IMG/VR virus record: IMGVR_UViG_3300017766_004165
Location: 4,655-68,654 of that record
Length of the DNA stretch: 64,000 nt
Source: a virus
Direction: 5' to 3' (one strand)
How positions within the stretch are numbered: position 1 is the stretch's first letter; each line of letters opens with the position of its first letter. The notes beneath the pieces were generated by a model. That model was given only the letters and a program-made list of their open reading frames with translations. It was not told where the DNA came from and did no database searches. A program made the translations under genes and the position numbers. This document shows positions 1 to 64,000 of this stretch, in pieces.

Positions 1-98
1 CTGTAATTGCTACATTTGGTCTTGGTGGTGATTATCAATTCAGAGTTTGGCATATTATTCCTATAACTGTTGTACCAGGTGCAAATCTTATTAACGTA

Positions 99-347
99 GT
101 GGCTACTGGAGATGGAACTGTAAATGATGCTGTTGGTATGGTAGTTTATGATAATACTGCTGCTGAAATAGCTGCTGCTGCTAGTGATCTTGATCTTAAC
201 ATTCCTTTTGCTTCACATAGTCTAAGAGGTACTACTTACGATATTGCTACTTGTGATGCTGGATACGCTTTAGATACATCTGGTGGCCCTGGTAATTATG
301 TATGTAGAAGAATAACTTATGGCATCTGTAATGCTATTGCACCTTAA
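99..347 (+). CDS. hypothetical protein (Ala/Thr/Gly-rich, possibly structural)
   Basis: ORF on the plus block at the window start; no recognisable motif; may be truncated upstream. Confidence 0.3.
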   Translation: MATGDGTVNDAVGMVVYDNTAAEIAAAASDLDLNIPFASHSLRGTTYDIATCDAGYALDTSGGPGNYVCRRITYGICNAIAP

Positions 348-372
348 TAATTTAAAAATTAAATGATAAAAA

Positions 373-942
373 ATGAAACTTAGACATTTTTATAGGATAG
401 ATCAAAACACAAAACAACCTATCCCTGGTTCAAATATGAAAAGAAAATCTTCTCCAGGTAAATTCTGGAAAGAGATTCTCGATCCTTGTTGTTCTCCAAC
501 AACTATTGATTGTACCTGTGGCCCAAGATTTTTTATTCAAATAGATGGTCTTGGTAAACCTATACCTGGATCTCTTATTAAAAGATTTTTGTTTCCTAAA
601 ATGGAACAAGGTATTAGATATGTAGAAATTAATTGGAAATCAGTATGTTGTAACAATATTACTTGGGATTTTAATGCAGAAGATAGCACAGGAGAATTAA
701 CTATTACAGTTAATGGTTATCCTAAAGTAAGTTCTACTATAACATCAGATGGTGTATTTAAACCTAATTTTGGTGATACTATTGAAATTACAGTTCAAAA
801 CGATGGTATAAATCCTTCTAACGTAATTAATGTTGGTGGTGTAGTTGTTTATTCTGCATCTGAAATCAATTCTGTATATTCTTTTATATGGGATGGTAGT
901 CAGACTCACATAAGTGCAACTATTACTAGTACTCCAGATTAA
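373..942 (+). CDS. hypothetical protein
   Basis: 189-aa ORF, same strand as neighbours; no motif recognised. Confidence 0.35.
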   Translation: MKLRHFYRIDQNTKQPIPGSNMKRKSSPGKFWKEILDPCCSPTTIDCTCGPRFFIQIDGLGKPIPGSLIKRFLFPKMEQGIRYVEINWKSVCCNNITWDFNAEDSTGELTITVNGYPKVSSTITSDGVFKPNFGDTIEITVQNDGINPSNVINVGGVVVYSASEINSVYSFIWDGSQTHISATITSTPD

Positions 943-956
943 TTAAAAACAAACCA

Positions 957-1244
957 ATGATAGTCGAAAAAATAAATATACCAAAATTAATGTTGGATAA
1001 TGATGCTGCTTATATTAACCATGTAGAAGCAGTAATCAAATCAATAGATGAGGAGTGTAAATTAAACATCAGAAAAAGAAGTGATTCTTTGGCGTTTCAA
1101 GTAACTCCTTCTATATCAGCTTTAAAACCGTTTATTATTAAAGCTATCAGAAAATCACACTATAAACTTGGTTTGAAAATAGACTTTTCAAAATCTGTAA
1201 ATGCGTCAGACCTGATCTCGTTTTGGACTTGTTTCAATGACTGA
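957..1244 (+). CDS. hypothetical protein
   Basis: 95-aa ORF, last gene of the plus block before the convergent terminator. Confidence 0.3.
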   Translation: MIVEKINIPKLMLDNDAAYINHVEAVIKSIDEECKLNIRKRSDSLAFQVTPSISALKPFIIKAIRKSHYKLGLKIDFSKSVNASDLISFWTCFND

Positions 1245-1289
1245 GCTAAAGCATAGGCGATTTACCTGCTATATCTAACAAAAAAAAAT

Positions 1290-1321
1290 AACCCCAACCT
1301 GATATTATTCAAGTTGGGGTT
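1290..1321. terminator. rho-independent terminator hairpin at a convergence point
   Basis: 9-bp perfect stem AACCCCAAC/GTTGGGGTT with a 14-nt loop. A-run on one side gives a U-tract for the minus-strand transcript. Sits between the end of the plus block (1244) and the end of the minus block (1353). Confidence 0.6.
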
Positions 1322-1352
1322 ATTAGCTACAATACAAACAAAAGAAAAGATC

Positions 1353-1772
1353 TTATACTTCGATTTCTTTAAGAGCTGCATAATAAGCAGGTACATCATC
1401 TCCTGTAAGCATGATTTCAGATTGAACCCATACTCTACTTTTTTCTTCAATAATGTCATTCTTAGTAATTGGCCCTTTTTTAGCAGGATTCTTAAGAACA
1501 GGTGTTTTTTGAGTTTCCTCATGTCCATCATCTAACAGAACAATTAATTGTCCTTCGCTAACAGTGTGACTTCTAATAACTTTTGATAAGTTAAAGTTAT
1601 CTTCGTAAATTTTTACTTCTGTTTCAAACTTACCTGGAATTACTTCATCTACTTCTGTTTCTACTCCATCTATTTCTTTTTTTACCTTCTGAGTCAGAGG
1701 GATAGGCGATCCTTGTTCGTCTAACTTTTTTACTGTTGCTTCTCTTTTAAAGAAGAAGAATTGTTTTGCCAT
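1353..1772 (-). CDS. hypothetical protein
   Basis: 139-aa ORF, first gene of the long minus block; no motif. Confidence 0.4.
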   Translation of the reverse strand: MAKQFFFFKREATVKKLDEQGSPIPLTQKVKKEIDGVETEVDEVIPGKFETEVKIYEDNFNLSKVIRSHTVSEGQLIVLLDDGHEETQKTPVLKNPAKKGPITKNDIIEEKSRVWVQSEIMLTGDDVPAYYAALKEIEV

Positions 1773-1775
1773 GAA

Positions 1776-2306
1776 TTATTGATTTTTATTTAATGAGTTT
1801 AATTGATTAAGCAATTCCTGAGCTACTGCGAAATCTTTGTTTTGTACAGCTTGATTTAACAAGTTTTGAATTTGTTCAGCATCCCATTTAGGATCAACTT
1901 CAAATTGTTTTTCCTGGATCATTAGATGCTCTTTTCCTTCAGGACTTCTGTGATATTTGATATTGTACTGCTTACCTAAAAGGGATACAGTTACATAGTC
2001 AAATTGGCCATTGAATCTTTGAAGTCTTTCTTCAAAATTATCAAATCTGAAGCAATTAGGACAAAAACAATCAGGATTAATATCACCCTCTGGGGTTTTT
2101 TCAGTAACAACTTGTTTTTGAGCTTTAGCTTGTGCTTGAGCAGGATTAAGTTTTTTCATAATTTGATTTACAGCAGTATCAATTTCTTGATCTGTTTTAC
2201 CATTTAACTTTAAAATAGCAGCACTCTCTACTTTAATCCCTTTTTGGCCAAGAGATCCAATAAGATTCTCAACCATATTTTTCATTTTTTGTTCTTCGCT
2301 TGCCAT
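1776..2306 (-). CDS. hypothetical protein
   Basis: 176-aa ORF, 4-nt spacing from its neighbour; no motif. Confidence 0.4.
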   Translation of the reverse strand: MASEEQKMKNMVENLIGSLGQKGIKVESAAILKLNGKTDQEIDTAVNQIMKKLNPAQAQAKAQKQVVTEKTPEGDINPDCFCPNCFRFDNFEERLQRFNGQFDYVTVSLLGKQYNIKYHRSPEGKEHLMIQEKQFEVDPKWDAEQIQNLLNQAVQNKDFAVAQELLNQLNSLNKNQ

Positions 2307-2307
2307 A

Positions 2308-2802
2308 TTATTGGTTTAAAAGTTTAATAAATAGTTCTTCTCTTTTCTTCACTAAAAAAGGCACTTTATCAGGAAATGTCTCATATTTGTTATGACAATC
2401 TGGACATAATATAGCAATATTTTCCTTTAAGTGTCTAAGTTCTGGATAATTTCTTTTTTCAAGAATATGATGAAAATACATTAAGTTAGGTTCATCAGGT
2501 AGACTTACCTTACATTCTGGATTTTCACATTGACAAGTTCTTACTTTTTTATAAGTATTTGGTACATAAGGATTAGGATAAAAAAATCTGTCTCTCCATA
2601 CATCCAGATAGAACTTCTTGTCTTCCTCTAGTAGTTCTTTTTTTAGTGTTATTTTAAAGACTTGCTTTTTGCTCATCTTTGTTATTTGTTTTGGTGGTTG
2701 AAGTTTATATGTACAAGATTTGCAGTACTTCTTACCTTTTATATTTTTATAAATGTAAGTTAGGTCATTGCAACCTGCACATATTTTCTTCTTTGTTACC
2801 AT
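2308..2802 (-). CDS. HNH endonuclease-like Cys-rich protein
   Basis: CxxC pairs (CAGCN, CKSC) plus C-terminal ILCPDCHNKYE, which resembles an HNH motif; sits immediately upstream of recA. Confidence 0.45.
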   Translation of the reverse strand: MVTKKKICAGCNDLTYIYKNIKGKKYCKSCTYKLQPPKQITKMSKKQVFKITLKKELLEEDKKFYLDVWRDRFFYPNPYVPNTYKKVRTCQCENPECKVSLPDEPNLMYFHHILEKRNYPELRHLKENIAILCPDCHNKYETFPDKVPFLVKKREELFIKLLNQ

Positions 2803-2984
2803 ATTTTACTTGCTTGTAGATTACCTTTTAGGATCTTCTTAGCTGCTCTGGCTTGTTTAAGTGTAATAGCATTAAGACTATCTTTACCCACTCTTACTCT
2901 GTATCTATTATCAACTTTATAGATATTTTTTTCTATATAAGTGTAGTCATTTTTACGAGAACTGTTTTTCACTTGTTTTTTCAT
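2796..2984 (-). CDS. small basic protein
   Basis: 62-aa Lys/Arg-rich ORF overlapping its neighbour by a few nt. Confidence 0.25.
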   Translation of the reverse strand: MKKQVKNSSRKNDYTYIEKNIYKVDNRYRVRVGKDSLNAITLKQARAAKKILKGNLQASKIW

Positions 2985-2986
2985 AT

Positions 2987-4006
2987 TTATTGTTTAGATT
3001 TTTTTTGAATTTCGATCATTACTTTTGCAAGAATCTCAGCTTGAAGTTCTTCATTATCTCTAAAAAGCTGAGTTACAGCATCTTTACCCTGTCCAAGTTT
3101 GTTATTTTCATAACTAAACCATGAACCTGATTTATTAATGATTCCTAATTCAACACCAGCATCTAAGATTTCAGTTACTTTATCAATACCAATACCAAAA
3201 ATGATGTTAAATTCAGCTTTTTTAAACGGTGGAGCTACTTTATTTTTAATAACCTTTACAGTTATTGGATGTCCAATAGCTTCATCATGACTGTCTTTAA
3301 TCATGTTTGCATTAGATATGCTTCTTCTTACATCCAGTCTTACAGACGCATAAAATTTCAGCGCATTACCACCAGTGGTTACTTCTGGAGAACCAAACAT
3401 AACACCAATTTTCTCTCTTAACTGATTAATAAATATAAGAGTTGTGTTAGTTCTAGCTACTGATGCTGTAAGCTTTCTGAGAGCTTGAGACATCAACCTG
3501 GCATGAAGACCCATTTTGCTGTCTCCCATTTCCCCATCTAGTTCACCTTTAGGTACGAGAGCTGCTACTGAGTCAATTACAACTACGTCAAAAGAACCTG
3601 TGCAAACCATTCTATCAGCTATTTCCAGAGCTTGTTCACCATAATCAGGTTGTGAAATTAGAAGACTATCAACGTCTACTCCAATTTTAGCTGCATATTC
3701 TTTATCAAATGCGTGTTCAGCATCAATAAATCCTACATAGCCACCTTTCTTTTGTGCTTCTGCCATAACGTGAGTAGCAATAGTTGTCTTACCAGAAGAC
3801 TCAGGGCCATAAATTTCAACAACTCTGCCTCTTGGTAATCCACCAATTCCTAAAGCCAAATCTAGCCCTAAAGAACCCGTAGATATTACATTAGCAGGAT
3901 CAAAATTAGGTTTTTCATTAAGAGTCATAATAGTTCCTTTACCATAATCTTTGTCTGTTTTGTCTACCATCAATTTGATGGCTTTTACTTTTTCTGCATT
4001 ATCCAT
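2987..4006 (-). CDS. recA: RecA recombinase
   Basis: Sequence [26 protein letters not shown] is a near-identical match to the RecA Walker A / L1 region; 339 aa is the expected length. Confidence 0.9.
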
Positions 4007-4040
4007 TAGTTTGTTTTTGATTCATGTAAAGATATGAAAA

Positions 4041-4070
4041 TGCCCGGAATTAAACAAATAATTTCGGGCA
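4041..4070. terminator. hairpin terminator between the dNTPase gene and recA
   Basis: 10-bp stem TGCCCGGAAT/ATTTCGGGCA (one G-U pair), 10-nt loop, T6 run on the plus side and an A-run on the other; lies directly after the stop codon of 4075-4896. Confidence 0.5.
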
Positions 4071-4074
4071 TTTT

Positions 4075-4896
4075 TTAAACTAATTCTTTAAGAGATTTAA
4101 TTCTCTTAAAACCAACATCATATCTCCTGTTGTGTGGAGCATCATAGAGATAAGTAAGAATACCAGCTTTATTTAACTCTACAAAGTTTTCATATCTATC
4201 ATCTACATAGATGTCTATTCCTGCTTGTTTTGCTACCTCTACTTTAGAGGTATTAGGAGGAACTGTATAAACTGGTCTAACGGGAAATCCATTAAGATCC
4301 AGCCACTTGGTAGTTATTTCATTAGGTATTCTTCTAGAGGTTATGTAACAATGTGGCTCAAAAGGAATATCTTCTGGTTTTAAAAGTGCTGGAAGATTTA
4401 AATAATATTCATTTAAATTGCCACTTTTCTCTAGTTTATCAAATTCTTCCACAATTTGTCTGTGAAAACCCCAAGATGTAGGTATAGGAAGATTATGGGT
4501 TTTACACCATGTTCCTAACCAATCACACAATACTTCATCTATATCAAGTCCTATTTTTGGAGGATTTAAATATTTATGAGGTCTATCATCTCCCCAGGGA
4601 TGTATCTTGTAATAAGCACTAAGAAAGTGAGCATTACAAGCTAAATGATCAATATGAAGTTTACCAGATTCAGAATCAAAATCTTCTCCTGATTCAATCG
4701 CAGCTAAGTGTCTCTTTAAAGACGCTATCAATTTACTCCAGGGCATTCCTTTTTCCCAATTTCTGTCTTCATATTTTTGTGCGCCAAAAGTAAGTATTTC
4801 TACCATTCTTTTGTGTGCATCAGGATTTACAAGATCATATCTTGGTTTTCCTGAATCGTATTTGATTCCTGTTGTAATTGGTTTTAAATCACTCAT
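4075..4896 (-). CDS. fusion of a phage-type dATP/dGTP pyrophosphohydrolase N-domain and a HAD-family 5'(3')-deoxyribonucleotidase
   Basis: N-terminal DSGKPRYDL...FGAQKY...NWEKG resembles the dATP/dGTP diphosphohydrolase N-domain found in phages. C-terminal LDIDEVLCDW matches HAD motif I (DxDxV) of NT5C-type deoxynucleotidases. Confidence 0.5.
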   Translation of the reverse strand: MSDLKPITTGIKYDSGKPRYDLVNPDAHKRMVEILTFGAQKYEDRNWEKGMPWSKLIASLKRHLAAIESGEDFDSESGKLHIDHLACNAHFLSAYYKIHPWGDDRPHKYLNPPKIGLDIDEVLCDWLGTWCKTHNLPIPTSWGFHRQIVEEFDKLEKSGNLNEYYLNLPALLKPEDIPFEPHCYITSRRIPNEITTKWLDLNGFPVRPVYTVPPNTSKVEVAKQAGIDIYVDDRYENFVELNKAGILTYLYDAPHNRRYDVGFKRIKSLKELV

Positions 4897-5074
4897 TAGT
4901 TTTTAATTTTCTACTTCAAACTGAAAATCTCCGTTTTCATCTTCAATTTCCCAGTCTTCAGCATTTATTACAGTTTCTTTTAATTCTTGAGAAGCTTCTT
5001 CAAACGAAATAGCAGAAATTAATATGGAACTTGAAAGAAATTTATGATTAAAAGTATAAATACTCATATCCATA

Positions 5075-5401
5075 TTATGAAATTCTGTCAATTTCAGCAG
5101 CAATTAAAGCTCCTGCAATGACAAGCCTCTCCTTGTAAGGCTTTCTAATCATTTTATTCCAGGCGTCAGAATCCCACCCAACAGGAGGAGTTTCGCCTTG
5201 AGATTGAAGATATGTACCCATTAATCCTTCAGGTACATTCATTGTAAGAACTGAGGCAGCATCAGTAAGTTGACCTTCGTTATTTTGTTCAACGTCCAGT
5301 TCTACTGTTCTACCATGTTTAGTTAATTGCTCTTTTCTTTCTTGAGTAATTAGCTCAATACCTGTGGATACCCGGCAATTCGATTGGTTTGTTTGATTCA
5401 T
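5075..5401 (-). CDS. hypothetical protein
   Basis: 108-aa ORF; no motif. Confidence 0.3.
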   Translation of the reverse strand: MNQTNQSNCRVSTGIELITQERKEQLTKHGRTVELDVEQNNEGQLTDAASVLTMNVPEGLMGTYLQSQGETPPVGWDSDAWNKMIRKPYKERLVIAGALIAAEIDRIS

Positions 5402-5624
5402 TTTTTAATGGTTTTAAAAGGATATGTGTTCCTGTTTTATTAACTTCGGTGTAAGAAACTTTGCTAGTTTCTTTTAATTCTGAACTAAGAACTTTTACAT
5501 TCTCAGTATCTTTGAAGCTATACCAAGTATTCTGTTCAAATTCTTGTACAGCTTCGTCTACATTAAGATCTGTTTCAATTTCTATCATTAATGTAGCAAA
5601 AAGTCTAATTGTCTTTGTACTCAT
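5355..5624 (-). CDS. hypothetical protein
   Basis: 89-aa ORF; no motif. Confidence 0.3.
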   Translation of the reverse strand: MSTKTIRLFATLMIEIETDLNVDEAVQEFEQNTWYSFKDTENVKVLSSELKETSKVSYTEVNKTGTHILLKPLKNESNKPIELPGIHRY

Positions 5625-5626
5625 AG

Positions 5627-6304
5627 TTATAAGTTTGCTAATTCAACAATAGGTAGTCTACCATTGTCAAGAACAAGTCCTGAACCAATAATAGGCTTTT
5701 TAGTTAAACTTTTACCATACTCAAACACATAAGCATCTTTATCAATTCCACATCCTACATTCATACCAAAGATTTTGTCTTTGATAGATACAGAATATTG
5801 AACAAATGAAACACTGTGTAAATGTCCTTGTACAGTTGAAATTCTACTTTCTCTTGCTCTTTTAATAGCATCTCCAGTAGAACCATGAGTATAAAGAACA
5901 TTATTCTTTACGTACTCATGTTTAAATTCCCAAGCTCTTGGAGCTTCAATGACATCTTTAAAGTCTTTAAGAAATCTTGCAGAAAGACCTGCTGTTTTGG
6001 CTTTTCTGGCAATCAATAGGTCATGATTACCAAACATAACAGTTGCTTTTGGAAAAGCTCTATACCATCTCTGAAGTCTTCTAACTGAAAGACTTAATTC
6101 ATCACCAACAGATAATCCATCTGGATCTGATTCATGATAATTCCATGCGTGAGCGTCAATAATGTCTCCAATAAAAATAACTTCATTACAGTTATATTTA
6201 TTATAGAGATTTACATTAAATGCCAGGTAAGAGTCAAGGCAAAAAGGTTCATGTAAATCTCCAATTACTAAAATGTTATTTGTTTTCTTTTGGTCTCTAC
6301 CCAT
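5627..6304 (-). CDS. calcineurin-like metallophosphoesterase (paralog 1)
   Basis: Motifs GDLHEP, FIGDIID, FGNHD and THGS follow the DxH...GDxxD...GNH(D/E) signature. Confidence 0.7.
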   Translation of the reverse strand: MGRDQKKTNNILVIGDLHEPFCLDSYLAFNVNLYNKYNCNEVIFIGDIIDAHAWNYHESDPDGLSVGDELSLSVRRLQRWYRAFPKATVMFGNHDLLIARKAKTAGLSARFLKDFKDVIEAPRAWEFKHEYVKNNVLYTHGSTGDAIKRARESRISTVQGHLHSVSFVQYSVSIKDKIFGMNVGCGIDKDAYVFEYGKSLTKKPIIGSGLVLDNGRLPIVELANL

Positions 6305-6345
6305 GTTAATTGGTTTATATTAAAAATATGCTGTAAAGATAGGAA

Positions 6346-8193
6346 TTATATTTCACATTTCCCACCTGCACAGGCAGCATCTTGTGTAAAAGATGTATGA
6401 TCGTCAACTTCCTGAACTTTGGTAAGATCTACGTCTACCAGAGTTTTCATTCTTTTTAAATACTCTTCTTCAGAGCAGCTTTCAAAAGGAGTTTGTATAT
6501 AAGAACCCCCATCAAAAGGAAGTACAGAAAGTCCATTATAATGTTCTTTGTTTACCCACATCCATTCTCCTACTATTTTCCATTCTTCAGGTTTAATAGA
6601 GATAGTTGCGCTAACATTATGTGTATTAACACCTTCTCTATGGCCTGATCTGATCCATTCTTTAGAGAATTTTTTAACTCTTTCAAGAAGATCTAATGCA
6701 GATTCAGTTCTGAAAATAGCACCTTCTGGAGCTTTAAGTGGAATTCTTACGCAAAGTACATCACTTCTGAGTTGATCTACTTCTGTCAGTTCTGGATGAT
6801 TTACAATCATATAGGATGCAACATCCTCATTCATGTTAAATCTCACAGTTCTAAGAATCCATTTATCATGCCAAGCATGAATACCAGAAGCAATAGTTCC
6901 AAGTACCAGGGAAGTTGTTCCAGATGGAGCTTCCCATGTAGTTCTGGAGGCTGGGTTAATATCAATAGCTTCAGAAGTTTCTTGATTGGATTTTTTGACA
7001 ATTTCAGCAGCTTGTCTTAAGTCAAGTTTTAATACTTTTCCAGAAGCTACTCCTGTCATACCAATCCCAAGAAGCGCATCTTTTTCAGTAGTTCTTTTCC
7101 AAATAGGCCTGAGATAGTGAAAATCTGTAAAACCAGCTTGAAGTGTACCAAAGAAAGCAGCTATTTCAGCTCTTTTATTCAGTTCTTCTTGAGTATCAAT
7201 ATCATCTGCATTAATTTCAGTTTTATTACAAAATTGAAAAGCTCTAAGAGCAGCTTCACAGCATGGATTTGTACCCCATTCAATATCATTAGTCCAATAG
7301 ATTCCTGGTTCACCAGAACCAGAAAGCTCTATTTTTCTCCATAATTTAAAGAATTCTTCTTCAGAGATCTCATCTCTTTTGAGAACAGCAGAGTTATTAG
7401 CTCTTCCTCTTTGTTCATTAAGCTCCCACCATTTACCATACTTGCATTCAAGCATTTCTGTGTCATCATGGCTGAAAAGTGCAATCATGGCAGCTCTTCT
7501 GATTCCACCTGCCAAAACAGCATTAGCAATATGGCACATAATATCATGACATTCAAGGGGTGTCAACAATTCCCCATTATTCTTTCTTTCCAGAACTAAT
7601 CTGATTTTTAGCAAACAAAGCTTAAGTGGCTCAGGCCCAGGAGCTTTACCACCTGCTGTCACCAATCTTGCACCTTTTGGTCTAATATCAGAAAAATCAA
7701 AGTCTGGTAAAGTAGATCCTTCCAGATAGGCTTTCATAAGCACTTTAACAGCGTCAGCCCAGCCTATAATAGAATCTTGAATCAAATACCTTCTAGTCTT
7801 TGTAGGCTTGTAAATTGGCCCTAATTGAGCCACATGATGCTTTTGTACAGAGTAGCCTACTCCTGTGCCACCTAAAAGGAGGAACATAGTCTCTGAAAAA
7901 GCGTGAATACTGTCAACAGGCAAATAGCAACAGTTATAGCCTCTGGCGTTGTTTACTTCCATAGCTGGCCCAGCAAACTGCAAAGCTCTCATACTTGGAA
8001 GCACTTTCTTTTGTCGGATAAAAGCACCATTAAGCTTTATTTTGTGCCTTAATGATGGATATTTCCTACTCATCATAGCCAAATATCTATCTACAATTTC
8101 ATCCCAGGTCTCTCTTCTTTTTAGATCCGGCCTATACTTAGCATACTTTGAAAATACTATCAAAGAACTTAAAATTTCTTTTTCTTTGGTCAT
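6346..8193 (-). CDS. nrdJ: ribonucleotide reductase, class II (adenosylcobalamin-type, NrdJ-like)
   Basis: GGTGVGYS and DIRPKGA segments; TNPCCEAAL resembles the NPCGE thiyl-radical loop; C-terminal CAGGKCEI gives the usual C-terminal Cys pair; 615 aa. The class assignment is by motif recall only. Confidence 0.65.
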   Translation of the reverse strand: MTKEKEILSSLIVFSKYAKYRPDLKRRETWDEIVDRYLAMMSRKYPSLRHKIKLNGAFIRQKKVLPSMRALQFAGPAMEVNNARGYNCCYLPVDSIHAFSETMFLLLGGTGVGYSVQKHHVAQLGPIYKPTKTRRYLIQDSIIGWADAVKVLMKAYLEGSTLPDFDFSDIRPKGARLVTAGGKAPGPEPLKLCLLKIRLVLERKNNGELLTPLECHDIMCHIANAVLAGGIRRAAMIALFSHDDTEMLECKYGKWWELNEQRGRANNSAVLKRDEISEEEFFKLWRKIELSGSGEPGIYWTNDIEWGTNPCCEAALRAFQFCNKTEINADDIDTQEELNKRAEIAAFFGTLQAGFTDFHYLRPIWKRTTEKDALLGIGMTGVASGKVLKLDLRQAAEIVKKSNQETSEAIDINPASRTTWEAPSGTTSLVLGTIASGIHAWHDKWILRTVRFNMNEDVASYMIVNHPELTEVDQLRSDVLCVRIPLKAPEGAIFRTESALDLLERVKKFSKEWIRSGHREGVNTHNVSATISIKPEEWKIVGEWMWVNKEHYNGLSVLPFDGGSYIQTPFESCSEEEYLKRMKTLVDVDLTKVQEVDDHTSFTQDAACAGGKCEI

Positions 8194-8289
8194 TAGTTGT
8201 CATAAATTTATATTGTGAAAAAAGGACTGCGAATTTAAAGTTGTTATTTGTAAATTCCAAATTAAATCGGTGACAACAAGAAATAAAGT

Positions 8290-8302
8290 TTAACTAAGTT
8301 AA
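8290..8302. promoter_or_regulatory. palindromic site TTAACTAAGTTAA (copy 1)
   Basis: 13-bp palindrome TTAACTnAGTTAA in the RNR upstream intergenic region; a second copy lies 68 bp away. Confidence 0.3.
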
Positions 8303-8357
8303 TTATTTATTAGCGGCATTTGATTTTCACCAATTAACGCCCAGTGCTAACTTTTCA

Positions 8358-8370
8358 TTAACTTAGTTAA
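8358..8370. promoter_or_regulatory. palindromic site TTAACTTAGTTAA (copy 2)
   Basis: Same palindrome read on the other strand, directly after the stop of the 8375-9112 gene. Confidence 0.3.
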
Positions 8371-8374
8371 TCTT

Positions 8375-9112
8375 TCATTTAAGTTCATAAACTTCGTTAA
8401 CATTCAAAAGTCGAAATTCTGTTCCATCTTTTTTCAGAACTTTAGAATTATGGAAATGTCCATAAAACCAATGAGTTGGTCTTTGATTGTATAGCATAGT
8501 AAGATCATCATAAACAACATCTACTAAACCTCTTTCATGTTCCAACTCAAATCTTAAATCTTCACCGTATTGCTTTTCAATAGCTACATAAGTATCTACG
8601 AGATCATTTTTACTTCCAATAGGAGGGCAAAAGCTTGGTGCTGTGTGTGTTACAACAACATCAATTTTAATATCTTTATTAAAGATTTTTCCAAATTTAT
8701 GTTCATCATATTTGAAAATTTCATCAGCCCACCAAGAAGGGTAAGGTACATCACTCATTCTAGGTCTTCTATCAATAGAAGTTGCTCCACCTATAAATAG
8801 TATGTTTTTATCTTCAATTTTAATAACTGAATAATCATCAACTAAGTGAAGATTGTGAAATTTTGGCAGATTTAAACCTTTTGATTTATCCCAAAAAATA
8901 GGATTATCGTGATTTCCTCTAATTACATATAAATGATTATTAGTATCCATCAACATTTCATCAGTAGCTTCCAGATTCTTGAGATCTTGAGTAATACTGA
9001 CAAAACCAAGACCGAAATCTCCTACGTGGATAAGTTTCTGTCCTTCAAGTTTTAATCTGTCAATAATATTAAAAACAGGTCTTATTCCATGTGTATCACC
9101 AATCAAGTACAT
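8375..9112 (-). CDS. calcineurin-like metallophosphoesterase (paralog 2)
   Basis: Motifs GDTHG, VGDFG, RGNHDN and GHFH. Confidence 0.7.
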   Translation of the reverse strand: MYLIGDTHGIRPVFNIIDRLKLEGQKLIHVGDFGLGFVSITQDLKNLEATDEMLMDTNNHLYVIRGNHDNPIFWDKSKGLNLPKFHNLHLVDDYSVIKIEDKNILFIGGATSIDRRPRMSDVPYPSWWADEIFKYDEHKFGKIFNKDIKIDVVVTHTAPSFCPPIGSKNDLVDTYVAIEKQYGEDLRFELEHERGLVDVVYDDLTMLYNQRPTHWFYGHFHNSKVLKKDGTEFRLLNVNEVYELK

Positions 9113-9213
9113 TTGCTCTTGGTTTTAAATTTTTAATTAATTCGCCAAAGCCTAAACTGGCTTTAACATTTTTTCTGTTTTGGCTGCGTTCTCTTTTAGC
9201 TTCAGATTGCGAT

Positions 9214-9984
9214 TTATGCCGCAATTTTTTCTGTTCTTTCTTCTTCAATTTCTTCGCTTTCCTGAACGCTTGCACTTTTATTTTCCTGGAGGATGACATA
9301 TTCTTTTAATTGTTGTGGGTAATCTGATTGCCAAAATTGACCTGAATCAATATCCATAATACTTAAAGGCCCACCTTTTCCAGATCCAGTATCTACGTTT
9401 ATAACTCCACCACCATGAAAAGGTTTATAAAGTCCGTAATACAAAGTTGGTGTATGGCCAATAAAAACTTTTTTATAGTTTGTTAAAGGTGTTTTATTCT
9501 TATCAATTAGAGCTTTATAAGCTGCATTAACAAGATCCCTATCCCAAACAAGATAAGATTCTGATTGCATTTCAATAGGCTCTGAAGGATCAAATCCACC
9601 ATGTACAAACAAAATGTTATCATCTGTCACATAATAAGGTTTCATCTTATCAAAAATCTTAATAGTGTAATACTCTTGTTGATCTTCAGTAAGATTATTC
9701 CATTTATTTTCTGTTGCTTGAACTCCATTAGCAGGATAAAGTGCAAGAATGTTTTTCTTACCTTTTATATATTGTATAAAAGTCTGGTCATGATTTCCTA
9801 AAATAAGAACTAAATTCTTGATTTTCAGTAATTCATCCATACATAAGAAAGGTTCTGGCCCTCTATCTACAATATCTCCTACTTGAATTAAAAGGTCATT
9901 TTTATAATCAAAGTTAACTTTTTCAAGCACTTCTTTAAGATACCCAACTTCTCCGTGAATATCTCCTAATACAAATCTTCTCAT
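9214..9984 (-). CDS. PPP-family Ser/Thr protein phosphatase (lambda PPase / ApaH-like)
   Basis: GDIHGE, VGDIVDRGPE, LGNHD and VHGG match the PPP phosphatase signature. Confidence 0.7.
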   Translation of the reverse strand: MRRFVLGDIHGEVGYLKEVLEKVNFDYKNDLLIQVGDIVDRGPEPFLCMDELLKIKNLVLILGNHDQTFIQYIKGKKNILALYPANGVQATENKWNNLTEDQQEYYTIKIFDKMKPYYVTDDNILFVHGGFDPSEPIEMQSESYLVWDRDLVNAAYKALIDKNKTPLTNYKKVFIGHTPTLYYGLYKPFHGGGVINVDTGSGKGGPLSIMDIDSGQFWQSDYPQQLKEYVILQENKSASVQESEEIEEERTEKIAA

Positions 9985-10370
9985 TTTTGGTTTAATTTAT
10001 CAGTTAAGTTAAACGTAAGTGTTTTTCGAGCTTCTTTTAAAGGTATATCATTCTTGATGAATTCCACAATTCTATTGTGTCCTTTTACAGCTTCATCATA
10101 AGTACAATATCTTTCCTGATACTCATTAAGATCAGGATTATTTGAGAATGTCATAGTTTCAAAGACAACAGGTAATTGATCTTGATCAGTGCCAAATCTG
10201 TGATCCAGACCCAAAAATACAGTAGAAATCCTGGTATTGTATTTTTCAACAATTAATGTGTCATCTACTCTTCTTTCAGTTCCTTCAAATTGTCTGGCCC
10301 ATTCCATAGCATCTTCTCCTATTGACACAACTTCTTTATTCTCATTCAGTATGTAAAACATCGGTTTCAT
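9981..10370 (-). CDS. hypothetical protein
   Basis: 129-aa ORF, 4-nt overlap with the phosphatase gene. Confidence 0.35.
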   Translation of the reverse strand: MKPMFYILNENKEVVSIGEDAMEWARQFEGTERRVDDTLIVEKYNTRISTVFLGLDHRFGTDQDQLPVVFETMTFSNNPDLNEYQERYCTYDEAVKGHNRIVEFIKNDIPLKEARKTLTFNLTDKLNQK

Positions 10371-10938
10371 CGTTCCATAAATTAGCCATTTCTAATAGGG
10401 TTATTACTTCATTTTTGATGGTATCTCCATCAGCACCAGTATAAAGCTCTGGCCCACTTGAAAATTCTTTTTCTGGATCAAGCTGTTCTGACATAATCAA
10501 ATCAATTTTACGAACATTAACTCTCTCTGTTAAACGCATATGTTTAGTAGGATCGTTATGTTCACAATAATCAAAATAATTTTGTATAGTGGAGCTAAAA
10601 TCGCAAATAATATTCTTTTTTGGGTCATCTTTATGTATAATATAGTTCCAGCAATGGTTGTAACTCCCTTCAAGATCACTATCAAAGTGTCCTTCCCATG
10701 CTTGGACTTTTACATAATCATCTGGCATTCTCTCTTCAATAATAAAAGAGTTTAAAATAGCAGCTTGCTTACAAAAATTTCCTTGCCATTGTAAGAAGAG
10801 CTTTGGATTAGAAGCAAATAGCAATCCTGGTAAGATCTTTTTTGTAAAAACAGCCAGTATATGCTCTAGCTTCTCAAGTTGATTCATTTTTCTCATTATC
10901 AATACTTTATGAGGAAATCCTGTCGCAAATATATACAA
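10342..10938 (-). CDS. hypothetical protein
   Basis: 198-aa ORF; no motif. Confidence 0.35.
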   Translation of the reverse strand: MYIFATGFPHKVLIMRKMNQLEKLEHILAVFTKKILPGLLFASNPKLFLQWQGNFCKQAAILNSFIIEERMPDDYVKVQAWEGHFDSDLEGSYNHCWNYIIHKDDPKKNIICDFSSTIQNYFDYCEHNDPTKHMRLTERVNVRKIDLIMSEQLDPEKEFSSGPELYTGADGDTIKNEVITLLEMANLWNDETDVLHTE

Positions 10939-10973
10939 TACTTGCGACAGATCCTCTGGTTTTTCAAGGAAAA

Positions 10974-11675
10974 TTATTTTCTCCGGTCTCTAGCTCCTTG
11001 AGGCTTTCCGGTATTTGTACTTTGATCATGGTGATCTGGAAATTTAATATCTTCATTCTGAAGAATTAATAAAATTTCATTCCAACAAAAAGGTCTGGCT
11101 TCTCCAAGAATTCTTATAGCTGCATCTACTCCACAATCCATAGATTTACCATATTCAGGTAAAGAATCATGAGAGTGACCATATAAATGTAACCATCCTT
11201 TATGAGATCCATGCCATATTCTGTGAGAATAGTGACTTAAAACTACTATTTCTCCATTAATTTTTACTTCTTTGTAATGAGATACAGAAGTAAATAGTTC
11301 TTTAGCAAAAACAAATTCAGGATCGTATCCTGGAATTCCATCTACTATTTGTCCATCTACTGTGTATTTACAATTAGGAAGAGGTTTATTTTCTTCTATG
11401 TGATGATCGTGATTACCAAGAATGAGATGAATATTCTGACAATTTAGTTGTTTTCTAAATCTCCAGATGTTTTCTATTCCGCCAAAACTCCAATCTCCAA
11501 GATGATATAAAACATCATCGTGTTTTACAACTCTGTTAATTTGTTTGACAAGTTCTTGATTCATATCTTCTATTGAAGAAAAGTTTCTGTATCCACTCTT
11601 CCATCTGCTAGAGTTTTTACCAGCAATATTAGCATGACCAAAATGTGTATCTGAAGTAAAAAATATATTACTCAT
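10974..11675 (-). CDS. calcineurin-like metallophosphoesterase (paralog 3), candidate 3'-phosphatase / 2',3'-cyclic phosphodiesterase of the RNA-repair cassette
   Basis: Motifs SDTHFGH, GDWSFG, GNHDHH and GHSH; overlaps the kinase gene by 8 nt, which suggests an operon. Confidence 0.65.
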   Translation of the reverse strand: MSNIFFTSDTHFGHANIAGKNSSRWKSGYRNFSSIEDMNQELVKQINRVVKHDDVLYHLGDWSFGGIENIWRFRKQLNCQNIHLILGNHDHHIEENKPLPNCKYTVDGQIVDGIPGYDPEFVFAKELFTSVSHYKEVKINGEIVVLSHYSHRIWHGSHKGWLHLYGHSHDSLPEYGKSMDCGVDAAIRILGEARPFCWNEILLILQNEDIKFPDHHDQSTNTGKPQGARDRRK

Positions 11676-12216
11676 TTATGATTTGGTTTGGAAACTTCTC
11701 AATGACATACTTAATAATGCCAGGAAGAGAAGCTATTTGTTTATCAATATAATCAAGTTTGTTCCAACCTATTGGAGCATCTCTGACATTAACTCTTTGT
11801 TTAAGAAAATGTGCATTTGATTCAGTGAATAGTTTAAAACTAAAACTTATTTGATTTTCAGCAGTTTCATCATCATTCCAATAGTTGATAAAATCTACCC
11901 ATCTCGTAATATACGAGGGTTTAAGATTGGTATTGTCAATAATTACATCAAAACCTTTAAGTAACGCCTGGACAAAAGTATATTCTTCCATTTTGTTAAT
12001 CAAGTCTTCCGTAGGATTGAGGAATTTTGATTGGTAATAACCATCTAAAGTTCCTTTCAGGCATTGTCTAAAGTCATCTCTGTTTATCCTTACGGTTCTT
12101 GGAAAGGTTTTAATGTAATTTTTGCTCCAAGTAGATTTACCTGAACCACTGACACCAACATTAATGATTATGTTCATGGATTGTTGGAAATTTAATTGTG
12201 AATATTTTTCTTTCAA
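11668..12216 (-). CDS. pnk: polynucleotide 5'-kinase (T4 Pnk kinase-domain homolog, without the HAD phosphatase domain)
   Basis: NVGVSGSGKSTW...INRDDFRQ...IIDNTNLKP closely parallels the T4 Pnk N-terminal kinase domain (GCPGSGKSTW, NRDDYRQ, ISDTNLNP). The true start is probably the internal Met at MNIIINVG. Confidence 0.8.
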   Translation of the reverse strand: MKEKYSQLNFQQSMNIIINVGVSGSGKSTWSKNYIKTFPRTVRINRDDFRQCLKGTLDGYYQSKFLNPTEDLINKMEEYTFVQALLKGFDVIIDNTNLKPSYITRWVDFINYWNDDETAENQISFSFKLFTESNAHFLKQRVNVRDAPIGWNKLDYIDKQIASLPGIIKYVIEKFPNQIINE

Positions 12217-12469
12217 ATTTTCTGGGTACTTTCTCGGTGTTTATCCTATAAGTTTTTCCACCTTTAGGGCCAACTTGTACACCAATTATAAGTTCTCCAC
12301 TTTTAACCATATTATATAACATAGCTGAGATAGTAGAACTATTTGCTGATAATCCTCTTCTTTCAAGAAGTTTACATAAGTTGGCAGTTCCAATAGCTCC
12401 ATAAGACTTAAGTATTTCCAGGATTGCTTTCTTCCGTTGAACTTCCTTCATTGCTTTCAGTTTGATCAT
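12161..12469 (-). CDS. winged-helix DNA-binding protein
   Basis: 102 aa; pattern STISAMLYNMVKSGEL...KGGKTYRI resembles a MarR/ArsR-like recognition helix and wing; lies between the ligase and kinase genes. Confidence 0.4.
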   Translation of the reverse strand: MIKLKAMKEVQRKKAILEILKSYGAIGTANLCKLLERRGLSANSSTISAMLYNMVKSGELIIGVQVGPKGGKTYRINTEKVPRKFERKIFTIKFPTIHEHNH

Positions 12470-13772
12470 CTTCCATATTTACCATCTCTTTATCCAGAGC
12501 TTTGGACTCATATTCAAGGAATTTTTTAGATTTGATTTTAAATGTTTCAGCTTTTGGATATGAGCTGTCAATTCTTATACAAAATCCTTCCTCAACTACA
12601 TTAGGATCAAAAATAGAAGGTTTTTCAAGAAGACGGTTATAAAATATTCTGGTCATTGGTTCTTCAAAGTCTACATAAGTTTGGCCATTATCATATTTTT
12701 CAATAAACTGACCAAATGTACCCTTAAAAAATTCAGGAACTACATCTAATCCCAATTGACCACATCTGATTTTCATTTGCTCGTAAGAAAGATCTACTTC
12801 AATACCCTGAGCATTGATATTAGCAATTCTGTAAACAAATATGGTTGGTGATTCCCAGCCATAACTGTATCCACCTTGAATTTCTTCTCCAGTATATGTT
12901 TTACCACAAATCTCATAATACACTGATTCTCCCTTATTTAACTTGTCTTGAAACCAAATTTTTGCAACTTCAGACCAAAGATCTCCAGATTTAAAGAAAT
13001 GGTTCTTGTTAGGAAGTTCTTCAAAACCAACAGATTTAACACATCTTCTGCTGCATACTGCGTAATCATAATCCTCCGTAACTACTTCTACACCTAACCA
13101 TTTGGCGAGTTTAGCTTTCCAGTTAAGTTTCTTTTTTACCAGTACATTGTATGTTCTGGCAGAAGTACCATGAAGTTTATAACTTACTACAATAGGAGTA
13201 TCCAGAGTGAACTTGTGCAAATTACGCATAAGATGACCTGTATCTGGATGCTCAGGAGCTTGTTTTTTGTCAATAATCTGATCAAGAATACCTTCTTTTG
13301 CACTTTTAGGGTTACCTGATGCCTGATTTCTTTTTCTTACGTATTTTCTGCATACCTCGTATCCAGAAATTTCATTGAACTCATCACCAAGAGAAAGTCC
13401 AGATCCTCCAGAAATTATTTCAAAAGAACTAATAGGAATAATAAATCCAGAAGAAATAACACCTTTAAATTTAATAGCTTTTACTCTTCTGTTGTCTTCA
13501 AAAAATCCTTTTTGATTAGGATCTCTATTAAGATTTTCATGTCTGTATAAGTTATTTTGATGTAAGAAATCATGTGAAAGTTGACTTTCAGCAGGAAAAA
13601 ACAAATAAAGATCATCAGGATTACTGTCTTTACTTACAAGTACAGAATTACCCTGATAATTGACTTCTACTAAGTTATCAAGACCTTTTATTGGTACTTT
13701 AGTAGGAAGTTTAATGACTTGGCAAGTATAGTTCTTGCTATCATCATAAATTTTTAAAACACTTTTTGCCAT
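12408..13772 (-). CDS. RNA ligase (Rnl2-like nucleotidyltransferase) with an N-terminal extension
   Basis: YKLHGTS matches the KxHGT adenylyltransferase motif I of T4 Rnl2; C-terminal EGFCIRID resembles motif IV (EGxVxK). Confidence 0.6.
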   Translation of the reverse strand: MAKSVLKIYDDSKNYTCQVIKLPTKVPIKGLDNLVEVNYQGNSVLVSKDSNPDDLYLFFPAESQLSHDFLHQNNLYRHENLNRDPNQKGFFEDNRRVKAIKFKGVISSGFIIPISSFEIISGGSGLSLGDEFNEISGYEVCRKYVRKRNQASGNPKSAKEGILDQIIDKKQAPEHPDTGHLMRNLHKFTLDTPIVVSYKLHGTSARTYNVLVKKKLNWKAKLAKWLGVEVVTEDYDYAVCSRRCVKSVGFEELPNKNHFFKSGDLWSEVAKIWFQDKLNKGESVYYEICGKTYTGEEIQGGYSYGWESPTIFVYRIANINAQGIEVDLSYEQMKIRCGQLGLDVVPEFFKGTFGQFIEKYDNGQTYVDFEEPMTRIFYNRLLEKPSIFDPNVVEEGFCIRIDSSYPKAETFKIKSKKFLEYESKALDKEMVNMEDDQTESNEGSSTEESNPGNT

Positions 13773-13956
13773 CCTAATGATTTTTTAAGTTCTTCTACGT
13801 CTTTGATTTGTTTTTCACATACGGTGCGTAGAACCTCTGCGAATGGACGTTGTAATGAAGACACTATCATCCCGATAGCCTCTTTCTTTTGTTTTGTTTC
13901 AATTTCATTGGAAATTTTGTCCATGTTTTCCAAGAAGGAGAAAAAAGCAGCTTTTT

Positions 13957-14337
13957 TCATAATTTTTCAAAAATACAAAAACTATCAAGACCAACATTAG
14001 CAGTTATAAAGTGACCATTTGAAATCCTTTTTAAAGGACAGTACCAAAAACTACCTTTATATGTAGTTGACGAACTTTCCTGACGATAATACATTGGATT
14101 TTCTGTTAACTCATATTCTTCATGTAAAACAAGTTGTTCTTTATGGTTAGGTTCTAAGTGTTCATTACTATTAAAATTTGAATAAGGATTACAATAGTTA
14201 ACAATAGATCCTTTTTTTATAACTGATTGAGTTGATGTTTTGTTTATAGAAGTTAATGCTGTTGTTTTTCCTTTACTTTTTACTTTAAATTTAAACATAA
14301 TTGTTAGTTTTAATAAAAAACCCAGGATAGAAATCAC
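13957..14337 (-). CDS. hypothetical protein
   Basis: 126-aa ORF. Confidence 0.3.
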   Translation of the reverse strand: MISILGFLLKLTIMFKFKVKSKGKTTALTSINKTSTQSVIKKGSIVNYCNPYSNFNSNEHLEPNHKEQLVLHEEYELTENPMYYRQESSSTTYKGSFWYCPLKRISNGHFITANVGLDSFCIFEKL

Positions 14338-14376
14338 CGGGTTTAAAAGGAGGCATATATGAATGACTAAACAAAA

Positions 14377-14853
14377 TTATTTTCCAGTATGGCCAAATCC
14401 GCCTTCACCTCTAATGCTATCTTCCAAATCCTCTACTTCGATAAATTTCATATGAATATTTACCTCAATTGAAGATTGAACTATTCGATCTCCTACTTTA
14501 TAAGGAAATTCCTCATAACTTAGGGTAGTTCCACTCATTTTAGAGTTTACTCCCACAGGAATAGCTTCAAATTTAGACATCCATTCTCCTCTGTAATCAG
14601 AGTCTATCTGACCAGGAGAATTTGCCATAACCCATGATTTATGGGTAAAAGAGCTTCTTGGTTGAATTAATACCTTATAACCATCAGGAATCTGAGCAGC
14701 AAAACCATACTTTACAGTCACTTTATTTTCATCTTCGTAGATAATTTCGGTGGCTACTAAGTCTACACAAGCTGAACCCGGTGTTGCATATTGTGGAATT
14801 ACTGCATTTTTATGTATTCTTTTAAACTTAATAGGAACTGCAAGTCTTTTCAT
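14377..14853 (-). CDS. dut: dUTP pyrophosphatase
   Basis: dUTPase motifs SACVDL, GQIDSDYRGEW and RGEGGFGHTGK. Confidence 0.85.
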   Translation of the reverse strand: MKRLAVPIKFKRIHKNAVIPQYATPGSACVDLVATEIIYEDENKVTVKYGFAAQIPDGYKVLIQPRSSFTHKSWVMANSPGQIDSDYRGEWMSKFEAIPVGVNSKMSGTTLSYEEFPYKVGDRIVQSSIEVNIHMKFIEVEDLEDSIRGEGGFGHTGK

Positions 14854-14856
14854 GAT

Positions 14857-15450
14857 TTATTTTTTAGATGTTAGTTGTTTTTCGAGTTTGTTAAAAGCTT
14901 CAATATATGCCGCAACTTCACATAATGTACGATTAGGATATATTTCTTTTGAAGATTCATTACTTTCTGGTGTATATATCCAGTGTTGATCAGAACCAAT
15001 AATATTTACAAAAATCTTTTTAGAATCAAAAAAGTTGTATGTAACTGTTCTTGGAGAGTACATAAATACTCCCATGATAGTTTCATCATCCATTTCTCCT
15101 ACATTGGTTCTTTCATTCATGAACTTTACCAGCTCATTATAAGATTCTGGCCAAGTTCTTTTAATTTTAATACTATTAAATGCTACAATTTCATTATCTA
15201 AAGCAGCAGCAACGTATTTTTCTAAGCTGTCAAATATTTGTTCTTCGTTTAGGATATTGGTAGATTTGGTAGGTGCAGTTTTAGAACTTTTTTGTCCTTC
15301 ACTTTCCCCAACCATTTCAGTTCCTCTTGTTTTTGCATTTCTATCATCATGTGATACCTGTTCTCTTCCAATTTCTGTATTTGGAGAAACTTCTGCATCA
15401 GGACTTCTTCTTCCAATATCATTTCCGGTGTTATCTCTTTCATCAGCCAT
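14857..15450 (-). CDS. hypothetical protein (acidic N-terminus)
   Basis: 197-aa ORF. Confidence 0.35.
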   Translation of the reverse strand: MADERDNTGNDIGRRSPDAEVSPNTEIGREQVSHDDRNAKTRGTEMVGESEGQKSSKTAPTKSTNILNEEQIFDSLEKYVAAALDNEIVAFNSIKIKRTWPESYNELVKFMNERTNVGEMDDETIMGVFMYSPRTVTYNFFDSKKIFVNIIGSDQHWIYTPESNESSKEIYPNRTLCEVAAYIEAFNKLEKQLTSKK

Positions 15451-15460
15451 TGTTATAATT

Positions 15461-16078
15461 TTATAGTGGAATGATTTTATTTACGTTAAAAATAAGATCT
15501 GAGTCTCCTGGTTTTTCCCAGAGTTCAAGCTTGTCATCAAGCTCAATAAGACCCAATCTTTCCATCCAGAAGTTTTTTAGCCATTCAGTTTTATTGAATA
15601 TATGGTAATAAAGTGTCCACTCTTTACCTACTCTGATTTTTTTGCTATTAAAAACATCTCTGGATATAGGGAATTTCTCTTTAAAGCCTTCTGAGAGCTT
15701 AGAGTACATACCTTTGGTTACGTGATCGTAATCTTGAGTATATTTTTCGGGAAAGTCAATGACTACCATAGAATAGTCATTTACTAACTCGTATGAGAAA
15801 ACTATCTGTGAAGGAACAATAGCTAAATCACCAACTACTTTTTTCATTTCATTGACATTAAGTTTGTTATTTTTAAATAACAGAAATAAAAATCTTTGAT
15901 TCTCACCCAATGTAATAATATTATTAATATTTGGATCAGAAGTGTAGCTATCTACGTATCCTATTTTTCTGAGCATATCAAAATTGTCTCCAAAAATGAA
16001 TTTAGTCAGAAATACAGTAGTTTTATTAAATAAATCTTGTTTTTGTTGTTCGGTATTAGAACTTACCTGTTTTTCCAT
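15461..16078 (-). CDS. hypothetical protein
   Basis: 205-aa ORF. Confidence 0.35.
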   Translation of the reverse strand: MEKQVSSNTEQQKQDLFNKTTVFLTKFIFGDNFDMLRKIGYVDSYTSDPNINNIITLGENQRFLFLLFKNNKLNVNEMKKVVGDLAIVPSQIVFSYELVNDYSMVVIDFPEKYTQDYDHVTKGMYSKLSEGFKEKFPISRDVFNSKKIRVGKEWTLYYHIFNKTEWLKNFWMERLGLIELDDKLELWEKPGDSDLIFNVNKIIPL

Positions 16079-16302
16079 ATCTATACCCTTTTACATAGTC
16101 ATCAGAAGATTCGTTGAAATCTGTATCATTTTCAGCATCAAGTAGTCCTTGAAGAAAACCAGGAACATCTTTAATACCAAGCTTTATTAACTCAGCAATT
16201 CCAATAGTTTTTACTTCCTTGTATCCTTCTTCATCTACTTGAAGACTATCAACTATAACTTCATCAATTTGTGATTTTTCTACCATAATAATTGTTTATT
16301 GT

Positions 16303-17118
16303 TTAGAATTTTCCAGCAGGTTCGTGTTTAGTCTGAGACTCAACTGCAACCTTTTGAAGTTTAAGTAATTTGTAGTTTAACCTAATTTGAGCTTTCGCTT
16401 CTTCTGGTGATAAACAATTTTTCTGGTACTCTTTTAAAATGACCTTAATACATTGAAATGGGGTCATTTTCTTTTGGATAAGAGCTTGTGCTTTTTTTGG
16501 GCCATATCCTCTCAAGCATGGAATTCCATCAGCAGCATCTCCCATAATCATTTGAATAGCCAAATTATATCTGGCAGTTTCTTCATCAATGACATGAAAT
16601 TTGTTTTTTTGGTAATCATAGTGTAATCCTGGTATTTGAAGTAAATCTTTATCTACTGAACAGATAATAGTCCTACCCTGATATTCAGGAAGTTGAGAGT
16701 AGCTAAAAACGTAATCATCGCTTTCAGCATTGTGGGCTTCAATTGCATCAAAGTTATCCACAAGGTACTTGTTCAAAACGTCTATAATAGGATGCTTTTC
16801 CGGTCTGTTCTTCTTGTATTCAGGAAAAATCTTATATCTAAAGTTGTTACTACCTTTCACAAAAACATAATACTTTTCTACATTATAGGAATTTCCTACT
16901 ATGTTAAGTATATCGTATATTTTTTCTGAAAGTTTAGTCTCTGAAAGAATTTGATCTTCTTCCGAGCCATAACTACTAAAGTACATAAGACTATCTGAGT
17001 CAATTAGTACAACCTTGTTTTCTGTGTTGTCAACAGTTAACTTGCTTTTTGTTCCTATCATAAACAAAATAAAATTTAAAGAAGTTTTGCTGGCTGAGTA
17101 ATCTACCTGACTACCCAC
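16303..17118 (-). CDS. 5'-3' exonuclease / flap endonuclease (T4 RNase H / Pol I 5'-nuclease family)
   Basis: N-terminal VVLIDSDSLMYF, the DKDL motif, and helix-hairpin-helix GIPCLRGYGPKKAQAL. Confidence 0.75.
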   Translation of the reverse strand: MGSQVDYSASKTSLNFILFMIGTKSKLTVDNTENKVVLIDSDSLMYFSSYGSEEDQILSETKLSEKIYDILNIVGNSYNVEKYYVFVKGSNNFRYKIFPEYKKNRPEKHPIIDVLNKYLVDNFDAIEAHNAESDDYVFSYSQLPEYQGRTIICSVDKDLLQIPGLHYDYQKNKFHVIDEETARYNLAIQMIMGDAADGIPCLRGYGPKKAQALIQKKMTPFQCIKVILKEYQKNCLSPEEAKAQIRLNYKLLKLQKVAVESQTKHEPAGKF

Positions 17119-17149
17119 TTACGAACCTTTCAGCTACCAGCAAGATTGC

Positions 17150-17539
17150 TTAAGCAACTTCTTTTTGGTTAATTAAAAGATATTTAAAATCATTATAAGG
17201 CATTGTAACAAAATTATGATATTTTTTTCTATCTGTAATTTTGTGTATCAACATCTTAGGGTATTGATGAACAGGGTCTTTAGGTTCAAAGTTTGCTTTA
17301 AGTAAGTCTTCCATTTCCTGAAAAATTTCTTCAGGTTTTGGTCTGGCTTTTGCATAACCTGATTTAGTTTGCACTAAATATGGGATTCCGGCAATGTCAA
17401 CTTTGCAATTGTCAAGAATTCTAGAGGCAAACCTGGAAGTTTTTGCAAACTTAAATCCAAGTTCATCCCTAAACATCTTCGCTATTTCCCTCTCAAAATT
17501 ATGCCCTTTTGTTCTTGCATTAACTCTTTTCCCGGTCAT
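17150..17539 (-). CDS. Holliday-junction resolvase-like PD-(D/E)xK nuclease (Hjc-like)
   Basis: TKGHNFEREIAKMFRDELGFKF parallels archaeal Hjc RKGSAVERNIVSRLRDKGF; downstream VDIAG...LVQTKSG could supply the D/E-x-K residues. Confidence 0.45.
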   Translation of the reverse strand: MTGKRVNARTKGHNFEREIAKMFRDELGFKFAKTSRFASRILDNCKVDIAGIPYLVQTKSGYAKARPKPEEIFQEMEDLLKANFEPKDPVHQYPKMLIHKITDRKKYHNFVTMPYNDFKYLLINQKEVA

Positions 17540-17578
17540 TAGCTGTTCATTTGTTAAAAAATCTGATTTCTTTTATCT

Positions 17579-19330
17579 TTAGTTTGTACCTCTTGGCATC
17601 ACTTCTTCGAAAGATTTGCCATTATAATAAACACATTGTCCTTCTTCTACGAACTTTTGTCCAGCACCTTTTGTGTTTTTAAAATAACTGAAATCAGTAC
17701 CAACTCCGATAAAGAATGCTTTGTGAGTGTAGCTATCTACATGGCTCTCACCGTCACTCAAAACTACGGAATTATTTCCAGTTTTCAAAATATTTTTCAA
17801 AACATATTCGATGTCTGTACCACCTCTTGCGGCCATCATTAAGATAGACATATCGGTGTTCATGATCTTCTTTGGCCTGTCCTCAAATTCGTAAAGGTCT
17901 CCTAAGATTCCTAACTCCTTCATTTGCATAGCCAAAGATTTTGCCAGATCAATCCTGGGAACACCAGCAAGATCTCCTCCGCAACCAGCTCCCATAGAAC
18001 CAGAGCAATCCACGTAGAGATCAAACTTTCCTATATATCTTCTTTCTGTTACAGAAAGATCAAAAAGTCTGGAGTTACGGAAAAGTGGATGTAAAAACTC
18101 AAGTCCGTTGATGTCAAGTAGCTGATCAGCTTCAAAAAGTTCTACATCATTTTGGATACATTTCTGAGAGAAGTAGTTAGTAGTTCCATTAAGAATCTTT
18201 TCTACTGCTTTGAGAATCTTATCTTTAGATGTACTAAGAGCTTGTAATGATTTCCTGATAGAATCAAGATTATTTAAGTTCTTAATGATTTCCCTTTTTT
18301 CACTTTCTGGCATCTCTTCATCATTTTCAATGTCAACACCTACATCTCTCAGTTTTTCAAGCTTTTCATCAGCTTTTTTCAAAGCCTGTTCAAGCTCTTT
18401 TTGAGATTGTTTAGAGTTAAGCTTATCTACCATGTCTTTGAGATCTTTATCCATCTGATCAGCAGCTTCCTGGGACATATCTGTTTGAGACCCTCTTCCA
18501 GATTTTCCAGAGTTATTAGCAGCTCCCTGATGATTATTATCTCCATCTCTATTACTTTGCTCATCTCCCTTAGAAGGGCTTTCAATATCATCATCAATAT
18601 CCTCATCTGGTGGTGTAAATCCTTCTTCATCCTCATCATCTGGTGGATTTTTTGAAGGTTTACCCTTACCTTGTCCTGGTTGTTGAGGTTGATTTGGATC
18701 TGGGGGCTGGTTTCCACCTGGATTTGGCTTATTAGAACCTCCTCCTGGCGGGGGTGGCATTCCTCCTCCACCACCTTGATTACAGTTATTAAGGTTATCC
18801 TGGAGCTTCTGTTGCTGTTCTGGAGGCATTTCCATAAACTTCTTATACAAGAACTGTCCGATTGCCTCTGTATAGACATAAGAGCCTATATGTGAGTTAT
18901 TTGTGACTATCTTAAGAAGACTATTATTAATGCTATCCAAAATACCAAACTTAACTTCATTAGTTTTATCCAATCCTTCAAATTTCATTCTGTTAGATGG
19001 ATTATAATATAATGAATATAAATCATTTACAAGGTGAGTTGGCAGAAACTTAGAATAATTCTCTTCAATTTTTGGGTCAATATTCTTTAAAGCTGATTTT
19101 ACAACTTTCTCAACCTGTTCGTTGACCATCATGCTATCAAGAGGGTGAAGGTATGGTTGTACTATTTCCCTCTTTTTAAAGATCTGTATTCTGTCGTTAT
19201 TAGTGCCAGAAAAATTAAACTTAGACATCATATTACTGACGCCCTGATTAAAATGTCCTCCACCAACACCTTTTCCACCTTTTTGGATCTTTCTAAGAAG
19301 GGTATCCGCCTTCACTTTAGCTTTTGCCAT
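17579..19330 (-). CDS. VWA-domain protein with a Gly/Pro-rich and acidic linker (CobT-like)
   Basis: C-terminal DLYVDCSGSMG is a MIDAS DxSxS motif; central low-complexity GGGGMPPPPGGG... and DDEDEEG; located next to the AAA+ ATPase. Confidence 0.55.
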   Translation of the reverse strand: MAKAKVKADTLLRKIQKGGKGVGGGHFNQGVSNMMSKFNFSGTNNDRIQIFKKREIVQPYLHPLDSMMVNEQVEKVVKSALKNIDPKIEENYSKFLPTHLVNDLYSLYYNPSNRMKFEGLDKTNEVKFGILDSINNSLLKIVTNNSHIGSYVYTEAIGQFLYKKFMEMPPEQQQKLQDNLNNCNQGGGGGMPPPPGGGSNKPNPGGNQPPDPNQPQQPGQGKGKPSKNPPDDEDEEGFTPPDEDIDDDIESPSKGDEQSNRDGDNNHQGAANNSGKSGRGSQTDMSQEAADQMDKDLKDMVDKLNSKQSQKELEQALKKADEKLEKLRDVGVDIENDEEMPESEKREIIKNLNNLDSIRKSLQALSTSKDKILKAVEKILNGTTNYFSQKCIQNDVELFEADQLLDINGLEFLHPLFRNSRLFDLSVTERRYIGKFDLYVDCSGSMGAGCGGDLAGVPRIDLAKSLAMQMKELGILGDLYEFEDRPKKIMNTDMSILMMAARGGTDIEYVLKNILKTGNNSVVLSDGESHVDSYTHKAFFIGVGTDFSYFKNTKGAGQKFVEEGQCVYYNGKSFEEVMPRGTN

Positions 19331-19355
19331 TTTGTTGGTTTTAGAAAGTTATAAA

Positions 19356-20519
19356 TTATTCCTGATCACCTAAATCGTCAGTTTCAACTTCAATTTTGTA
19401 GTATGGGTGATTCTGCATAGCAGCTTCAACAAGTTGTTTAAGTTCATTGATATCAGAGTTACTGAATTTACCCTGTCCAGCAAAGTTTGCAACCATAGTT
19501 TCAATCTCTATCATTGCTTTTTCGATTTGCTGCTCATTACTCATACCAGAAATCATATCAACTTTATCCATAATAGCTCTTTTTTCAGAACTAAGAAGTT
19601 CTTTAGATAATTTTTCTGCTGTGGTTTTATCAACCAACAGTTCACAAGCTTTAATAAGAGCTTTATCAACAGAGCAGTTATATACCAGGCTGATAGCTCT
19701 GGCCATCATAGGTACAAAAGACAAAGTTCTGTCAGAACAAGCTTTATACGCTACATTGATGAATTTTTCCAGCTTATCAGGTGCAACTACTACTTTCTCA
19801 ATTTGTTCTTTAGTAGGAACATTGATCTTAACTTTAGTAGAATAATTCTTATCACCACCTTTATAGTATTTGATAAGTTCACCTGCTGCAAGCCTGTTAA
19901 TGGTCATTTTAAGTGCAAATCTGTCCCAGAAAGGTGAACCCACCTCATCTTTAGGAATTTCGTTACAAGTAGCAACAAAAAGCTTCCATTTACACTTCTT
20001 TTTCTCTTTACCATTAAACAGCACTCTTTCATTCATAATACCCAATAAAGCATTTCTGAGTGCAGAGCTGGCTTTATCTACTTCATTAATAATCACAGTA
20101 TCAGCTTCAGTAATATGAGAATCAATCTCATATTTATTTTCTGTTACCAGTTTTTCCAGGTTAACTACACCTTTAATTTCAGAAGACTTTGTACCTTCAT
20201 CTGTTTCCAGCATAAATACACCTTCCTCATTGAAATGTTGAATATGATCAGGATCAGTAAGATCAAACATTCCTTTAGTATAGTCAGTTACGATTTTAGT
20301 CTTACCTGTACCTGGAGGGCCAACAAATAAGATACCCAGTTGTAAAGCTTCTGCTAAAGACAAAAGTCTGAAAGCTTCTTCTTTACCCAACAGGGATGTT
20401 TCAAAGGTTCTGTGACCTTTTATTTCGATTGATTTTTTCATGTTAATAGGGTTTCCAACTTCAATTTGGGTTTTACCTTTTTCAAGGTCTTTTTTTACTG
20501 CTTCAGCTATTTGGGTCAT
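19356..20519 (-). CDS. AAA+ ATPase (MoxR/CobS-like)
   Basis: Walker A LFVGPPGTGKTK and a DE-containing Walker B region; 387 aa. Confidence 0.65.
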   Translation of the reverse strand: MTQIAEAVKKDLEKGKTQIEVGNPINMKKSIEIKGHRTFETSLLGKEEAFRLLSLAEALQLGILFVGPPGTGKTKIVTDYTKGMFDLTDPDHIQHFNEEGVFMLETDEGTKSSEIKGVVNLEKLVTENKYEIDSHITEADTVIINEVDKASSALRNALLGIMNERVLFNGKEKKKCKWKLFVATCNEIPKDEVGSPFWDRFALKMTINRLAAGELIKYYKGGDKNYSTKVKINVPTKEQIEKVVVAPDKLEKFINVAYKACSDRTLSFVPMMARAISLVYNCSVDKALIKACELLVDKTTAEKLSKELLSSEKRAIMDKVDMISGMSNEQQIEKAMIEIETMVANFAGQGKFSNSDINELKQLVEAAMQNHPYYKIEVETDDLGDQE

Positions 20520-20531
20520 TGTATAAATTTT

Positions 20532-20876
20532 TTAGATAAATGCTTCAACTTTCTTTTTTTCTATTACAGGTTTTTGAACCACAATAGTAGTTTTGACTTG
20601 AGGAGATAATATCTCTTTAGTTTCAGCTACCTGTATGGTTGTAGTTTCTAGAGCTATATCTTCAATATCATCAATAATGATAAATGTAGGAATTTTAGTT
20701 TCTACATTCTGAAGTTTTGGATGAGCCAAAAGTTGTATCATTTCAGACATCTGAAGATTATACTTCTTTTCTAAACTTCCAAAACCTATATCATCTTTTT
20801 TCCATCTGGTTAAACCAGAGTTAAGGTCTTCCACAACCTGTGAAAGTGTAACCTTTTTAGGGGCTAGTTCAGGCAT
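20532..20876 (-). CDS. hypothetical protein
   Basis: 114-aa ORF. Confidence 0.3.
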   Translation of the reverse strand: MPELAPKKVTLSQVVEDLNSGLTRWKKDDIGFGSLEKKYNLQMSEMIQLLAHPKLQNVETKIPTFIIIDDIEDIALETTTIQVAETKEILSPQVKTTIVVQKPVIEKKKVEAFI

Positions 20877-21259
20877 TAGTTCTGTTTTTCAGTGTTAGTT
20901 AAATTGATTATTTTTGCACCCTGTTTTTGAGCCAGGTTAAACTTTGTTATTCTCTTCTTCCATTTTTTGTTTTTGACAACAACGGAAGCAGCTAAGTTAT
21001 AAAGTTGAGCCAATGTAGCTGGTCTGTCTTCAACATCTTTAAGAGGTGAAGGAATATCAAGTACACCAAATCCCTGATTCAGTCTGTTTTCTGCAACTTC
21101 TCTTCCATATCTTTTGGAAAAGTTGTCGTATTTGGAGCAAATTGCTACTCCATAATGAAATTTATTGCCAACCTTTTTGATAGCAATAGTGGCTGCTGGT
21201 ACAAGACCATCTTTAACGATGTCCAGCTTTGTCGTGTGTGTGAAAAATACCTTAGACAT
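20876..21259 (-). CDS. hypothetical protein
   Basis: 127-aa ORF. Confidence 0.3.
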   Translation of the reverse strand: MSKVFFTHTTKLDIVKDGLVPAATIAIKKVGNKFHYGVAICSKYDNFSKRYGREVAENRLNQGFGVLDIPSPLKDVEDRPATLAQLYNLAASVVVKNKKWKKRITKFNLAQKQGAKIINLTNTEKQN

Positions 21260-21271
21260 ACATCTTGGTTT

Positions 21272-22288
21272 TTAAATTAATTTTTTAATTTTTAGATAAT
21301 TTTCCATTGTCTTCAGACCTTTGTGCTTTACAAGATCCGCCCAGTCTTTAATCCCTTCTCTTCTATAAATTTTAGGTACATTGACATATTTGAACCCATA
21401 TTTTTTAGTATAGTAAAGACTTGCCTGAACTCCAGCTTCGTCATTATCATATGAGATATAGACATCTTCAGGTTTATAACCTTTCAATATCCATGACATA
21501 TTCTCCTCATTAATAGCTTCTTTGCTTTCGTTTTGTGTGCTACAAACATCTGTAAAAAATTTGGATAAGACTATCTCATCCTTGACAGATTTGGAAATTA
21601 TAAGCCGTCTAGCCTGAAATCCTTTAAATATCTTGAATTTAATATCATCAAATCCAGACATAAAATCATTTGGCGTAGAAGAGATCCATTTAAACTCCTG
21701 GCTTAAGGGAGAATAAATTTTGAGATAATCATCAAATAAATAAGCAAATCTAATTTCCTTATTGTAGTTGGGAACAAGTTGTTTGTTAATATACAGCTTT
21801 TCGATGCTAAACACATTCTTGCGTTGAAGATCTTCTTTTGTTATTTGATAATTACCCCAATACTCTAATTCTTCATGGGTAAAGTCTTTTGGAACAATTT
21901 GGATAACTTTGGTCTGTTTGTGGATAGAGTCCGGTTTTTCTTTCAATTGGACTTTAAAATTTGCTTTGATAGGAGACTGGATTCCTAATCCAAAATCCTT
22001 GTCAATTTTCACAAGAGCCTGGTGGAAGTTAATGTTATGTAATTCTTGTACGAATTTAAAACAATCACCTCCTTTACCATTGGCAAAATCCTTAAATAAA
22101 ATCTTACCTTTATCACCTGGAAAAAAACAAAGATTTGGCTTATTATCAGTCTTTCCTCTGAATGGACTTGAGAACTTTTTTTTGAAGTCAAAGTCTTGGC
22201 CCAAGTAAAATCTTATAATGTTGTAGTCATCAATTTTACTAAGGATAGCTTCTTTACTAAGTTTCTCTTTTTCTTTTCCGTTAATCAT
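21272..22288 (-). CDS. DNA primase (DnaG-like zinc-binding region plus Toprim)
   Basis: FANGKGGDCFKFVQEL resembles the GCGxxGxxIxF element of DnaG. C-terminal ISYDNDEAG is a Toprim DxD motif, and EGIKDWADL follows it. Confidence 0.5.
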   Translation of the reverse strand: MINGKEKEKLSKEAILSKIDDYNIIRFYLGQDFDFKKKFSSPFRGKTDNKPNLCFFPGDKGKILFKDFANGKGGDCFKFVQELHNINFHQALVKIDKDFGLGIQSPIKANFKVQLKEKPDSIHKQTKVIQIVPKDFTHEELEYWGNYQITKEDLQRKNVFSIEKLYINKQLVPNYNKEIRFAYLFDDYLKIYSPLSQEFKWISSTPNDFMSGFDDIKFKIFKGFQARRLIISKSVKDEIVLSKFFTDVCSTQNESKEAINEENMSWILKGYKPEDVYISYDNDEAGVQASLYYTKKYGFKYVNVPKIYRREGIKDWADLVKHKGLKTMENYLKIKKLI

Positions 22289-22549
22289 AATTATTCAGAT
22301 AATCTAAAAGGAATATTTCCATTTGTATTTGGTCTAGTTAAAAGTACTATTTCTTCATGTGTATAATCTGATGGTAATGGTTCTTGAAGATTAATAGCTC
22401 TTATTCTATAACTTTTTGAAGATGGATACCAACAAAATTGATACAATGAAATACTATCACAATAAAAGAAGAGTTTCTTATCAAAACACCCTTCTTGTGA
22501 TATAAGTTTACATTTAAAAATTGACATAAACTTTTATTTAATCCAATAA

Positions 22550-22578
22550 AAAACCCCAGGAGAAACTCCCAGGGTTTT
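22550..22578. terminator. hairpin terminator downstream of the SSB gene
   Basis: AAAACCCC..GGGGTTTT-type imperfect hairpin (7 bp, a 2-nt bulge, then 4 bp) with flanking A/T runs. Confidence 0.45.
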
Positions 22579-22604
22579 ATTGGTTATACCGCCTGTTACT
22601 AAAA

Positions 22605-23462
22605 TTAGAATGGCAAATCATCAATTGCAGAAGCTGTAACAGCTTGTGGCTGAGAAGCAACTGTAACATTAGATTTTTGTACGATTGGGCTATTAGTAGT
22701 GTTAACTACATTTTTAGAAGGATCGTACTCCTTCAAAGGTGTAAGTTCATAATAGTCTTTACAACCATATTCGGCGTCTTGGACTTTAGTAATGAACTTA
22801 TCAACAGATTTGTATTGTTTCTTAGCTTTACCGTTGAAACAATCAAGAGCAAAACTTGGTAAGAATTCATAGCTATAAACAGCTTGATATTCTTTTCCAT
22901 CATCTGCTGTTCTTACAGTAGCCATAGCACAGATTGTCTTTGTACTAAAAGCGTCAATAGCATCTCTCAGTTCAGTTACCTTACCTGAGATCAGTTTTTT
23001 CCAATCCATCATCAATTCTGTACTTTCATCTTCGTAGTTAAGATCACTTAGCCAATTTCTGAGAAATTTGTAAAGTAATTCTTCACCTTTCTTAGCTTGT
23101 CTTACTGGTCTTGCTTTCACAAAATCAGGAACAGCATCAGGAGAATTAGCATAAGATGTAGTACCAATTGAGTTAATGTACTGGTTAAGACCAGATTTAC
23201 TAACTACTACTGTATCTTCAATGTTAAATCTCACATTAAAGAGACTTCCGGTTTGTTCTTCTTTAAGCCAGAAACTTACAGTGAGTCTCGGCGCACCGTT
23301 TTCACTGTTTGAACCAGTATATTCAGGTTCTTTTTCAATGGTAGCACCCAGGAGTTTGCCAAGTTCATCTTTGCTTGGGTTTACAGCTACAACGAAGGCG
23401 TTAAATAAGCCAACGTACTTGCTGAACGATTTGTTTTCTTTTTCTTTGCCTTTTAAAGCCAT
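22605..23462 (-). CDS. ssb: single-stranded DNA-binding protein
   Basis: C-terminus ends AIDDLPF, the acidic DDxPF tail typical of SSBs; sits inside the replication module. Confidence 0.5.
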   Translation of the reverse strand: MALKGKEKENKSFSKYVGLFNAFVVAVNPSKDELGKLLGATIEKEPEYTGSNSENGAPRLTVSFWLKEEQTGSLFNVRFNIEDTVVVSKSGLNQYINSIGTTSYANSPDAVPDFVKARPVRQAKKGEELLYKFLRNWLSDLNYEDESTELMMDWKKLISGKVTELRDAIDAFSTKTICAMATVRTADDGKEYQAVYSYEFLPSFALDCFNGKAKKQYKSVDKFITKVQDAEYGCKDYYELTPLKEYDPSKNVVNTTNSPIVQKSNVTVASQPQAVTASAIDDLPF

Positions 23463-23548
23463 AGTTCAAGTTTTTAAGTTAAAAATTCAAGTGTGTTATT
23501 TGTACTTGCAATTTAACTAATTTCTTCAAACTACCAAAATTTATTTTC

Positions 23549-24409
23549 TTAAATTTCGAAGATTTTTTCCCAGTCAAAGACTCCCTCATAAGAGCCTATT
23601 TTTCCTCTGTTTCCACCTGTTTTATCCTCATTTCCCTTGAAAGAAATCATCAGATCATGACCTTCTTCTTTATATTCAGGCCATACAGAAGCAACAGCAC
23701 TTACATTTCTTGCATAAATGTCTGCTACTGCACCAGTTAGAGCAATATCTTTGATAAACACTTCTCCTTTATCACCTTTAGACAACATCTTGTCTTTAAT
23801 GTGACTCACATAGATAGTGCATTTTTTAGCTGCACCTCTTGAAAGGTTAAGAAGATCTACCATGATAGTCCTACTCCATCTCCAACCATTTTGTCCTATT
23901 TCAATAACTGATTGGTATTCAGTATCTCCATAAGTAAGTCTTGGCCATTTAGTAGATGGTTGTCCAGTAATACTCTGTCTGTTAAATGATTTACCTTGAA
24001 GACTATCCATGTAAAGCTCAGTACCAGCCCATTCAGCATCCATATCTGCTTGAGTGATAGTGTCAATACTTACATAGTCATAAGGCTTTCCAAGTTTAAT
24101 AAGGGCATTCAGGATTCTATTTAAAGCTTTAATCCTATCTGCTGGATTATGAATTTCCGCAATATCTAACACTTTAGTTTTTACATCTTTTGTAAGAAGA
24201 TTTGTAATATCTTCTACTGAAGCTGTAAGAATGTCTGTGCAATCAACTGTGTCAATTTCTTCCAGAAAATCAGATCCGTTTTTCTCCAGAGAAATAATTA
24301 AATTTCCCTTAAGCTTTGATAGTTGTGTTGTCTTGCCTATTTTTGGTTTAGCAGAAAACAACAATGTGTCAGGAATTACTCTTTTTGGCTTGATCGTGAA
24401 TGTACTCAT
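23549..24409 (-). CDS. P-loop ATPase (phage AAA_24 / Sak4-like)
   Basis: N-terminal Walker A SAKPKIGKTT. Confidence 0.45.
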   Translation of the reverse strand: MSTFTIKPKRVIPDTLLFSAKPKIGKTTQLSKLKGNLIISLEKNGSDFLEEIDTVDCTDILTASVEDITNLLTKDVKTKVLDIAEIHNPADRIKALNRILNALIKLGKPYDYVSIDTITQADMDAEWAGTELYMDSLQGKSFNRQSITGQPSTKWPRLTYGDTEYQSVIEIGQNGWRWSRTIMVDLLNLSRGAAKKCTIYVSHIKDKMLSKGDKGEVFIKDIALTGAVADIYARNVSAVASVWPEYKEEGHDLMISFKGNEDKTGGNRGKIGSYEGVFDWEKIFEI

Positions 24410-24427
24410 TTACTTTTTCAATTTTAA

Positions 24428-24847
24428 TTATAAATTAGGCACTGAAACTTCTTTGTTACCAGGCCCATTTGCTACATGAACTTCTGTTGCTAACATCCTG
24501 TCTCCCATTTGTTCTACTACTTTTTCAAAAGCACCAGGAGGAAGATTGTTAAATTTCATTGCGCCATCAGCAGAAGCTAAAGCATCCTCTACAAATTTAG
24601 CAAGCTCTTGTTCAGTACCATCCTTAAGAAACGGTTTAAACAAGTCAGGATGTTTAAACAAATCAATTACAGATTTCTTTACCTGATTGATTTCTATTAA
24701 AGAAACCATAAGTTTACCAGCTTTTTCAGCTAGTTCAGGGTTTCTTCTCAAAAAATCAACGGATTCTGTTGGCAATTTTACTGCTGCCAATTCAGTTACA
24801 TTTTTATCGCTCATAGTACTTGATTTTTGTTTGATCAAAAAATTCAA
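24428..24847 (-). CDS. hypothetical protein
   Basis: 139-aa ORF. Confidence 0.3.
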   Translation of the reverse strand: MNFLIKQKSSTMSDKNVTELAAVKLPTESVDFLRRNPELAEKAGKLMVSLIEINQVKKSVIDLFKHPDLFKPFLKDGTEQELAKFVEDALASADGAMKFNNLPPGAFEKVVEQMGDRMLATEVHVANGPGNKEVSVPNL

Positions 24848-25895
24848 GAGATTTTTCTAACCACTTGAGTTCAGCTTTCTCTTTTGAGCTGATAATGTAA
24901 ATAGTAGAAATTTTTCCTTTTGCATCAAGAATTAAACTTCTACATATTCTCTGAGTCAAGTTCTCAGAATTACTGTCAAAAGCATTGACAACTATGTGAT
25001 CCAGGGACTTAAAGCTTAAACCAGTATTGCCTATCTTACAGACAGCCATATGATTATACTTTGAGGTGTCACCTATGAATTTATCAAACTCATCCTGGTT
25101 TTTGAATTTAGCTGTATGTACTTTGCAACCAAGAGCTTTAGCTACTTTATTGTTAGCACAAAAAACTAATACACGCTTATCCTTGAGGCTATTGAGTAAC
25201 TTTTTGGTGATTTCTGTCTTCGATAGTGAATTATGTACAATCCTCATCCTCGATAGACTCAGAAAAAGGTTCTGTCCCTTGTTCTCTATAACCCAAGTCA
25301 AAGCTCTGTATTTTTCTTTTTCAGTTCTTTTCTTTTTCACATCCACAATTGTGGTGTTGTCAAGCTCTGTTTTTATAATATTGATTCTGTAATCGGATAT
25401 AAGTCCATCTGTAATGGCTTCATCTAAAGTATAGCTTGAGATAACCTTTAAATTCAGATCTCTTCTGAGTTCAAACTCTGTGTTCTCAGCCAACGTGCCA
25501 GATAATCCTAATATATATTCACTTCTAGTATTATTAAAAAGCTTATTGAAATTATTCTTTTGATTTGCTGATAATAAGTGAATTTCATCACAAACTATAA
25601 TATCATATGAATTTCCAATTTCTTTTGCTAATGACACATGAGTAACATAAGTTATATTAGAATTCTTATATCCTACGGCTTGAATATCATCTTCCCAAGC
25701 TTTTTGAATATTTTTATCTGGATAAGCAATCAAAATTTTTGGTTTATAACCATATATTTTTTGATACTTTTTGAATATTCTAATGCTTGTTCTGATTTTG
25801 CCAGCTCTGGGACAAAGATGTAAAATTCCTTGACCTCCAGCATTGACAAATTCTTCAGCCCAATTTTCTTGTAATTTATCTCTAATATTCATCAT
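24804..25895 (-). CDS. SF2 DNA helicase (DEAH-like)
   Basis: Motif I-like PRAGKI, motif II VCDEIHLL and motif III LGLSGTL. Confidence 0.6.
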   Translation of the reverse strand: MMNIRDKLQENWAEEFVNAGGQGILHLCPRAGKIRTSIRIFKKYQKIYGYKPKILIAYPDKNIQKAWEDDIQAVGYKNSNITYVTHVSLAKEIGNSYDIIVCDEIHLLSANQKNNFNKLFNNTRSEYILGLSGTLAENTEFELRRDLNLKVISSYTLDEAITDGLISDYRINIIKTELDNTTIVDVKKKRTEKEKYRALTWVIENKGQNLFLSLSRMRIVHNSLSKTEITKKLLNSLKDKRVLVFCANNKVAKALGCKVHTAKFKNQDEFDKFIGDTSKYNHMAVCKIGNTGLSFKSLDHIVVNAFDSNSENLTQRICRSLILDAKGKISTIYIISSKEKAELKWLEKSLEFFDQTKIKYYER

Positions 25896-25915
25896 GTAAA
25901 AATAGCATAATAAAG

Positions 25916-27421
25916 TTAGAAATCCAAGAAAAAGTCGTTACTTATTACAGAATTTAGCTCTTTTTGGCTAATTTCTTTCGATTTTGTCAGCTCTTTAAAG
26001 AGCGAAACTTCACCTAAGAAACCAAGACCAATCCTAAGATTGTCAGTTCCATAAGAGTTTTTTATGATTTTTAAGCCTCTAAATTTGTTATTTCCAGATG
26101 CGTCAGTAAAATCATTAACTGTATAACCCATATACTCTTCAAGAGAGTACTTATATGGGTTAAACAAGCTTATGGCTACATCACAATCCTCAATAACGTT
26201 ACCAGAGTCTTTCCAGTATTCCACAGTAGGATCTGGATCTCCACCTTCTTTTTTGGCAAACTGAATATCCTGGTAAGAGGTTCTATTAAACTGATTAATC
26301 ATGATTGGAGAGTATCCTAAAAAGTCTCTGGCCCAGCAATAGTATTCACTGGCCTTATCAATAGAAAGCTTTTTATCATACTTTCCACCAATATTCTCAT
26401 TCTTAGTCTTTCCAGCGTGGTCATGTACCACATTTGTAATCAGATTGTCATTGTTAGGAACATATCTGTGTTCAAACTCACTGATTTCCTCAATTTTACC
26501 TTTTTTAAGAGCATGAGATTTTAGAAACTTGTAAATCCCCGTAGGATTCTGTTGTCCATCAATAATGGTTACTACTCCAGATTCAGTCATTTCTTTAAAG
26601 TAATGATCAATATAGAATTTAGCCATTTCTTGTATCTTAGGGCTTAGAGTGCTTTGCCATGAAAGAAGTTCATCAGTAGTTACAAGCTTATGTTCTTCTT
26701 TCCAGATCTTCATACAAAGCCATTTTGCCAATTTGTAAGTTTTTTTCCTCTCCATAGAGAAGTAAATTGCTTCAAATTGGACATTTGTAGTGGATTTGTG
26801 CTTGTTTTTGATATACCAATCATAAGGATTTAACACATAGGCGCAATCTACTAGGGATGTTTTACCACACCCGGCAGCAGCTCCAATGGTCGTGTAAATG
26901 GACTTTCTGAGGCCCAGATACTTATTCAACCTATTAAATCCCATAGGAATACCACTATTCTTACCTTTTACACCATTACAGATTTCATCCCATAAGAGAT
27001 CTGTATCTGTTTTTATGTTTTGGGGGGTAAGGATTGTAGGGGTTTTTGAATCACTTTGAGTTTTCTCAGAGGGTATATCTGTAACAGATGATTCTCTGCT
27101 TTCTTTAGAGCTATTCCCTGGGGATCTAGGCAAGGTATATCTCTCTTCAACTTGTTGTATCTCTTCTGGAATTTCTTCAACTTCTTCTTCAGAGCCACAT
27201 CCCTCGGTGTATAAGGATTCAATGGCAAAACGTTCCTCATGTTCTCCATGCGTTTTTCCAGATTTAATATTATCAAGTGATGCCTCATTGCTACATTCTC
27301 CCTTCTTATCTTCTCCTTCTCCTGATCCTGCATCCAAAGTGGTGTTGAGGTTCTTCTGATCTTGAACTTGGGATTTAGATTTTCGTTCATGCTCCTCAAA
27401 TTTTGATTTTTTTCCTATCAT
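25916..27421 (-). CDS. DnaB-like replicative helicase (C-terminal RecA-like domain; divergent acidic N-terminus)
   Basis: IPMGFNRLNKYLGLRKSIYTTIGAAAGCGKTSLV parallels DnaB IPTGF..LD..GGL..G.L.I.AARPSMGKT. Confidence 0.55.
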   Translation of the reverse strand: MIGKKSKFEEHERKSKSQVQDQKNLNTTLDAGSGEGEDKKGECSNEASLDNIKSGKTHGEHEERFAIESLYTEGCGSEEEVEEIPEEIQQVEERYTLPRSPGNSSKESRESSVTDIPSEKTQSDSKTPTILTPQNIKTDTDLLWDEICNGVKGKNSGIPMGFNRLNKYLGLRKSIYTTIGAAAGCGKTSLVDCAYVLNPYDWYIKNKHKSTTNVQFEAIYFSMERKKTYKLAKWLCMKIWKEEHKLVTTDELLSWQSTLSPKIQEMAKFYIDHYFKEMTESGVVTIIDGQQNPTGIYKFLKSHALKKGKIEEISEFEHRYVPNNDNLITNVVHDHAGKTKNENIGGKYDKKLSIDKASEYYCWARDFLGYSPIMINQFNRTSYQDIQFAKKEGGDPDPTVEYWKDSGNVIEDCDVAISLFNPYKYSLEEYMGYTVNDFTDASGNNKFRGLKIIKNSYGTDNLRIGLGFLGEVSLFKELTKSKEISQKELNSVISNDFFLDF

Positions 27422-27470
27422 AGAGATTATTTAGTTATTATTTGCTGTTATTTGTAGTTGCAAATATAAC

Positions 27471-28187
27471 TTAAATATCTGTGACATTAGCTTTTTTACC
27501 TTTTATCTGTTCTGCTTTTACAAAGGATGGATTAGCTTTATATTCATCAATGAAGCTAAGATAACACTCCTGGTTAAGATAAGCTTCTAACCCTTTGAAA
27601 TAGTCCATTTGATTAGTATTTTTCTTAATACTATCCAGCTTTTTGAGTTTTACCTCATACAGCAAACTACCCAGTAGATCTTCATGCTTATATCCTTGAT
27701 TCAGAAGTTTTAAATATCTTCCTTTTGCAGCAGGTTTTCTCAAGTTTTTCAGAGTTCTGCTACCACTAAAAATAGTGTTACCATCATCTGATTTCCAGGA
27801 AGTAGAGCTTGGATAAGCTTTCCACCATTCTTCGAAGCACTCATCTGGAGTTTTAGTGTTGTTAACAATTACAACTCTATGATTTTCAAGGGGTTCTTTA
27901 TTAGAAGAAATTAATTGTTCTAATAAATCTTCTCCTTTTATAGAGATAATCAATTTAGACACATCATTCGGATCTTCTACCAGATATTCATTTTTCTTAA
28001 GCCATTGATAAGCGGTGGACATATTAAAGTCTTTCATAGATGGTATGGTGTACATTTCTATAAGCTTTTTGTCCTCCTTATCTACAAAGCACTCCAGGAT
28101 AAACAGATGATTAAAATCCATGTTAATTGAACGCAAATTCTCTATAAGTCTGGGGTTTTTCTGTATTAATCTCAATGGTTGTTCCAT
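27471..28187 (-). CDS. hypothetical protein
   Basis: 238-aa ORF. Confidence 0.35.
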   Translation of the reverse strand: MEQPLRLIQKNPRLIENLRSINMDFNHLFILECFVDKEDKKLIEMYTIPSMKDFNMSTAYQWLKKNEYLVEDPNDVSKLIISIKGEDLLEQLISSNKEPLENHRVVIVNNTKTPDECFEEWWKAYPSSTSWKSDDGNTIFSGSRTLKNLRKPAAKGRYLKLLNQGYKHEDLLGSLLYEVKLKKLDSIKKNTNQMDYFKGLEAYLNQECYLSFIDEYKANPSFVKAEQIKGKKANVTDI

Positions 28188-28370
28188 GTGCTACTTCGAT
28201 TTTAGTTTTAAGAGTATTCATTTCTTCTTCCTGCTGAAGAGATTTATATCTGAGATAATTCTCTTCCTGGGCAAGAACATCATCAACTAGATATTCTCTT
28301 TCCAGATCTACGCCATAAGGGTAATTCTGTTGCATAAAGAGTTCTTTCATTTTTCCCATTGTGATATGTT

Positions 28371-29051
28371 TTAAGTTTCATTAAGCATTGACTTATCATC
28401 TATTGTTATTTGTAGGTTTCTGTCAATTCTATCTTGTAACATCTTACATATATGAATGGATTTAGCGTACTTTGTTTTGTCTTTGTTTGGATCAATAGAC
28501 ATGATCATAGTTTTGGAGTTTATGTCTCCAAAGGTTTTAAGCATATCTAACTCATTCTTTTTAATCTTAAGTCTTTTACAATTTTCATTTGTCCAGGTAT
28601 TGTCATAATCCATAGTAAAGCCTTGAAGCCAATTGGTCTCTTTCATAATTACATTAGTAAAATTACCAAATTTATCTTTTTCAGCTTTAGGTCTTTTAAA
28701 AGTATCTTGTAGAAACTTCCAGGATTGATTTTTACCTCCAAAATCTGGAGAAAAGAATAAGATAAAGTCAGGATCAATATTATGTTTAATAGCTATTTGA
28801 CTAATTATATGACACATATTGAGCATAACTTTTAAAGTTAGATCTTCTATGGATTTGACATCTTTTGCTGCTTTAAGTTCAAGTACTCTCTGTGGATCAT
28901 CAACACCATGACTATGAAGAATACGATATGTATATTCAGCAGTGGTTTTAATTCCTTGAGCATATTTGATTCTAAACCAAACAGTAAAAGTCTCTTTTTT
29001 CTTTACGTCATTTCCATTTTTGGTTTTTAATTTGATACTGAATAGTGACAT
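28371..29051 (-). CDS. hypothetical protein
   Basis: 226-aa ORF. Confidence 0.35.
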   Translation of the reverse strand: MSLFSIKLKTKNGNDVKKKETFTVWFRIKYAQGIKTTAEYTYRILHSHGVDDPQRVLELKAAKDVKSIEDLTLKVMLNMCHIISQIAIKHNIDPDFILFFSPDFGGKNQSWKFLQDTFKRPKAEKDKFGNFTNVIMKETNWLQGFTMDYDNTWTNENCKRLKIKKNELDMLKTFGDINSKTMIMSIDPNKDKTKYAKSIHICKMLQDRIDRNLQITIDDKSMLNET

Positions 29052-29285
29052 AGGTTATTATTTATCAAGTCTGGGTTTTAATATAAGTTTTCCGTTCTGT
29101 AAAGATTTAAAGTAAGTATCAATTTTTATATATTGGTCACCATTATTTACTTTAATTTTATCTTCTTTATTATCAATTTCAGAAACAGTATAAACTACAT
29201 TTTGACCCTTAAGTTCAAAAACATCACCTATTTTAGGAATAGTATATGGTTTTTGTGTTTTCTTTAATTTAAACATAGCTAACAA

Positions 29286-31247
29286 TTAATGACAATCAGC
29301 ATAATTAGTACCAAAGTCTATTGAAATACCCAAAGGTACGTTAAGTTGAACTTTAGCATTAACAGCCTTGATAGACTCTGTCAATTCTGACTTAACAAAT
29401 TCTTTTGCTGATTCTGTGGTTTTAAACAATATTTCATCGTGCATCTGAAGACTAATTCTAATACCTCTTTTTCTTACTTCCATGATATACATATCAAAGC
29501 AGTAAACACCAGTTCCCTGATTGAGTGTACTAAATCTGTCTTTTTCAGCTCTTAAGCTATACCAAAATCCACTGATAGGGTTTTTCAACCATTTCTTAAT
29601 TCCGATTTGTTTTACTTCACAAGCCTCAGCAACTTGTTTAACAGCTTTATTTCTCTCCCAATAGATCTTATGTAGCTTTTGAGCTTCTTTAAGAGGGCCA
29701 TTAAGAGTTGCAGCAATTTTTGGCGCACCAGCACCATAAATAGCTGAGAAATTCACTGTCTTAGCTTTGTGTCTTACAGGTTTATGAGATTTTCCTTCTT
29801 TACCTTTAGTTTTTTCAAAAAGCTTATGTTCATCAACCTGGGCCTGAGTAAGCATACCAGCTAAGAGAGCAATATCCAAGTGAGGATCAAAACCAGGAGT
29901 TCTAAGTTCTGTCACATACTTAGGGTCATAGAAATACATATAATGCTGCTTAGTAGTGTCTTCAAGACCAGACATATCTGATCCACAAAGAATACCATCT
30001 GTTTCAGCTATTAAAGATCCTCTGACTTCTTTACCTAAGAATTTATCAACACCAGGTAGATTTACAATATTTACGTGCTTGAGTCTTAAAGTATTAGTTA
30101 AACCTCCCATAGACGGCTCTATATATCCATTTTTGCTATTTTCCAGCATTCCTTCTAATAGAGAAATTCTATGTGAAAGGATACTAAGTCCCTCCAGCAC
30201 TTCAAGTCTTGGTTCTTTACTAAACAAAGCTTTAATACTATCACAAACAGATCCATCCTTTTTAGGAGAAGCTATTTGTGGTACTTTTCTTTGAGTTCCA
30301 TCATCATTTTTCTTGTGTTCAAAAGTAATAGGATTCCATCCTAAGCTAAATAACCAGGCTTTTTTCTGATCATTAGAGTTAGGATTTGGATCTTTATAAG
30401 ACCTAATAATTTCAACTGTGTGTTCCATTTTAGGTCTGTATCCTTCTCTGAAATAGTGATCAAACATTATATCTCCTCTTTCAAAAAACTCTCCATTTTC
30501 AAGGACTATTACATCCTTGTAAATTTTGGTTGTCTTAATAGGTACTTGAGGCATAGCAGTTCTAAGAACTTCTTCTTTCTCAAATTTTTCCTGTTTAGCT
30601 TTCCTGAGCGTTTCTTCTATGTGAGGAATATTAAGTTTAATTTTTTCAGTTTCCTGTTCTCTTATGCAGTCTAACTTAAATTGAAGATATTGAATGAATC
30701 TAATCATTTCAGCTTCATCATTATCATAAATTTGACCTAATGCACAAAGAGAGTTCTCCCAGAGTTTGAGGTTAATTTTGGTATCCACTTCACATCTGTG
30801 AATGTATTCTTGAGCAGATAAGTTACTCCAATCTTTTATTTCAACTTTATGAATACCAAAATCTTTACCCCACTCTTCTAAGCCATGTCTATTTCTTTCA
30901 GGATATAGATACCATGATAAGGCAAGAGTATCAATAATTTGATCATTGCTTTGTAGTGTGTCAATTCCAAGCAATTTAGTAACGACTCTTTCATCATACA
31001 AGGTAATATTATGACCTATTCTGGTAATATTCTTATTAGTAAAGAATTTTCTCATTTCGTCATAATCTGTTGTAGATTTAGTTTGTACATTACCATTAGT
31101 ATCTCGCCAGCATATACTTAAACAATGAATCTTAGAAGCTGTATCTAACAGTCCATCAGATTCAATATCATAAATATATACGTTTTTCTTTAGGTTTATC
31201 ATAATTGGATTTAAAATTAAACATCCATTGCACATTGATGTGAACAA
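29286..31247 (-). CDS. DNA polymerase, family A, with a 3'-5' exonuclease domain
   Basis: ExoI motif IYDIESDGL; motif B HKAKTVNFSAIYGAGA; motif C LQMHDEILF. Confidence 0.9.
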   Translation of the reverse strand: MFTSMCNGCLILNPIMINLKKNVYIYDIESDGLLDTASKIHCLSICWRDTNGNVQTKSTTDYDEMRKFFTNKNITRIGHNITLYDERVVTKLLGIDTLQSNDQIIDTLALSWYLYPERNRHGLEEWGKDFGIHKVEIKDWSNLSAQEYIHRCEVDTKINLKLWENSLCALGQIYDNDEAEMIRFIQYLQFKLDCIREQETEKIKLNIPHIEETLRKAKQEKFEKEEVLRTAMPQVPIKTTKIYKDVIVLENGEFFERGDIMFDHYFREGYRPKMEHTVEIIRSYKDPNPNSNDQKKAWLFSLGWNPITFEHKKNDDGTQRKVPQIASPKKDGSVCDSIKALFSKEPRLEVLEGLSILSHRISLLEGMLENSKNGYIEPSMGGLTNTLRLKHVNIVNLPGVDKFLGKEVRGSLIAETDGILCGSDMSGLEDTTKQHYMYFYDPKYVTELRTPGFDPHLDIALLAGMLTQAQVDEHKLFEKTKGKEGKSHKPVRHKAKTVNFSAIYGAGAPKIAATLNGPLKEAQKLHKIYWERNKAVKQVAEACEVKQIGIKKWLKNPISGFWYSLRAEKDRFSTLNQGTGVYCFDMYIMEVRKRGIRISLQMHDEILFKTTESAKEFVKSELTESIKAVNAKVQLNVPLGISIDFGTNYADCH

Positions 31248-31717
31248 TTTTCACAACAATTACAGTTTTCACTATGATCATCGTTTATTTCACAAGCATA
31301 AGGACAAGAATGTAGTTCAAAACTTCCTTCATTACTACCACATTTACCACATATTGTTTTTTCAGGCACTTTGGAATTTTTATAACTTAGTTTAAGTTTT
31401 AGAGGGCTATTGGTTTCTGGTTTTGGTCTCCACATAATTTTATCTGGTTTAATCCAGCCACCATGCTCATCAATTAATTGACAAGCAATATTTAATGGAA
31501 AAGACCCACCCCAATTACAGGTTGTATTTATATCAGCTTCCTGACTTTCACCAGGTACAAGACAGATATTAGCTTGCATAGCTCCATAAATAGGTTCGTC
31601 TTTTTCATTCATAGTACCAGTGTATCCACTAGGATTCCACCAGACAGCAATACAAATAGAACCTCTACCACTTAACCAGCAAAAACCAACTGCGTTGGGG
31701 TTCATAATTTCTTCCAT
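31217..31717 (-). CDS. Cys-rich hypothetical protein
   Basis: 166 aa with many CxxC pairs (CGKCGS, CNCCENCSHQC). Confidence 0.35.
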   Translation of the reverse strand: MEEIMNPNAVGFCWLSGRGSICIAVWWNPSGYTGTMNEKDEPIYGAMQANICLVPGESQEADINTTCNWGGSFPLNIACQLIDEHGGWIKPDKIMWRPKPETNSPLKLKLSYKNSKVPEKTICGKCGSNEGSFELHSCPYACEINDDHSENCNCCENCSHQCAMDV

Positions 31718-32027
31718 TATTATTCAATTTCATCTGATTTTAAAAGTTTTACGAATTTCATCAGCACATTTCAATGCTCTTTCCCTAATTAGCACATGAA
31801 GTCTGCTTAAAAGATACATTCCTGGCTCTGATCCACCAGTAATTGAGTAATCTTTTGGGAATTCATGTGTTTTTGGCAGTGGTTCTGGCTGTAAAACCAA
31901 ATTTTTGAAGGCATAGTAGCCTCCACACTGATCATTTTCCTCAAAATCAGGATTATAAAGTCCATCCATGTTCTTTTCTGCATGAAAATGAATAGCATTT
32001 AGGACTTCTTGTCTGACTTCAAAGTGT

Positions 32028-32663
32028 TTAGGCTTTTTGAAGATCATATTGAGGTAGTTTTACAATTTCAGCCAGGTATTTTTCCCATTTTGTACCTTCG
32101 AGCTTGGTTACAATTTCTTCTAAATGGAGAATTCTTTCACCATCTGACCAAAATTCAGCTTCTAAAATGGGCTTATTAGCTTTTACCATGACTCCCTGTT
32201 CCCTATTCATATGAAATGTTATTGCTGATGGTCTTTGAAAGACAAACAAAGGTAGTCTATCAGGATCAACAGTGGGGTTATGCAAAGCCACAGTAGGTAA
32301 CTGCTGCTGTAATTTGATCATGTCAAGCTTACCATTGTAGTTATTCATAGCCATATATGGACATACCTGAAGAGCATATATACCACATTCTTTATGAACT
32401 GGAAGGTCTATATAATATCCCTTATCATCAAAAGCAGAAGCTATTCCTCCTACAAGCCATTTCTGATCACTTATAAGAGGTTTTCCACAAATACTACAAA
32501 GTCCTTTAACAATACAAATTGCAGACTTATTTGAATCATTTATTTTAAAATGATGCTTACCATCTTTGTCTTTTAAGACAACATATGGTACTGGTAATCC
32601 TCTGGGATCTCTTTCAAGATCCAGCATCAGTTGAGGTATCGGTACTGTACTCCAATTTTTCAT
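32028..32663 (-). CDS. hypothetical protein
   Basis: 211-aa ORF. Confidence 0.35.
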   Translation of the reverse strand: MKNWSTVPIPQLMLDLERDPRGLPVPYVVLKDKDGKHHFKINDSNKSAICIVKGLCSICGKPLISDQKWLVGGIASAFDDKGYYIDLPVHKECGIYALQVCPYMAMNNYNGKLDMIKLQQQLPTVALHNPTVDPDRLPLFVFQRPSAITFHMNREQGVMVKANKPILEAEFWSDGERILHLEEIVTKLEGTKWEKYLAEIVKLPQYDLQKA

Positions 32664-32916
32664 TAGTTTATAAAGCTTTCTTGAAGATTAATATTAAGAA
32701 ACTTAGCTTGTCTTTCAGCACATTTAGCTATATTTGAGCTACAAGTATGTATTGTATTAAAAGTTTTTCTGTAACCAGATTGATCTCGCTTAGTAAAAGT
32801 AGTACTTGGATAACCTATTGGTATTTCTGTTTGACACATTGCACAAACTTTTTTTATCCTACCTGCACTAATATTTCTTACTTCCCATACACGCTCTTTA
32901 AGAACTGGAATAAGTT

Positions 32917-33372
32917 TTATTTTAAAGATTGACATTGTTCTAGATGGTTTTTATGGAGTTTTTCTTTCCATTTTTTAACTTTCTCTTCATGTTCTTTTTT
33001 AGCAATGTTTTTAGGATCAATTTCTGGCTGAATTTTATACAAACGCTTAAGCTTACCAAATTGTTTTTTGTTAGAAAACTCCACAGCTAAGTGTCTTGCT
33101 CTCCAGACATTAATAGATTCTTCTTCATAAAGAGCTGGTGAGTATTTTTTACCCACTGGTTTATTACGATAAGATCTATATGGTCTTGGTCTTGACTGTA
33201 TTACATTAAATTTGTTAATATCAGAAACACTTTTACTTTGAATAGGTTGAAAACTAATAGTTTTCCCCCACACAGGATTATCAGTAATTACTTCTTCTAA
33301 TCTTTTAGCTTTTCTTTTAAGAAATCTGAGTTTAGCGTCTGTAATTTTACGTTTAAGAACAAATTTAACCAT
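32917..33372 (-). CDS. basic hypothetical protein
   Basis: 151 aa, Lys/Arg-rich. Confidence 0.3.
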   Translation of the reverse strand: MVKFVLKRKITDAKLRFLKRKAKRLEEVITDNPVWGKTISFQPIQSKSVSDINKFNVIQSRPRPYRSYRNKPVGKKYSPALYEEESINVWRARHLAVEFSNKKQFGKLKRLYKIQPEIDPKNIAKKEHEEKVKKWKEKLHKNHLEQCQSLK

Positions 33373-33763
33373 TTTTATTTATTTTCATCATCTTCTTCAT
33401 AAGATTCTTACTCTTCAGCTATTTTTGCTAACTCCTCTTCTTCATTTTTAGGAAGATCAGAAGTGTTTCTTTCCATCACTCTTAAAAAGAAAATTCCTTT
33501 GAGACTTGCTGTTATGTATAAACTCTTTAAAAGAGAGTCTTTTGTTCTAGTTTGAATTTCATTATTATCAAGAGCATTAAATATTTCACTTCTTAGTGAA
33601 TTAAGCTCTTCAGCGGTCTTACCATTTCTTTCAAAATTCTTAAGACCTTCTTGTAGTTGTTTTCTGTTCATGGTTTTAGACATATTTGATTTTAAAATAA
33701 GCCCCCAGAGTGCATCTCTCCAGGGGCTTGGGGCTGTGGTTGGCTTCGATACGCAGTAATTAT

Positions 33764-34606
33764 TTACTGTTTATTTACATTAAAGAAAGGAACTGCTCCA
33801 CTTCCACCCATTATAGTACTGGGCAGTACGCCATTCCATTTCAATGCTTTCGTATATTCAACAAGTTGAGGTGATTCTCTTAAAGCTTCATTTTTAGCTC
33901 TCATAGAGTTGGCTTCAGCTAAAGCTCCCATCATAGTTACAACAGAATCTTTTCTGGCATTAATAATATCAATTTCAGCATTGGCCTGTGTTACTTGTTG
34001 CTGAGCTTTAGCAGCCTGAGCTTCTTGTACAGCTTTTGCTTTATTACTAATAGCAGCTTTTAAGTTTGGATCAGGTATAAGATTGGCTGTAAACTGGGTA
34101 ACCTGAAAAAACGGTTTCAGATCATGATTCAGTTTATTTAAAATTGCTGCATCATAACCTGCTTGGTTATTCAAAATACTATCAACAGTGTATGTATTCG
34201 TAACTTCTCTTATAGCTGTGGTCATGGATGTTTTTAAGAATCCATTTTCCAAATTACTAAGAGAAACTCTGTATTTTTGAAACATTTCACCTACATTACC
34301 TGCTTCCAGGTTATAGTTAAATGTCGGATGTACAGTGAATACAGTTCCACCTTTTGATGGTACTTCGTAAGACTCATACTCTTTGTGTTGCTGGAAAGTC
34401 GGAAATTCATAAACTTTTTGAGCCAATCTCCAGTAGAAACAGAAACCTGTTACATACTCAGTTTTAGCTACACCCTGGTTTCCACCAGTCATGTTTACTT
34501 TAATACCTACGTTACCAGCATCAATTCTTTCACATCCTACAAAGGCTGAACCCAAAATAGCAAAGAAAGCGATTGCTCCCAAAATCAATTTAAATTTCGT
34601 ACTCAT
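33764..34606 (-). CDS. SPFH/band-7 domain lipoprotein (HflK/C-like)
   Basis: N-terminal signal peptide with a lipobox-like FVGC; C-terminal AQAAKAQQQVTQANAEIDIINARKDS...AEANSMRAKNEA is typical of the SPFH Ala/Glu-rich coiled coil. Confidence 0.5.
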   Translation of the reverse strand: MSTKFKLILGAIAFFAILGSAFVGCERIDAGNVGIKVNMTGGNQGVAKTEYVTGFCFYWRLAQKVYEFPTFQQHKEYESYEVPSKGGTVFTVHPTFNYNLEAGNVGEMFQKYRVSLSNLENGFLKTSMTTAIREVTNTYTVDSILNNQAGYDAAILNKLNHDLKPFFQVTQFTANLIPDPNLKAAISNKAKAVQEAQAAKAQQQVTQANAEIDIINARKDSVVTMMGALAEANSMRAKNEALRESPQLVEYTKALKWNGVLPSTIMGGSGAVPFFNVNKQ

Positions 34607-34658
34607 TTCAAGAAGTTTTTGTTTGTTTTGAACTAATTATTTTTTTTTGTTAAAGCTT

Positions 34659-35009
34659 TTAAATGCTGGAATAGAGCTTTTTAACTATTCCTTTCAGTAT
34701 TTCCCACTCTTTGCGAGTAGGTTCAAAACTGAGTTTACTGTATTTTTGAAAATTTTCAAGACTGTCAGTTATAAAACTGATTTTCTGTCCATCTGGAAGT
34801 ATAATAGTCTTAGTATATCTTTCCAGTTTAAGTTTTTGAGGTTGTTTTAAAACATCAATAACAGCTTGAGATTCTTCAGTTATGAAGTTTGGACTTGGAG
34901 CATTACCATCAATACACGCAGCAATAAAGCTTTGTTCTTTGTATTTTTCGTAACCCCAAAGAGCCACTCCAATAAAAGCTACCAGTAAAATTAATACAAC
35001 TGTTACCAT
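34659..35009 (-). CDS. membrane-anchored hypothetical protein
   Basis: N-terminal transmembrane helix MVTVVLILLVAFIGVALWGY. Confidence 0.35.
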   Translation of the reverse strand: MVTVVLILLVAFIGVALWGYEKYKEQSFIAACIDGNAPSPNFITEESQAVIDVLKQPQKLKLERYTKTIILPDGQKISFITDSLENFQKYSKLSFEPTRKEWEILKGIVKKLYSSI

Positions 35010-35482
35010 CTTTCTGGTTTTTAAGAATTAAGAAATGATTGAATCTTTTTAGCCAGATTGTCATTCTTAGTTTTTACAGCATTAAGACCAGATACCTCAT
35101 CCTGTAAAGCCTTGATTTCAGCCTCTTTAGAAGAGACAACAGTGGCTATTTCAGAGTTAAGAGATTCACAATCTTTCTGAGTTTGTGTAAAAACATCAAA
35201 GATCTGCTCACTTCTTTTTGTGAGGTTAGCTAATGTGTTCTTTTTGTTTACGAACATGGATTTGTTTTTAATAGTGAATGTTTATTGTTTTACTTTCCAT
35301 AAGACTACTGCCTTTCTGGTACAGCTATCAAAAGGATCATTATACCAGAGTAGTTTTTCTCCAGTTTCATAATTCCAATCAAGCTTAGGATTGATAGTTC
35401 TCCAGGCAAGGATCAGCAGAAGAGCAATTACAATAACAAACATAAGTTCTACTGATACCATTTTGTTGGTTTTTAAATTAAA

Positions 35483-36241
35483 TTAATAAGGTTTCTCGTA
35501 GATAGTTTTAGTTACTTCTACTTCTTCATCAGGATCAATAGCAGGTCTTCCATCAGTACCACTAATATCATATTGTTTCATATGAGCTGTCATAACATTC
35601 ATAAGAGCATCCAGCATATCAGGAAAAGATGTAGGTAAATTACTACCTTTATCTTTTTCTTCATCATAAGATACTAAAAACTTCCATCGTGTTATAACAT
35701 CTCTGCCTTTCTGAGTATTCCAAGTATGCAAAATAGGAATTCTTTCATCAATATCCTGTTCCTTACCGTCTTCATCTATCCAGACATTTTCTACTTTACA
35801 ACAAGCATATGATCCTTGAGTTGGTTTCAATCCTTTATCATGAAGAGAACATTGATTGTTAATCAATAAGTTACACTTACCATGTTTTGCAAAAGGTGAT
35901 CTTATACCTTCATAGCCAATAATAGCTGGTATGATATATTCAACGTCTTCTTCAAAAGGATTAAATCTGTCTTTTTTAGATAGTTTAGTAGGTTTACTAA
36001 TACCAAGAGAAGATTTAATAGACTCTTCTTTACTAGTTTCACCTATCCACCAATCCAGCATTAGATTTTTGGCATAACCAGCATCTAATAATTTTAATAT
36101 ATCATCAGGTGTTCCAATACAAGGAGTATGATGACACATTCTGACACCTCTTGCACAGCCTGGACAAGCTGGTTTATTCATTTTATGCAAGAAGTCATAA
36201 CTTTTTTGTACCTGTTCAGGTGTGCTAAATGGCATTGACAT
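35483..36241 (-). CDS. Cys-rich hypothetical protein
   Basis: 252 aa; N-terminal CPGCARGVRMCHHTPC cluster. Confidence 0.35.
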   Translation of the reverse strand: MSMPFSTPEQVQKSYDFLHKMNKPACPGCARGVRMCHHTPCIGTPDDILKLLDAGYAKNLMLDWWIGETSKEESIKSSLGISKPTKLSKKDRFNPFEEDVEYIIPAIIGYEGIRSPFAKHGKCNLLINNQCSLHDKGLKPTQGSYACCKVENVWIDEDGKEQDIDERIPILHTWNTQKGRDVITRWKFLVSYDEEKDKGSNLPTSFPDMLDALMNVMTAHMKQYDISGTDGRPAIDPDEEVEVTKTIYEKPY

Positions 36242-36392
36242 ATTACCAATATTTAGAAATGAAGTGAATAGCTACCCAGATAATTCCAACCCAGAAGCAA
36301 ATAGCTATGAACCACATCATTTTTACTTGCCAGGGAACATATTTCCATAAATCTTTCATGTTTTATCTTGTTTTAGTGATTAATTAATAAAA

Positions 36393-36419
36393 AACCCCAA
36401 TGCAGTGAACATTGGGGTT
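36393..36419. terminator. hairpin terminator at the downstream end of the tRNA/tmRNA cluster
   Basis: 10-bp perfect stem AACCCCAATG/CATTGGGGTT, 7-nt loop, A-run upstream (a U-run for the minus transcript). Confidence 0.55.
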
Positions 36420-36675
36420 AAGGGCGTATAGTTAATAAATTAACGCTCCACCATTTGCTTTTTATTTGTTTTGGGAAAAGCAAAAACAACCCAGAAAGTT
36501 AATCAATAAATCTAAAGGTGTGCTGTTATGCCAAAGGTACGCCTAAATTAGGTACGTATAGTATCCATTAAAGCTTATACTTAAATAAGTTAGCTAGTAA
36601 CTCCCACTCTTTAAAGGATGGAATCTTTTAATCCTACCTTCCCTTAGATAATATTTATTGATTTTGTTTAAACTG

Positions 36676-36756
36676 TGGCCTCCGAGGGACTCGAACCCCC
36701 ACGCTGTAAGCACTGGCTTCTTAGACCAGCGTGGCTACCAATTACACCAGAAGGCC
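36676..36756 (-). tRNA. type II tRNA, Leu-like (hand-fold anticodon AAG, identity uncertain)
   Basis: Revcomp folds as acceptor GGCCTTC/GGAGGCC, D-loop TAATTGGTAGC, anticodon arm CTGGT-CUAAGAA-GCCAG, 12-nt variable arm, T-arm GGGGG-TTCGAGT-CCCTC, discriminator A. Resembles bacterial tRNA-Leu. Confidence 0.55.
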
Positions 36757-36827
36757 ATAAAAACATCAGGAACAGGTATGAAATAGGGATCTCCAACCTG
36801 TTTTACTTTCCCAAAACCTGATATTAG

Positions 36828-36916
36828 CGGAAGACAAAGGATTCGAACCTTCACTCCCCTTTCAGGGAGTCCAAGTTAGCAACCTGGTGCAGCAAACCAT
36901 ATCTGGCCTATCTTCC
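36828..36916 (-). tRNA. tRNA-Ser (anticodon GCT)
   Basis: Acceptor GGAAGAT/GTCTTCC; anticodon arm CCAGG-TTGCTAA-CTTGG; long variable hairpin CTCCC-TGAAAG-GGGAG; T-loop TTCGAAT; discriminator G. Resembles E. coli tRNA-Ser. Confidence 0.65.
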
Positions 36917-37159
36917 AGCACTGTTTAATTTACCGGGAAACAGTCAAAGCCGTACTTTTCTTTTGTTCAAACGGTTAAAACGCCGTTTCACCAGAGAAAG
37001 CTTAACTGGTGCTTATAAGAGGGTCTCTGGAGATTCCATCATGACCATAATCAGGATGCTCTTGTCCAGCTTTAATAAGGTTATAACACAGCACAAACAT
37101 TGGTACTGCACAAATACTGCAAATTTTTAATACTTCCCAAAACATAATTCTGATTTTAG

Positions 37160-37567
37160 TGGAGATGAGGGGAATCGAACCCCTGTCCAAACAGTGTAAA
37201 GTGCTGATAGTTGTCTTATATGCTTACCCAATTTCTACTGAGAATATCAATTTGCTTTTTAACTGTCTCAAATTGCTAATGGGACATACCATTGTTTTTA
37301 AGGAAAACTATGACAATAAATGTAAACCTTCTGCTAAATTAACTTGTATAGCTTCAAGGTTGATTATGCAAAGCAAAGCTCAGCACCAACTTCTTCTGCC
37401 TCGTAAGACAGAGAGTTAAGAAGAGAATCAATGTTCCCGTTCTCACCAACTGTAATGTTAGATTTCTCTACATTTGTTTTTGAGTAACATTCGTTAAGGA
37501 AGTATAATACTCATCCTTCCTGCATACCTATCAATCCTATTCATTGCTGTCAAATCCGAGCATCCCC
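37160..37567 (-). ncRNA. ssrA: tmRNA-like gene (ssrA)
   Basis: The 3' end has T-arm AGGGG-TTCGATT-CCCCT followed by CATCTCC-A. About 400 nt upstream on the same strand, GGGGATGCTCGGATTTGACAG matches the tmRNA 5' consensus GGGGxUGAUUCUGGAUUCGACGG and pairs 7/7 with the 3' CATCTCC. An internal frame GGT GAG AAC... (tag starting G-E-N, ending ...CFA then TAA) is a possible tag ORF. Confidence 0.5.
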
Positions 37568-37570
37568 AGG

Positions 37571-37807
37571 TTAAATTGAGTGTCTGCCTATTTGACGATA
37601 ACACTTATTAATTTCTTGTTCAAGTTCTACTTTTCTATTTCTTAACCCTTTTTGTAACATTTCTTGTTCAAACTCTGGCAAAGCAAAATATTTATGATTA
37701 GGCTTTTTGAATTCCTGCTGAGTTGTTACTACTTGTTGAAGTTCTATTAAACACTTTTCACGTATTTTTATATACTTTTCAACAATTTCTTGTTTTGTTG
37801 GTTGCAT
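37571..37807 (-). CDS. hypothetical protein
   Basis: 78-aa ORF ending 4 nt before the tmRNA 5' end. Confidence 0.3.
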   Translation of the reverse strand: MQPTKQEIVEKYIKIREKCLIELQQVVTTQQEFKKPNHKYFALPEFEQEMLQKGLRNRKVELEQEINKCYRQIGRHSI

Positions 37808-38277
37808 AAAAATTGGTTTTATTAAGAAATGATCTTCCAGTGCGTTTTAATAATATCTTCTTCTATCTGCCTTTCTGTGTATGAAAAATTCTCCTCTATT
37901 GTGTCAAAATCTCCTATTTTAGATCTGAAATAAACTTGTTTTTCTTCATCAAAATACACAATTTTAAATTGAATGTTTTCATTAGTTGCACTAAAGATTT
38001 TACCTACGAATCCATGTTGTTGCTTTTTTGAACCTGTAATTTTGAGTTTTAACATAAAAATTTATTAATTCTCAACTAAAGAGTTTCTTACCCTTTTACT
38101 TACCTGCTTATCTTTAGTCAGCGGACTTAAGGAATTGTCCCTTAAATCATAACTATTAATACGAGTTTCTGTGATGAGATCCGTAGGGCATCACATACAA
38201 GGATACAGGTTACTCTTTAGATGAGAAATTAAAATAGGAAGTTGCAAATTTAGTGTTTCAGGATGAAACAACCAAAT

Positions 38278-39030
38278 TTAATTTATCTTTTTTCTTCTTT
38301 GATACCATTTTCTGTTTCTTTCCATTTCCAGCTCTTTTTCAAGATCTTTCACTTTTTGCTCCAAAGTTCTGGTATCTTTGTCTGTTTTGAAGGCTTCAAA
38401 ATCTTCTTCAAGCTTTTTATAATCTTTAATGAAAGCTTCATTAAGATCTTTGATTTGTTCTTCATACTTAGCTATAAGATCTTTTTTGGCCTTTTCTTGG
38501 TTGATCTGAGCATGAGTAACAGTATCATTTAAAGCGGAAAGCTGCTTTTTGTAACCATCAATTTCACTAGCAACCCTTTGTTCAACTTTCTGGCTAATAT
38601 CTGCCAGCACATCATCAAAGTTTATGTACTCTGTGGTTGTAACAGTTTCCATTTCAGGAGTTGAGTTAATAGGAGAATTGAATTTGTATCTTTCCAATAA
38701 GGCAGCTATTTCTTCCACAGCGTAATGAGAATGTCTTTCATGACCATCTGACCTAACTTTATAATAAATGGTTTGAGCTAATTCTCTAAAACGGCCATCA
38801 TAACGTCCTTTAACATGAGTGTTCATGTTCATGTGAAATTCATAACTGACCGTAGGTTTTGGTATTTGTTTTTCAATTACCTTAACTGTTCTCTTATCAG
38901 CTTTTACTTTGACAATTTCTTCATCTTTTTCCTTGATAATTGATTCTCTATCAGTTATCGTAGAATATGCTTTTTTAAGATCTTCCCGAATCTTGTCTAA
39001 TTCAGAGAGATCCATAGTCACTTGTCCCAT
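38278..39030 (-). CDS. coiled-coil hypothetical protein
   Basis: 250 aa, Glu/Lys-rich heptad-like C-terminus. Confidence 0.35.
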   Translation of the reverse strand: MGQVTMDLSELDKIREDLKKAYSTITDRESIIKEKDEEIVKVKADKRTVKVIEKQIPKPTVSYEFHMNMNTHVKGRYDGRFRELAQTIYYKVRSDGHERHSHYAVEEIAALLERYKFNSPINSTPEMETVTTTEYINFDDVLADISQKVEQRVASEIDGYKKQLSALNDTVTHAQINQEKAKKDLIAKYEEQIKDLNEAFIKDYKKLEEDFEAFKTDKDTRTLEQKVKDLEKELEMERNRKWYQRRKKIN

Positions 39031-39056
39031 AATTGTATTAGTATTAAAAGTGATTA

Positions 39057-39644
39057 TTATTTCTTTTTCTTTACTGCTTTTTTAGCTGGAACAGCTCTTT
39101 TGGCTTTTTCAATAACGTGTTTGTTATTGTCTCTTTTTCTAACTTTTTCAAGAATTTCCTGAATACTGTTAGCTTCAATAGAGGCCAATGTTACTTTTCT
39201 GGTAATGTCAGCTCTGTTAAAGGTTCTGCCACTTTCTTTCTTAGGCTTATCAGCAGTTTTTTCTTTTCTAGTTAATTTACCCTGGTTATAGTTATCAATT
39301 AACGTATCCAAAGTAGTTGCTTCAGTTTCCAAAGTACCTTTAGCTTCTTTACCCCAGTAATTAGTAAAGAAATCAGAACCAGTATATTGAAGTTCAATTC
39401 TTGTTTGAATTGATAAACCAGAAAGTTCTTTTCTGATAGCTTTATTTTTAGCAATAAGAAAATCTCTTTCTTTTTTGGTAAGACCATCCTTGTCTTTTTT
39501 CTCAACAGGTGGCTTTTCGGTTAATTTATCTTTTGTACTCCAGAACTTTTTATGTTCTTTTTCCAAAGTATCAACTATGGCTTCTATTTGAAATTCTGTT
39601 AAATTCATTTTGAATTTTGTTTTTGTTTTTGATGATGTTCCCAT
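39057..39644 (-). CDS. Lys-rich basic protein
   Basis: 195 aa, KKK-rich termini. Confidence 0.3.
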   Translation of the reverse strand: MGTSSKTKTKFKMNLTEFQIEAIVDTLEKEHKKFWSTKDKLTEKPPVEKKDKDGLTKKERDFLIAKNKAIRKELSGLSIQTRIELQYTGSDFFTNYWGKEAKGTLETEATTLDTLIDNYNQGKLTRKEKTADKPKKESGRTFNRADITRKVTLASIEANSIQEILEKVRKRDNNKHVIEKAKRAVPAKKAVKKKK

Positions 39645-39888
39645 TTTCTTTCTTCTGCTTTAGAAGCAAAGACAGGTTTGGCTTTTGGTTGTTTTTCAGC
39701 TTTTGGTAAACTGTTTTCTTTTTGAAGTTGGGTCGCCAATTTAACCCTTTCTTTCTTAGCTCCTACTCCACTACCGAATCTGAGATCCAATTTTTGAATT
39801 TTTTGTTGAGTAGTGAGTTTTTTATGCTCAGAATTGCGTTCCTGGGCTTCTTTTTGCCTGGTTTCTAAATTCTTCATTGCTTTATTTT

Positions 39889-40608
39889 TTAAGGGTTTTT
39901 ACTTGGTTGTACTTCTTGCACAGTTGAAGCATTGATCAGTTTAGGAAGTATTTTAAACATTCCTGTTTTCTTTTTAGGAGTTGGTACTGAAGTTACTGCT
40001 ACTGAAGCAGGAACAATAGGATTTGAAGCTGTATGTCCATTTCCTCTTAAAATATGAGACATTTGTTGCTTCATGGCATCTTCCTGAGAAGTTCTTTCAT
40101 TAATATAATAATGAGGAACTTGAGGCTCATCCAGCTTATAGTTATCCCAGTCTTTTTTGTACCCTTCATCCAGGTAATTCTGAAGTGAATTGATGTATCT
40201 TTTATGGATTGCATGATAGGTTTGTTCAGAGATTACTTTTTGATTAGTAACTATAAACTTACCATCTTTGATAAAACCTATTCTGTGTTCCCAGGCTGGA
40301 TGTGCTTTTACTTCTTTAACAGCTTCAATGCCATTATCAGGGTCAGCTTCCACACCAGGAACTTCTACAACATTCCACAACTTATGAAAATGTACAAATT
40401 GTGTAACGTCTTGTATCTGGGGTCTTACCAGCAGTGTCCATTCTGAGGTATCCAGAACATCAAAATCACCAACTTTTTTGGTTTCTTTCTTCTTAAATTT
40501 GAAGATTGGTGTTTCTTCTGACATAATGTTTGTATTAGTTGTTAATAATGCGTTCATATCCCTTTTTGATCTTTTCACCCATCTTTTTATTGATGAACTT
40601 ATAAGCAT
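39889..40608 (-). CDS. hypothetical protein
   Basis: 239-aa ORF; the true start is probably the internal Met near 40524. Confidence 0.35.
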   Translation of the reverse strand: MLISSSIKRWVKRSKRDMNALLTTNTNIMSEETPIFKFKKKETKKVGDFDVLDTSEWTLLVRPQIQDVTQFVHFHKLWNVVEVPGVEADPDNGIEAVKEVKAHPAWEHRIGFIKDGKFIVTNQKVISEQTYHAIHKRYINSLQNYLDEGYKKDWDNYKLDEPQVPHYYINERTSQEDAMKQQMSHILRGNGHTASNPIVPASVAVTSVPTPKKKTGMFKILPKLINASTVQEVQPSKNP

Positions 40609-40864
40609 CTTCCAGGGTTTGAAATCCGTGTCTTTTAGTATTTCCAGTAGTATTCATTTTACCATAATGAATAGATACCGTAAAATTTGTTTGCTCCGAA
40701 TTTCCTAATCTGTGTAATTGGATGATATAGAATTTGTTATGACCAGCTTCTTTATGTTCCAATTTTACATGATCTATACCAACATTTCTTTTCTTTTCAA
40801 AGCTCAGTTTAAAACCGAACCCTGAAAAAGTATCAGGTTGGCGTCCAGTCTTTTTTGAGGCCAT
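40535..40864 (-). CDS. WGR-domain protein
   Basis: HNKFYIIQLHRLGNSEQTNFTVSIHYGKMNTTGNTKRHGFQTLEDAYKFINKKMGEKIKKGY fits the WGR pattern (FY.IQL... W/H-G-R/K... KxxKGY). Confidence 0.5.
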   Translation of the reverse strand: MASKKTGRQPDTFSGFGFKLSFEKKRNVGIDHVKLEHKEAGHNKFYIIQLHRLGNSEQTNFTVSIHYGKMNTTGNTKRHGFQTLEDAYKFINKKMGEKIKKGYERIINN

Positions 40865-41594
40865 ATTCTTCTTTTAGTTTATTTAATAATGTGACGACTA
40901 ATCTTTCTCTTTTAGGATGAAATCCTGTTTCTGGGAATTCAATGTAAAACAAACAACCCAGATTTTTCTTAGAACGAGCAAGCATTGTTCCTCCTACAAG
41001 CTGAATCAATCCTACTAAATGAGTAGCCTCTGAGTTAGATTTGGCCCATCTTATAAAATTGTACACTTGTTGATATTCTTCATCAGTTTGTTTTAGAATA
41101 CCTGATGCTAATGCTTGAACATAATCATTATCCTTCTTGTACTTCATTTCAGGATACTTATCATTATACTTACAATCATCAAACATGACCCATTGAACAT
41201 ATCTGTATAAGTAAGCAGGTATTCTTGGTAATTTTGGCAGAACTTCATCAACAAACCAGTTAGATTGATCTATTCTAGCTTGTATAGTAACATTGATAGT
41301 TTCTGCATTATCAATATCATAACCATTACCACTGTTATTTATAAAGACTGTAAGATTGTGCTTATCATCTCCTGTGGTAATGTCAAAATGTCCCTGCTTC
41401 TGAAGATGCTCAATCGCCTTCCTAATGCTAATGGGTGCATAGGGCGATCCATCAACGGTAAGCGATTCTTTTTCTTCTGGTACAGATTGCTGGACTTGAG
41501 GTTGAGCTTTAGTGTTTGCTTGTTTTGGTTTGGCACTAGTGCGCTTCTTCTTCCTTGTTTTTGAAGCTGAATTAGGTATTCTTCTTGTTCCCAT
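40833..41594 (-). CDS. hypothetical protein with a basic N-terminus
   Basis: 253 aa; N-terminal KTRKKKRTSAKPK. Confidence 0.35.
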   Translation of the reverse strand: MGTRRIPNSASKTRKKKRTSAKPKQANTKAQPQVQQSVPEEKESLTVDGSPYAPISIRKAIEHLQKQGHFDITTGDDKHNLTVFINNSGNGYDIDNAETINVTIQARIDQSNWFVDEVLPKLPRIPAYLYRYVQWVMFDDCKYNDKYPEMKYKKDNDYVQALASGILKQTDEEYQQVYNFIRWAKSNSEATHLVGLIQLVGGTMLARSKKNLGCLFYIEFPETGFHPKRERLVVTLLNKLKEEYGLKKDWTPT

Positions 41595-41784
41595 TGGCTC
41601 ATAATTTAAAAATTTTAAAAAATCTATTAATGCTTCGTTGATGAATGGTCACCTCAGCATTAATAGATCATTCACTAATACAAAACTAACAAAATAGTTT
41701 GAGAAGGGTATTCGCCTATACGAACCTGGTGATCGGAAACTCTCCGATGTCCTCCTCAAATTAGCATTTAAGCTAACTTATTCG

Positions 41785-41858
41785 TGGGGCTGCTAAGACT
41801 CGAACTTAGGACTCCCACATTAAAAGTGTGGTACTCTAACCAACTGAGTTACAACCCC
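41785..41858 (-). tRNA. tRNA-Lys (anticodon TTT)
   Basis: GGGGTTG acceptor, D-arm ACTC-AGTTGGTTA-GAGT, anticodon arm CCACA-CTTTTAA-TGTGG, T-arm CTAAG-TTCGAGT-CTTAG. Confidence 0.75.
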
Positions 41859-41870
41859 GAAAATGGTGAG

Positions 41871-41944
41871 TGGGCTGTGGTAGACTCGAACTACCAACCT
41901 CCTGAGTATCAGTCAGGGACTCTAACCAATTGAGCTAACAGCCC
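41871..41944 (-). tRNA. tRNA-Ile (anticodon GAT)
   Basis: GGGCTGT acceptor, anticodon arm CCTGA-CTGATAC-TCAGG, T-arm GGTAG-TTCGAGT-CTACC. Confidence 0.75.
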
Positions 41945-41948
41945 AGCC

Positions 41949-42560
41949 TTATGATTCTTTAAGCTTCTTTATAAGATGTTTAGCCATTGGTTTCATTTCA
42001 GATAATTCCATTAGAGCCAAAATAGGTGCTACTGTCTCTAAATTAAAATTAACTAAAGTTCTACCTGAAGCTTTGTCATTAAAAGTATCACAATCTGAAG
42101 GATCAGAAAACACATAATAGTTTCTACAAGCTGATGGTCTTACTGGATAAATGCTACAAGAGTTATATTTATCCAAGAACACACATCTTCTATGTGGAGA
42201 TAAAATGTATTCTTTATCATCCTTAATAAGAGCTTGTTTCTCAAGTAGTTCTAATTCTTTAGGTTCAAATTCTAAACCTTGCTCTTTCATATATTCAAGA
42301 ATAGTAATTATTTCCCATTCCATAGTTGCTACTTGAATATAACAACAATGAGCGCAGCCCTTTTTACAAGATGGCTGGTCTTTGTTAACAAAAGAGTTTT
42401 TATTGATGTCATCAATTACATCATACATAGCTAAAACTTTTTCTGCAATAGGCTCATTATTACTGAGTTGAGTTATATAGCTACTCTTTGCATAATTTAA
42501 AAAATTTGCTTGATCGTTAGAAAACTCTAAATCTTCATAATTACCTAAAATTTCAGGCAT
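41949..42560 (-). CDS. CxxxCxxCC Fe-S/zinc-binding domain protein (UPF0153/YkgJ-like)
   Basis: CKKGCAHCC cluster plus further conserved Cys residues. Confidence 0.4.
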   Translation of the reverse strand: MPEILGNYEDLEFSNDQANFLNYAKSSYITQLSNNEPIAEKVLAMYDVIDDINKNSFVNKDQPSCKKGCAHCCYIQVATMEWEIITILEYMKEQGLEFEPKELELLEKQALIKDDKEYILSPHRRCVFLDKYNSCSIYPVRPSACRNYYVFSDPSDCDTFNDKASGRTLVNFNLETVAPILALMELSEMKPMAKHLIKKLKES

Positions 42561-42619
42561 AAAAGTAGTTTTAAAAATTTTTAGAAACTTGATTTTCTAT
42601 TTTAATGTGTAATGATTTG

Positions 42620-42693
42620 TGATCCGAACAGGAGTCGAACCTGTAACCTATTGCTTAGAAGGCAATTGCTCTATCCAGTTGAGCTATCAGATC
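42620..42693 (-). tRNA. tRNA-Arg (anticodon TCT)
   Basis: GATCTGA acceptor, D-arm GCTC-AACTGGATA-GAGC, anticodon arm ATTGC-CTTCTAA-GCAAT, T-arm ACAGG-TTCGACT-CCTGT. Confidence 0.75.
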
Positions 42694-42845
42694 AAATTTC
42701 CTCCACCATCCCCCCCGAAGAAGTACGAGTCTACATCTCCCAGAAACACTCTATGAGGTTCATCGTATGCTATGAAACTTACTCCTTCGGCGGGGAGAGG
42801 CTTCGGAAATTCCTTACTTTTTCTAGGAAAAAATAAAGAAAACCA

Positions 42846-43484
42846 TTATCTTCCAGATTGGCCCACGTTCAATGTGCCAATAGAAGCTGCTTTAGCTCTT
42901 TCAACACCTGCAACTCTTTCATCTTCCAAAGCTTTCTTCCAATAACCAACCTGTTCAGTCAGGAATTTAACCTGGCTCTCCAGTTGGGTAATTTTGGCTG
43001 TGTTTTCAGCTTCTTTCTTTTCAAAGGTCATTTTAGCCAGTGCATCAGCATTGTCATGATCTTTCTTCATTGCGGAAGTTGCTGCATTAACAGCTTTGCT
43101 GATGTTTTCAGACATCTTTGTAGTGGCTTCATCCAGAGAATCATGCAGCTCATCCATTTTTGTTTCAAGAATAGCTACCAGCTTATTTCTCTGCAAATAA
43201 TTATCTACAAAAGCTTTCTGATCAGCATCATAAGCTTGCTGAAGCTCAATTTTGTTTTGGGCCACTTTGTTGGTAAGATCCTGCTTTAAAGCACCAATCT
43301 TATCTTCCAGATTTACTACTTCCAGTGTGCCACTGTTCAATGTAGTCTTAAGTTTTTCAACTTCAGGAGCTACTTGTAACAAAGCTTTTACTGCTGCTTC
43401 CATACGTGAAGCTGCTGAACCAATGATGATCTCAGTGGTTTTGTTGCCCTTTTTAGCTGGGACTTTTGCTTGTACTTCTGACAT
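42846..43484 (-). CDS. coiled-coil hypothetical protein
   Basis: 212 aa, Ala/Lys/Glu-rich. Confidence 0.35.
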   Translation of the reverse strand: MSEVQAKVPAKKGNKTTEIIIGSAASRMEAAVKALLQVAPEVEKLKTTLNSGTLEVVNLEDKIGALKQDLTNKVAQNKIELQQAYDADQKAFVDNYLQRNKLVAILETKMDELHDSLDEATTKMSENISKAVNAATSAMKKDHDNADALAKMTFEKKEAENTAKITQLESQVKFLTEQVGYWKKALEDERVAGVERAKAASIGTLNVGQSGR

Positions 43485-43522
43485 TTGTGTGTCGTTTTAG
43501 TATTAATGAATAAAAAATATAG

Positions 43523-43595
43523 CGGAGGAAACATGGATTCGAACCAGTGACACTAGGTGCTTCACACCTATGCTCTACCGCTGAGCTACTCCTCC
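43523..43595 (-). tRNA. tRNA-Phe (anticodon GAA), atypical T-stem
   Basis: GGAGGAG acceptor, D-arm GCTC-AGCGGTA-GAGC, anticodon arm TAGGT-GTGAAGC-ACCTA. The T-stem needs a bulged nucleotide (ACTGG-TTCGAAT-CCAT(G)T) and position 37 is G. Confidence 0.55.
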
Positions 43596-43653
43596 TCCCG
43601 TTTTACTTATCCTCTGAACGAGGGAAAACGGATCGCAAAAAAGAATTCTTAGT

Positions 43654-43724
43654 ATGCCCCAATAGGATTTGAACCTATATCCACCCCTTCAATGGGGCAA
43701 TCCTGGCCATTAGACGATGGGACT
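43654..43724 (-). tRNA. tRNA-like gene, Gln/Glu-type D-arm, aberrant anticodon loop (possibly Gln-TTG or a pseudo-tRNA)
   Basis: D-arm TCGTCTAATGGCCAGGAT resembles Glu/Gln tRNAs; T-arm ATAGG-TTCAAAT-CCTAT. The anticodon region is CCCC-ATTGAA-GGGG (6-nt loop) and the acceptor has an A1-A72 mismatch. Confidence 0.4.
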
Positions 43725-43791
43725 CAGGGCTTTTAACAACCATCAACTGTTAGCTCATGGCTCAAAAACCCAATCACAAGAAAAGCTTGTG

Positions 43792-44088
43792 TTACTTCCT
43801 GGCAATGTAATGCACTCCCTTGAAGCTTAATTCAGTAAGAGTTTGAGGATTTACGAATCTCACCTCTTTTGCAACTGTGGAATATACTTTAATATACCCC
43901 ATCTTGTTATCTTGTACTTTGTACCTGATACCATTGATCGTATGAGGTTTACCATCTTTGCCAATATGGGTAGTTGTCATAAACTTACCTTTGGTATCAG
44001 CGATGGTTGTGAGCATTTTGGTTCTTGTAGTTTTTACCACAGGAAAACTCTTGTTGTGCTTTGTAAGAGCGGGTTGCTTTTTAGGCAT
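43792..44088 (-). CDS. hypothetical protein
   Basis: 98-aa ORF between tRNAs. Confidence 0.3.
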   Translation of the reverse strand: MPKKQPALTKHNKSFPVVKTTRTKMLTTIADTKGKFMTTTHIGKDGKPHTINGIRYKVQDNKMGYIKVYSTVAKEVRFVNPQTLTELSFKGVHYIARK

Positions 44089-44122
44089 TTTGCTTGATTT
44101 TAATGAATGAATAAATGATAAG

Positions 44123-44195
44123 ATGTCATAGCAAGATTCGAACTTGCGACCTCACCCTAACAATGGGTTGCTCTAACCAACTGAGCTATATGACA
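44123..44195 (-). tRNA. tRNA-Thr (anticodon TGT)
   Basis: Close to E. coli tRNA-Thr overall: TGTCATA acceptor, anticodon arm AACCC-ATTGTTA-GGGTG, T-arm GCAAG-TTCGAAT-CTTGC. U at position 37 is unusual. Confidence 0.65.
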
Positions 44196-44268
44196 TCACT
44201 GAGTTGTGTAGGACACTGTCTTCAACGACAGGCCTACTACTCGCTGTTTTAAAGGAAACAGCTAACTA

Positions 44269-44628
44269 TTATTTTAATGCACCTTCCATAAACTTATCAA
44301 ACTCAATGTCTGATGTATGGTCATATGGATATGGAGTGCTGCATACTCTGGTTTTCTGAATAAGTTTACCTTCTTCACCTGGTTTAATAAGAGCAGCACA
44401 AGAAACACATGGTATAAAACCAGAATTGTATCCCTCTTGTATAGGTGTTACTTTAGATGCTTCTATAATTTGCTGCATATCACCAGTTTTTATTGCATTA
44501 TGTATCTTTTCAGCTCTTTGAATAAAAGCTTGGATACAACATACTGGATAACCAAAAAAGACTCCCATGAGTTGCATTCCTATAAGTTTTGAAGATAAAT
44601 CTTGATCTTCTTGACAGTTTTGACACAT
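44269..44628 (-). CDS. hypothetical Cys-containing protein
   Basis: 119-aa ORF. Confidence 0.3.
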   Translation of the reverse strand: MCQNCQEDQDLSSKLIGMQLMGVFFGYPVCCIQAFIQRAEKIHNAIKTGDMQQIIEASKVTPIQEGYNSGFIPCVSCAALIKPGEEGKLIQKTRVCSTPYPYDHTSDIEFDKFMEGALK

Positions 44629-44641
44629 AATAAAAATTTAG

Positions 44642-44713
44642 TAGCCCCACAGAGAATCGAACTCTGATTTACTGGTCGAAAACCAGTCGTCCTAGCCGTT
44701 AGACGACAAGGCC
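44642..44713 (-). tRNA. tRNA-Glu (anticodon TTC)
   Basis: D-arm TCGTCTAACGGCTAGGACG, anticodon arm ACTGG-TTTTCGA-CCAGT, T-arm CAGAG-TTCGATT-CTCTG. The acceptor is rich in G-U pairs. Confidence 0.6.
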
Positions 44714-45103
44714 ATTGCCCAGGGAATTAACCCTGGGACTTCATGTTTAAATCACCAGTTAAAATTGACAACTACAAATAACTGATCAACTAATGCCAAT
44801 AATTGTTAAACAATTGCGTTTAAACATGAAAGCTACTTAATGTTGTAGTACCAAAAAGTAGGATAAGAACTAAGGTTATGTAATATTGATACCTTCATTA
44901 GTAGGTTCAAGAGCATCAGCAAGCTTTCTGAATTCAGCTTTGTTGATTTCTCCTTTTGAACCAATTCCAACAAAGGATTCATGTACATTAATTACTCTCA
45001 AAGTTTCTTTACCTAAAATTCTTCCAAAATTTTTAGAGTCTCTGAGAAATTTGAAAATAGTTATTTTCTTCATCTTTGGATGGTTTTTACAGGTTATGTT
45101 GGA

Positions 45104-45505
45104 TTATTTCTTTTCTTTTTTAGGCTGAGGCTGATTTTTCTTACCCTTACCTTTACCATGTAAACGTTTAAAGGTATTAGATTCAGTACGTTTTTTCTGT
45201 CTTAATTTCTTTTCAGCCAACTTTCTTGGTTTTCTTACAGCAATAGCATAACCTTGAGGTGTGTCAACTCCATTTTTCTTCATGTTTCTCTTCATGGTTT
45301 TAGAGTATCCATGAGATTTCTTAAAAAGCTCACCATTGCTGGGTTTCTTTTCAGCTTTTAAATTTAATGGGGATTCCTCATTATTCTTTTTAAGGCTATT
45401 TTTAAGATCTTGCTGTGATAATGTGGTCAGTTTCTTTTTCTTTCTTGGTTTGCTGTTTTTGTTATTATCCAGCTTACCTCTTGTATCAGGAGCTTTTTTG
45501 CTCAT
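45104..45505 (-). CDS. highly basic Lys-rich protein (possible DNA-binding / internal protein)
   Basis: 133 aa, more than 30 percent Lys/Arg, KKKK runs. Confidence 0.35.
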   Translation of the reverse strand: MSKKAPDTRGKLDNNKNSKPRKKKKLTTLSQQDLKNSLKKNNEESPLNLKAEKKPSNGELFKKSHGYSKTMKRNMKKNGVDTPQGYAIAVRKPRKLAEKKLRQKKRTESNTFKRLHGKGKGKKNQPQPKKEKK

Positions 45506-46391
45506 AATCGTTTAATTTTTAAAGTTATGAAAGTTATGCCACTTGCTTATAGGATGGTACTGCAATACACCTTAAAGTTCCAGGTATTTTGTGCATTATC
45601 TTTCTATAAAGTGGTACTCCGGGATTACTTGATGTTAATACAGGACTGAGTGGATAAAATTTCTTAGCTTCAGCATCAATATTAAAAAGACGTCTTCTTT
45701 TGGTTGGTGTTTTTTGTTCTTTTGACATAAAGATTGATATTAGATTTCTTTCTCTTCTAATACATGGAATTCTACTGTTGAGACATCATTCTCATTCTTT
45801 TTCAGTAAAACCTGCTGATAGCCTTGAATGTGCTGTTCACACTCTGCATAGGATAATTCTGGGACAAAATCAAGTTCCATGAGGCAATAGACCCCATATT
45901 GATCAACAATTCTATTCCAGGGATTTGGAAATATATTGAGTTTCCCCAATTTGGATTTCATTCTGCATACAGGAGTATAGATGGTCTTTCCTGAGTTAAG
46001 AACATCTTTTTTAATAGCAAATTCATATTTGGCCATTAGCTTGTGTATTAGTTAAGATTTAGTTTTGAGACCTGCGTTTTTCATTAGATAGTCAAGATTT
46101 GCATTTATATTGTCTCTTTCAGCTTTAGGTACAATAGCCCCCATACCTTTTCTCCATTGCATAGAGTTAGGTTTTTCTCTGTGAGCATGATCAAAGCTAA
46201 TATGACAAGTATTTGGGTATCTCTTCATATTTTCCCGCCATTCAGCAGAAGTCATAAGAGATTCAACGAACATAGGTAATCCTTCTGTACTTTTATTCTC
46301 TGCCATAATAGAGGTTTTAAAGATGAGGGGCATTGCACCCCTCCAGTTTTTTACTTAAATATTCTACTAAAATTCATTAAATATAAAAATT

Positions 46392-46736
46392 TTAGTTTCG
46401 GGGTGGATGAAAAATTAACATAGTGAATCCAGCTTGTAAAGTCGGGTTATAAATATCAGAATATAGAGGATTAATACTTATCCAAAAGCTTTTAAAACTA
46501 AAAGTTATATTAACACAAATAAATGTTGGTTTATCTGCATCTCCCCAACCTGAAAATTCAAGATATTTCGTACTATCTTTAAAATAGTAAGAAATAGCTC
46601 CAGTCCATATGGGATAATAGCTTCGTTCAAATGGGTCTTGAAATTTTTCAATACTTCCAGTTAGATTAACTCTTTTAGTCTGAGAACTACAAACGATTAA
46701 CAACAGAATCACTAGTATTGCTCGTACTATTTTCAT
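46392..46736 (-). CDS. secreted or lipoprotein hypothetical protein
   Basis: N-terminal signal peptide MKIVRAILVILLLIVCSSQ. Confidence 0.35.
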   Translation of the reverse strand: MKIVRAILVILLLIVCSSQTKRVNLTGSIEKFQDPFERSYYPIWTGAISYYFKDSTKYLEFSGWGDADKPTFICVNITFSFKSFWISINPLYSDIYNPTLQAGFTMLIFHPPRN

Positions 46737-46973
46737 GTTGTTTGTATTTTGTTACACTGATAAATTTAACTTTTGGAGTCTCCAATATCTTTGGTAGTGG
46801 GACTTCTTTTCTAATTCTTCTATCCAAATAAATCCATAACAATCCATTGTATTCAAACTTTGTGATTATATTAGTTTTATTATTGGTATATCTGATAGTT
46901 AAATCACCAAGAACAAGAACATACAACAAGATCATAGTTGGTAAAATCCAAGTTGCATTCATGATTGCTGGTT

Positions 46974-47456
46974 TTAAACTTTTGAAAGATAAACGTAGGC
47001 TTTGTGGTATTTTTCAATACGAGCAAAGTCAGCTTTGGTTAATCCTTTTAACCTGAAGGGTTGCGAATTATGTTCTAAATCAGCCATTTTTACGGCCCTC
47101 GCATCTTCATTTGTGGATATTTCTGCAATATACTCTTCATATGTTTTTACAGTTGGATCATGCGTAAGCAACATTAAAGGTATTATAATAGCATCACCAA
47201 AACCTTTTCTTCTCAGGTCTGCAAAATCCCAATCAGTGTCTTCTACTAAATCATGTAAAATTCCGATAATTCTACGTGTATCAGTAGTTTGTTTATCCAT
47301 AACATAAAGACAATGAAGGATATATGGCTCTCCTGATTTGTCCAGCTTATCTTTAAAAGCTTTAGCAACAATGCTAATAGCATGAGCTAATTGCTTTTTT
47401 GAGGACATGATCTTTGGTTTTAACGTGAACGTATATGAGATCCAGGTTCGTTGCAA
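46974..47456 (-). CDS. RelA/SpoT-family HD-domain (p)ppGpp hydrolase (small alarmone hydrolase, Mesh1-like)
   Basis: SGEPYILHCLYVM, GILHDLVEDT and VKMADLEHN parallel SpoT segments GEPYITHP, LLHDVIEDT and IKLADRTHN. The probable start is the internal Met (MSSKK, about 47408). Confidence 0.65.
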   Translation of the reverse strand: MQRTWISYTFTLKPKIMSSKKQLAHAISIVAKAFKDKLDKSGEPYILHCLYVMDKQTTDTRRIIGILHDLVEDTDWDFADLRRKGFGDAIIIPLMLLTHDPTVKTYEEYIAEISTNEDARAVKMADLEHNSQPFRLKGLTKADFARIEKYHKAYVYLSKV

Positions 47457-47788
47457 GAAGTTTTCAATACAATGTTAAGATCTTCTTTATTATAGACATA
47501 TTCTTCCTGGAATAAGTCTTTATAATAAGATTTGAATTTTGAAATGTCTTCTTCAATTGTCTTAGTGAAAGTTTTACTAACACGAAGACTATCAATTGTT
47601 TCCCACCAAGAATCTTTATCACTTTTAAGATACTTTTTAATAAAAACCTCTGGCTGGTGATCATCAAGATTTTTTTGAAGTCTTGCAATCTGTAATTTGA
47701 AAGCATTTTTCAAATTTACAACTTTTTTATCTATTTCTGGTGTAAGCTCTGAAGCAGCTTCAAGAAATAAATTTTTAATATCTTTCAT
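47420..47788 (-). CDS. hypothetical protein
   Basis: 122-aa ORF. Confidence 0.3.
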   Translation of the reverse strand: MKDIKNLFLEAASELTPEIDKKVVNLKNAFKLQIARLQKNLDDHQPEVFIKKYLKSDKDSWWETIDSLRVSKTFTKTIEEDISKFKSYYKDLFQEEYVYNKEDLNIVLKTSCNEPGSHIRSR

Positions 47789-47867
47789 TATCTTGGTTTT
47801 AATAATTTAAAAATAAAGCTGCATTAAAATTAATCAATGCAGCTTTTATTACAAATTTAAATCTTGT

Positions 47868-48563
47868 TTAGAAATTCACACCAGCAGTAGAGCCAGAGCT
47901 TGAGGATACAGACTGAGAAACAACTCCCATCTGTTTTCTGATCTCTGATGCACTGTTGCCTACTGTTACCAGACATTTAGTGTGATCCAGGCCCATTTCA
48001 GTACAAGCTTCCTGGAAATAATGTGGTTGACCCACACCCAGCATATTGATTGTAAATGAACTGGCCCAGGCTTCATTACGTCTGAGATCTTCAACGAGCT
48101 TTTTGATCTTTGTTGCTGCACCACTGGATGATGAATTATCTTCACCATCAGTTGATATGAAAATGGCTGTTCTCACATCAATACCCTGTTCTTCAAGATC
48201 TTTTCTGTACGCAATTGCGTGTTCAAGACCTTGTAATACAGCATCATACAATGCTGTACCTCTGCCGGTATTATGCACATCAAAATAATCATCCTGCACA
48301 TTCAGGATAGGCATAAAGCCTGATTTATGTTCTACTTTCTCACAAAAAGTGATTGCTTTTACAACAATATCATCTTTTCTGTGAGAGTTTTTAAGATCCT
48401 GGATGAATACATCTTTGGCAATAGTATTCATAGTTGTTTCATATGAACTAATGCTGGGAGATACGTCATTAATGACAATAAACATAACTACCATAGATGT
48501 CATATTAGCCAAAGAATTAGGATCAAAGTTTTGGCTGTTATTAAAGTTTTGGAAACCTTCCAT
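47868..48563 (-). CDS. VWA-domain protein
   Basis: IVINDVSPSI (DxSxS MIDAS) and FISTDGEDN (TDGxxN) motifs. Confidence 0.45.
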   Translation of the reverse strand: MEGFQNFNNSQNFDPNSLANMTSMVVMFIVINDVSPSISSYETTMNTIAKDVFIQDLKNSHRKDDIVVKAITFCEKVEHKSGFMPILNVQDDYFDVHNTGRGTALYDAVLQGLEHAIAYRKDLEEQGIDVRTAIFISTDGEDNSSSSGAATKIKKLVEDLRRNEAWASSFTINMLGVGQPHYFQEACTEMGLDHTKCLVTVGNSASEIRKQMGVVSQSVSSSSGSTAGVNF

Positions 48564-48646
48564 TGTAAATGGTTTGTGTTAAACAAGAGAGCTATCATGG
48601 ACATCCGAGGGATCTCTAAGCTCTCTTGTTAACTATTTAAAGAATA

Positions 48647-49435
48647 TTATACCTTATCGCTTTTCAGGACAGTAACACCCTGCTTTACAGCATCAGCATA
48701 CATACCATCTACATAATTGTAGAAGTCCTGGGGTAATCCAACTACATTGCTCATACAGTCTTCCAGCACTACAATTTTACTTGCAAGCTGAGGAGCTATT
48801 TGAAGCATTTGTCTCAGGGAATTGGCAACACAATGGGTTCTGGCTTGTCCAGCTAAATATACCACATCATGTGCATTCAGGGTTTGAAATACACCCTGGT
48901 TCACCTGTGTTGACGGATCTTCATTCAACGGCACATTGGCTCTGAAAATACCAAAATGCTCAGTATAAGGATTTACACCTTTATTGATGAAATTTACCCA
49001 TTTAAGGTTCTTATTCATCCATTCACGAAGGGCTGCAAAAAACATGGGATGCAAAGCCTGTCCTTCAGTACCAATCAGACAATGTTCTGGCCATATTGTA
49101 TGCTTAAATTCACCATTAGCTTCCAGGGCTTGCACATATTTTAATGATCTTGCTGGGTCAATTCTGGCTACATATCTGCCATTTAAAATATCATCTGAGG
49201 ACATTTGTGTAAATATGTCAACAGAGTCTCCATTTGGTTTTTCCCACCAGCTTGGGTGAGATATATCCAGTGAATAATGTGAGTCGAGAGAAGCAAATAT
49301 CGTAGTAGGGTTAATCTTTTTGATAAATGCTGCAATACGCTCAGTGTCTTTTACTGCTCCAGGTACAGACAATGCTGCACCAGAAATGTCATGAAAGTCA
49401 TTTTGACCGTCAATGACGAGAAGGACGCTTTTCAT
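48647..49435 (-). CDS. isochorismatase-family hydrolase, PncA-like nicotinamidase
   Basis: LLVIDGQNDFHDISGAALSVPGA parallels PncA ALIIVDVQNDFCEGGSLAV; candidate catalytic Cys in ARTHCVANS (compare ATDYCV). Confidence 0.55.
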   Translation of the reverse strand: MKSVLLVIDGQNDFHDISGAALSVPGAVKDTERIAAFIKKINPTTIFASLDSHYSLDISHPSWWEKPNGDSVDIFTQMSSDDILNGRYVARIDPARSLKYVQALEANGEFKHTIWPEHCLIGTEGQALHPMFFAALREWMNKNLKWVNFINKGVNPYTEHFGIFRANVPLNEDPSTQVNQGVFQTLNAHDVVYLAGQARTHCVANSLRQMLQIAPQLASKIVVLEDCMSNVVGLPQDFYNYVDGMYADAVKQGVTVLKSDKV

Positions 49436-49608
49436 AATTTTTTATTGTTTTGTTTTGTAAAGTGATTAGTGAGGATATAAGTCATAAGGAGAATCATATT
49501 CTTCTCCACATTTAGGACAAATATCTGTTAAATCATCTTTATAAATATTAAATGGATGAAATAACATACACCAAATTCTTTTTAAAATATAGTATATAAA
49601 TTTTTTCA

Positions 49609-51228
49609 TCATTTAGTATTTAAAAGATAAAGTGTTTTGTTCTCCAATAACAGAATTCCAGCTTTCGTGTAAAAGAGTCTGCTATCTCTTGTACATATAG
49701 GACATTCAAGCCTGGTTAGAAGCTGAAGGTTCATATAAACATCCACATATCCATCTTCAGGAAGCATGATAGTACCTCCTAATGCAACAGCAAAATGTGG
49801 TAAGTAATCAAGATCTAAGACTTTATGGTTGTTTGCATCTTTTACATATCTTACCTGATATTCAACACTATTTTTTCCTTTGATTTCTAAAGCAACATAT
49901 TCTTTGCAATAAAAACCATCTTTAGTTCCATTTGGAACTGGAATCATAGCATATCTATTCAAATAAGGCACATTAAGATATTTTTGAGAACCAAAATTCT
50001 GGATTAATCCGGTTCTTTTAACAATTGATTTAGCAAATACAGGTGTATTAGTGTTATCTATACCACCACCAAGCTGATTATTAAGATCATAATTCCATTG
50101 TATGTCTCTATCATACTCTATTACAGTTAGAAATCCATTATTGTAATAGAATATAGGATTATGCAAAACATACATCTTGCCTGTTTGTGAGAATAGATCG
50201 TCTCCTACTCTAATGGCATGATTACCACTATTACTAGGAAACATTTCATCACAATCAAAGCGTTTAACTTCTCTTGTGACTTTCTGTATCTTAGCTTCAT
50301 GTAAACACCATGTAATACCAGCTTTAATAGCTATATACTCATCACAAACATGAATGTCTGTAATATTATCGTATAAAGCTCTGATAGACAAAGCATTAGA
50401 TGTGGTTACTTGCTGTTTTATAACAGTTGATACAGGCACATGAACACCTGAAAGACTAACTAAGTATCTTCTACCACTATTGAAAATATCACTGAATTGT
50501 TTAAGCAAATCACCAGTGGGAGCTTCATATAATGGTGGAATTTTAATACCAGTTATTTTACTGAGTATAGATTTATGAGCTTTAACTCTCATTTCCAGGG
50601 ACTCTTTATTACCAGGTACAACCCATTTATAGGGATGACAAAATGTTGTAGTCCAAAATGCTAATACATCATAAGCATAGACATCAGTTTGTTCATTAAT
50701 AGCAGTCGTAGTCCAATCTCTTATGTCATCTAATAGAACACCACTATGGGTATTTGTTGGAGTTTGAAAACTGTCTACATCCACAAAGATTATATCTCCT
50801 TGTGTATTAAAGAACAAATTATATTGGTTAAGATCACCAACCACAATTTGATGATTATGTATGTGTTCTAAAGCCATTTTAAGCTTGGTCATTATCTTGA
50901 ATTTCAATGCTTTATCAATATTATTTGCTCCACAAAATCCTTTATTAAAGAGATTGTTGAACAAAAAATACTTATTAAAGTCCACATATTGCATATCAAA
51001 ACCTATAACTTTGAGTGTTTTGTTGATATAAATATCAATAGGTTTAATAAACATTGGCCCTAATGTAGATAATGTAACCAAATGATCTGCAAATTTACTG
51101 TCTCTGAGCTTGTGGTACACTTTAACCACTTTGTTTTTGTCTGAAGGATGCTCAAATATTTTCCCTTCACCACCAGCAGCAATCTCTCGGTGCTTAGTGA
51201 AATCTGACACATTAGCTGTCTTTACCAT
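49609..51228 (-). CDS. Ser/Thr protein kinase-like protein
   Basis: Gly-rich loop AAGGEGKIF followed by KVVKVY; catalytic-loop-like HNHQIVVGDLNQYNLFF; DFG-like FVDVDSF; 539 aa. Confidence 0.5.
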   Translation of the reverse strand: MVKTANVSDFTKHREIAAGGEGKIFEHPSDKNKVVKVYHKLRDSKFADHLVTLSTLGPMFIKPIDIYINKTLKVIGFDMQYVDFNKYFLFNNLFNKGFCGANNIDKALKFKIMTKLKMALEHIHNHQIVVGDLNQYNLFFNTQGDIIFVDVDSFQTPTNTHSGVLLDDIRDWTTTAINEQTDVYAYDVLAFWTTTFCHPYKWVVPGNKESLEMRVKAHKSILSKITGIKIPPLYEAPTGDLLKQFSDIFNSGRRYLVSLSGVHVPVSTVIKQQVTTSNALSIRALYDNITDIHVCDEYIAIKAGITWCLHEAKIQKVTREVKRFDCDEMFPSNSGNHAIRVGDDLFSQTGKMYVLHNPIFYYNNGFLTVIEYDRDIQWNYDLNNQLGGGIDNTNTPVFAKSIVKRTGLIQNFGSQKYLNVPYLNRYAMIPVPNGTKDGFYCKEYVALEIKGKNSVEYQVRYVKDANNHKVLDLDYLPHFAVALGGTIMLPEDGYVDVYMNLQLLTRLECPICTRDSRLFYTKAGILLLENKTLYLLNTK

Positions 51229-51907
51229 AACTTACAATTGTGAGATCATCAGTTAATGAAAACTTATCTCTTTTAATAAGATTCCACATACGTTCAAGAT
51301 AATTCTTGCTTGTAGGTGGATGGAATAACAGCTTATTCGGATCAACAGTAGCATTTTGTTGCATAGCACTTCTACTAATCCTGGTAATACCATCAGAACA
51401 TATCATAAATCTCTCTACATCATAATATGTCATAGAAGGATATTTCTTTAGATATTCATCAAAATCAGTAGGATTTTTATAAATATGATAACCTAGATAA
51501 TCAGGAGTATTATTTTGATCAACAATATATTCCACATCATTAATGTAATAATAACCATCACCAAATACTCTGATATTCAAAATATTATCAATTTTATTAT
51601 AATGAAAAAGTATAACCGTAGCTAAAAGATTCATTTCTTCAAGACCAAGAACTCCAGATAGAGCTAATAACCTCAATTTCATTTCTCTTAAAACATTATC
51701 ATTTACACTATTTCCACTTGCTACTTGTTCAAAAGCATAGCAATATGCTTGAGAAGCAAAATGAGATTTAATACCAGTACTACATCCATCAGATATAATA
51801 CCATCTATAAAATTCTCATTTTCAACAACTAATACACTGTCTTCACATGAATTGTGATGGTCAGCTCTGACATTTAAGGTTGCTATCATTTTTCTATGAT
51901 TTGCCAA
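51212..51907 (-). CDS. PP2C-like Ser/Thr phosphatase
   Basis: EDSVLVV, ISDGCSTG (compare DGHGG), FGDGYYY and CSDG resemble PP2C/SpoIIE metal-binding motifs; overlaps the kinase gene by 17 nt. Confidence 0.45.
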   Translation of the reverse strand: MANHRKMIATLNVRADHHNSCEDSVLVVENENFIDGIISDGCSTGIKSHFASQAYCYAFEQVASGNSVNDNVLREMKLRLLALSGVLGLEEMNLLATVILFHYNKIDNILNIRVFGDGYYYINDVEYIVDQNNTPDYLGYHIYKNPTDFDEYLKKYPSMTYYDVERFMICSDGITRISRSAMQQNATVDPNKLLFHPPTSKNYLERMWNLIKRDKFSLTDDLTIVSYGKDS

Positions 51908-52227
51908 CTGTTTGATGTATAAGTTTTTTTGATTCTTTTTTTAAATTCCACCACATTATTTGATTTCTTTTTCTTTGTTTTACTCCAGGGCCAGGGTTTA
52001 TATTCAATAATAGAATCATCAGTGATTTCATTTATATCATATGTACCTGTATCTAAAGATAAACCTAATTGTGATGCTTCACCGGTTACTTTAATCCAAC
52101 CATCAGGACTTATTTCAATTTCAACATTATAGTGTTTATGGTATGTACTAATAGCTGTACTATCAATAATTAACTGGCCTTTATTTGATTGAATATCAGC
52201 TACTTCAAAAAATTTGTTTTTCATCAT
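51886..52227 (-). CDS. possible FHA-like small protein
   Basis: LIIDSTAISTYHKHYNVEI...DGWIKVTGEASQLGLSLDTG loosely follows the FHA pattern (SxxH ... G..NGT); weak. Confidence 0.25.
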   Translation of the reverse strand: MMKNKFFEVADIQSNKGQLIIDSTAISTYHKHYNVEIEISPDGWIKVTGEASQLGLSLDTGTYDINEITDDSIIEYKPWPWSKTKKKKSNNVVEFKKRIKKTYTSNSWQIIEK

Positions 52228-52445
52228 GATTCTTTTAGATGATTGGTAATTTTGATAGTAAAAACACTATTTCTTTTTAATAGGTTTTTTAGACAAAGCT
52301 TTTGTTTTTGTTATGGTTAAAGAAGATTGTGAAACTTCATTATCTTCCATTTTATCCCAAAACAAAGTTTCAGCACCTTTTTTACTAGAAGCTGTTACTT
52401 TAGCACTAAAGGTTGCTTTTACGAGATATTCTGATAATTGTGGCA

Positions 52446-52916
52446 TTAGCTTTCTTTTAAATGGTTAGTAATTTCGGTTGTTGATTGAAATCTCTTAATA
52501 TCTGGTATTACAAAATGCTCAGTATTACCACCATATACGATAGCTTTACCACCATATATAGTATCACTATGCTTAAATATTCTTATTAAGCTGTTTTCTT
52601 TACCAGAAATCATTCTGATAGCATCAGACATTTCTGATAACTCATCAAATACCATAACACCAGTTACAGATTTAAGATTATCAACCATATAAGCTCTATC
52701 CATTTCATTAATCAATGGACTTTTCTTTTTATGTATTTGGACAAGCCTATCTGAATCCAAAAACACATATAATTCTTTGCATTGTCTTTTACATTTATTT
52801 AGATACTCAACATGAAGAGGATGTAAAAGATCAAAACAGCCAGATGTAACACCAATAAGATTATTCTCACTGGCTAATACAAACTGACTGAAATCTTCAG
52901 TGTTATAAAATACCAT
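52446..52916 (-). CDS. cytidylyltransferase-like nucleotidyltransferase (HxGH family; NMN/NaMN adenylyltransferase candidate)
   Basis: GVTSGCFDLLHPLHVEYL is a (T/H)xGH motif (GxFDxxHxxH) typical of PF01467 enzymes, including NadD/NMNAT; 156 aa. Confidence 0.5.
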   Translation of the reverse strand: MVFYNTEDFSQFVLASENNLIGVTSGCFDLLHPLHVEYLNKCKRQCKELYVFLDSDRLVQIHKKKSPLINEMDRAYMVDNLKSVTGVMVFDELSEMSDAIRMISGKENSLIRIFKHSDTIYGGKAIVYGGNTEHFVIPDIKRFQSTTEITNHLKES

Positions 52917-53219
52917 AAATAATGATTTAAAAGTTAAAGGGTAGCCATTACAGCTACCCTTATAAGGTAAAAAACTGGGTGAACTGATTCAGTCCAGATA
53001 AACCCTTTTAGTGCTGTTCTCTGGGGAAGCACGTTTTTCATTGTTGGAAACAATATCTTAATATCTTTGTGTAATAGTTATTACTAATACATAAACTACA
53101 TAATCTCTTGTAGAACTAGAATGTACTACTTTATAACCATCTTCCAAATATTTTCCTAATGTTTCTAAAGAGCTTGGATTTCTAGGATCAACTGAAAGGA
53201 CTTTATATTTTTGCATATA

Positions 53220-53723
53220 CTATTTGTTTAATAATTCTGCAACATAATTATTCCATTTTACCTGAGATATTGAATCTCTTGAATGATCAACAGCTTTATC
53301 ATACCATTTTTGCATTGAATCAAGTTTATAACTATATGAATTATATAGATTTATAAGCTCTGATTTTGTTAATGCTTTAGGTAGTTTAATTAATATGCTG
53401 TCTAACTTTATTGACATATAATTTGATATATCAAAGTGTAATTGTTCATGTTGTAGTATTTCCTTTTTAAATCTTGTTTGGCCATGAATATACCACATTG
53501 ATCCTTTCTTATCAAATACAGCATAGGCTCTCCATCCACATGGTCTGCTATTATCTTTATTCATCCATATACCAGTTGATGTAATAGCAGTAGCACCATT
53601 TGGTAATGGTGTAGATACTTGTACAAAATCTGTATATGTAAGTTTCCTATTTTTATTCCATGTAATAGTATTAGGATCATTAATGAATAAAAGCATGAGT
53701 AATAGTAACTTATTCATAATCAA
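53220..53723 (-). CDS. secreted HExxH-motif protein (DUF922-like putative zinc peptidase)
   Basis: Signal peptide MIMNKLLLLMLLF; HEQLH motif in EILQHEQLHFD. Confidence 0.4.
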   Translation of the reverse strand: MIMNKLLLLMLLFINDPNTITWNKNRKLTYTDFVQVSTPLPNGATAITSTGIWMNKDNSRPCGWRAYAVFDKKGSMWYIHGQTRFKKEILQHEQLHFDISNYMSIKLDSILIKLPKALTKSELINLYNSYSYKLDSMQKWYDKAVDHSRDSISQVKWNNYVAELLNK

Positions 53724-53789
53724 TATAATAAACTGTGAATTAAATAATAAAGTAGCCAGGTTTATTATAACCCAGCTACTTTATTGCTA

Positions 53790-54266
53790 CTAATATCTTC
53801 TGCAAAAATCACTCTTTACCAGGCTTAAACGTAAACCTAATCCAACGATGGTTGTCTTCTGTGCGTAGGCAACACCAAATTGTAATTGGGCTTGAGGAAA
53901 TCTTTCCATTGTTTTGTAAGCGTATAAGCTGTACATTGTACTACCTGTATTTAGTGCTTTATTATCACTACTCCTGTAATAATGAGCAGCACCAACAGCA
54001 GGTTGTATGCTCCAATAATCATTGATATTTACAGTATGGCCAATTCTCACATTAAATATAGTACCGTTTCCAACGACAGGGCTAATGTGTGAAATCATAC
54101 CAGCTTGTATATCAATAATTTTGAAGTCATATCCCAGGGATACTTCAGCAGTTGCAGTTTTATTTGTGGAGTAACCTGCTAAACCACCAATATGAAATTG
54201 TGCATTTGATTGTACACTGAATATTGTAAATGCAATAAACAATACCAGGATTTTGATTTGTTTCAT
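53790..54266 (-). CDS. outer-membrane beta-barrel protein (OmpW/PorT-like)
   Basis: Signal peptide ending SNAQ; alternating hydrophobic pattern with aromatic residues; a C-terminal Phe/Tyr-containing strand typical of Bacteroidota OM beta-barrels. Confidence 0.5.
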   Translation of the reverse strand: MKQIKILVLFIAFTIFSVQSNAQFHIGGLAGYSTNKTATAEVSLGYDFKIIDIQAGMISHISPVVGNGTIFNVRIGHTVNINDYWSIQPAVGAAHYYRSSDNKALNTGSTMYSLYAYKTMERFPQAQLQFGVAYAQKTTIVGLGLRLSLVKSDFCRRY

Positions 54267-55037
54267 AATGTACTTATTGTTAAAAATTGTTGTTTACTAA
54301 TTAAAAATAGAGATCTAAGACGAGTGTTGTGTAGTCTATCGTCATATTCTGTTCACATTCCCCCACTTCTTTCACTGATGTCACAGTTATACTCATGTGT
54401 GGTACACATAAGCTCTCAGACTCTATCCACCATGAACCATCCAAAGATTCTTTAATAATATAATAAAATAAATAAAATAGTTTAAAAAACCAGCTTTCCT
54501 ATGGCTTGGTCAGCCCCATTGCCCATAAGAGCATAGCATTTCAGCTACGATTCAAATGAGAGGGTTCTTACAAGGAACGGAAAGCTGGTACTTGGATCAC
54601 ACATCATTAGAAACAAATTATTAATATCAAGATAGAGATTTTATCCCAGGCTTAATATTATATGTGTATTCTAATGTTATGGTGTATATATCCTTACTAA
54701 TCTATTGAGCCATTACACATAGTTTTAATATGTATATTGTTTGCATTTCGCAAAACTAGTAATGATTATTGTGTGTTGTTTTTAAATGTAGTTTGTCTTA
54801 TAAATATATGCTTATTGCAAGTCCACATATAGTCATAATTGGTAAGTAATTGTCGTAATACAAATGCGCTGTCTTTTGAGACAAATAATACGAACTTGGT
54901 TGTTTATGTACTTTTCCCGTCAGAATCCTACTAAACGAAATCACACTCTATTCGTATTTTGAAGTGTAATCGTACCTATATTTGGGGTTAGGTTACTATG
55001 AAATCCCCATATCGAGTTGAAGCAAATACAATCGTTA

Positions 55038-55613
55038 TTATTTTACTTCACTTTCTTTTGCTCCACTTGCGGCCTGTTCTTTTTTTGGATTATCAGTAAA
55101 AGGAAATACTGGTACATATGTATGCTTATGATAATGATGATCAGGTTGATATTTATTAAAATTTTTAGATGTATCAATTATAGCATTACCACCAGCCACA
55201 TGGAAATGATTTACAACAGGTGTAACAGGGTGATTGTGATTACATTGTGAATGACGATTACAATTACATTTATCTTCACGTTGTAACAACCAGATAATAA
55301 ACCAGGCTAATAAACCAACAGATAATATTGCAGCTAACCAACTACCAATGGAATATTTATCATCTTTTTGTGATATTTCTATCACTCTTTCTATTGGGTA
55401 ATAGTTATTTACAATGGGTTGCTCCTTAATAATAACAGGATCAACAGGTTTAGGAGCAATTGGCCTGTTAATAATAACTCTGGGTCTTTGGTCAAGAATG
55501 ATTACTTTTCCATCACCTTTATTTACAATAGTATCTATATTAGATTGTGCAAATAAAAGTGTTGATAATGCTGCCAATATGATAGCAAGTACCAATAATA
55601 AGACTTTTTTCAT
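55038..55613 (-). CDS. signal-peptide membrane protein with a His/Cys-rich tail
   Basis: MKKVLLLVLAIILAALSTLLFAQS signal peptide; a second transmembrane segment; C-terminal CNCNRHSQCNHNHP...HHYHKH. Confidence 0.35.
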   Translation of the reverse strand: MKKVLLLVLAIILAALSTLLFAQSNIDTIVNKGDGKVIILDQRPRVIINRPIAPKPVDPVIIKEQPIVNNYYPIERVIEISQKDDKYSIGSWLAAILSVGLLAWFIIWLLQREDKCNCNRHSQCNHNHPVTPVVNHFHVAGGNAIIDTSKNFNKYQPDHHYHKHTYVPVFPFTDNPKKEQAASGAKESEVK

Positions 55614-56832
55614 AATTTATGATGATGTTTTGTTTATGTAATAATGGGTCAACATCTATAACTGCATCGGTTTTTAAGCATACAGCAGGTTAATATTGAC
55701 CCTTTGGTTGGAGATGTATTTGCCTCAGTTTAGTCTCAGGTCATAATAGTTCATACTCAGATATGTACTATTATGTTTATCCTTTAGTTCTTCGGAGCAT
55801 CTCACATGATTCCCTAATAAGGGTTATTTAAAGTTTAAATTAATTAATTACTCTAAGGTCTGCACAAGCATAAATAAGTTTATGGAGCATTGATGTTTGC
55901 GAACATCTACCGCTATGAGCATAACTAATTAATTAAAGATTTTGGAGACCACGCCCATTTAACGATGTCGTGTAGGATGATGCCATTTAATCTCCTAATA
56001 TTTTTATTCCTTTGGCACTCAGTCGTAATATTTCGATATAAGTCCTAATTTATGGGATACTGTGACTAACCCCTTCTAAATATTACAACTATCTCATCTT
56101 ATTTAAAAGCTGATTAATTACTGCCTAGCACTCAGCATTATCTGTTAGTATTTGGCACATCGAATTAATTAGGTAGTTTTATATCTTAGCATAGTTTAAC
56201 ATCGAGTCCTGAAGGAGGAAGCTTTTCTTCTAAGATATATAACTATATGAGAATGAGTGCATCAGGATTATACCTATTGCTCGTTAGAACTCCTATAAAT
56301 AAGAGTAAACCCCAAACGCAAGATATAATATTGTGATATGTTATAATAAATAAAAATTACGCCAGCTTAACAGGTAGAACCGTATCCGCCAACTAATTCA
56401 ATAGCTATTGGTCATAGTAAGCCCCAAGTACCACTGACGTAATATGTTTCATGCTCAAGGTTAATAGTTATAGATCAATCAGTAATTTCTTTGCAAGCTC
56501 TTATTCTACGATAAATAATCATATCAACAAAAGCTAGTAATCCTATTAACATTGATAATGAAAAGATGACCAACATTGTTGGTTGAAATGAGATTATAGA
56601 AGTATTTCTGATGATAGAGAATATTATTGCAACCAATCCAATAAATAGGTTGATAATCATTAACAACCAACCAATTGCACTCATAATACCTCTTACTTCT
56701 CTTAATCTATTGTATGTAGATTTAGTCATAGCTTAAAAAATGAGTCCAAAGATAGAAATCAATGGACTCTAACGATTGCTTGCCATATAAAATAGATCTG
56801 ACTTATCATCCAAAAAAGAATAATATCTTAAT

Positions 56833-57237
56833 TTATTGATTATCAATTAATATTAAACTATCAAGTGCTGATTTATCATTCCATTTACCAAAGCCTAAAT
56901 ACTTTGGCCCAGCATACAGATGAAAACCTTTTATATTAACACTTAATTGATAGTCTTTGAATTGATTAGAATAATCAACATGGTCAAAAGCAATGTAAAT
57001 AACTTTCTGAACTGGATCTATTACCCCATATAGATTAGTACGAGCTAAACTATCATCAGATAATGTATCCATTCGTGTAATCTCTTCAGGTAAATCAATT
57101 TTATAACCATTGAGATACCTTTGTGAATCACTTGTAAAAGATTGACTGTTCTTATTAGCACCAACACCAACACCAACGATCATACCTACTACAAATACAG
57201 CACAAAAACCTACAAGATTAATAATATCCTTTTGCAT
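56833..57237 (-). CDS. secreted hypothetical protein
   Basis: N-terminal hydrophobic segment; 134 aa. Confidence 0.3.
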   Translation of the reverse strand: MQKDIINLVGFCAVFVVGMIVGVGVGANKNSQSFTSDSQRYLNGYKIDLPEEITRMDTLSDDSLARTNLYGVIDPVQKVIYIAFDHVDYSNQFKDYQLSVNIKGFHLYAGPKYLGFGKWNDKSALDSLILIDNQ

Positions 57238-57321
57238 ATAGTGAGTGTATTAGTTTAAATAAAAAGGGAAGCCAAGAGCTATAACTCTCAGTCATCCCTG
57301 TTGAACCCGTCCTAGAGTATT

Positions 57322-57693
57322 TTATTCAGCTCCTTCATCATCAACAAGACAAATGAGTTTAAAACCATTATTAAGAACCATGTAGAAGCCATAACTATCC
57401 TGGATAAGATCACCAACACTGGTAGATCTTGCTTTATAACTGGCATAATCAGGATTGAATTCATTTTGTGAAAGCTTAAAAGCTTCATCCATATTATTGG
57501 CCATAACATGACCTATATATTTACGAGGCTGTTTATCAACCTCTTGAAACATATATTTCTTGTTAACAGCATGATAAATATGAAACATTTCAAGCACTTT
57601 CTTTGGCCCTTCAAAAGCTCCAATATCTTCAGGATTATTATTCTTAATATCCTGGTTGGTGGTAAATGTGGTGATTGATTTAGATTCAGACAT
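57322..57693 (-). CDS. hypothetical protein
   Basis: 123-aa ORF. Confidence 0.3.
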   Translation of the reverse strand: MSESKSITTFTTNQDIKNNNPEDIGAFEGPKKVLEMFHIYHAVNKKYMFQEVDKQPRKYIGHVMANNMDEAFKLSQNEFNPDYASYKARSTSVGDLIQDSYGFYMVLNNGFKLICLVDDEGAE

Positions 57694-58311
57694 ATATATG
57701 ACAATTTATTAACACAATTGAAAATGGCTTATTATATTTCAAACAAGCCATTTGTTGTAACTTAAGCTGTTATGAATTCAAAGCTTTAAGTCTTCAAGGG
57801 TAAGTGAATATCTTTAAACACTAGCTAATATTACTGAAGATATATCTCAAAAGCAACACAAGACCAACAAAGCATAATAACAACAAGAACAACACAAACC
57901 AATAGTTCTTATACTTATCTCTATTTGGTCTCTTATCATTAGCCTCCTCATCATATTCTCCCTTAACATTAACCCAATGTCCTAAATCCTCATTGAATAC
58001 AAGATCAGGATTAAGAGCATAAAGCATTGAACCAATAACAAGCTCACCATGAGTATTAACCACCATAGATGTAGATGCTCTCATAAGCTATTATTGTTTA
58101 TAAATGAACAGTTTTAGAACAACTATCCAATACTCAACAAAACCAGGATTAATAACACACCATCTCTCTTATATTTCTTGTGAAACATTCTAAATATATC
58201 AGTGTTCCACATGAAACAGTGGGCATAAGTCGTTAATAATCAACATTTCATGAGCATAAGTCGTAATTCTAATCAAATTTTTATATTTATTATCATAGCA
58301 ACATAGAATAA

Positions 58312-58349
58312 TTAACAAGTTACACCTGTCGGGAGGCATAACTTGTTAA
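58312..58349. terminator. hairpin after the 58361-58702 gene
   Basis: 11-bp perfect inverted repeat TTAACAAGTTA / TAACTTGTTAA with a 16-nt spacer, located immediately after the gene's stop. Confidence 0.4.
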
Positions 58350-58360
58350 TATTCAGCTTT

Positions 58361-58702
58361 TTAGTCTACAAAAGCACAGAATTTCACATTTCTGTTTTCA
58401 GTTACCAGTTCCCGGCAAATACAGTTCATAACTGCGCCTTCTTTATGTACTGAAGGATCAAAAGAGGCATTCACCCTGATACTGTATCCTTCCTTAGTGG
58501 TGAAATATGCGCCTTTATTGCCCTGAAATTCCCTGATTTCGATGTTACCTGTTAAGGTTGCGGTGAATGTGCTGCCAACTTCTTTTCCGTTAATAGGTGA
58601 ACCTAATGGCCTGCCTATCTTACTTTCAAGTTGTTTAGCTGTTAATCCTTTTGACTTGATTGTGTCAAGGACTTTAGTTTGAGGTTGTGTTACTGTTGCC
58701 AT
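58361..58702 (-). CDS. hypothetical protein (first gene of the minus block)
   Basis: 113-aa ORF next to the divergent promoter region. Confidence 0.35.
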   Translation of the reverse strand: MATVTQPQTKVLDTIKSKGLTAKQLESKIGRPLGSPINGKEVGSTFTATLTGNIEIREFQGNKGAYFTTKEGYSIRVNASFDPSVHKEGAVMNCICRELVTENRNVKFCAFVD

Positions 58703-58848
58703 GATATTAGCTTTTTATTTAAAATGATTTGTTTCTTTATTTGTATTGAATAAGTCAGCTTACAAACAAAGATACCCGACTACCCATGTTGCTACGCAAC
58801 AACCCAGGGTGTTGTATATGAGGTGGTCTTCATTTACATAGACATATC

Positions 58849-58878
58849 AAAATTTTTGGGGGAGAAAAAATTTTTGGG
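58849..58878. promoter_or_regulatory. direct repeats AAAATTTTTGGG (two copies) in the divergent intergenic region
   Basis: Copies at 58849-58860 and 58867-58878, between divergently transcribed genes (minus 58702, plus 58976). Confidence 0.3.
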
Positions 58879-58975
58879 AAAAAGTTGAAAGATTCATATC
58901 TTTACGTGGACATAATAATAGCATACGCTAACATTTATTAAAAATTCATGCAAAAACGCATTTAATTCGCTGAAG

Positions 58976-59644
58976 ATGAGTACTTTAAATATACCAGGAT
59001 TAATTGCTGGGAAGAAAACACTAGCTGAAAAGCATCTAACTGACGCTGAACTCCAAAAGGAAAGATTAAGGTTTGCAGAAATGCAGACATATAAATCTAA
59101 GCAGGATAAGCTAAAAGCAATGACTAGTGTGGTTAACAATAATGGCATACCAGATAGTATAACCTCAACTTACCATATGACCACTCAAGAGATTGTGGAT
59201 AAGTTTGGTGTCCAAACAGGAGATTATGTTTTTCCTTACCAGCAACCTTATCAACAACCTCTTGAGTTAGATAATTATAAAAAGTTTTTCCCTAATCCAT
59301 ATCCATCAACTCCTAAGACGTATGGGCCAAGTCCATCAAGAACTGGAATAAATAACCAGGATTGGGAGAAAGAGTTGATGAGTTATTTGAAACCTAAGAA
59401 ATCAGCTTTTGAAGAGATTCTTGATGTGCTGTTTACGACTGCTGAAAAAGAGCAGTTTTTGATTGATATTGGATATATGCTGAATTGGAATAATACTGAT
59501 GGAAGTCATGATATAACTAGAAAACTTGCATCTGGAGAGATAAAAACAATAACCAATAGTTTAAATGATCTGTTCTTAAAAGAGATCACTGTTAAATTTA
59601 AAAATCTATTATTAGCGAAAGCTACACTTAAACTCAAATTATGA
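58976..59644 (+). CDS. hypothetical protein
   Basis: 222-aa ORF, first gene of the plus block. Confidence 0.4.
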   Translation: MSTLNIPGLIAGKKTLAEKHLTDAELQKERLRFAEMQTYKSKQDKLKAMTSVVNNNGIPDSITSTYHMTTQEIVDKFGVQTGDYVFPYQQPYQQPLELDNYKKFFPNPYPSTPKTYGPSPSRTGINNQDWEKELMSYLKPKKSAFEEILDVLFTTAEKEQFLIDIGYMLNWNNTDGSHDITRKLASGEIKTITNSLNDLFLKEITVKFKNLLLAKATLKLKL

Positions 59645-59976
59645 AAAAACATTCTTACATGGTAGAAGATCCAAGTAAAGTAGCACCAGAAGACAGATGG
59701 CCAACTATGACTCCTGAGCAGATTGAAAATATTAGGAAAGGACTAAGAGATTTTCACAAAGATCACAAACAAGTAGATGGTATCTGGATTGAAGAAAAAA
59801 CCACAGAGTTTGATGGAATAGTATATGACTATTTCCGTTTGGAAGATGAAGATGGTTTTGCGATGATTTTTAATAAAAAAGTTTATACAGAAGATCAGGT
59901 TGTTGAGATCTTTAAAAAAAGCAAAGAAACTGATCCTGATTGGAATTATGGTAAACTATTTAAAACAATAAAATGA
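59641..59976 (+). CDS. hypothetical protein
   Basis: 4-nt overlap with the upstream gene. Confidence 0.35.
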   Translation: MKKHSYMVEDPSKVAPEDRWPTMTPEQIENIRKGLRDFHKDHKQVDGIWIEEKTTEFDGIVYDYFRLEDEDGFAMIFNKKVYTEDQVVEIFKKSKETDPDWNYGKLFKTIK

Positions 59977-60353
59977 TAGGAACAAAAATTAAAGTAGACA
60001 ACTCAGATCCTCTTAAAGATATGGGAGAAGTAACAGCTATTGATGCCACTGAACTTATGGATAAGATCATTCTGGCAGTAGATGGTACAGAGTATGTTAC
60101 AGTGGAAAATATCCTGAAGATGGGATGGCAGGAAGTAAAAGACAGAGGTATGGCGGAAAACAATGGATATTTGTTTTATGGCCCAAAGAACTGGGTATTA
60201 AGATTTTGGACAGTAGCACCCAGAATAGAACTCAGCTTTAAGAACTCAGTAGCCTTTGATTCAGCAAAAGCAGATCCAGAGAATTTTGGCCCAGGAAAGC
60301 AACTTAAGATGGGAATACTTAAAGAGAAGATGACAACGTATGCTATATTATAA
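59973..60353 (+). CDS. hypothetical protein
   Basis: 4-nt overlap; 126 aa. Confidence 0.35.
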   Translation: MIGTKIKVDNSDPLKDMGEVTAIDATELMDKIILAVDGTEYVTVENILKMGWQEVKDRGMAENNGYLFYGPKNWVLRFWTVAPRIELSFKNSVAFDSAKADPENFGPGKQLKMGILKEKMTTYAIL

Positions 60354-60423
60354 GCACTAATATCACGAAATCAATGAGTTAGATTTTATCTCGTAGATAA
60401 TTTAATTATTTTTACAAGGAGAA

Positions 60424-60852
60424 TTGACAACTCAAATATTTAGAAACCAAAGAGATATGGAAGATACACAAGTGATAGTAAAGACCATCAAAAAGTCTTT
60501 TACTGATAAGATCAAAGCGGGAATTACCTGGTTCAAGTTTATCTCTGCCATCAATGACATCAAGCTTGCAAAGCGAGAACTGGAATTGTTGGCATTCATT
60601 AACTTAAGGGGAACTATTAGTTCATCCTCAGCGAAAGAAGAATATGTAAAGCTTTTCAATTCCTCTCTTGGTACAGTTTCTAATATGACAGCGAGATTAC
60701 TTAAACCTAAAGTTGGATTACTGGTGAAAGATAAAGGTAAAACCAGGGTACATCCAGCGTTAAGAATAGATTTTGATAAAGATTTCGTGGTAAGGTTTTA
60801 TATTGATACTATTAAAGAACCTAAAACGGAGACAAATGTCAATGGAAATTAA
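60424..60852 (+). CDS. hypothetical protein
   Basis: 142 aa. Confidence 0.35.
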   Translation: MTTQIFRNQRDMEDTQVIVKTIKKSFTDKIKAGITWFKFISAINDIKLAKRELELLAFINLRGTISSSSAKEEYVKLFNSSLGTVSNMTARLLKPKVGLLVKDKGKTRVHPALRIDFDKDFVVRFYIDTIKEPKTETNVNGN

Positions 60853-61240
60853 AGAAGAGCTTCTCGACATAGAAGGTATTCAGAAAAGTAATAAGAATCT
60901 ATTAGAGTTATTCATAAGAAGAACGGCAGTTATTACTTCTACACAGGAAAGCATTACTGAGAAGATTATAAAAGATCAATGGAGTAAAGCTAATAAGATG
61001 ACTCAGCAGACTTCAGAAGTATCAGAAATAGATTTCTGTAACTTGGGTACACTGTATATGTCTTCAGCGAAAGCCAGAAAGAGGATAGCTAAGTTAGAAA
61101 GGATGAATGTAGCTTTGGCAGATAAGAACACAGAACAAAGAGAGATAGTAGATAAAAGAAGGGATACAATTATAGCTCAGAACCTTGTCACTATCAAAAA
61201 CATAAAGTTTAAAACAAAACAATTAACCAATGAAACTTAA
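60803..61240 (+). CDS. hypothetical protein
   Basis: 145 aa. Confidence 0.3.
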   Translation: MILLKNLKRRQMSMEIKEELLDIEGIQKSNKNLLELFIRRTAVITSTQESITEKIIKDQWSKANKMTQQTSEVSEIDFCNLGTLYMSSAKARKRIAKLERMNVALADKNTEQREIVDKRRDTIIAQNLVTIKNIKFKTKQLTNET

Positions 61241-61547
61241 TGTAAAACATATACTCGAAGGAATCAAAAATAGTATCTTCGTTAAAGAAGAAGTTGAAAA
61301 GATCGCCCAGATGCGACATGACATCTGCAAAGAGTGTCCTAAAAACTCAACAAATAAAGATAAGTCAGACTTTGATCCTGGTAAATATTTTTCAAGTTTT
61401 AGACCAGATGAACACTGCTCTATGTGTGCGTGTAACATCCATGCTAAGGTGAGAAGCTTACATACTAACTGCCCTATTGACAAATGGCCAGCGTTAGCGA
61501 CACCCCAGGAAGCAGCTAAAATAGCTGTGGTGCTAGATGAACTTTAA
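61230..61547 (+). CDS. zinc-finger (Cys4-type) protein
   Basis: CKECPKN ... CSMCAC pairs. Confidence 0.35.
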   Translation: MKLNVKHILEGIKNSIFVKEEVEKIAQMRHDICKECPKNSTNKDKSDFDPGKYFSSFRPDEHCSMCACNIHAKVRSLHTNCPIDKWPALATPQEAAKIAVVLDEL

Positions 61548-61822
61548 TCCATTAAATTAACCTTGATGACAGCAACAAATATTGATATAGAGGAATTTAT
61601 AAACGTGTTAACTGAGATCTATGCTTCTGGAGTAAAATTGATGAATTTGGATATGTTGCCTGATGAAAATCATCCAAGCATGAATAGATTAGTTATACAC
61701 CCAATTAAGATAACGAATGGAACGGACGGTTATCCCCAGGATACGAAAAGATTGATCGTCAAAAACCCAAGAATCAGCACAGACAATGATGATATTTTTA
61801 ATTCGTTTAAAGGACTTTTATA

Positions 61823-62158
61823 ATGCCAAAACCACAATATCAAAAAGTACCTAAACAAATAGATCTGTTTGGAAGAGTTATTAAGACATTTTATGATGCT
61901 GAGAAACTAGGAATCAGGAATGTTTATGGTGAAGCCAGATATGGTCAGAATGAAATTGGAATAAACCCCAAAATGCAATCTGGAGCTGCTGTATCTGAAG
62001 ATGAAATAAAGTTGACATATTTGCATGAAATGTTCCACTTTATACTTAACTTTACAGGACTGGAGAAACAATTACATGATTCTCAGTTTGATGTAGAACA
62101 AGTCATTGAATTACTAGCTTCTGGTATATATCAATATGAGAAGTCAGCAAAATATTAA
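61823..62158 (+). CDS. small HExxH-motif protein (putative metallopeptidase-like)
   Basis: LTYLHEMFHFILN contains HEMFH. Confidence 0.3.
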   Translation: MPKPQYQKVPKQIDLFGRVIKTFYDAEKLGIRNVYGEARYGQNEIGINPKMQSGAAVSEDEIKLTYLHEMFHFILNFTGLEKQLHDSQFDVEQVIELLASGIYQYEKSAKY

Positions 62159-62270
62159 AAATGAGAAAAGTAGTTAAGATAGGAGATTATTACTTTGAAT
62201 CATACCCTACCAAGTTAATTAGTTTAGGTATAGGGTATTGGAAATGGACTATGATACCTAATCAAAAAAT

Positions 62271-62342
62271 AGCGGGGTAGAGCAGCGGTAGCTCGAAAGC
62301 CTCATAAGCTTTAGGTCGTGAGTTCGATCCTCACTCCCGCTA
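62271..62342 (+). tRNA. tRNA-Met (anticodon CAT; elongator Met or Ile2-type)
   Basis: AGCGGGG/TCCCGCT acceptor, D-arm GAGC-AGCGGTA-GCTC, anticodon arm AAAGC-CTCATAA-GCTTT, T-arm GTGAG-TTCGATC-CTCAC. Confidence 0.75.
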
Positions 62343-62481
62343 CTCCGAGGGTGATCTGGGAATATAAGTGACGTTGGAATACCAGACTTGCGTGTATTTC
62401 TTTTTTCGTAAAAGTAAATATATTTTCTTTACACGACCCTTAGAACACAAAATAGAAACAAATTAAAATAAAATAAAGTCT

Positions 62482-63951
62482 ATGTTTAAAGAGATCTTAA
62501 TTGGAGAGTACGCAAACTACCTTATAGACGATAAGGGAGATTTATTTACTTATGATAATAGTGTATTAGTGAAAATACCTATGCCAGAAAAAGTTAAAAA
62601 AGGTGGAGCAGCTCATCCCTGGGCTTCAATCATTGGAGTATCAGGACAAGTTTATCTTGCTCTTGGAGACAGTTTAACTTGGAAGACTGTTCCTATTACT
62701 AATGGAGCAGAAAGTACATCAGGTATTTGGGAATATCATGCAGTAGTAAAAACAGATGGTAAAATATCTATGTTTAAAAATGATCTTACTGTTTTTCTTG
62801 AGTTAAAAGCACCAGTAGGTGTTAAGTTTGTTAAGGTTATAGCTGGTCATTATCTATTGGCTCTTACTGATACTGGAGATGTGTATAGTTATACATGGTG
62901 TTCTGCACCTAGAGTTTGGAAAACAGCAACAGAGCTTTCTCAATTAAACCCAGTAAAAATAAACTTGCCAGGAGCAGCTACTGATATTGCTACAAGTAGA
63001 AATATGTACAGTATTGCTATTGTAAATGGAGAGCCTTATGGATGGTGTGATACTTTTGGTGCGAGATATTTAGGTTTAGCTGGTGCAACTACAACTCCAG
63101 TTAATCTGAAAACAACATGGGGATTAACAGAAAAGATTGTTTCTATTGAAAGTAGTGATAACACTACACATATGATCACTGAAACAAGTAAACTATTAGG
63201 TGTAGGAGATGCTGCAATTGGTGAATTGGGTAATGGTCAGAAACACCCACAAGTACTGGCAACAAGTAACTGGGATATGGCTTGGCAACTTATTGTCACT
63301 AAAGCTGTAAATATTGGTAAACCTGGAATTAAATATACTAAAATATCTAAAGGTAACTCTTATGGATTTAGATTATTTGTTCAGGAAGAAAATGGTCAAT
63401 GGTCATCTTGTGGATATGGTAAATTTGGTCTTTTGTTAAATGGTATTAGACCTGTTGATGATATTAATAATATGGAACACTCTGTGGCTACAATCAGAAG
63501 AATTGTGACACCTTCAACATTAACAATAATTACTACTCAGCAGTTAAAGGCTATGTATGCAGCAGGAACTTATCCACCAGCAGAAGCACCATATATTCCT
63601 ATTGAAGTTCCTAATCAACCTCCAACTGTAAACGTTGGTGCTGATTTACAGTTTACATTACCATTGACATCTTTTACATTGGCTGGTAGTGCAGGTGATC
63701 TTGAAGGACAAATAGTATCTGTTGCATGGACACAAACACAAGGTGTTCCATTGATTATCTCAAATGATTCCTCTTTAGTTACTTTAATACAAGGTAATTT
63801 TCAACCAGGAACATACACTTTTAAGCTTGAAGTAACAGATGATAAAGGTGCAAAAGCATCAGATAGTATTAATATTACAATAAATCCAAAACCAAAAACA
63901 CTAGTAGCTACTATTAATGTTTATGATAACGGAGATGTTGAAAAAGTGTAA
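62482..63951 (+). CDS. large hypothetical protein, possibly structural with Ig-like C-terminal repeats
   Basis: 489 aa, Thr/Gly/Val-rich beta-type composition; no enzyme motif. Confidence 0.35.
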   Translation: MFKEILIGEYANYLIDDKGDLFTYDNSVLVKIPMPEKVKKGGAAHPWASIIGVSGQVYLALGDSLTWKTVPITNGAESTSGIWEYHAVVKTDGKISMFKNDLTVFLELKAPVGVKFVKVIAGHYLLALTDTGDVYSYTWCSAPRVWKTATELSQLNPVKINLPGAATDIATSRNMYSIAIVNGEPYGWCDTFGARYLGLAGATTTPVNLKTTWGLTEKIVSIESSDNTTHMITETSKLLGVGDAAIGELGNGQKHPQVLATSNWDMAWQLIVTKAVNIGKPGIKYTKISKGNSYGFRLFVQEENGQWSSCGYGKFGLLLNGIRPVDDINNMEHSVATIRRIVTPSTLTIITTQQLKAMYAAGTYPPAEAPYIPIEVPNQPPTVNVGADLQFTLPLTSFTLAGSAGDLEGQIVSVAWTQTQGVPLIISNDSSLVTLIQGNFQPGTYTFKLEVTDDKGAKASDSINITINPKPKTLVATINVYDNGDVEKV

Positions 63952-64000
63952 TTATAATTTATAAGGTTTCGAGAAGAAAGAAATCCTCCTCTCCCCCTAA

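Follow-up and report, generated by a model that had tools for sequence, protein, structure and literature searches.

The window analysed here, a 64-kb stretch of viral DNA, contains one cassette in which a nucleotidyltransferase, two small ORFs, a PP2C-type phosphatase, a Ser/Thr kinase, a predicted nicotinamidase and a von Willebrand A (vWA) protein with a MIDAS site are all encoded on the minus strand. The features of the locus, with the basis of each assignment, are as follows:

52937..52961, minus strand: terminator-like hairpin with an 11-bp stem and a T-run after it, immediately 5′ of where the nucleotidyltransferase gene starts (pattern scan)
52446..52916, minus strand: 156-aa nucleotidyltransferase, first and accessory gene of the cassette
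52267..52446, minus strand: 59-aa ORF (ORF list)
51886..52227, minus strand: 113-aa ORF, a variable filler (ORF list)
51212..51907, minus strand: PP2C-type protein phosphatase (Pfam, residue conservation, synteny)
49609..51228, minus strand: 539-aa Hanks-type Ser/Thr protein kinase (Pfam, PDB profiles, residue conservation)
48647..49435, minus strand: predicted 262-aa "long" nicotinamidase, PncA-like (profiles, fold, residues, ortholog operons)
47868..48563, minus strand: 231-aa vWA protein (MIDAS conservation, Pfam, PDB profile, adjacency)
47815..47846, minus strand: terminator-like hairpin with a 13-bp stem and a T-run after it, directly 3′ of the vWA stop codon (pattern scan)
47420-47788, minus strand: 122-aa ORF, downstream neighbour (synteny)
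46974-47456, minus strand: Aph1-like (p)ppApp hydrolase with an HD domain (PDB 7smg, 2.9e-22; PHROG 990, 6e-44)

The stretch from the nucleotidyltransferase to the vWA gene has a terminator-like hairpin on either side, both being pattern matches only, and such sites number 7 per 7 kb versus 2.2 expected, again by pattern match only. The upstream hairpin likely closes the preceding transcription unit, and the downstream one is likely the end of the nucleotidyltransferase-to-vWA operon. For the 59-aa ORF, neither a family match nor a homolog in related loci was found. In the gap between nucleotidyltransferase and PP2C, relatives have another small ORF in place of the 113-aa ORF, or none. In L001, L002 and L011, the 122-aa ORF and the Aph1-like hydrolase adjoin either the cassette or the nucleotidyltransferase gene; by synteny, most module-bearing phages lack them.

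A first-pass annotation had proposed a PncA-like nicotinamidase and a candidate NMN/NaMN adenylyltransferase (NMNAT) in this region. Both ORFs are real minus-strand genes, with 462 and 31 database homologs, respectively. The 262-aa ORF starts with MKSVLLVIDGQNDFHDISGAALSVPGAVKD, the nicotinamidase-type N-terminus that had been quoted, and it is a conserved gene, since the best 120 of its 462 homologs are 58-100% identical. Its catalytic residues (Asp9, Lys152, Cys202) and metal ligands (Asp51, His53, and His118 within WPEHC) show no variation across 71 unique sequences from phages and bacteria, and their counterparts in Pnc1, by alignment, are Asp8, Lys122 and Cys167, and Asp51, His53 and His94. 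A profile search of the PDB returned nicotinamidases as all matches, and when the AF2 model (pLDDT 94.7) was compared to the PDB by Foldseek, the best 12 matches were all nicotinamidases. The protein thus shares with PncA/Pnc1 (PDB 2h0r, 2wt9, 3pl1, 1im5) the isochorismatase-like fold, the Asp-Lys-Cys triad, the Asp-His-His metal site and the WPxHC motif. It differs from the solved structures by its length (262 versus 180-235 aa), including an insertion of about 50 residues between the metal loop and WPEHC, and by a low identity of 13-19%. It also carries a strongly conserved family-specific motif, TEHFGIFRAN, and scores below the curated HMM cutoffs (Pfam Isochorismatase, 17 bits, cutoff 27; NCBIfam PRK11609, 32 bits, cutoff 174).

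The genomic context of cellular orthologs points in the same direction. PncA-like orthologs with 41-49% identity lie between PncB (448 bits, cutoff 379) and NadE (125 bits, cutoff 64), 3′ of an NrtR-like gene that is accompanied by paired palindromic boxes, and in many Bacteroidota the long form is the sole PncA of such NrtR-PncB-PncA-NadE salvage operons. Judged by fold, catalytic residues, profile search and genomic context, the 262-aa protein is a predicted nicotinamidase tied to NAD salvage, as the first-pass annotation had held.

Unlike PncA/Pnc1, the phage enzyme is genetically tied to a triad of vWA, PP2C and kinase. The kinase consists of an N-terminal Hanks-type domain of about 210 aa and a C-terminal domain of about 330 aa of unknown fold. 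Its Gly-loop (G19/G20), K36, D132, N137 and D150 are conserved, 12/14 family members match Pfam Pkinase, and the PDB profile matches are protein kinases throughout. The Cys pair of the C-terminal domain varies among homologs, so that a zinc ribbon is not present. The start of the kinase gene overlaps the end of the PP2C gene. The phosphatase scores narrowly below the cutoff for Pfam PP2C_2 (23.1 bits, cutoff 24), and its metal-binding residues Asp23, Asp40-Gly41, Asp172-Gly173 and Asp220-Asp221 are invariant in 38 sequences. The vWA protein has a complete MIDAS (Asp33-x-Ser35-x-Ser37, Thr103, Asp139), likewise invariant in 38 sequences, and a Ser-rich C-terminal tail (Ser216, 218, 220 and 223; conserved in A3). 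Pfam VWA is matched by 6/15 family members, and the PDB profile matches the alpha2-delta vWA domain. In the loci compared, the vWA gene is always directly downstream of the PncA-like gene.

All four genes (PncA-like, vWA, PP2C, kinase) were present in 33/39 phage loci, and one further locus ends at a contig edge. Loci from the bacterial-genome collection contained all four in 9 of 37 cases, namely eight from Bacteroidales and one phage-like contig (L040) in a Saprospiraceae MAG bin. On Bacteroidales chromosomes PncA and NadE enclose the triad within the NAD salvage operon, as in the 5.1-Mb contig L042 (NrtR-PncB-PncA-vWA-PP2C-kinase-NadE). A similar order is seen in the large phage contig L030 of 470 kb (PncB-PncA-vWA-PP2C-kinase-NadE-NadD). 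On large or jumbo phage contigs PncB and NadE flank the module, in two of them together with NadD; six of the viral loci examined have the module among PncB, NadE and NadD, four of these being contigs of over 200 kb. In PncB-bearing viral loci the triad accompanies only the long PncA type. Our data demonstrate that the four genes are inherited together, and that kinase, PP2C and vWA are obligate partners of the long PncA clade and not a separate insert; the earlier description of a kinase module merely flanked by NAD genes does not hold. The best explanation is that the four-gene core began as a modified form of the NrtR-PncB-PncA-NadE salvage operon of Bacteroidota, and that many large phages have acquired this core.

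Among ORFs of at least 90 aa in the window, profile searches detected no NAMPT, NadE, PncB, NadD, NadR, Prs or Nudix family; none of these families was found within about 5 kb past either window end. The available sequence covers about half of the presumed genome, and PncB, NadE or NAMPT could lie elsewhere. The host NrtR box was not found in the window, and ADP-ribose-responsive expression is therefore without support.

Enzymes that cleave NAD+, among them the TIR, Sir2 and SEFIR defences, yield nicotinamide. Phage systems already described are NARP1 (Adps and Namat), NARP2 (Nampt and NMNAT/Nudix), NARP3 (PnuC and NadR) and the Preiss-Handler clusters pncB-nadD-nadE of "NAD-jumbo phages". We somewhat favour the view that the region is a phospho-regulated nicotinamide-salvage cassette that leaves the later steps to host enzymes. 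In the infected cell the phage enzyme would deamidate nicotinamide to nicotinate, which would be converted to NAD+ by host PncB, NadD and NadE; these steps are assigned to the host because the phage sequence available supplies only the first one. From synteny and motif conservation we infer that kinase, PP2C and vWA regulate the cassette. The kinase/PP2C pair would act as a reversible switch, the C-terminal kinase domain being the likely signal input, and the target would probably be the conserved Ser-rich vWA tail or PncA itself. No residue was found that distinguishes triad-linked from unlinked PncA sequences, so there is no obvious sign that PncA itself has adapted to being phosphorylated by the kinase. 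Binding may be mediated by the MIDAS site of vWA, so that nicotinamidase activity would be gated rather than constitutive. A role of the cassette against NAD-depleting defences is plausible. Removal of nicotinamide could, on the other hand, lift product inhibition of NAD-consuming enzymes, with no gain for the phage.

The same genes could be read as a conflict module of the TerY-P type, with the nicotinamidase as an effector that would destroy nicotinamide upon a phosphorylation signal rather than serve salvage; we regard this as unlikely. Such a module could deny nicotinamide to rival phages that need it for NARP1 or NARP2, both of which consume it (PMC13464706), or it could tune nicotinamide-inhibited Sir2 or ADP-ribosyltransferase enzymes. 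The composition of vWA with intact MIDAS, PP2C and Ser/Thr kinase with intact catalytic residues, in tight operonic linkage, is that of the TerY-P triad known from tellurite-resistance, CoCoNuT and stand-alone defence loci, and TerY-P-like modules serve as stand-alone anti-phage systems (PMC11090510). Moreover, the window keeps PncA and triad without PncB or NadE, and the adjoining (p)ppApp hydrolase would suit a counter-defence neighbourhood. However, the position of the unit among PncB, NadE and NadD in bacteria and six viral loci argues for flux toward NAD+. Where TerY-P kinases have a zinc ribbon or OB fold, the phage kinase has its ~330-aa C-terminal domain, the triad goes with NAD salvage enzymes instead of restriction, Ter or secretion genes, its carriers are large phages of lytic type, and PADLOC defence models gave no match except a weak one to the kinase domain.

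Improbable in our view is a two-enzyme phage route from nicotinamide to NAD+, in which the 156-aa protein would adenylylate NaMN or NMN. It shares an apparent operon with the nicotinamidase, six related loci keep it inside or beside the module (between kinase and PncA in L008 and L040), NMNATs have the same superfamily fold, and jumbo-phage versions of the module include the adenylyltransferase step (NadD). The protein contains SGCFDLLHPLH and, at its C-terminal end, QSTTEI; this fits the GxFDxxHxxH pattern noted earlier but not a strict HxGH, since Leu replaces Gly, and in three homologs the second His of HPLH is Gln. The canonical NadD motif GxFxPxHxGH is not present, and no NadD, NadR, NMNAT or archaeal NMNAT model matched at E <= 0.1, while true NadD genes in related jumbo-phage loci matched TIGR00482 at 1e-27 to 1e-29. 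The matches obtained were to Pfam CTP_transf_like (39 bits), PHROG 7878, NCBIfam rfaE_dom_II and, by PDB profiles, ECT, HldC, 3glv, GCT and CCT. The AF2 model (pLDDT 86) retrieved HldC at Foldseek rank 1 and the first NMNAT at rank 39 (NadM, E = 1.6e-4), and the nearest cellular relatives are named RfaE-II/HldC. In size, fold and GxFDxxH...STT motifs the protein resembles HldC/HldE domain II and GCT/ECT/CCT, and it aligns end-to-end with rfaE_dom_II; its 67.5 bits are far below the equivalog cutoff of 181.5, it has HPLH for HxGH, and heptose or teichoic-acid pathway genes are not nearby. The gene is found in only a subset of module-bearing relatives (31 versus 462 homologs), and homologs occur in Bacteroides phages DAC19/20/22, where a 10.5-kb stretch examined around the DAC19 homolog contained no module, PncA or NAD genes. 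The PncB step that this route needs in between was not found in the window either. Sequence, profile and fold place the protein in the HldC/RfaE-II/cytidylyltransferase clade of sugar- or alcohol-phosphate type, at family level together with the glycerol-3-phosphate, ethanolamine-phosphate and choline-phosphate cytidylyltransferases. NMN/NaMN adenylyltransferase is not supported and should not be used as its annotation; within the cassette, its gene is an accessory one that is specific to a clade. From the first-pass interpretation as a whole, the nicotinamidase and its tie to NAD salvage stand, while the NMNAT assignment is not supported.

That the 262-aa protein is a cysteine amidohydrolase for NMN, nicotinamide riboside or a nicotinamide-containing signal, as its sub-cutoff scores, its insertion and motifs such as TEHFGIFRAN might suggest, is very improbable given the invariant pyridine-binding metal site typical of nicotinamidases, the exclusively nicotinamidase best structural matches and its place as sole PncA in many Bacteroidota operons.

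The favoured salvage cassette shares with NARP1-3 and the NAD-jumbo phages the principle that the phage carries genes acting on precursors of NAD+ or on what its breakdown yields, and its large or jumbo relatives, like NAD-jumbo phages, carry PncB, NadE and NadD with the module. It differs in its entry enzyme, a nicotinamidase, which is absent from NARP1-3, in its built-in kinase, phosphatase and vWA triad, and in that the phage supplies only the nicotinamidase step in the available sequence. The NAD-jumbo-phage paper nowhere mentions a kinase, a survey of viral NAD+/ADPr genes nowhere mentions nicotinamidase, PncA or isochorismatase, and a full-text literature search combining nicotinamidase, vWA, kinase and phage found no paper. 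The nicotinamidase with its kinase/PP2C/vWA partners would represent a form of phage NAD salvage beyond those already known.

Both open reading frames named in the first-pass annotation, and the motifs quoted for them, were confirmed in the window. They lie in a tight same-strand gene array on the minus strand (46.9-53.0 kb), which has a 122-aa ORF and a 160-aa HD protein as further members next to the following ORFs:

52446-52916, minus strand, 156-aa nucleotidyltransferase
52267-52446, minus strand, small ORF
51886-52227, minus strand, small ORF
51212-51907, minus strand, 231-aa PP2C-like protein
49609-51228, minus strand, 539-aa kinase
48647-49435, minus strand, 262-aa isochorismatase-fold protein (PncA-like)
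47868-48563, minus strand, 231-aa vWA protein

A pattern scan placed one terminator-like hairpin just 5' of the nucleotidyltransferase gene and one just 3' of the vWA gene. As pattern matches, these bracketing hairpins are consistent with a single operon from nucleotidyltransferase to vWA. The window overall is a phage replication/early region (GC about 32%) that encodes RecA, a B12-type ribonucleotide reductase, dUTPase, a family-A DNA polymerase and primase/helicase-like proteins, and none of the INPHARED phages resembles it at the nucleotide level. Immediately 5' of the cassette (53220-54266, minus strand) two proteins with signal peptides are encoded, one DUF922-like and one predicted to be beta-barrel-like; DUF922 is also retained 5' of the module in the compared locus L002.

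The PncA-like protein belongs to a divergent long nicotinamidase subfamily (462 homologs, each of about 262 aa) that falls under curated family thresholds, with single-sequence scores of 17.4 bits versus a cutoff of 27 for Pfam PF00857 (Isochorismatase) and 32 versus 174 for NCBIfam PRK11609. A profile of 30 homologs matched only nicotinamidases in the PDB, namely yeast Pnc1, the enzymes of M. tuberculosis (PncA), P. horikoshii, A. baumannii and Drosophila, and entry 29iv. The AF2 model (pLDDT 94.7) has an isochorismatase-like alpha/beta fold, and the top 12 Foldseek hits to it in the PDB were all nicotinamidases (E = 2e-14 to 7e-10). In the alignment, Asp9, Lys152 and Cys202 correspond to Asp8, Lys122 and Cys167 of Pnc1, and the metal ligands Asp51, His53 and His118 (WPEHC) to Asp51, His53 and His94. 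Among 71 unique phage and bacterial sequences the Asp-Lys-Cys residues are kept wherever the column has a residue (a single truncated sequence has gaps at Asp9 and Cys202), and the three metal ligands are unchanged in all 71. An Asp-His-His metal site that includes the WPxHC histidine sets nicotinamidases apart from other isochorismatase-family hydrolases.

Genome context provides independent support for this identity. Bacteroidota proteins 41-49% identical to the PncA-like protein are encoded 3' of the gene for an NrtR-like Nudix regulator and between genes for nicotinate phosphoribosyltransferase (448 bits, cutoff 379) and NAD+ synthase (nadE domain, 125 bits, cutoff 64). By this operon context the long form is the salvage nicotinamidase of those Bacteroidota. 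The association of PncA orthologs with PncB and NadE was seen in seven bacterial loci (L042, L050, L052, L056, L066, L071 and L072). The first-pass annotation had called the isochorismatase-family protein a nicotinamidase, an assignment that profile, fold, intact catalytic triad (Asp9-Lys152-Cys202), metal site and ortholog context all bear out.

Two copies of a palindrome of about 21 bp (consensus about TTTGYGTA-N5-TACRCAAA) were found roughly 30-120 nt upstream of the NrtR-like gene in 12 of 12 loci with Bacteroidota NrtR-PncB-PncA operons (L042, L049, L050, L052, L053, L056, L064-L066, L071, L072 and L074); it presumably serves as the operator for NrtR. That host NrtR controls the phage operon was rejected, since the palindrome is absent across the window in both its loose and its strict version; the missing box leaves no sign of ADP-ribose-responsive expression.

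Iterative profile searches yielded 39 phage loci with a PncA-like gene for comparison. All four genes for PncA-like, vWA, PP2C and kinase proteins are present in 33 of them and one more locus is cut by the contig end; the remaining five have a solo PncA, are all divergent and include two giant-virus bins. The 231-aa vWA gene always lies directly 3' of the PncA-like gene. Close relatives have the order PP2C-kinase-PncA-vWA, distant phages (contigs of 32 to 470 kb) the order PncA-vWA-PP2C-kinase. The tetrad also occurs in nine loci of the bacterial-genome collection, and in eight Bacteroidales genome loci the vWA-PP2C-kinase triad stands within the NAD salvage operon, as in the 5.1-Mb contig L042 with the order NrtR-PncB-PncA-vWA-PP2C-kinase-NadE. 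PncB and NadE accompany the tetrad in six viral loci (L021, L030, L032, L033, L035 and L038; contigs of 62-470 kb), and the 470-kb phage contig L030 has the order PncB-PncA-vWA-PP2C-kinase-NadE-NadD. The first-pass annotation had described NAD genes that flank a kinase module; this description did not hold, as kinase, PP2C and vWA genes are co-inherited with the PncA-like gene.

Short kinase-homologous fragments were observed between PncA and NadE in two otherwise triad-less operons (L060, 1084-1485; L071, 8388-8642), which suggests secondary loss of the vWA-PP2C-kinase insertion. PncB itself is common in viral contigs, with 379 confirmed stretches. Among the best 80 of these 379 loci (L077-L156), 52 have a short canonical PncA within 6 kb of PncB and no triad, while 9-10 have the long PncA, with the triad every time; none of the best 80 comes from the clade of the window. 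The 52 short-form cases indicate that PncA-PncB is a frequent, little-discussed phage auxiliary gene set. Apart from Ser/Thr52, no residue signature (e.g., a phospho-site) divides triad-linked from unlinked PncA. Among INPHARED records the long PncA was confined to one faecal contig and three huge-phage records of metagenomic origin, with no case among the cultured phages, and the nicotinamidases in BFVD were those of giant viruses only.

The three proteins of the triad have conserved functional sites. In the vWA protein the MIDAS is invariant (Asp33-x-Ser/Thr-x-Ser37 ... Thr103 ... Asp139), and its Ser-rich C-terminal tail is conserved. The metal-binding aspartates of the PP2C protein show no variation. 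The kinase is of the Hanks type, with a Pkinase match in 12 of 14 family members, PDB profile matches that are all protein kinases, and a conserved Gly-loop, Lys36, Asp132, Asn137 and Asp150. Its C-terminal part of about 330 aa had no family or PDB match, and the Cys pair 509/512 is not conserved. TerY-P-type phospho-signalling is so far known from defence loci. The cassette resembles the TerY-P triad in combining an intact-MIDAS vWA protein, a PP2C and a Ser/Thr kinase in one predicted operon, but classical TerY-P kinases end in a zinc ribbon and those of the defence type in an OB fold, neither of which was found in the cassette kinase. PADLOC gave only a weak match to the MkoA kinase domain (E = 3.5e-5) and none for the vWA or PP2C proteins.

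The 156-aa protein, proposed in the first-pass annotation as an HxGH-type NMNAT candidate, is no recognisable NMNAT and is a member of the HldC / RfaE domain II / cytidylyltransferase clade of the TIGR00125 superfamily. It scores 39 bits for Pfam PF01467 (CTP_transf_like; cutoff 21) and 41 for TIGR00125 (cutoff 27.7). Residues 17-153 align to positions 9-142 of the 144 in rfaE_dom_II at 67.5 bits (equivalog cutoff 181.5), a match that supports clade membership, not the equivalog assignment. The next NCBIfam matches are glycerol-3-phosphate cytidylyltransferase and PPAT, while the NadD, NadR and archaeal NMNAT models (TIGR00482, TIGR01526, TIGR01527 and related) gave no match at E <= 0.1. The PHROG family is annotated as HldE type, and a 28-sequence profile matched ethanolamine-phosphate cytidylyltransferase, HldC, 3glv, GCT and CCT in the PDB. 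HldC is also nearest to the AlphaFold model (pLDDT 86), for which Foldseek ranked HldC, CCT, 3glv, GCT and FAD synthetase at the top and the first NMNAT (NadM, 2qjo) at rank 39. The nearest cellular relatives in a profile search of 5.8 billion sequences are stand-alone proteins of about 155 aa, named RfaE-II or HldC in their sources. The motif reads SGCFDLLHPLH, with Leu in place of the Gly of HxGH and no Pro at the NadD position; the GxFxPxH/TxGH signature of NMNATs is absent. The first His of HPLH is invariant, and the second is Gln in three homologs (P0140-P0142). NadD proteins encoded beside the module in the large phage contigs L030 and L038 have GAFDPIHPGH and GGFNPPHIGH and match TIGR00482 at 1e-29 and 1e-27. 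With Pfam, NCBIfam, PHROGs, PDB profiles, model comparison and the large profile search all leading to HldC, RfaE-II and cytidylyltransferases, the NMNAT identity was rejected.

Only 31 homologs of this protein were found. Among the loci compared, the gene occurs in the window and in L001, L002, L008, L011, L014 and L040, and in L008 and L040 it lies between kinase and PncA; its position beside or inside the module suggests a functional tie. L040 (JBATMZ010000124.1, 141 kb), binned in a Saprospiraceae MAG, has a phage-type cassette with the order PP2C-kinase-nucleotidyltransferase-PncA-vWA and a PncA 75% identical to that of the window; this contig probably represents a phage and might give a clue to the host. 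A 37%-identical nucleotidyltransferase is encoded by the Bacteroides phages DAC19/20/22. In the 10.5 kb of DAC19 examined no NAD gene was found, and family matches were limited to a UvrD-type helicase, DUF4494 and, weakly, an RNA-binding region. A link between nucleotidyltransferase and HD hydrolase in DAC19 was rejected, the adjoining gene being unrelated.

A small HD-domain protein adjoins the cassette of the window (46974-47456, minus strand) and is close to a solved (p)ppApp hydrolase (PDB 7smg, E = 2.9e-22) and to PHROG 990. L001, L002 and L011 retain the HD-domain gene as a neighbour of either the module or the nucleotidyltransferase. This phage alarmone hydrolase suggests a counter-measure against (p)ppApp-synthesising toxins.

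Several further features of the window were observed. Ten tRNA genes are located in a cluster at 36675-44713 (minus strand) and at 62271-62343 (plus strand), one call having an odd 2-base anticodon, and a phage tmRNA is predicted at 37159-37567 with the tag peptide GENGNIDSLLNSLSYEAEEVGAELCFA. A second vWA system, unrelated to the cassette, is encoded at 17579-20519 (minus strand); its 583-aa protein has a low-complexity centre rich in Gly/Pro/Asn/Gln and a C-terminal vWA-like DxSGS motif, and is adjoined by a MoxR-type AAA+ ATPase with a match to Pfam bpMoxR (MoxR-vWA-beta-propeller ternary systems) at 1e-22. The ORF at 4075-4896 (minus strand) fuses an N-terminal dATP/dGTP diphosphohydrolase domain (PF18909, 4e-29) to another domain; the window showed no PurZ-like gene. 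Four calcineurin-like metallophosphoesterase matches fall on separate ORFs within 6 kb (5627-6304, 8375-9112, 9214-9984 and 10974-11675, minus strand), adjoined by the B12-dependent ribonucleotide reductase (6346-8193).

NAD+ depletion is a frequent outcome of bacterial anti-phage immunity. Judged from sequence, the nicotinamidase, kinase, PP2C and MIDAS sites of the cassette are intact, its four genes are strictly co-inherited, and the arrangement is embedded in Preiss-Handler operons. A Pfam scan of the window ORFs of at least 90 aa found no NAMPT, PncB, NadE, NadD, NadR, Prs or Nudix family member, which upholds the earlier statement that NAMPT and NadE homologs are missing from the window, and about 5 kb past each window end hold no NAD genes. 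The phage enzyme would convert nicotinamide to nicotinate, with release of ammonia, and PncB, NadD and NadE of the host would finish NAD+ resynthesis. The host phylum is likely Bacteroidota, which encode PncB and NadE in NrtR-PncB-PncA-type operons. The kinase/PP2C pair would probably act as a reversible phosphorylation switch on PncA or on the tail of the vWA protein, the MIDAS site would mediate an interaction, dependent on phosphorylated or acidic residues, by which the nicotinamidase is gated, and the signal would likely enter through the C-terminal domain of the kinase. By analogy with the phage NAD+ reconstitution pathways NARP1-3 (PMC13464706), a role of the cassette against NAD-depleting defences is plausible. 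The opposite logic is a live alternative: removal of nicotinamide could starve the NARP pathways of rival phages or relieve product inhibition. TerY-P-like triads, for their part, are able to act as stand-alone defence systems (PMC11090510).

A more far-reaching reading takes the triad as a post-translational device, common to Bacteroidales chromosomes and many large phages, that is dedicated to sensing for nicotinamide salvage and to switching it. Phages would thus possess a fourth, Preiss-Handler-based and signal-gated route of NAD+ restoration, TerY-P-type phospho-signalling would be tied directly to NAD+ homeostasis, and the HldC-like transferase might serve one clade as a non-orthologous pyridine-nucleotide adenylyltransferase. 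We put forward this extended reading tentatively and rate it as rather unlikely. Of the first-pass annotation, active site and ortholog operons uphold the nicotinamidase and a tie to NAD salvage, while family placement does not support the NMNAT assignment, which keeps the 156-aa transferase from being mislabelled as NMNAT.

Neither the enzyme class nor the concept that phages salvage NAD is new. Jumbo phages of Bacteroidota carry pncB-nadD-nadE clusters, in a report that mentions pncA only in passing and a kinase never (PMC11662467), and nicotinamidase, PncA and isochorismatase all go unmentioned in a systematic survey of viral NAD+/ADPr systems (PMC9503650). None of the three pathways described to date (NARP1-3; PMC13464706) uses a nicotinamidase. 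A full-text literature search found no paper that brings together nicotinamidase, vWA, kinase and phage, and the fixed coupling of a nicotinamidase to a TerY-P-like phospho-switch, in bacteria and phages, appears to be undescribed so far. Among large phages of Bacteroidota nicotinamidase is widely distributed, and in one clade the phage enzyme is never inherited alone but together with kinase, phosphatase and MIDAS protein, an arrangement that is also built into the NAD salvage operon of the host type. Should the triad gate nicotinamide salvage, bacteria and phages would offer a case of NAD+ salvage under phosphorylation control, and TerY-P-like triads would gain a functional context.
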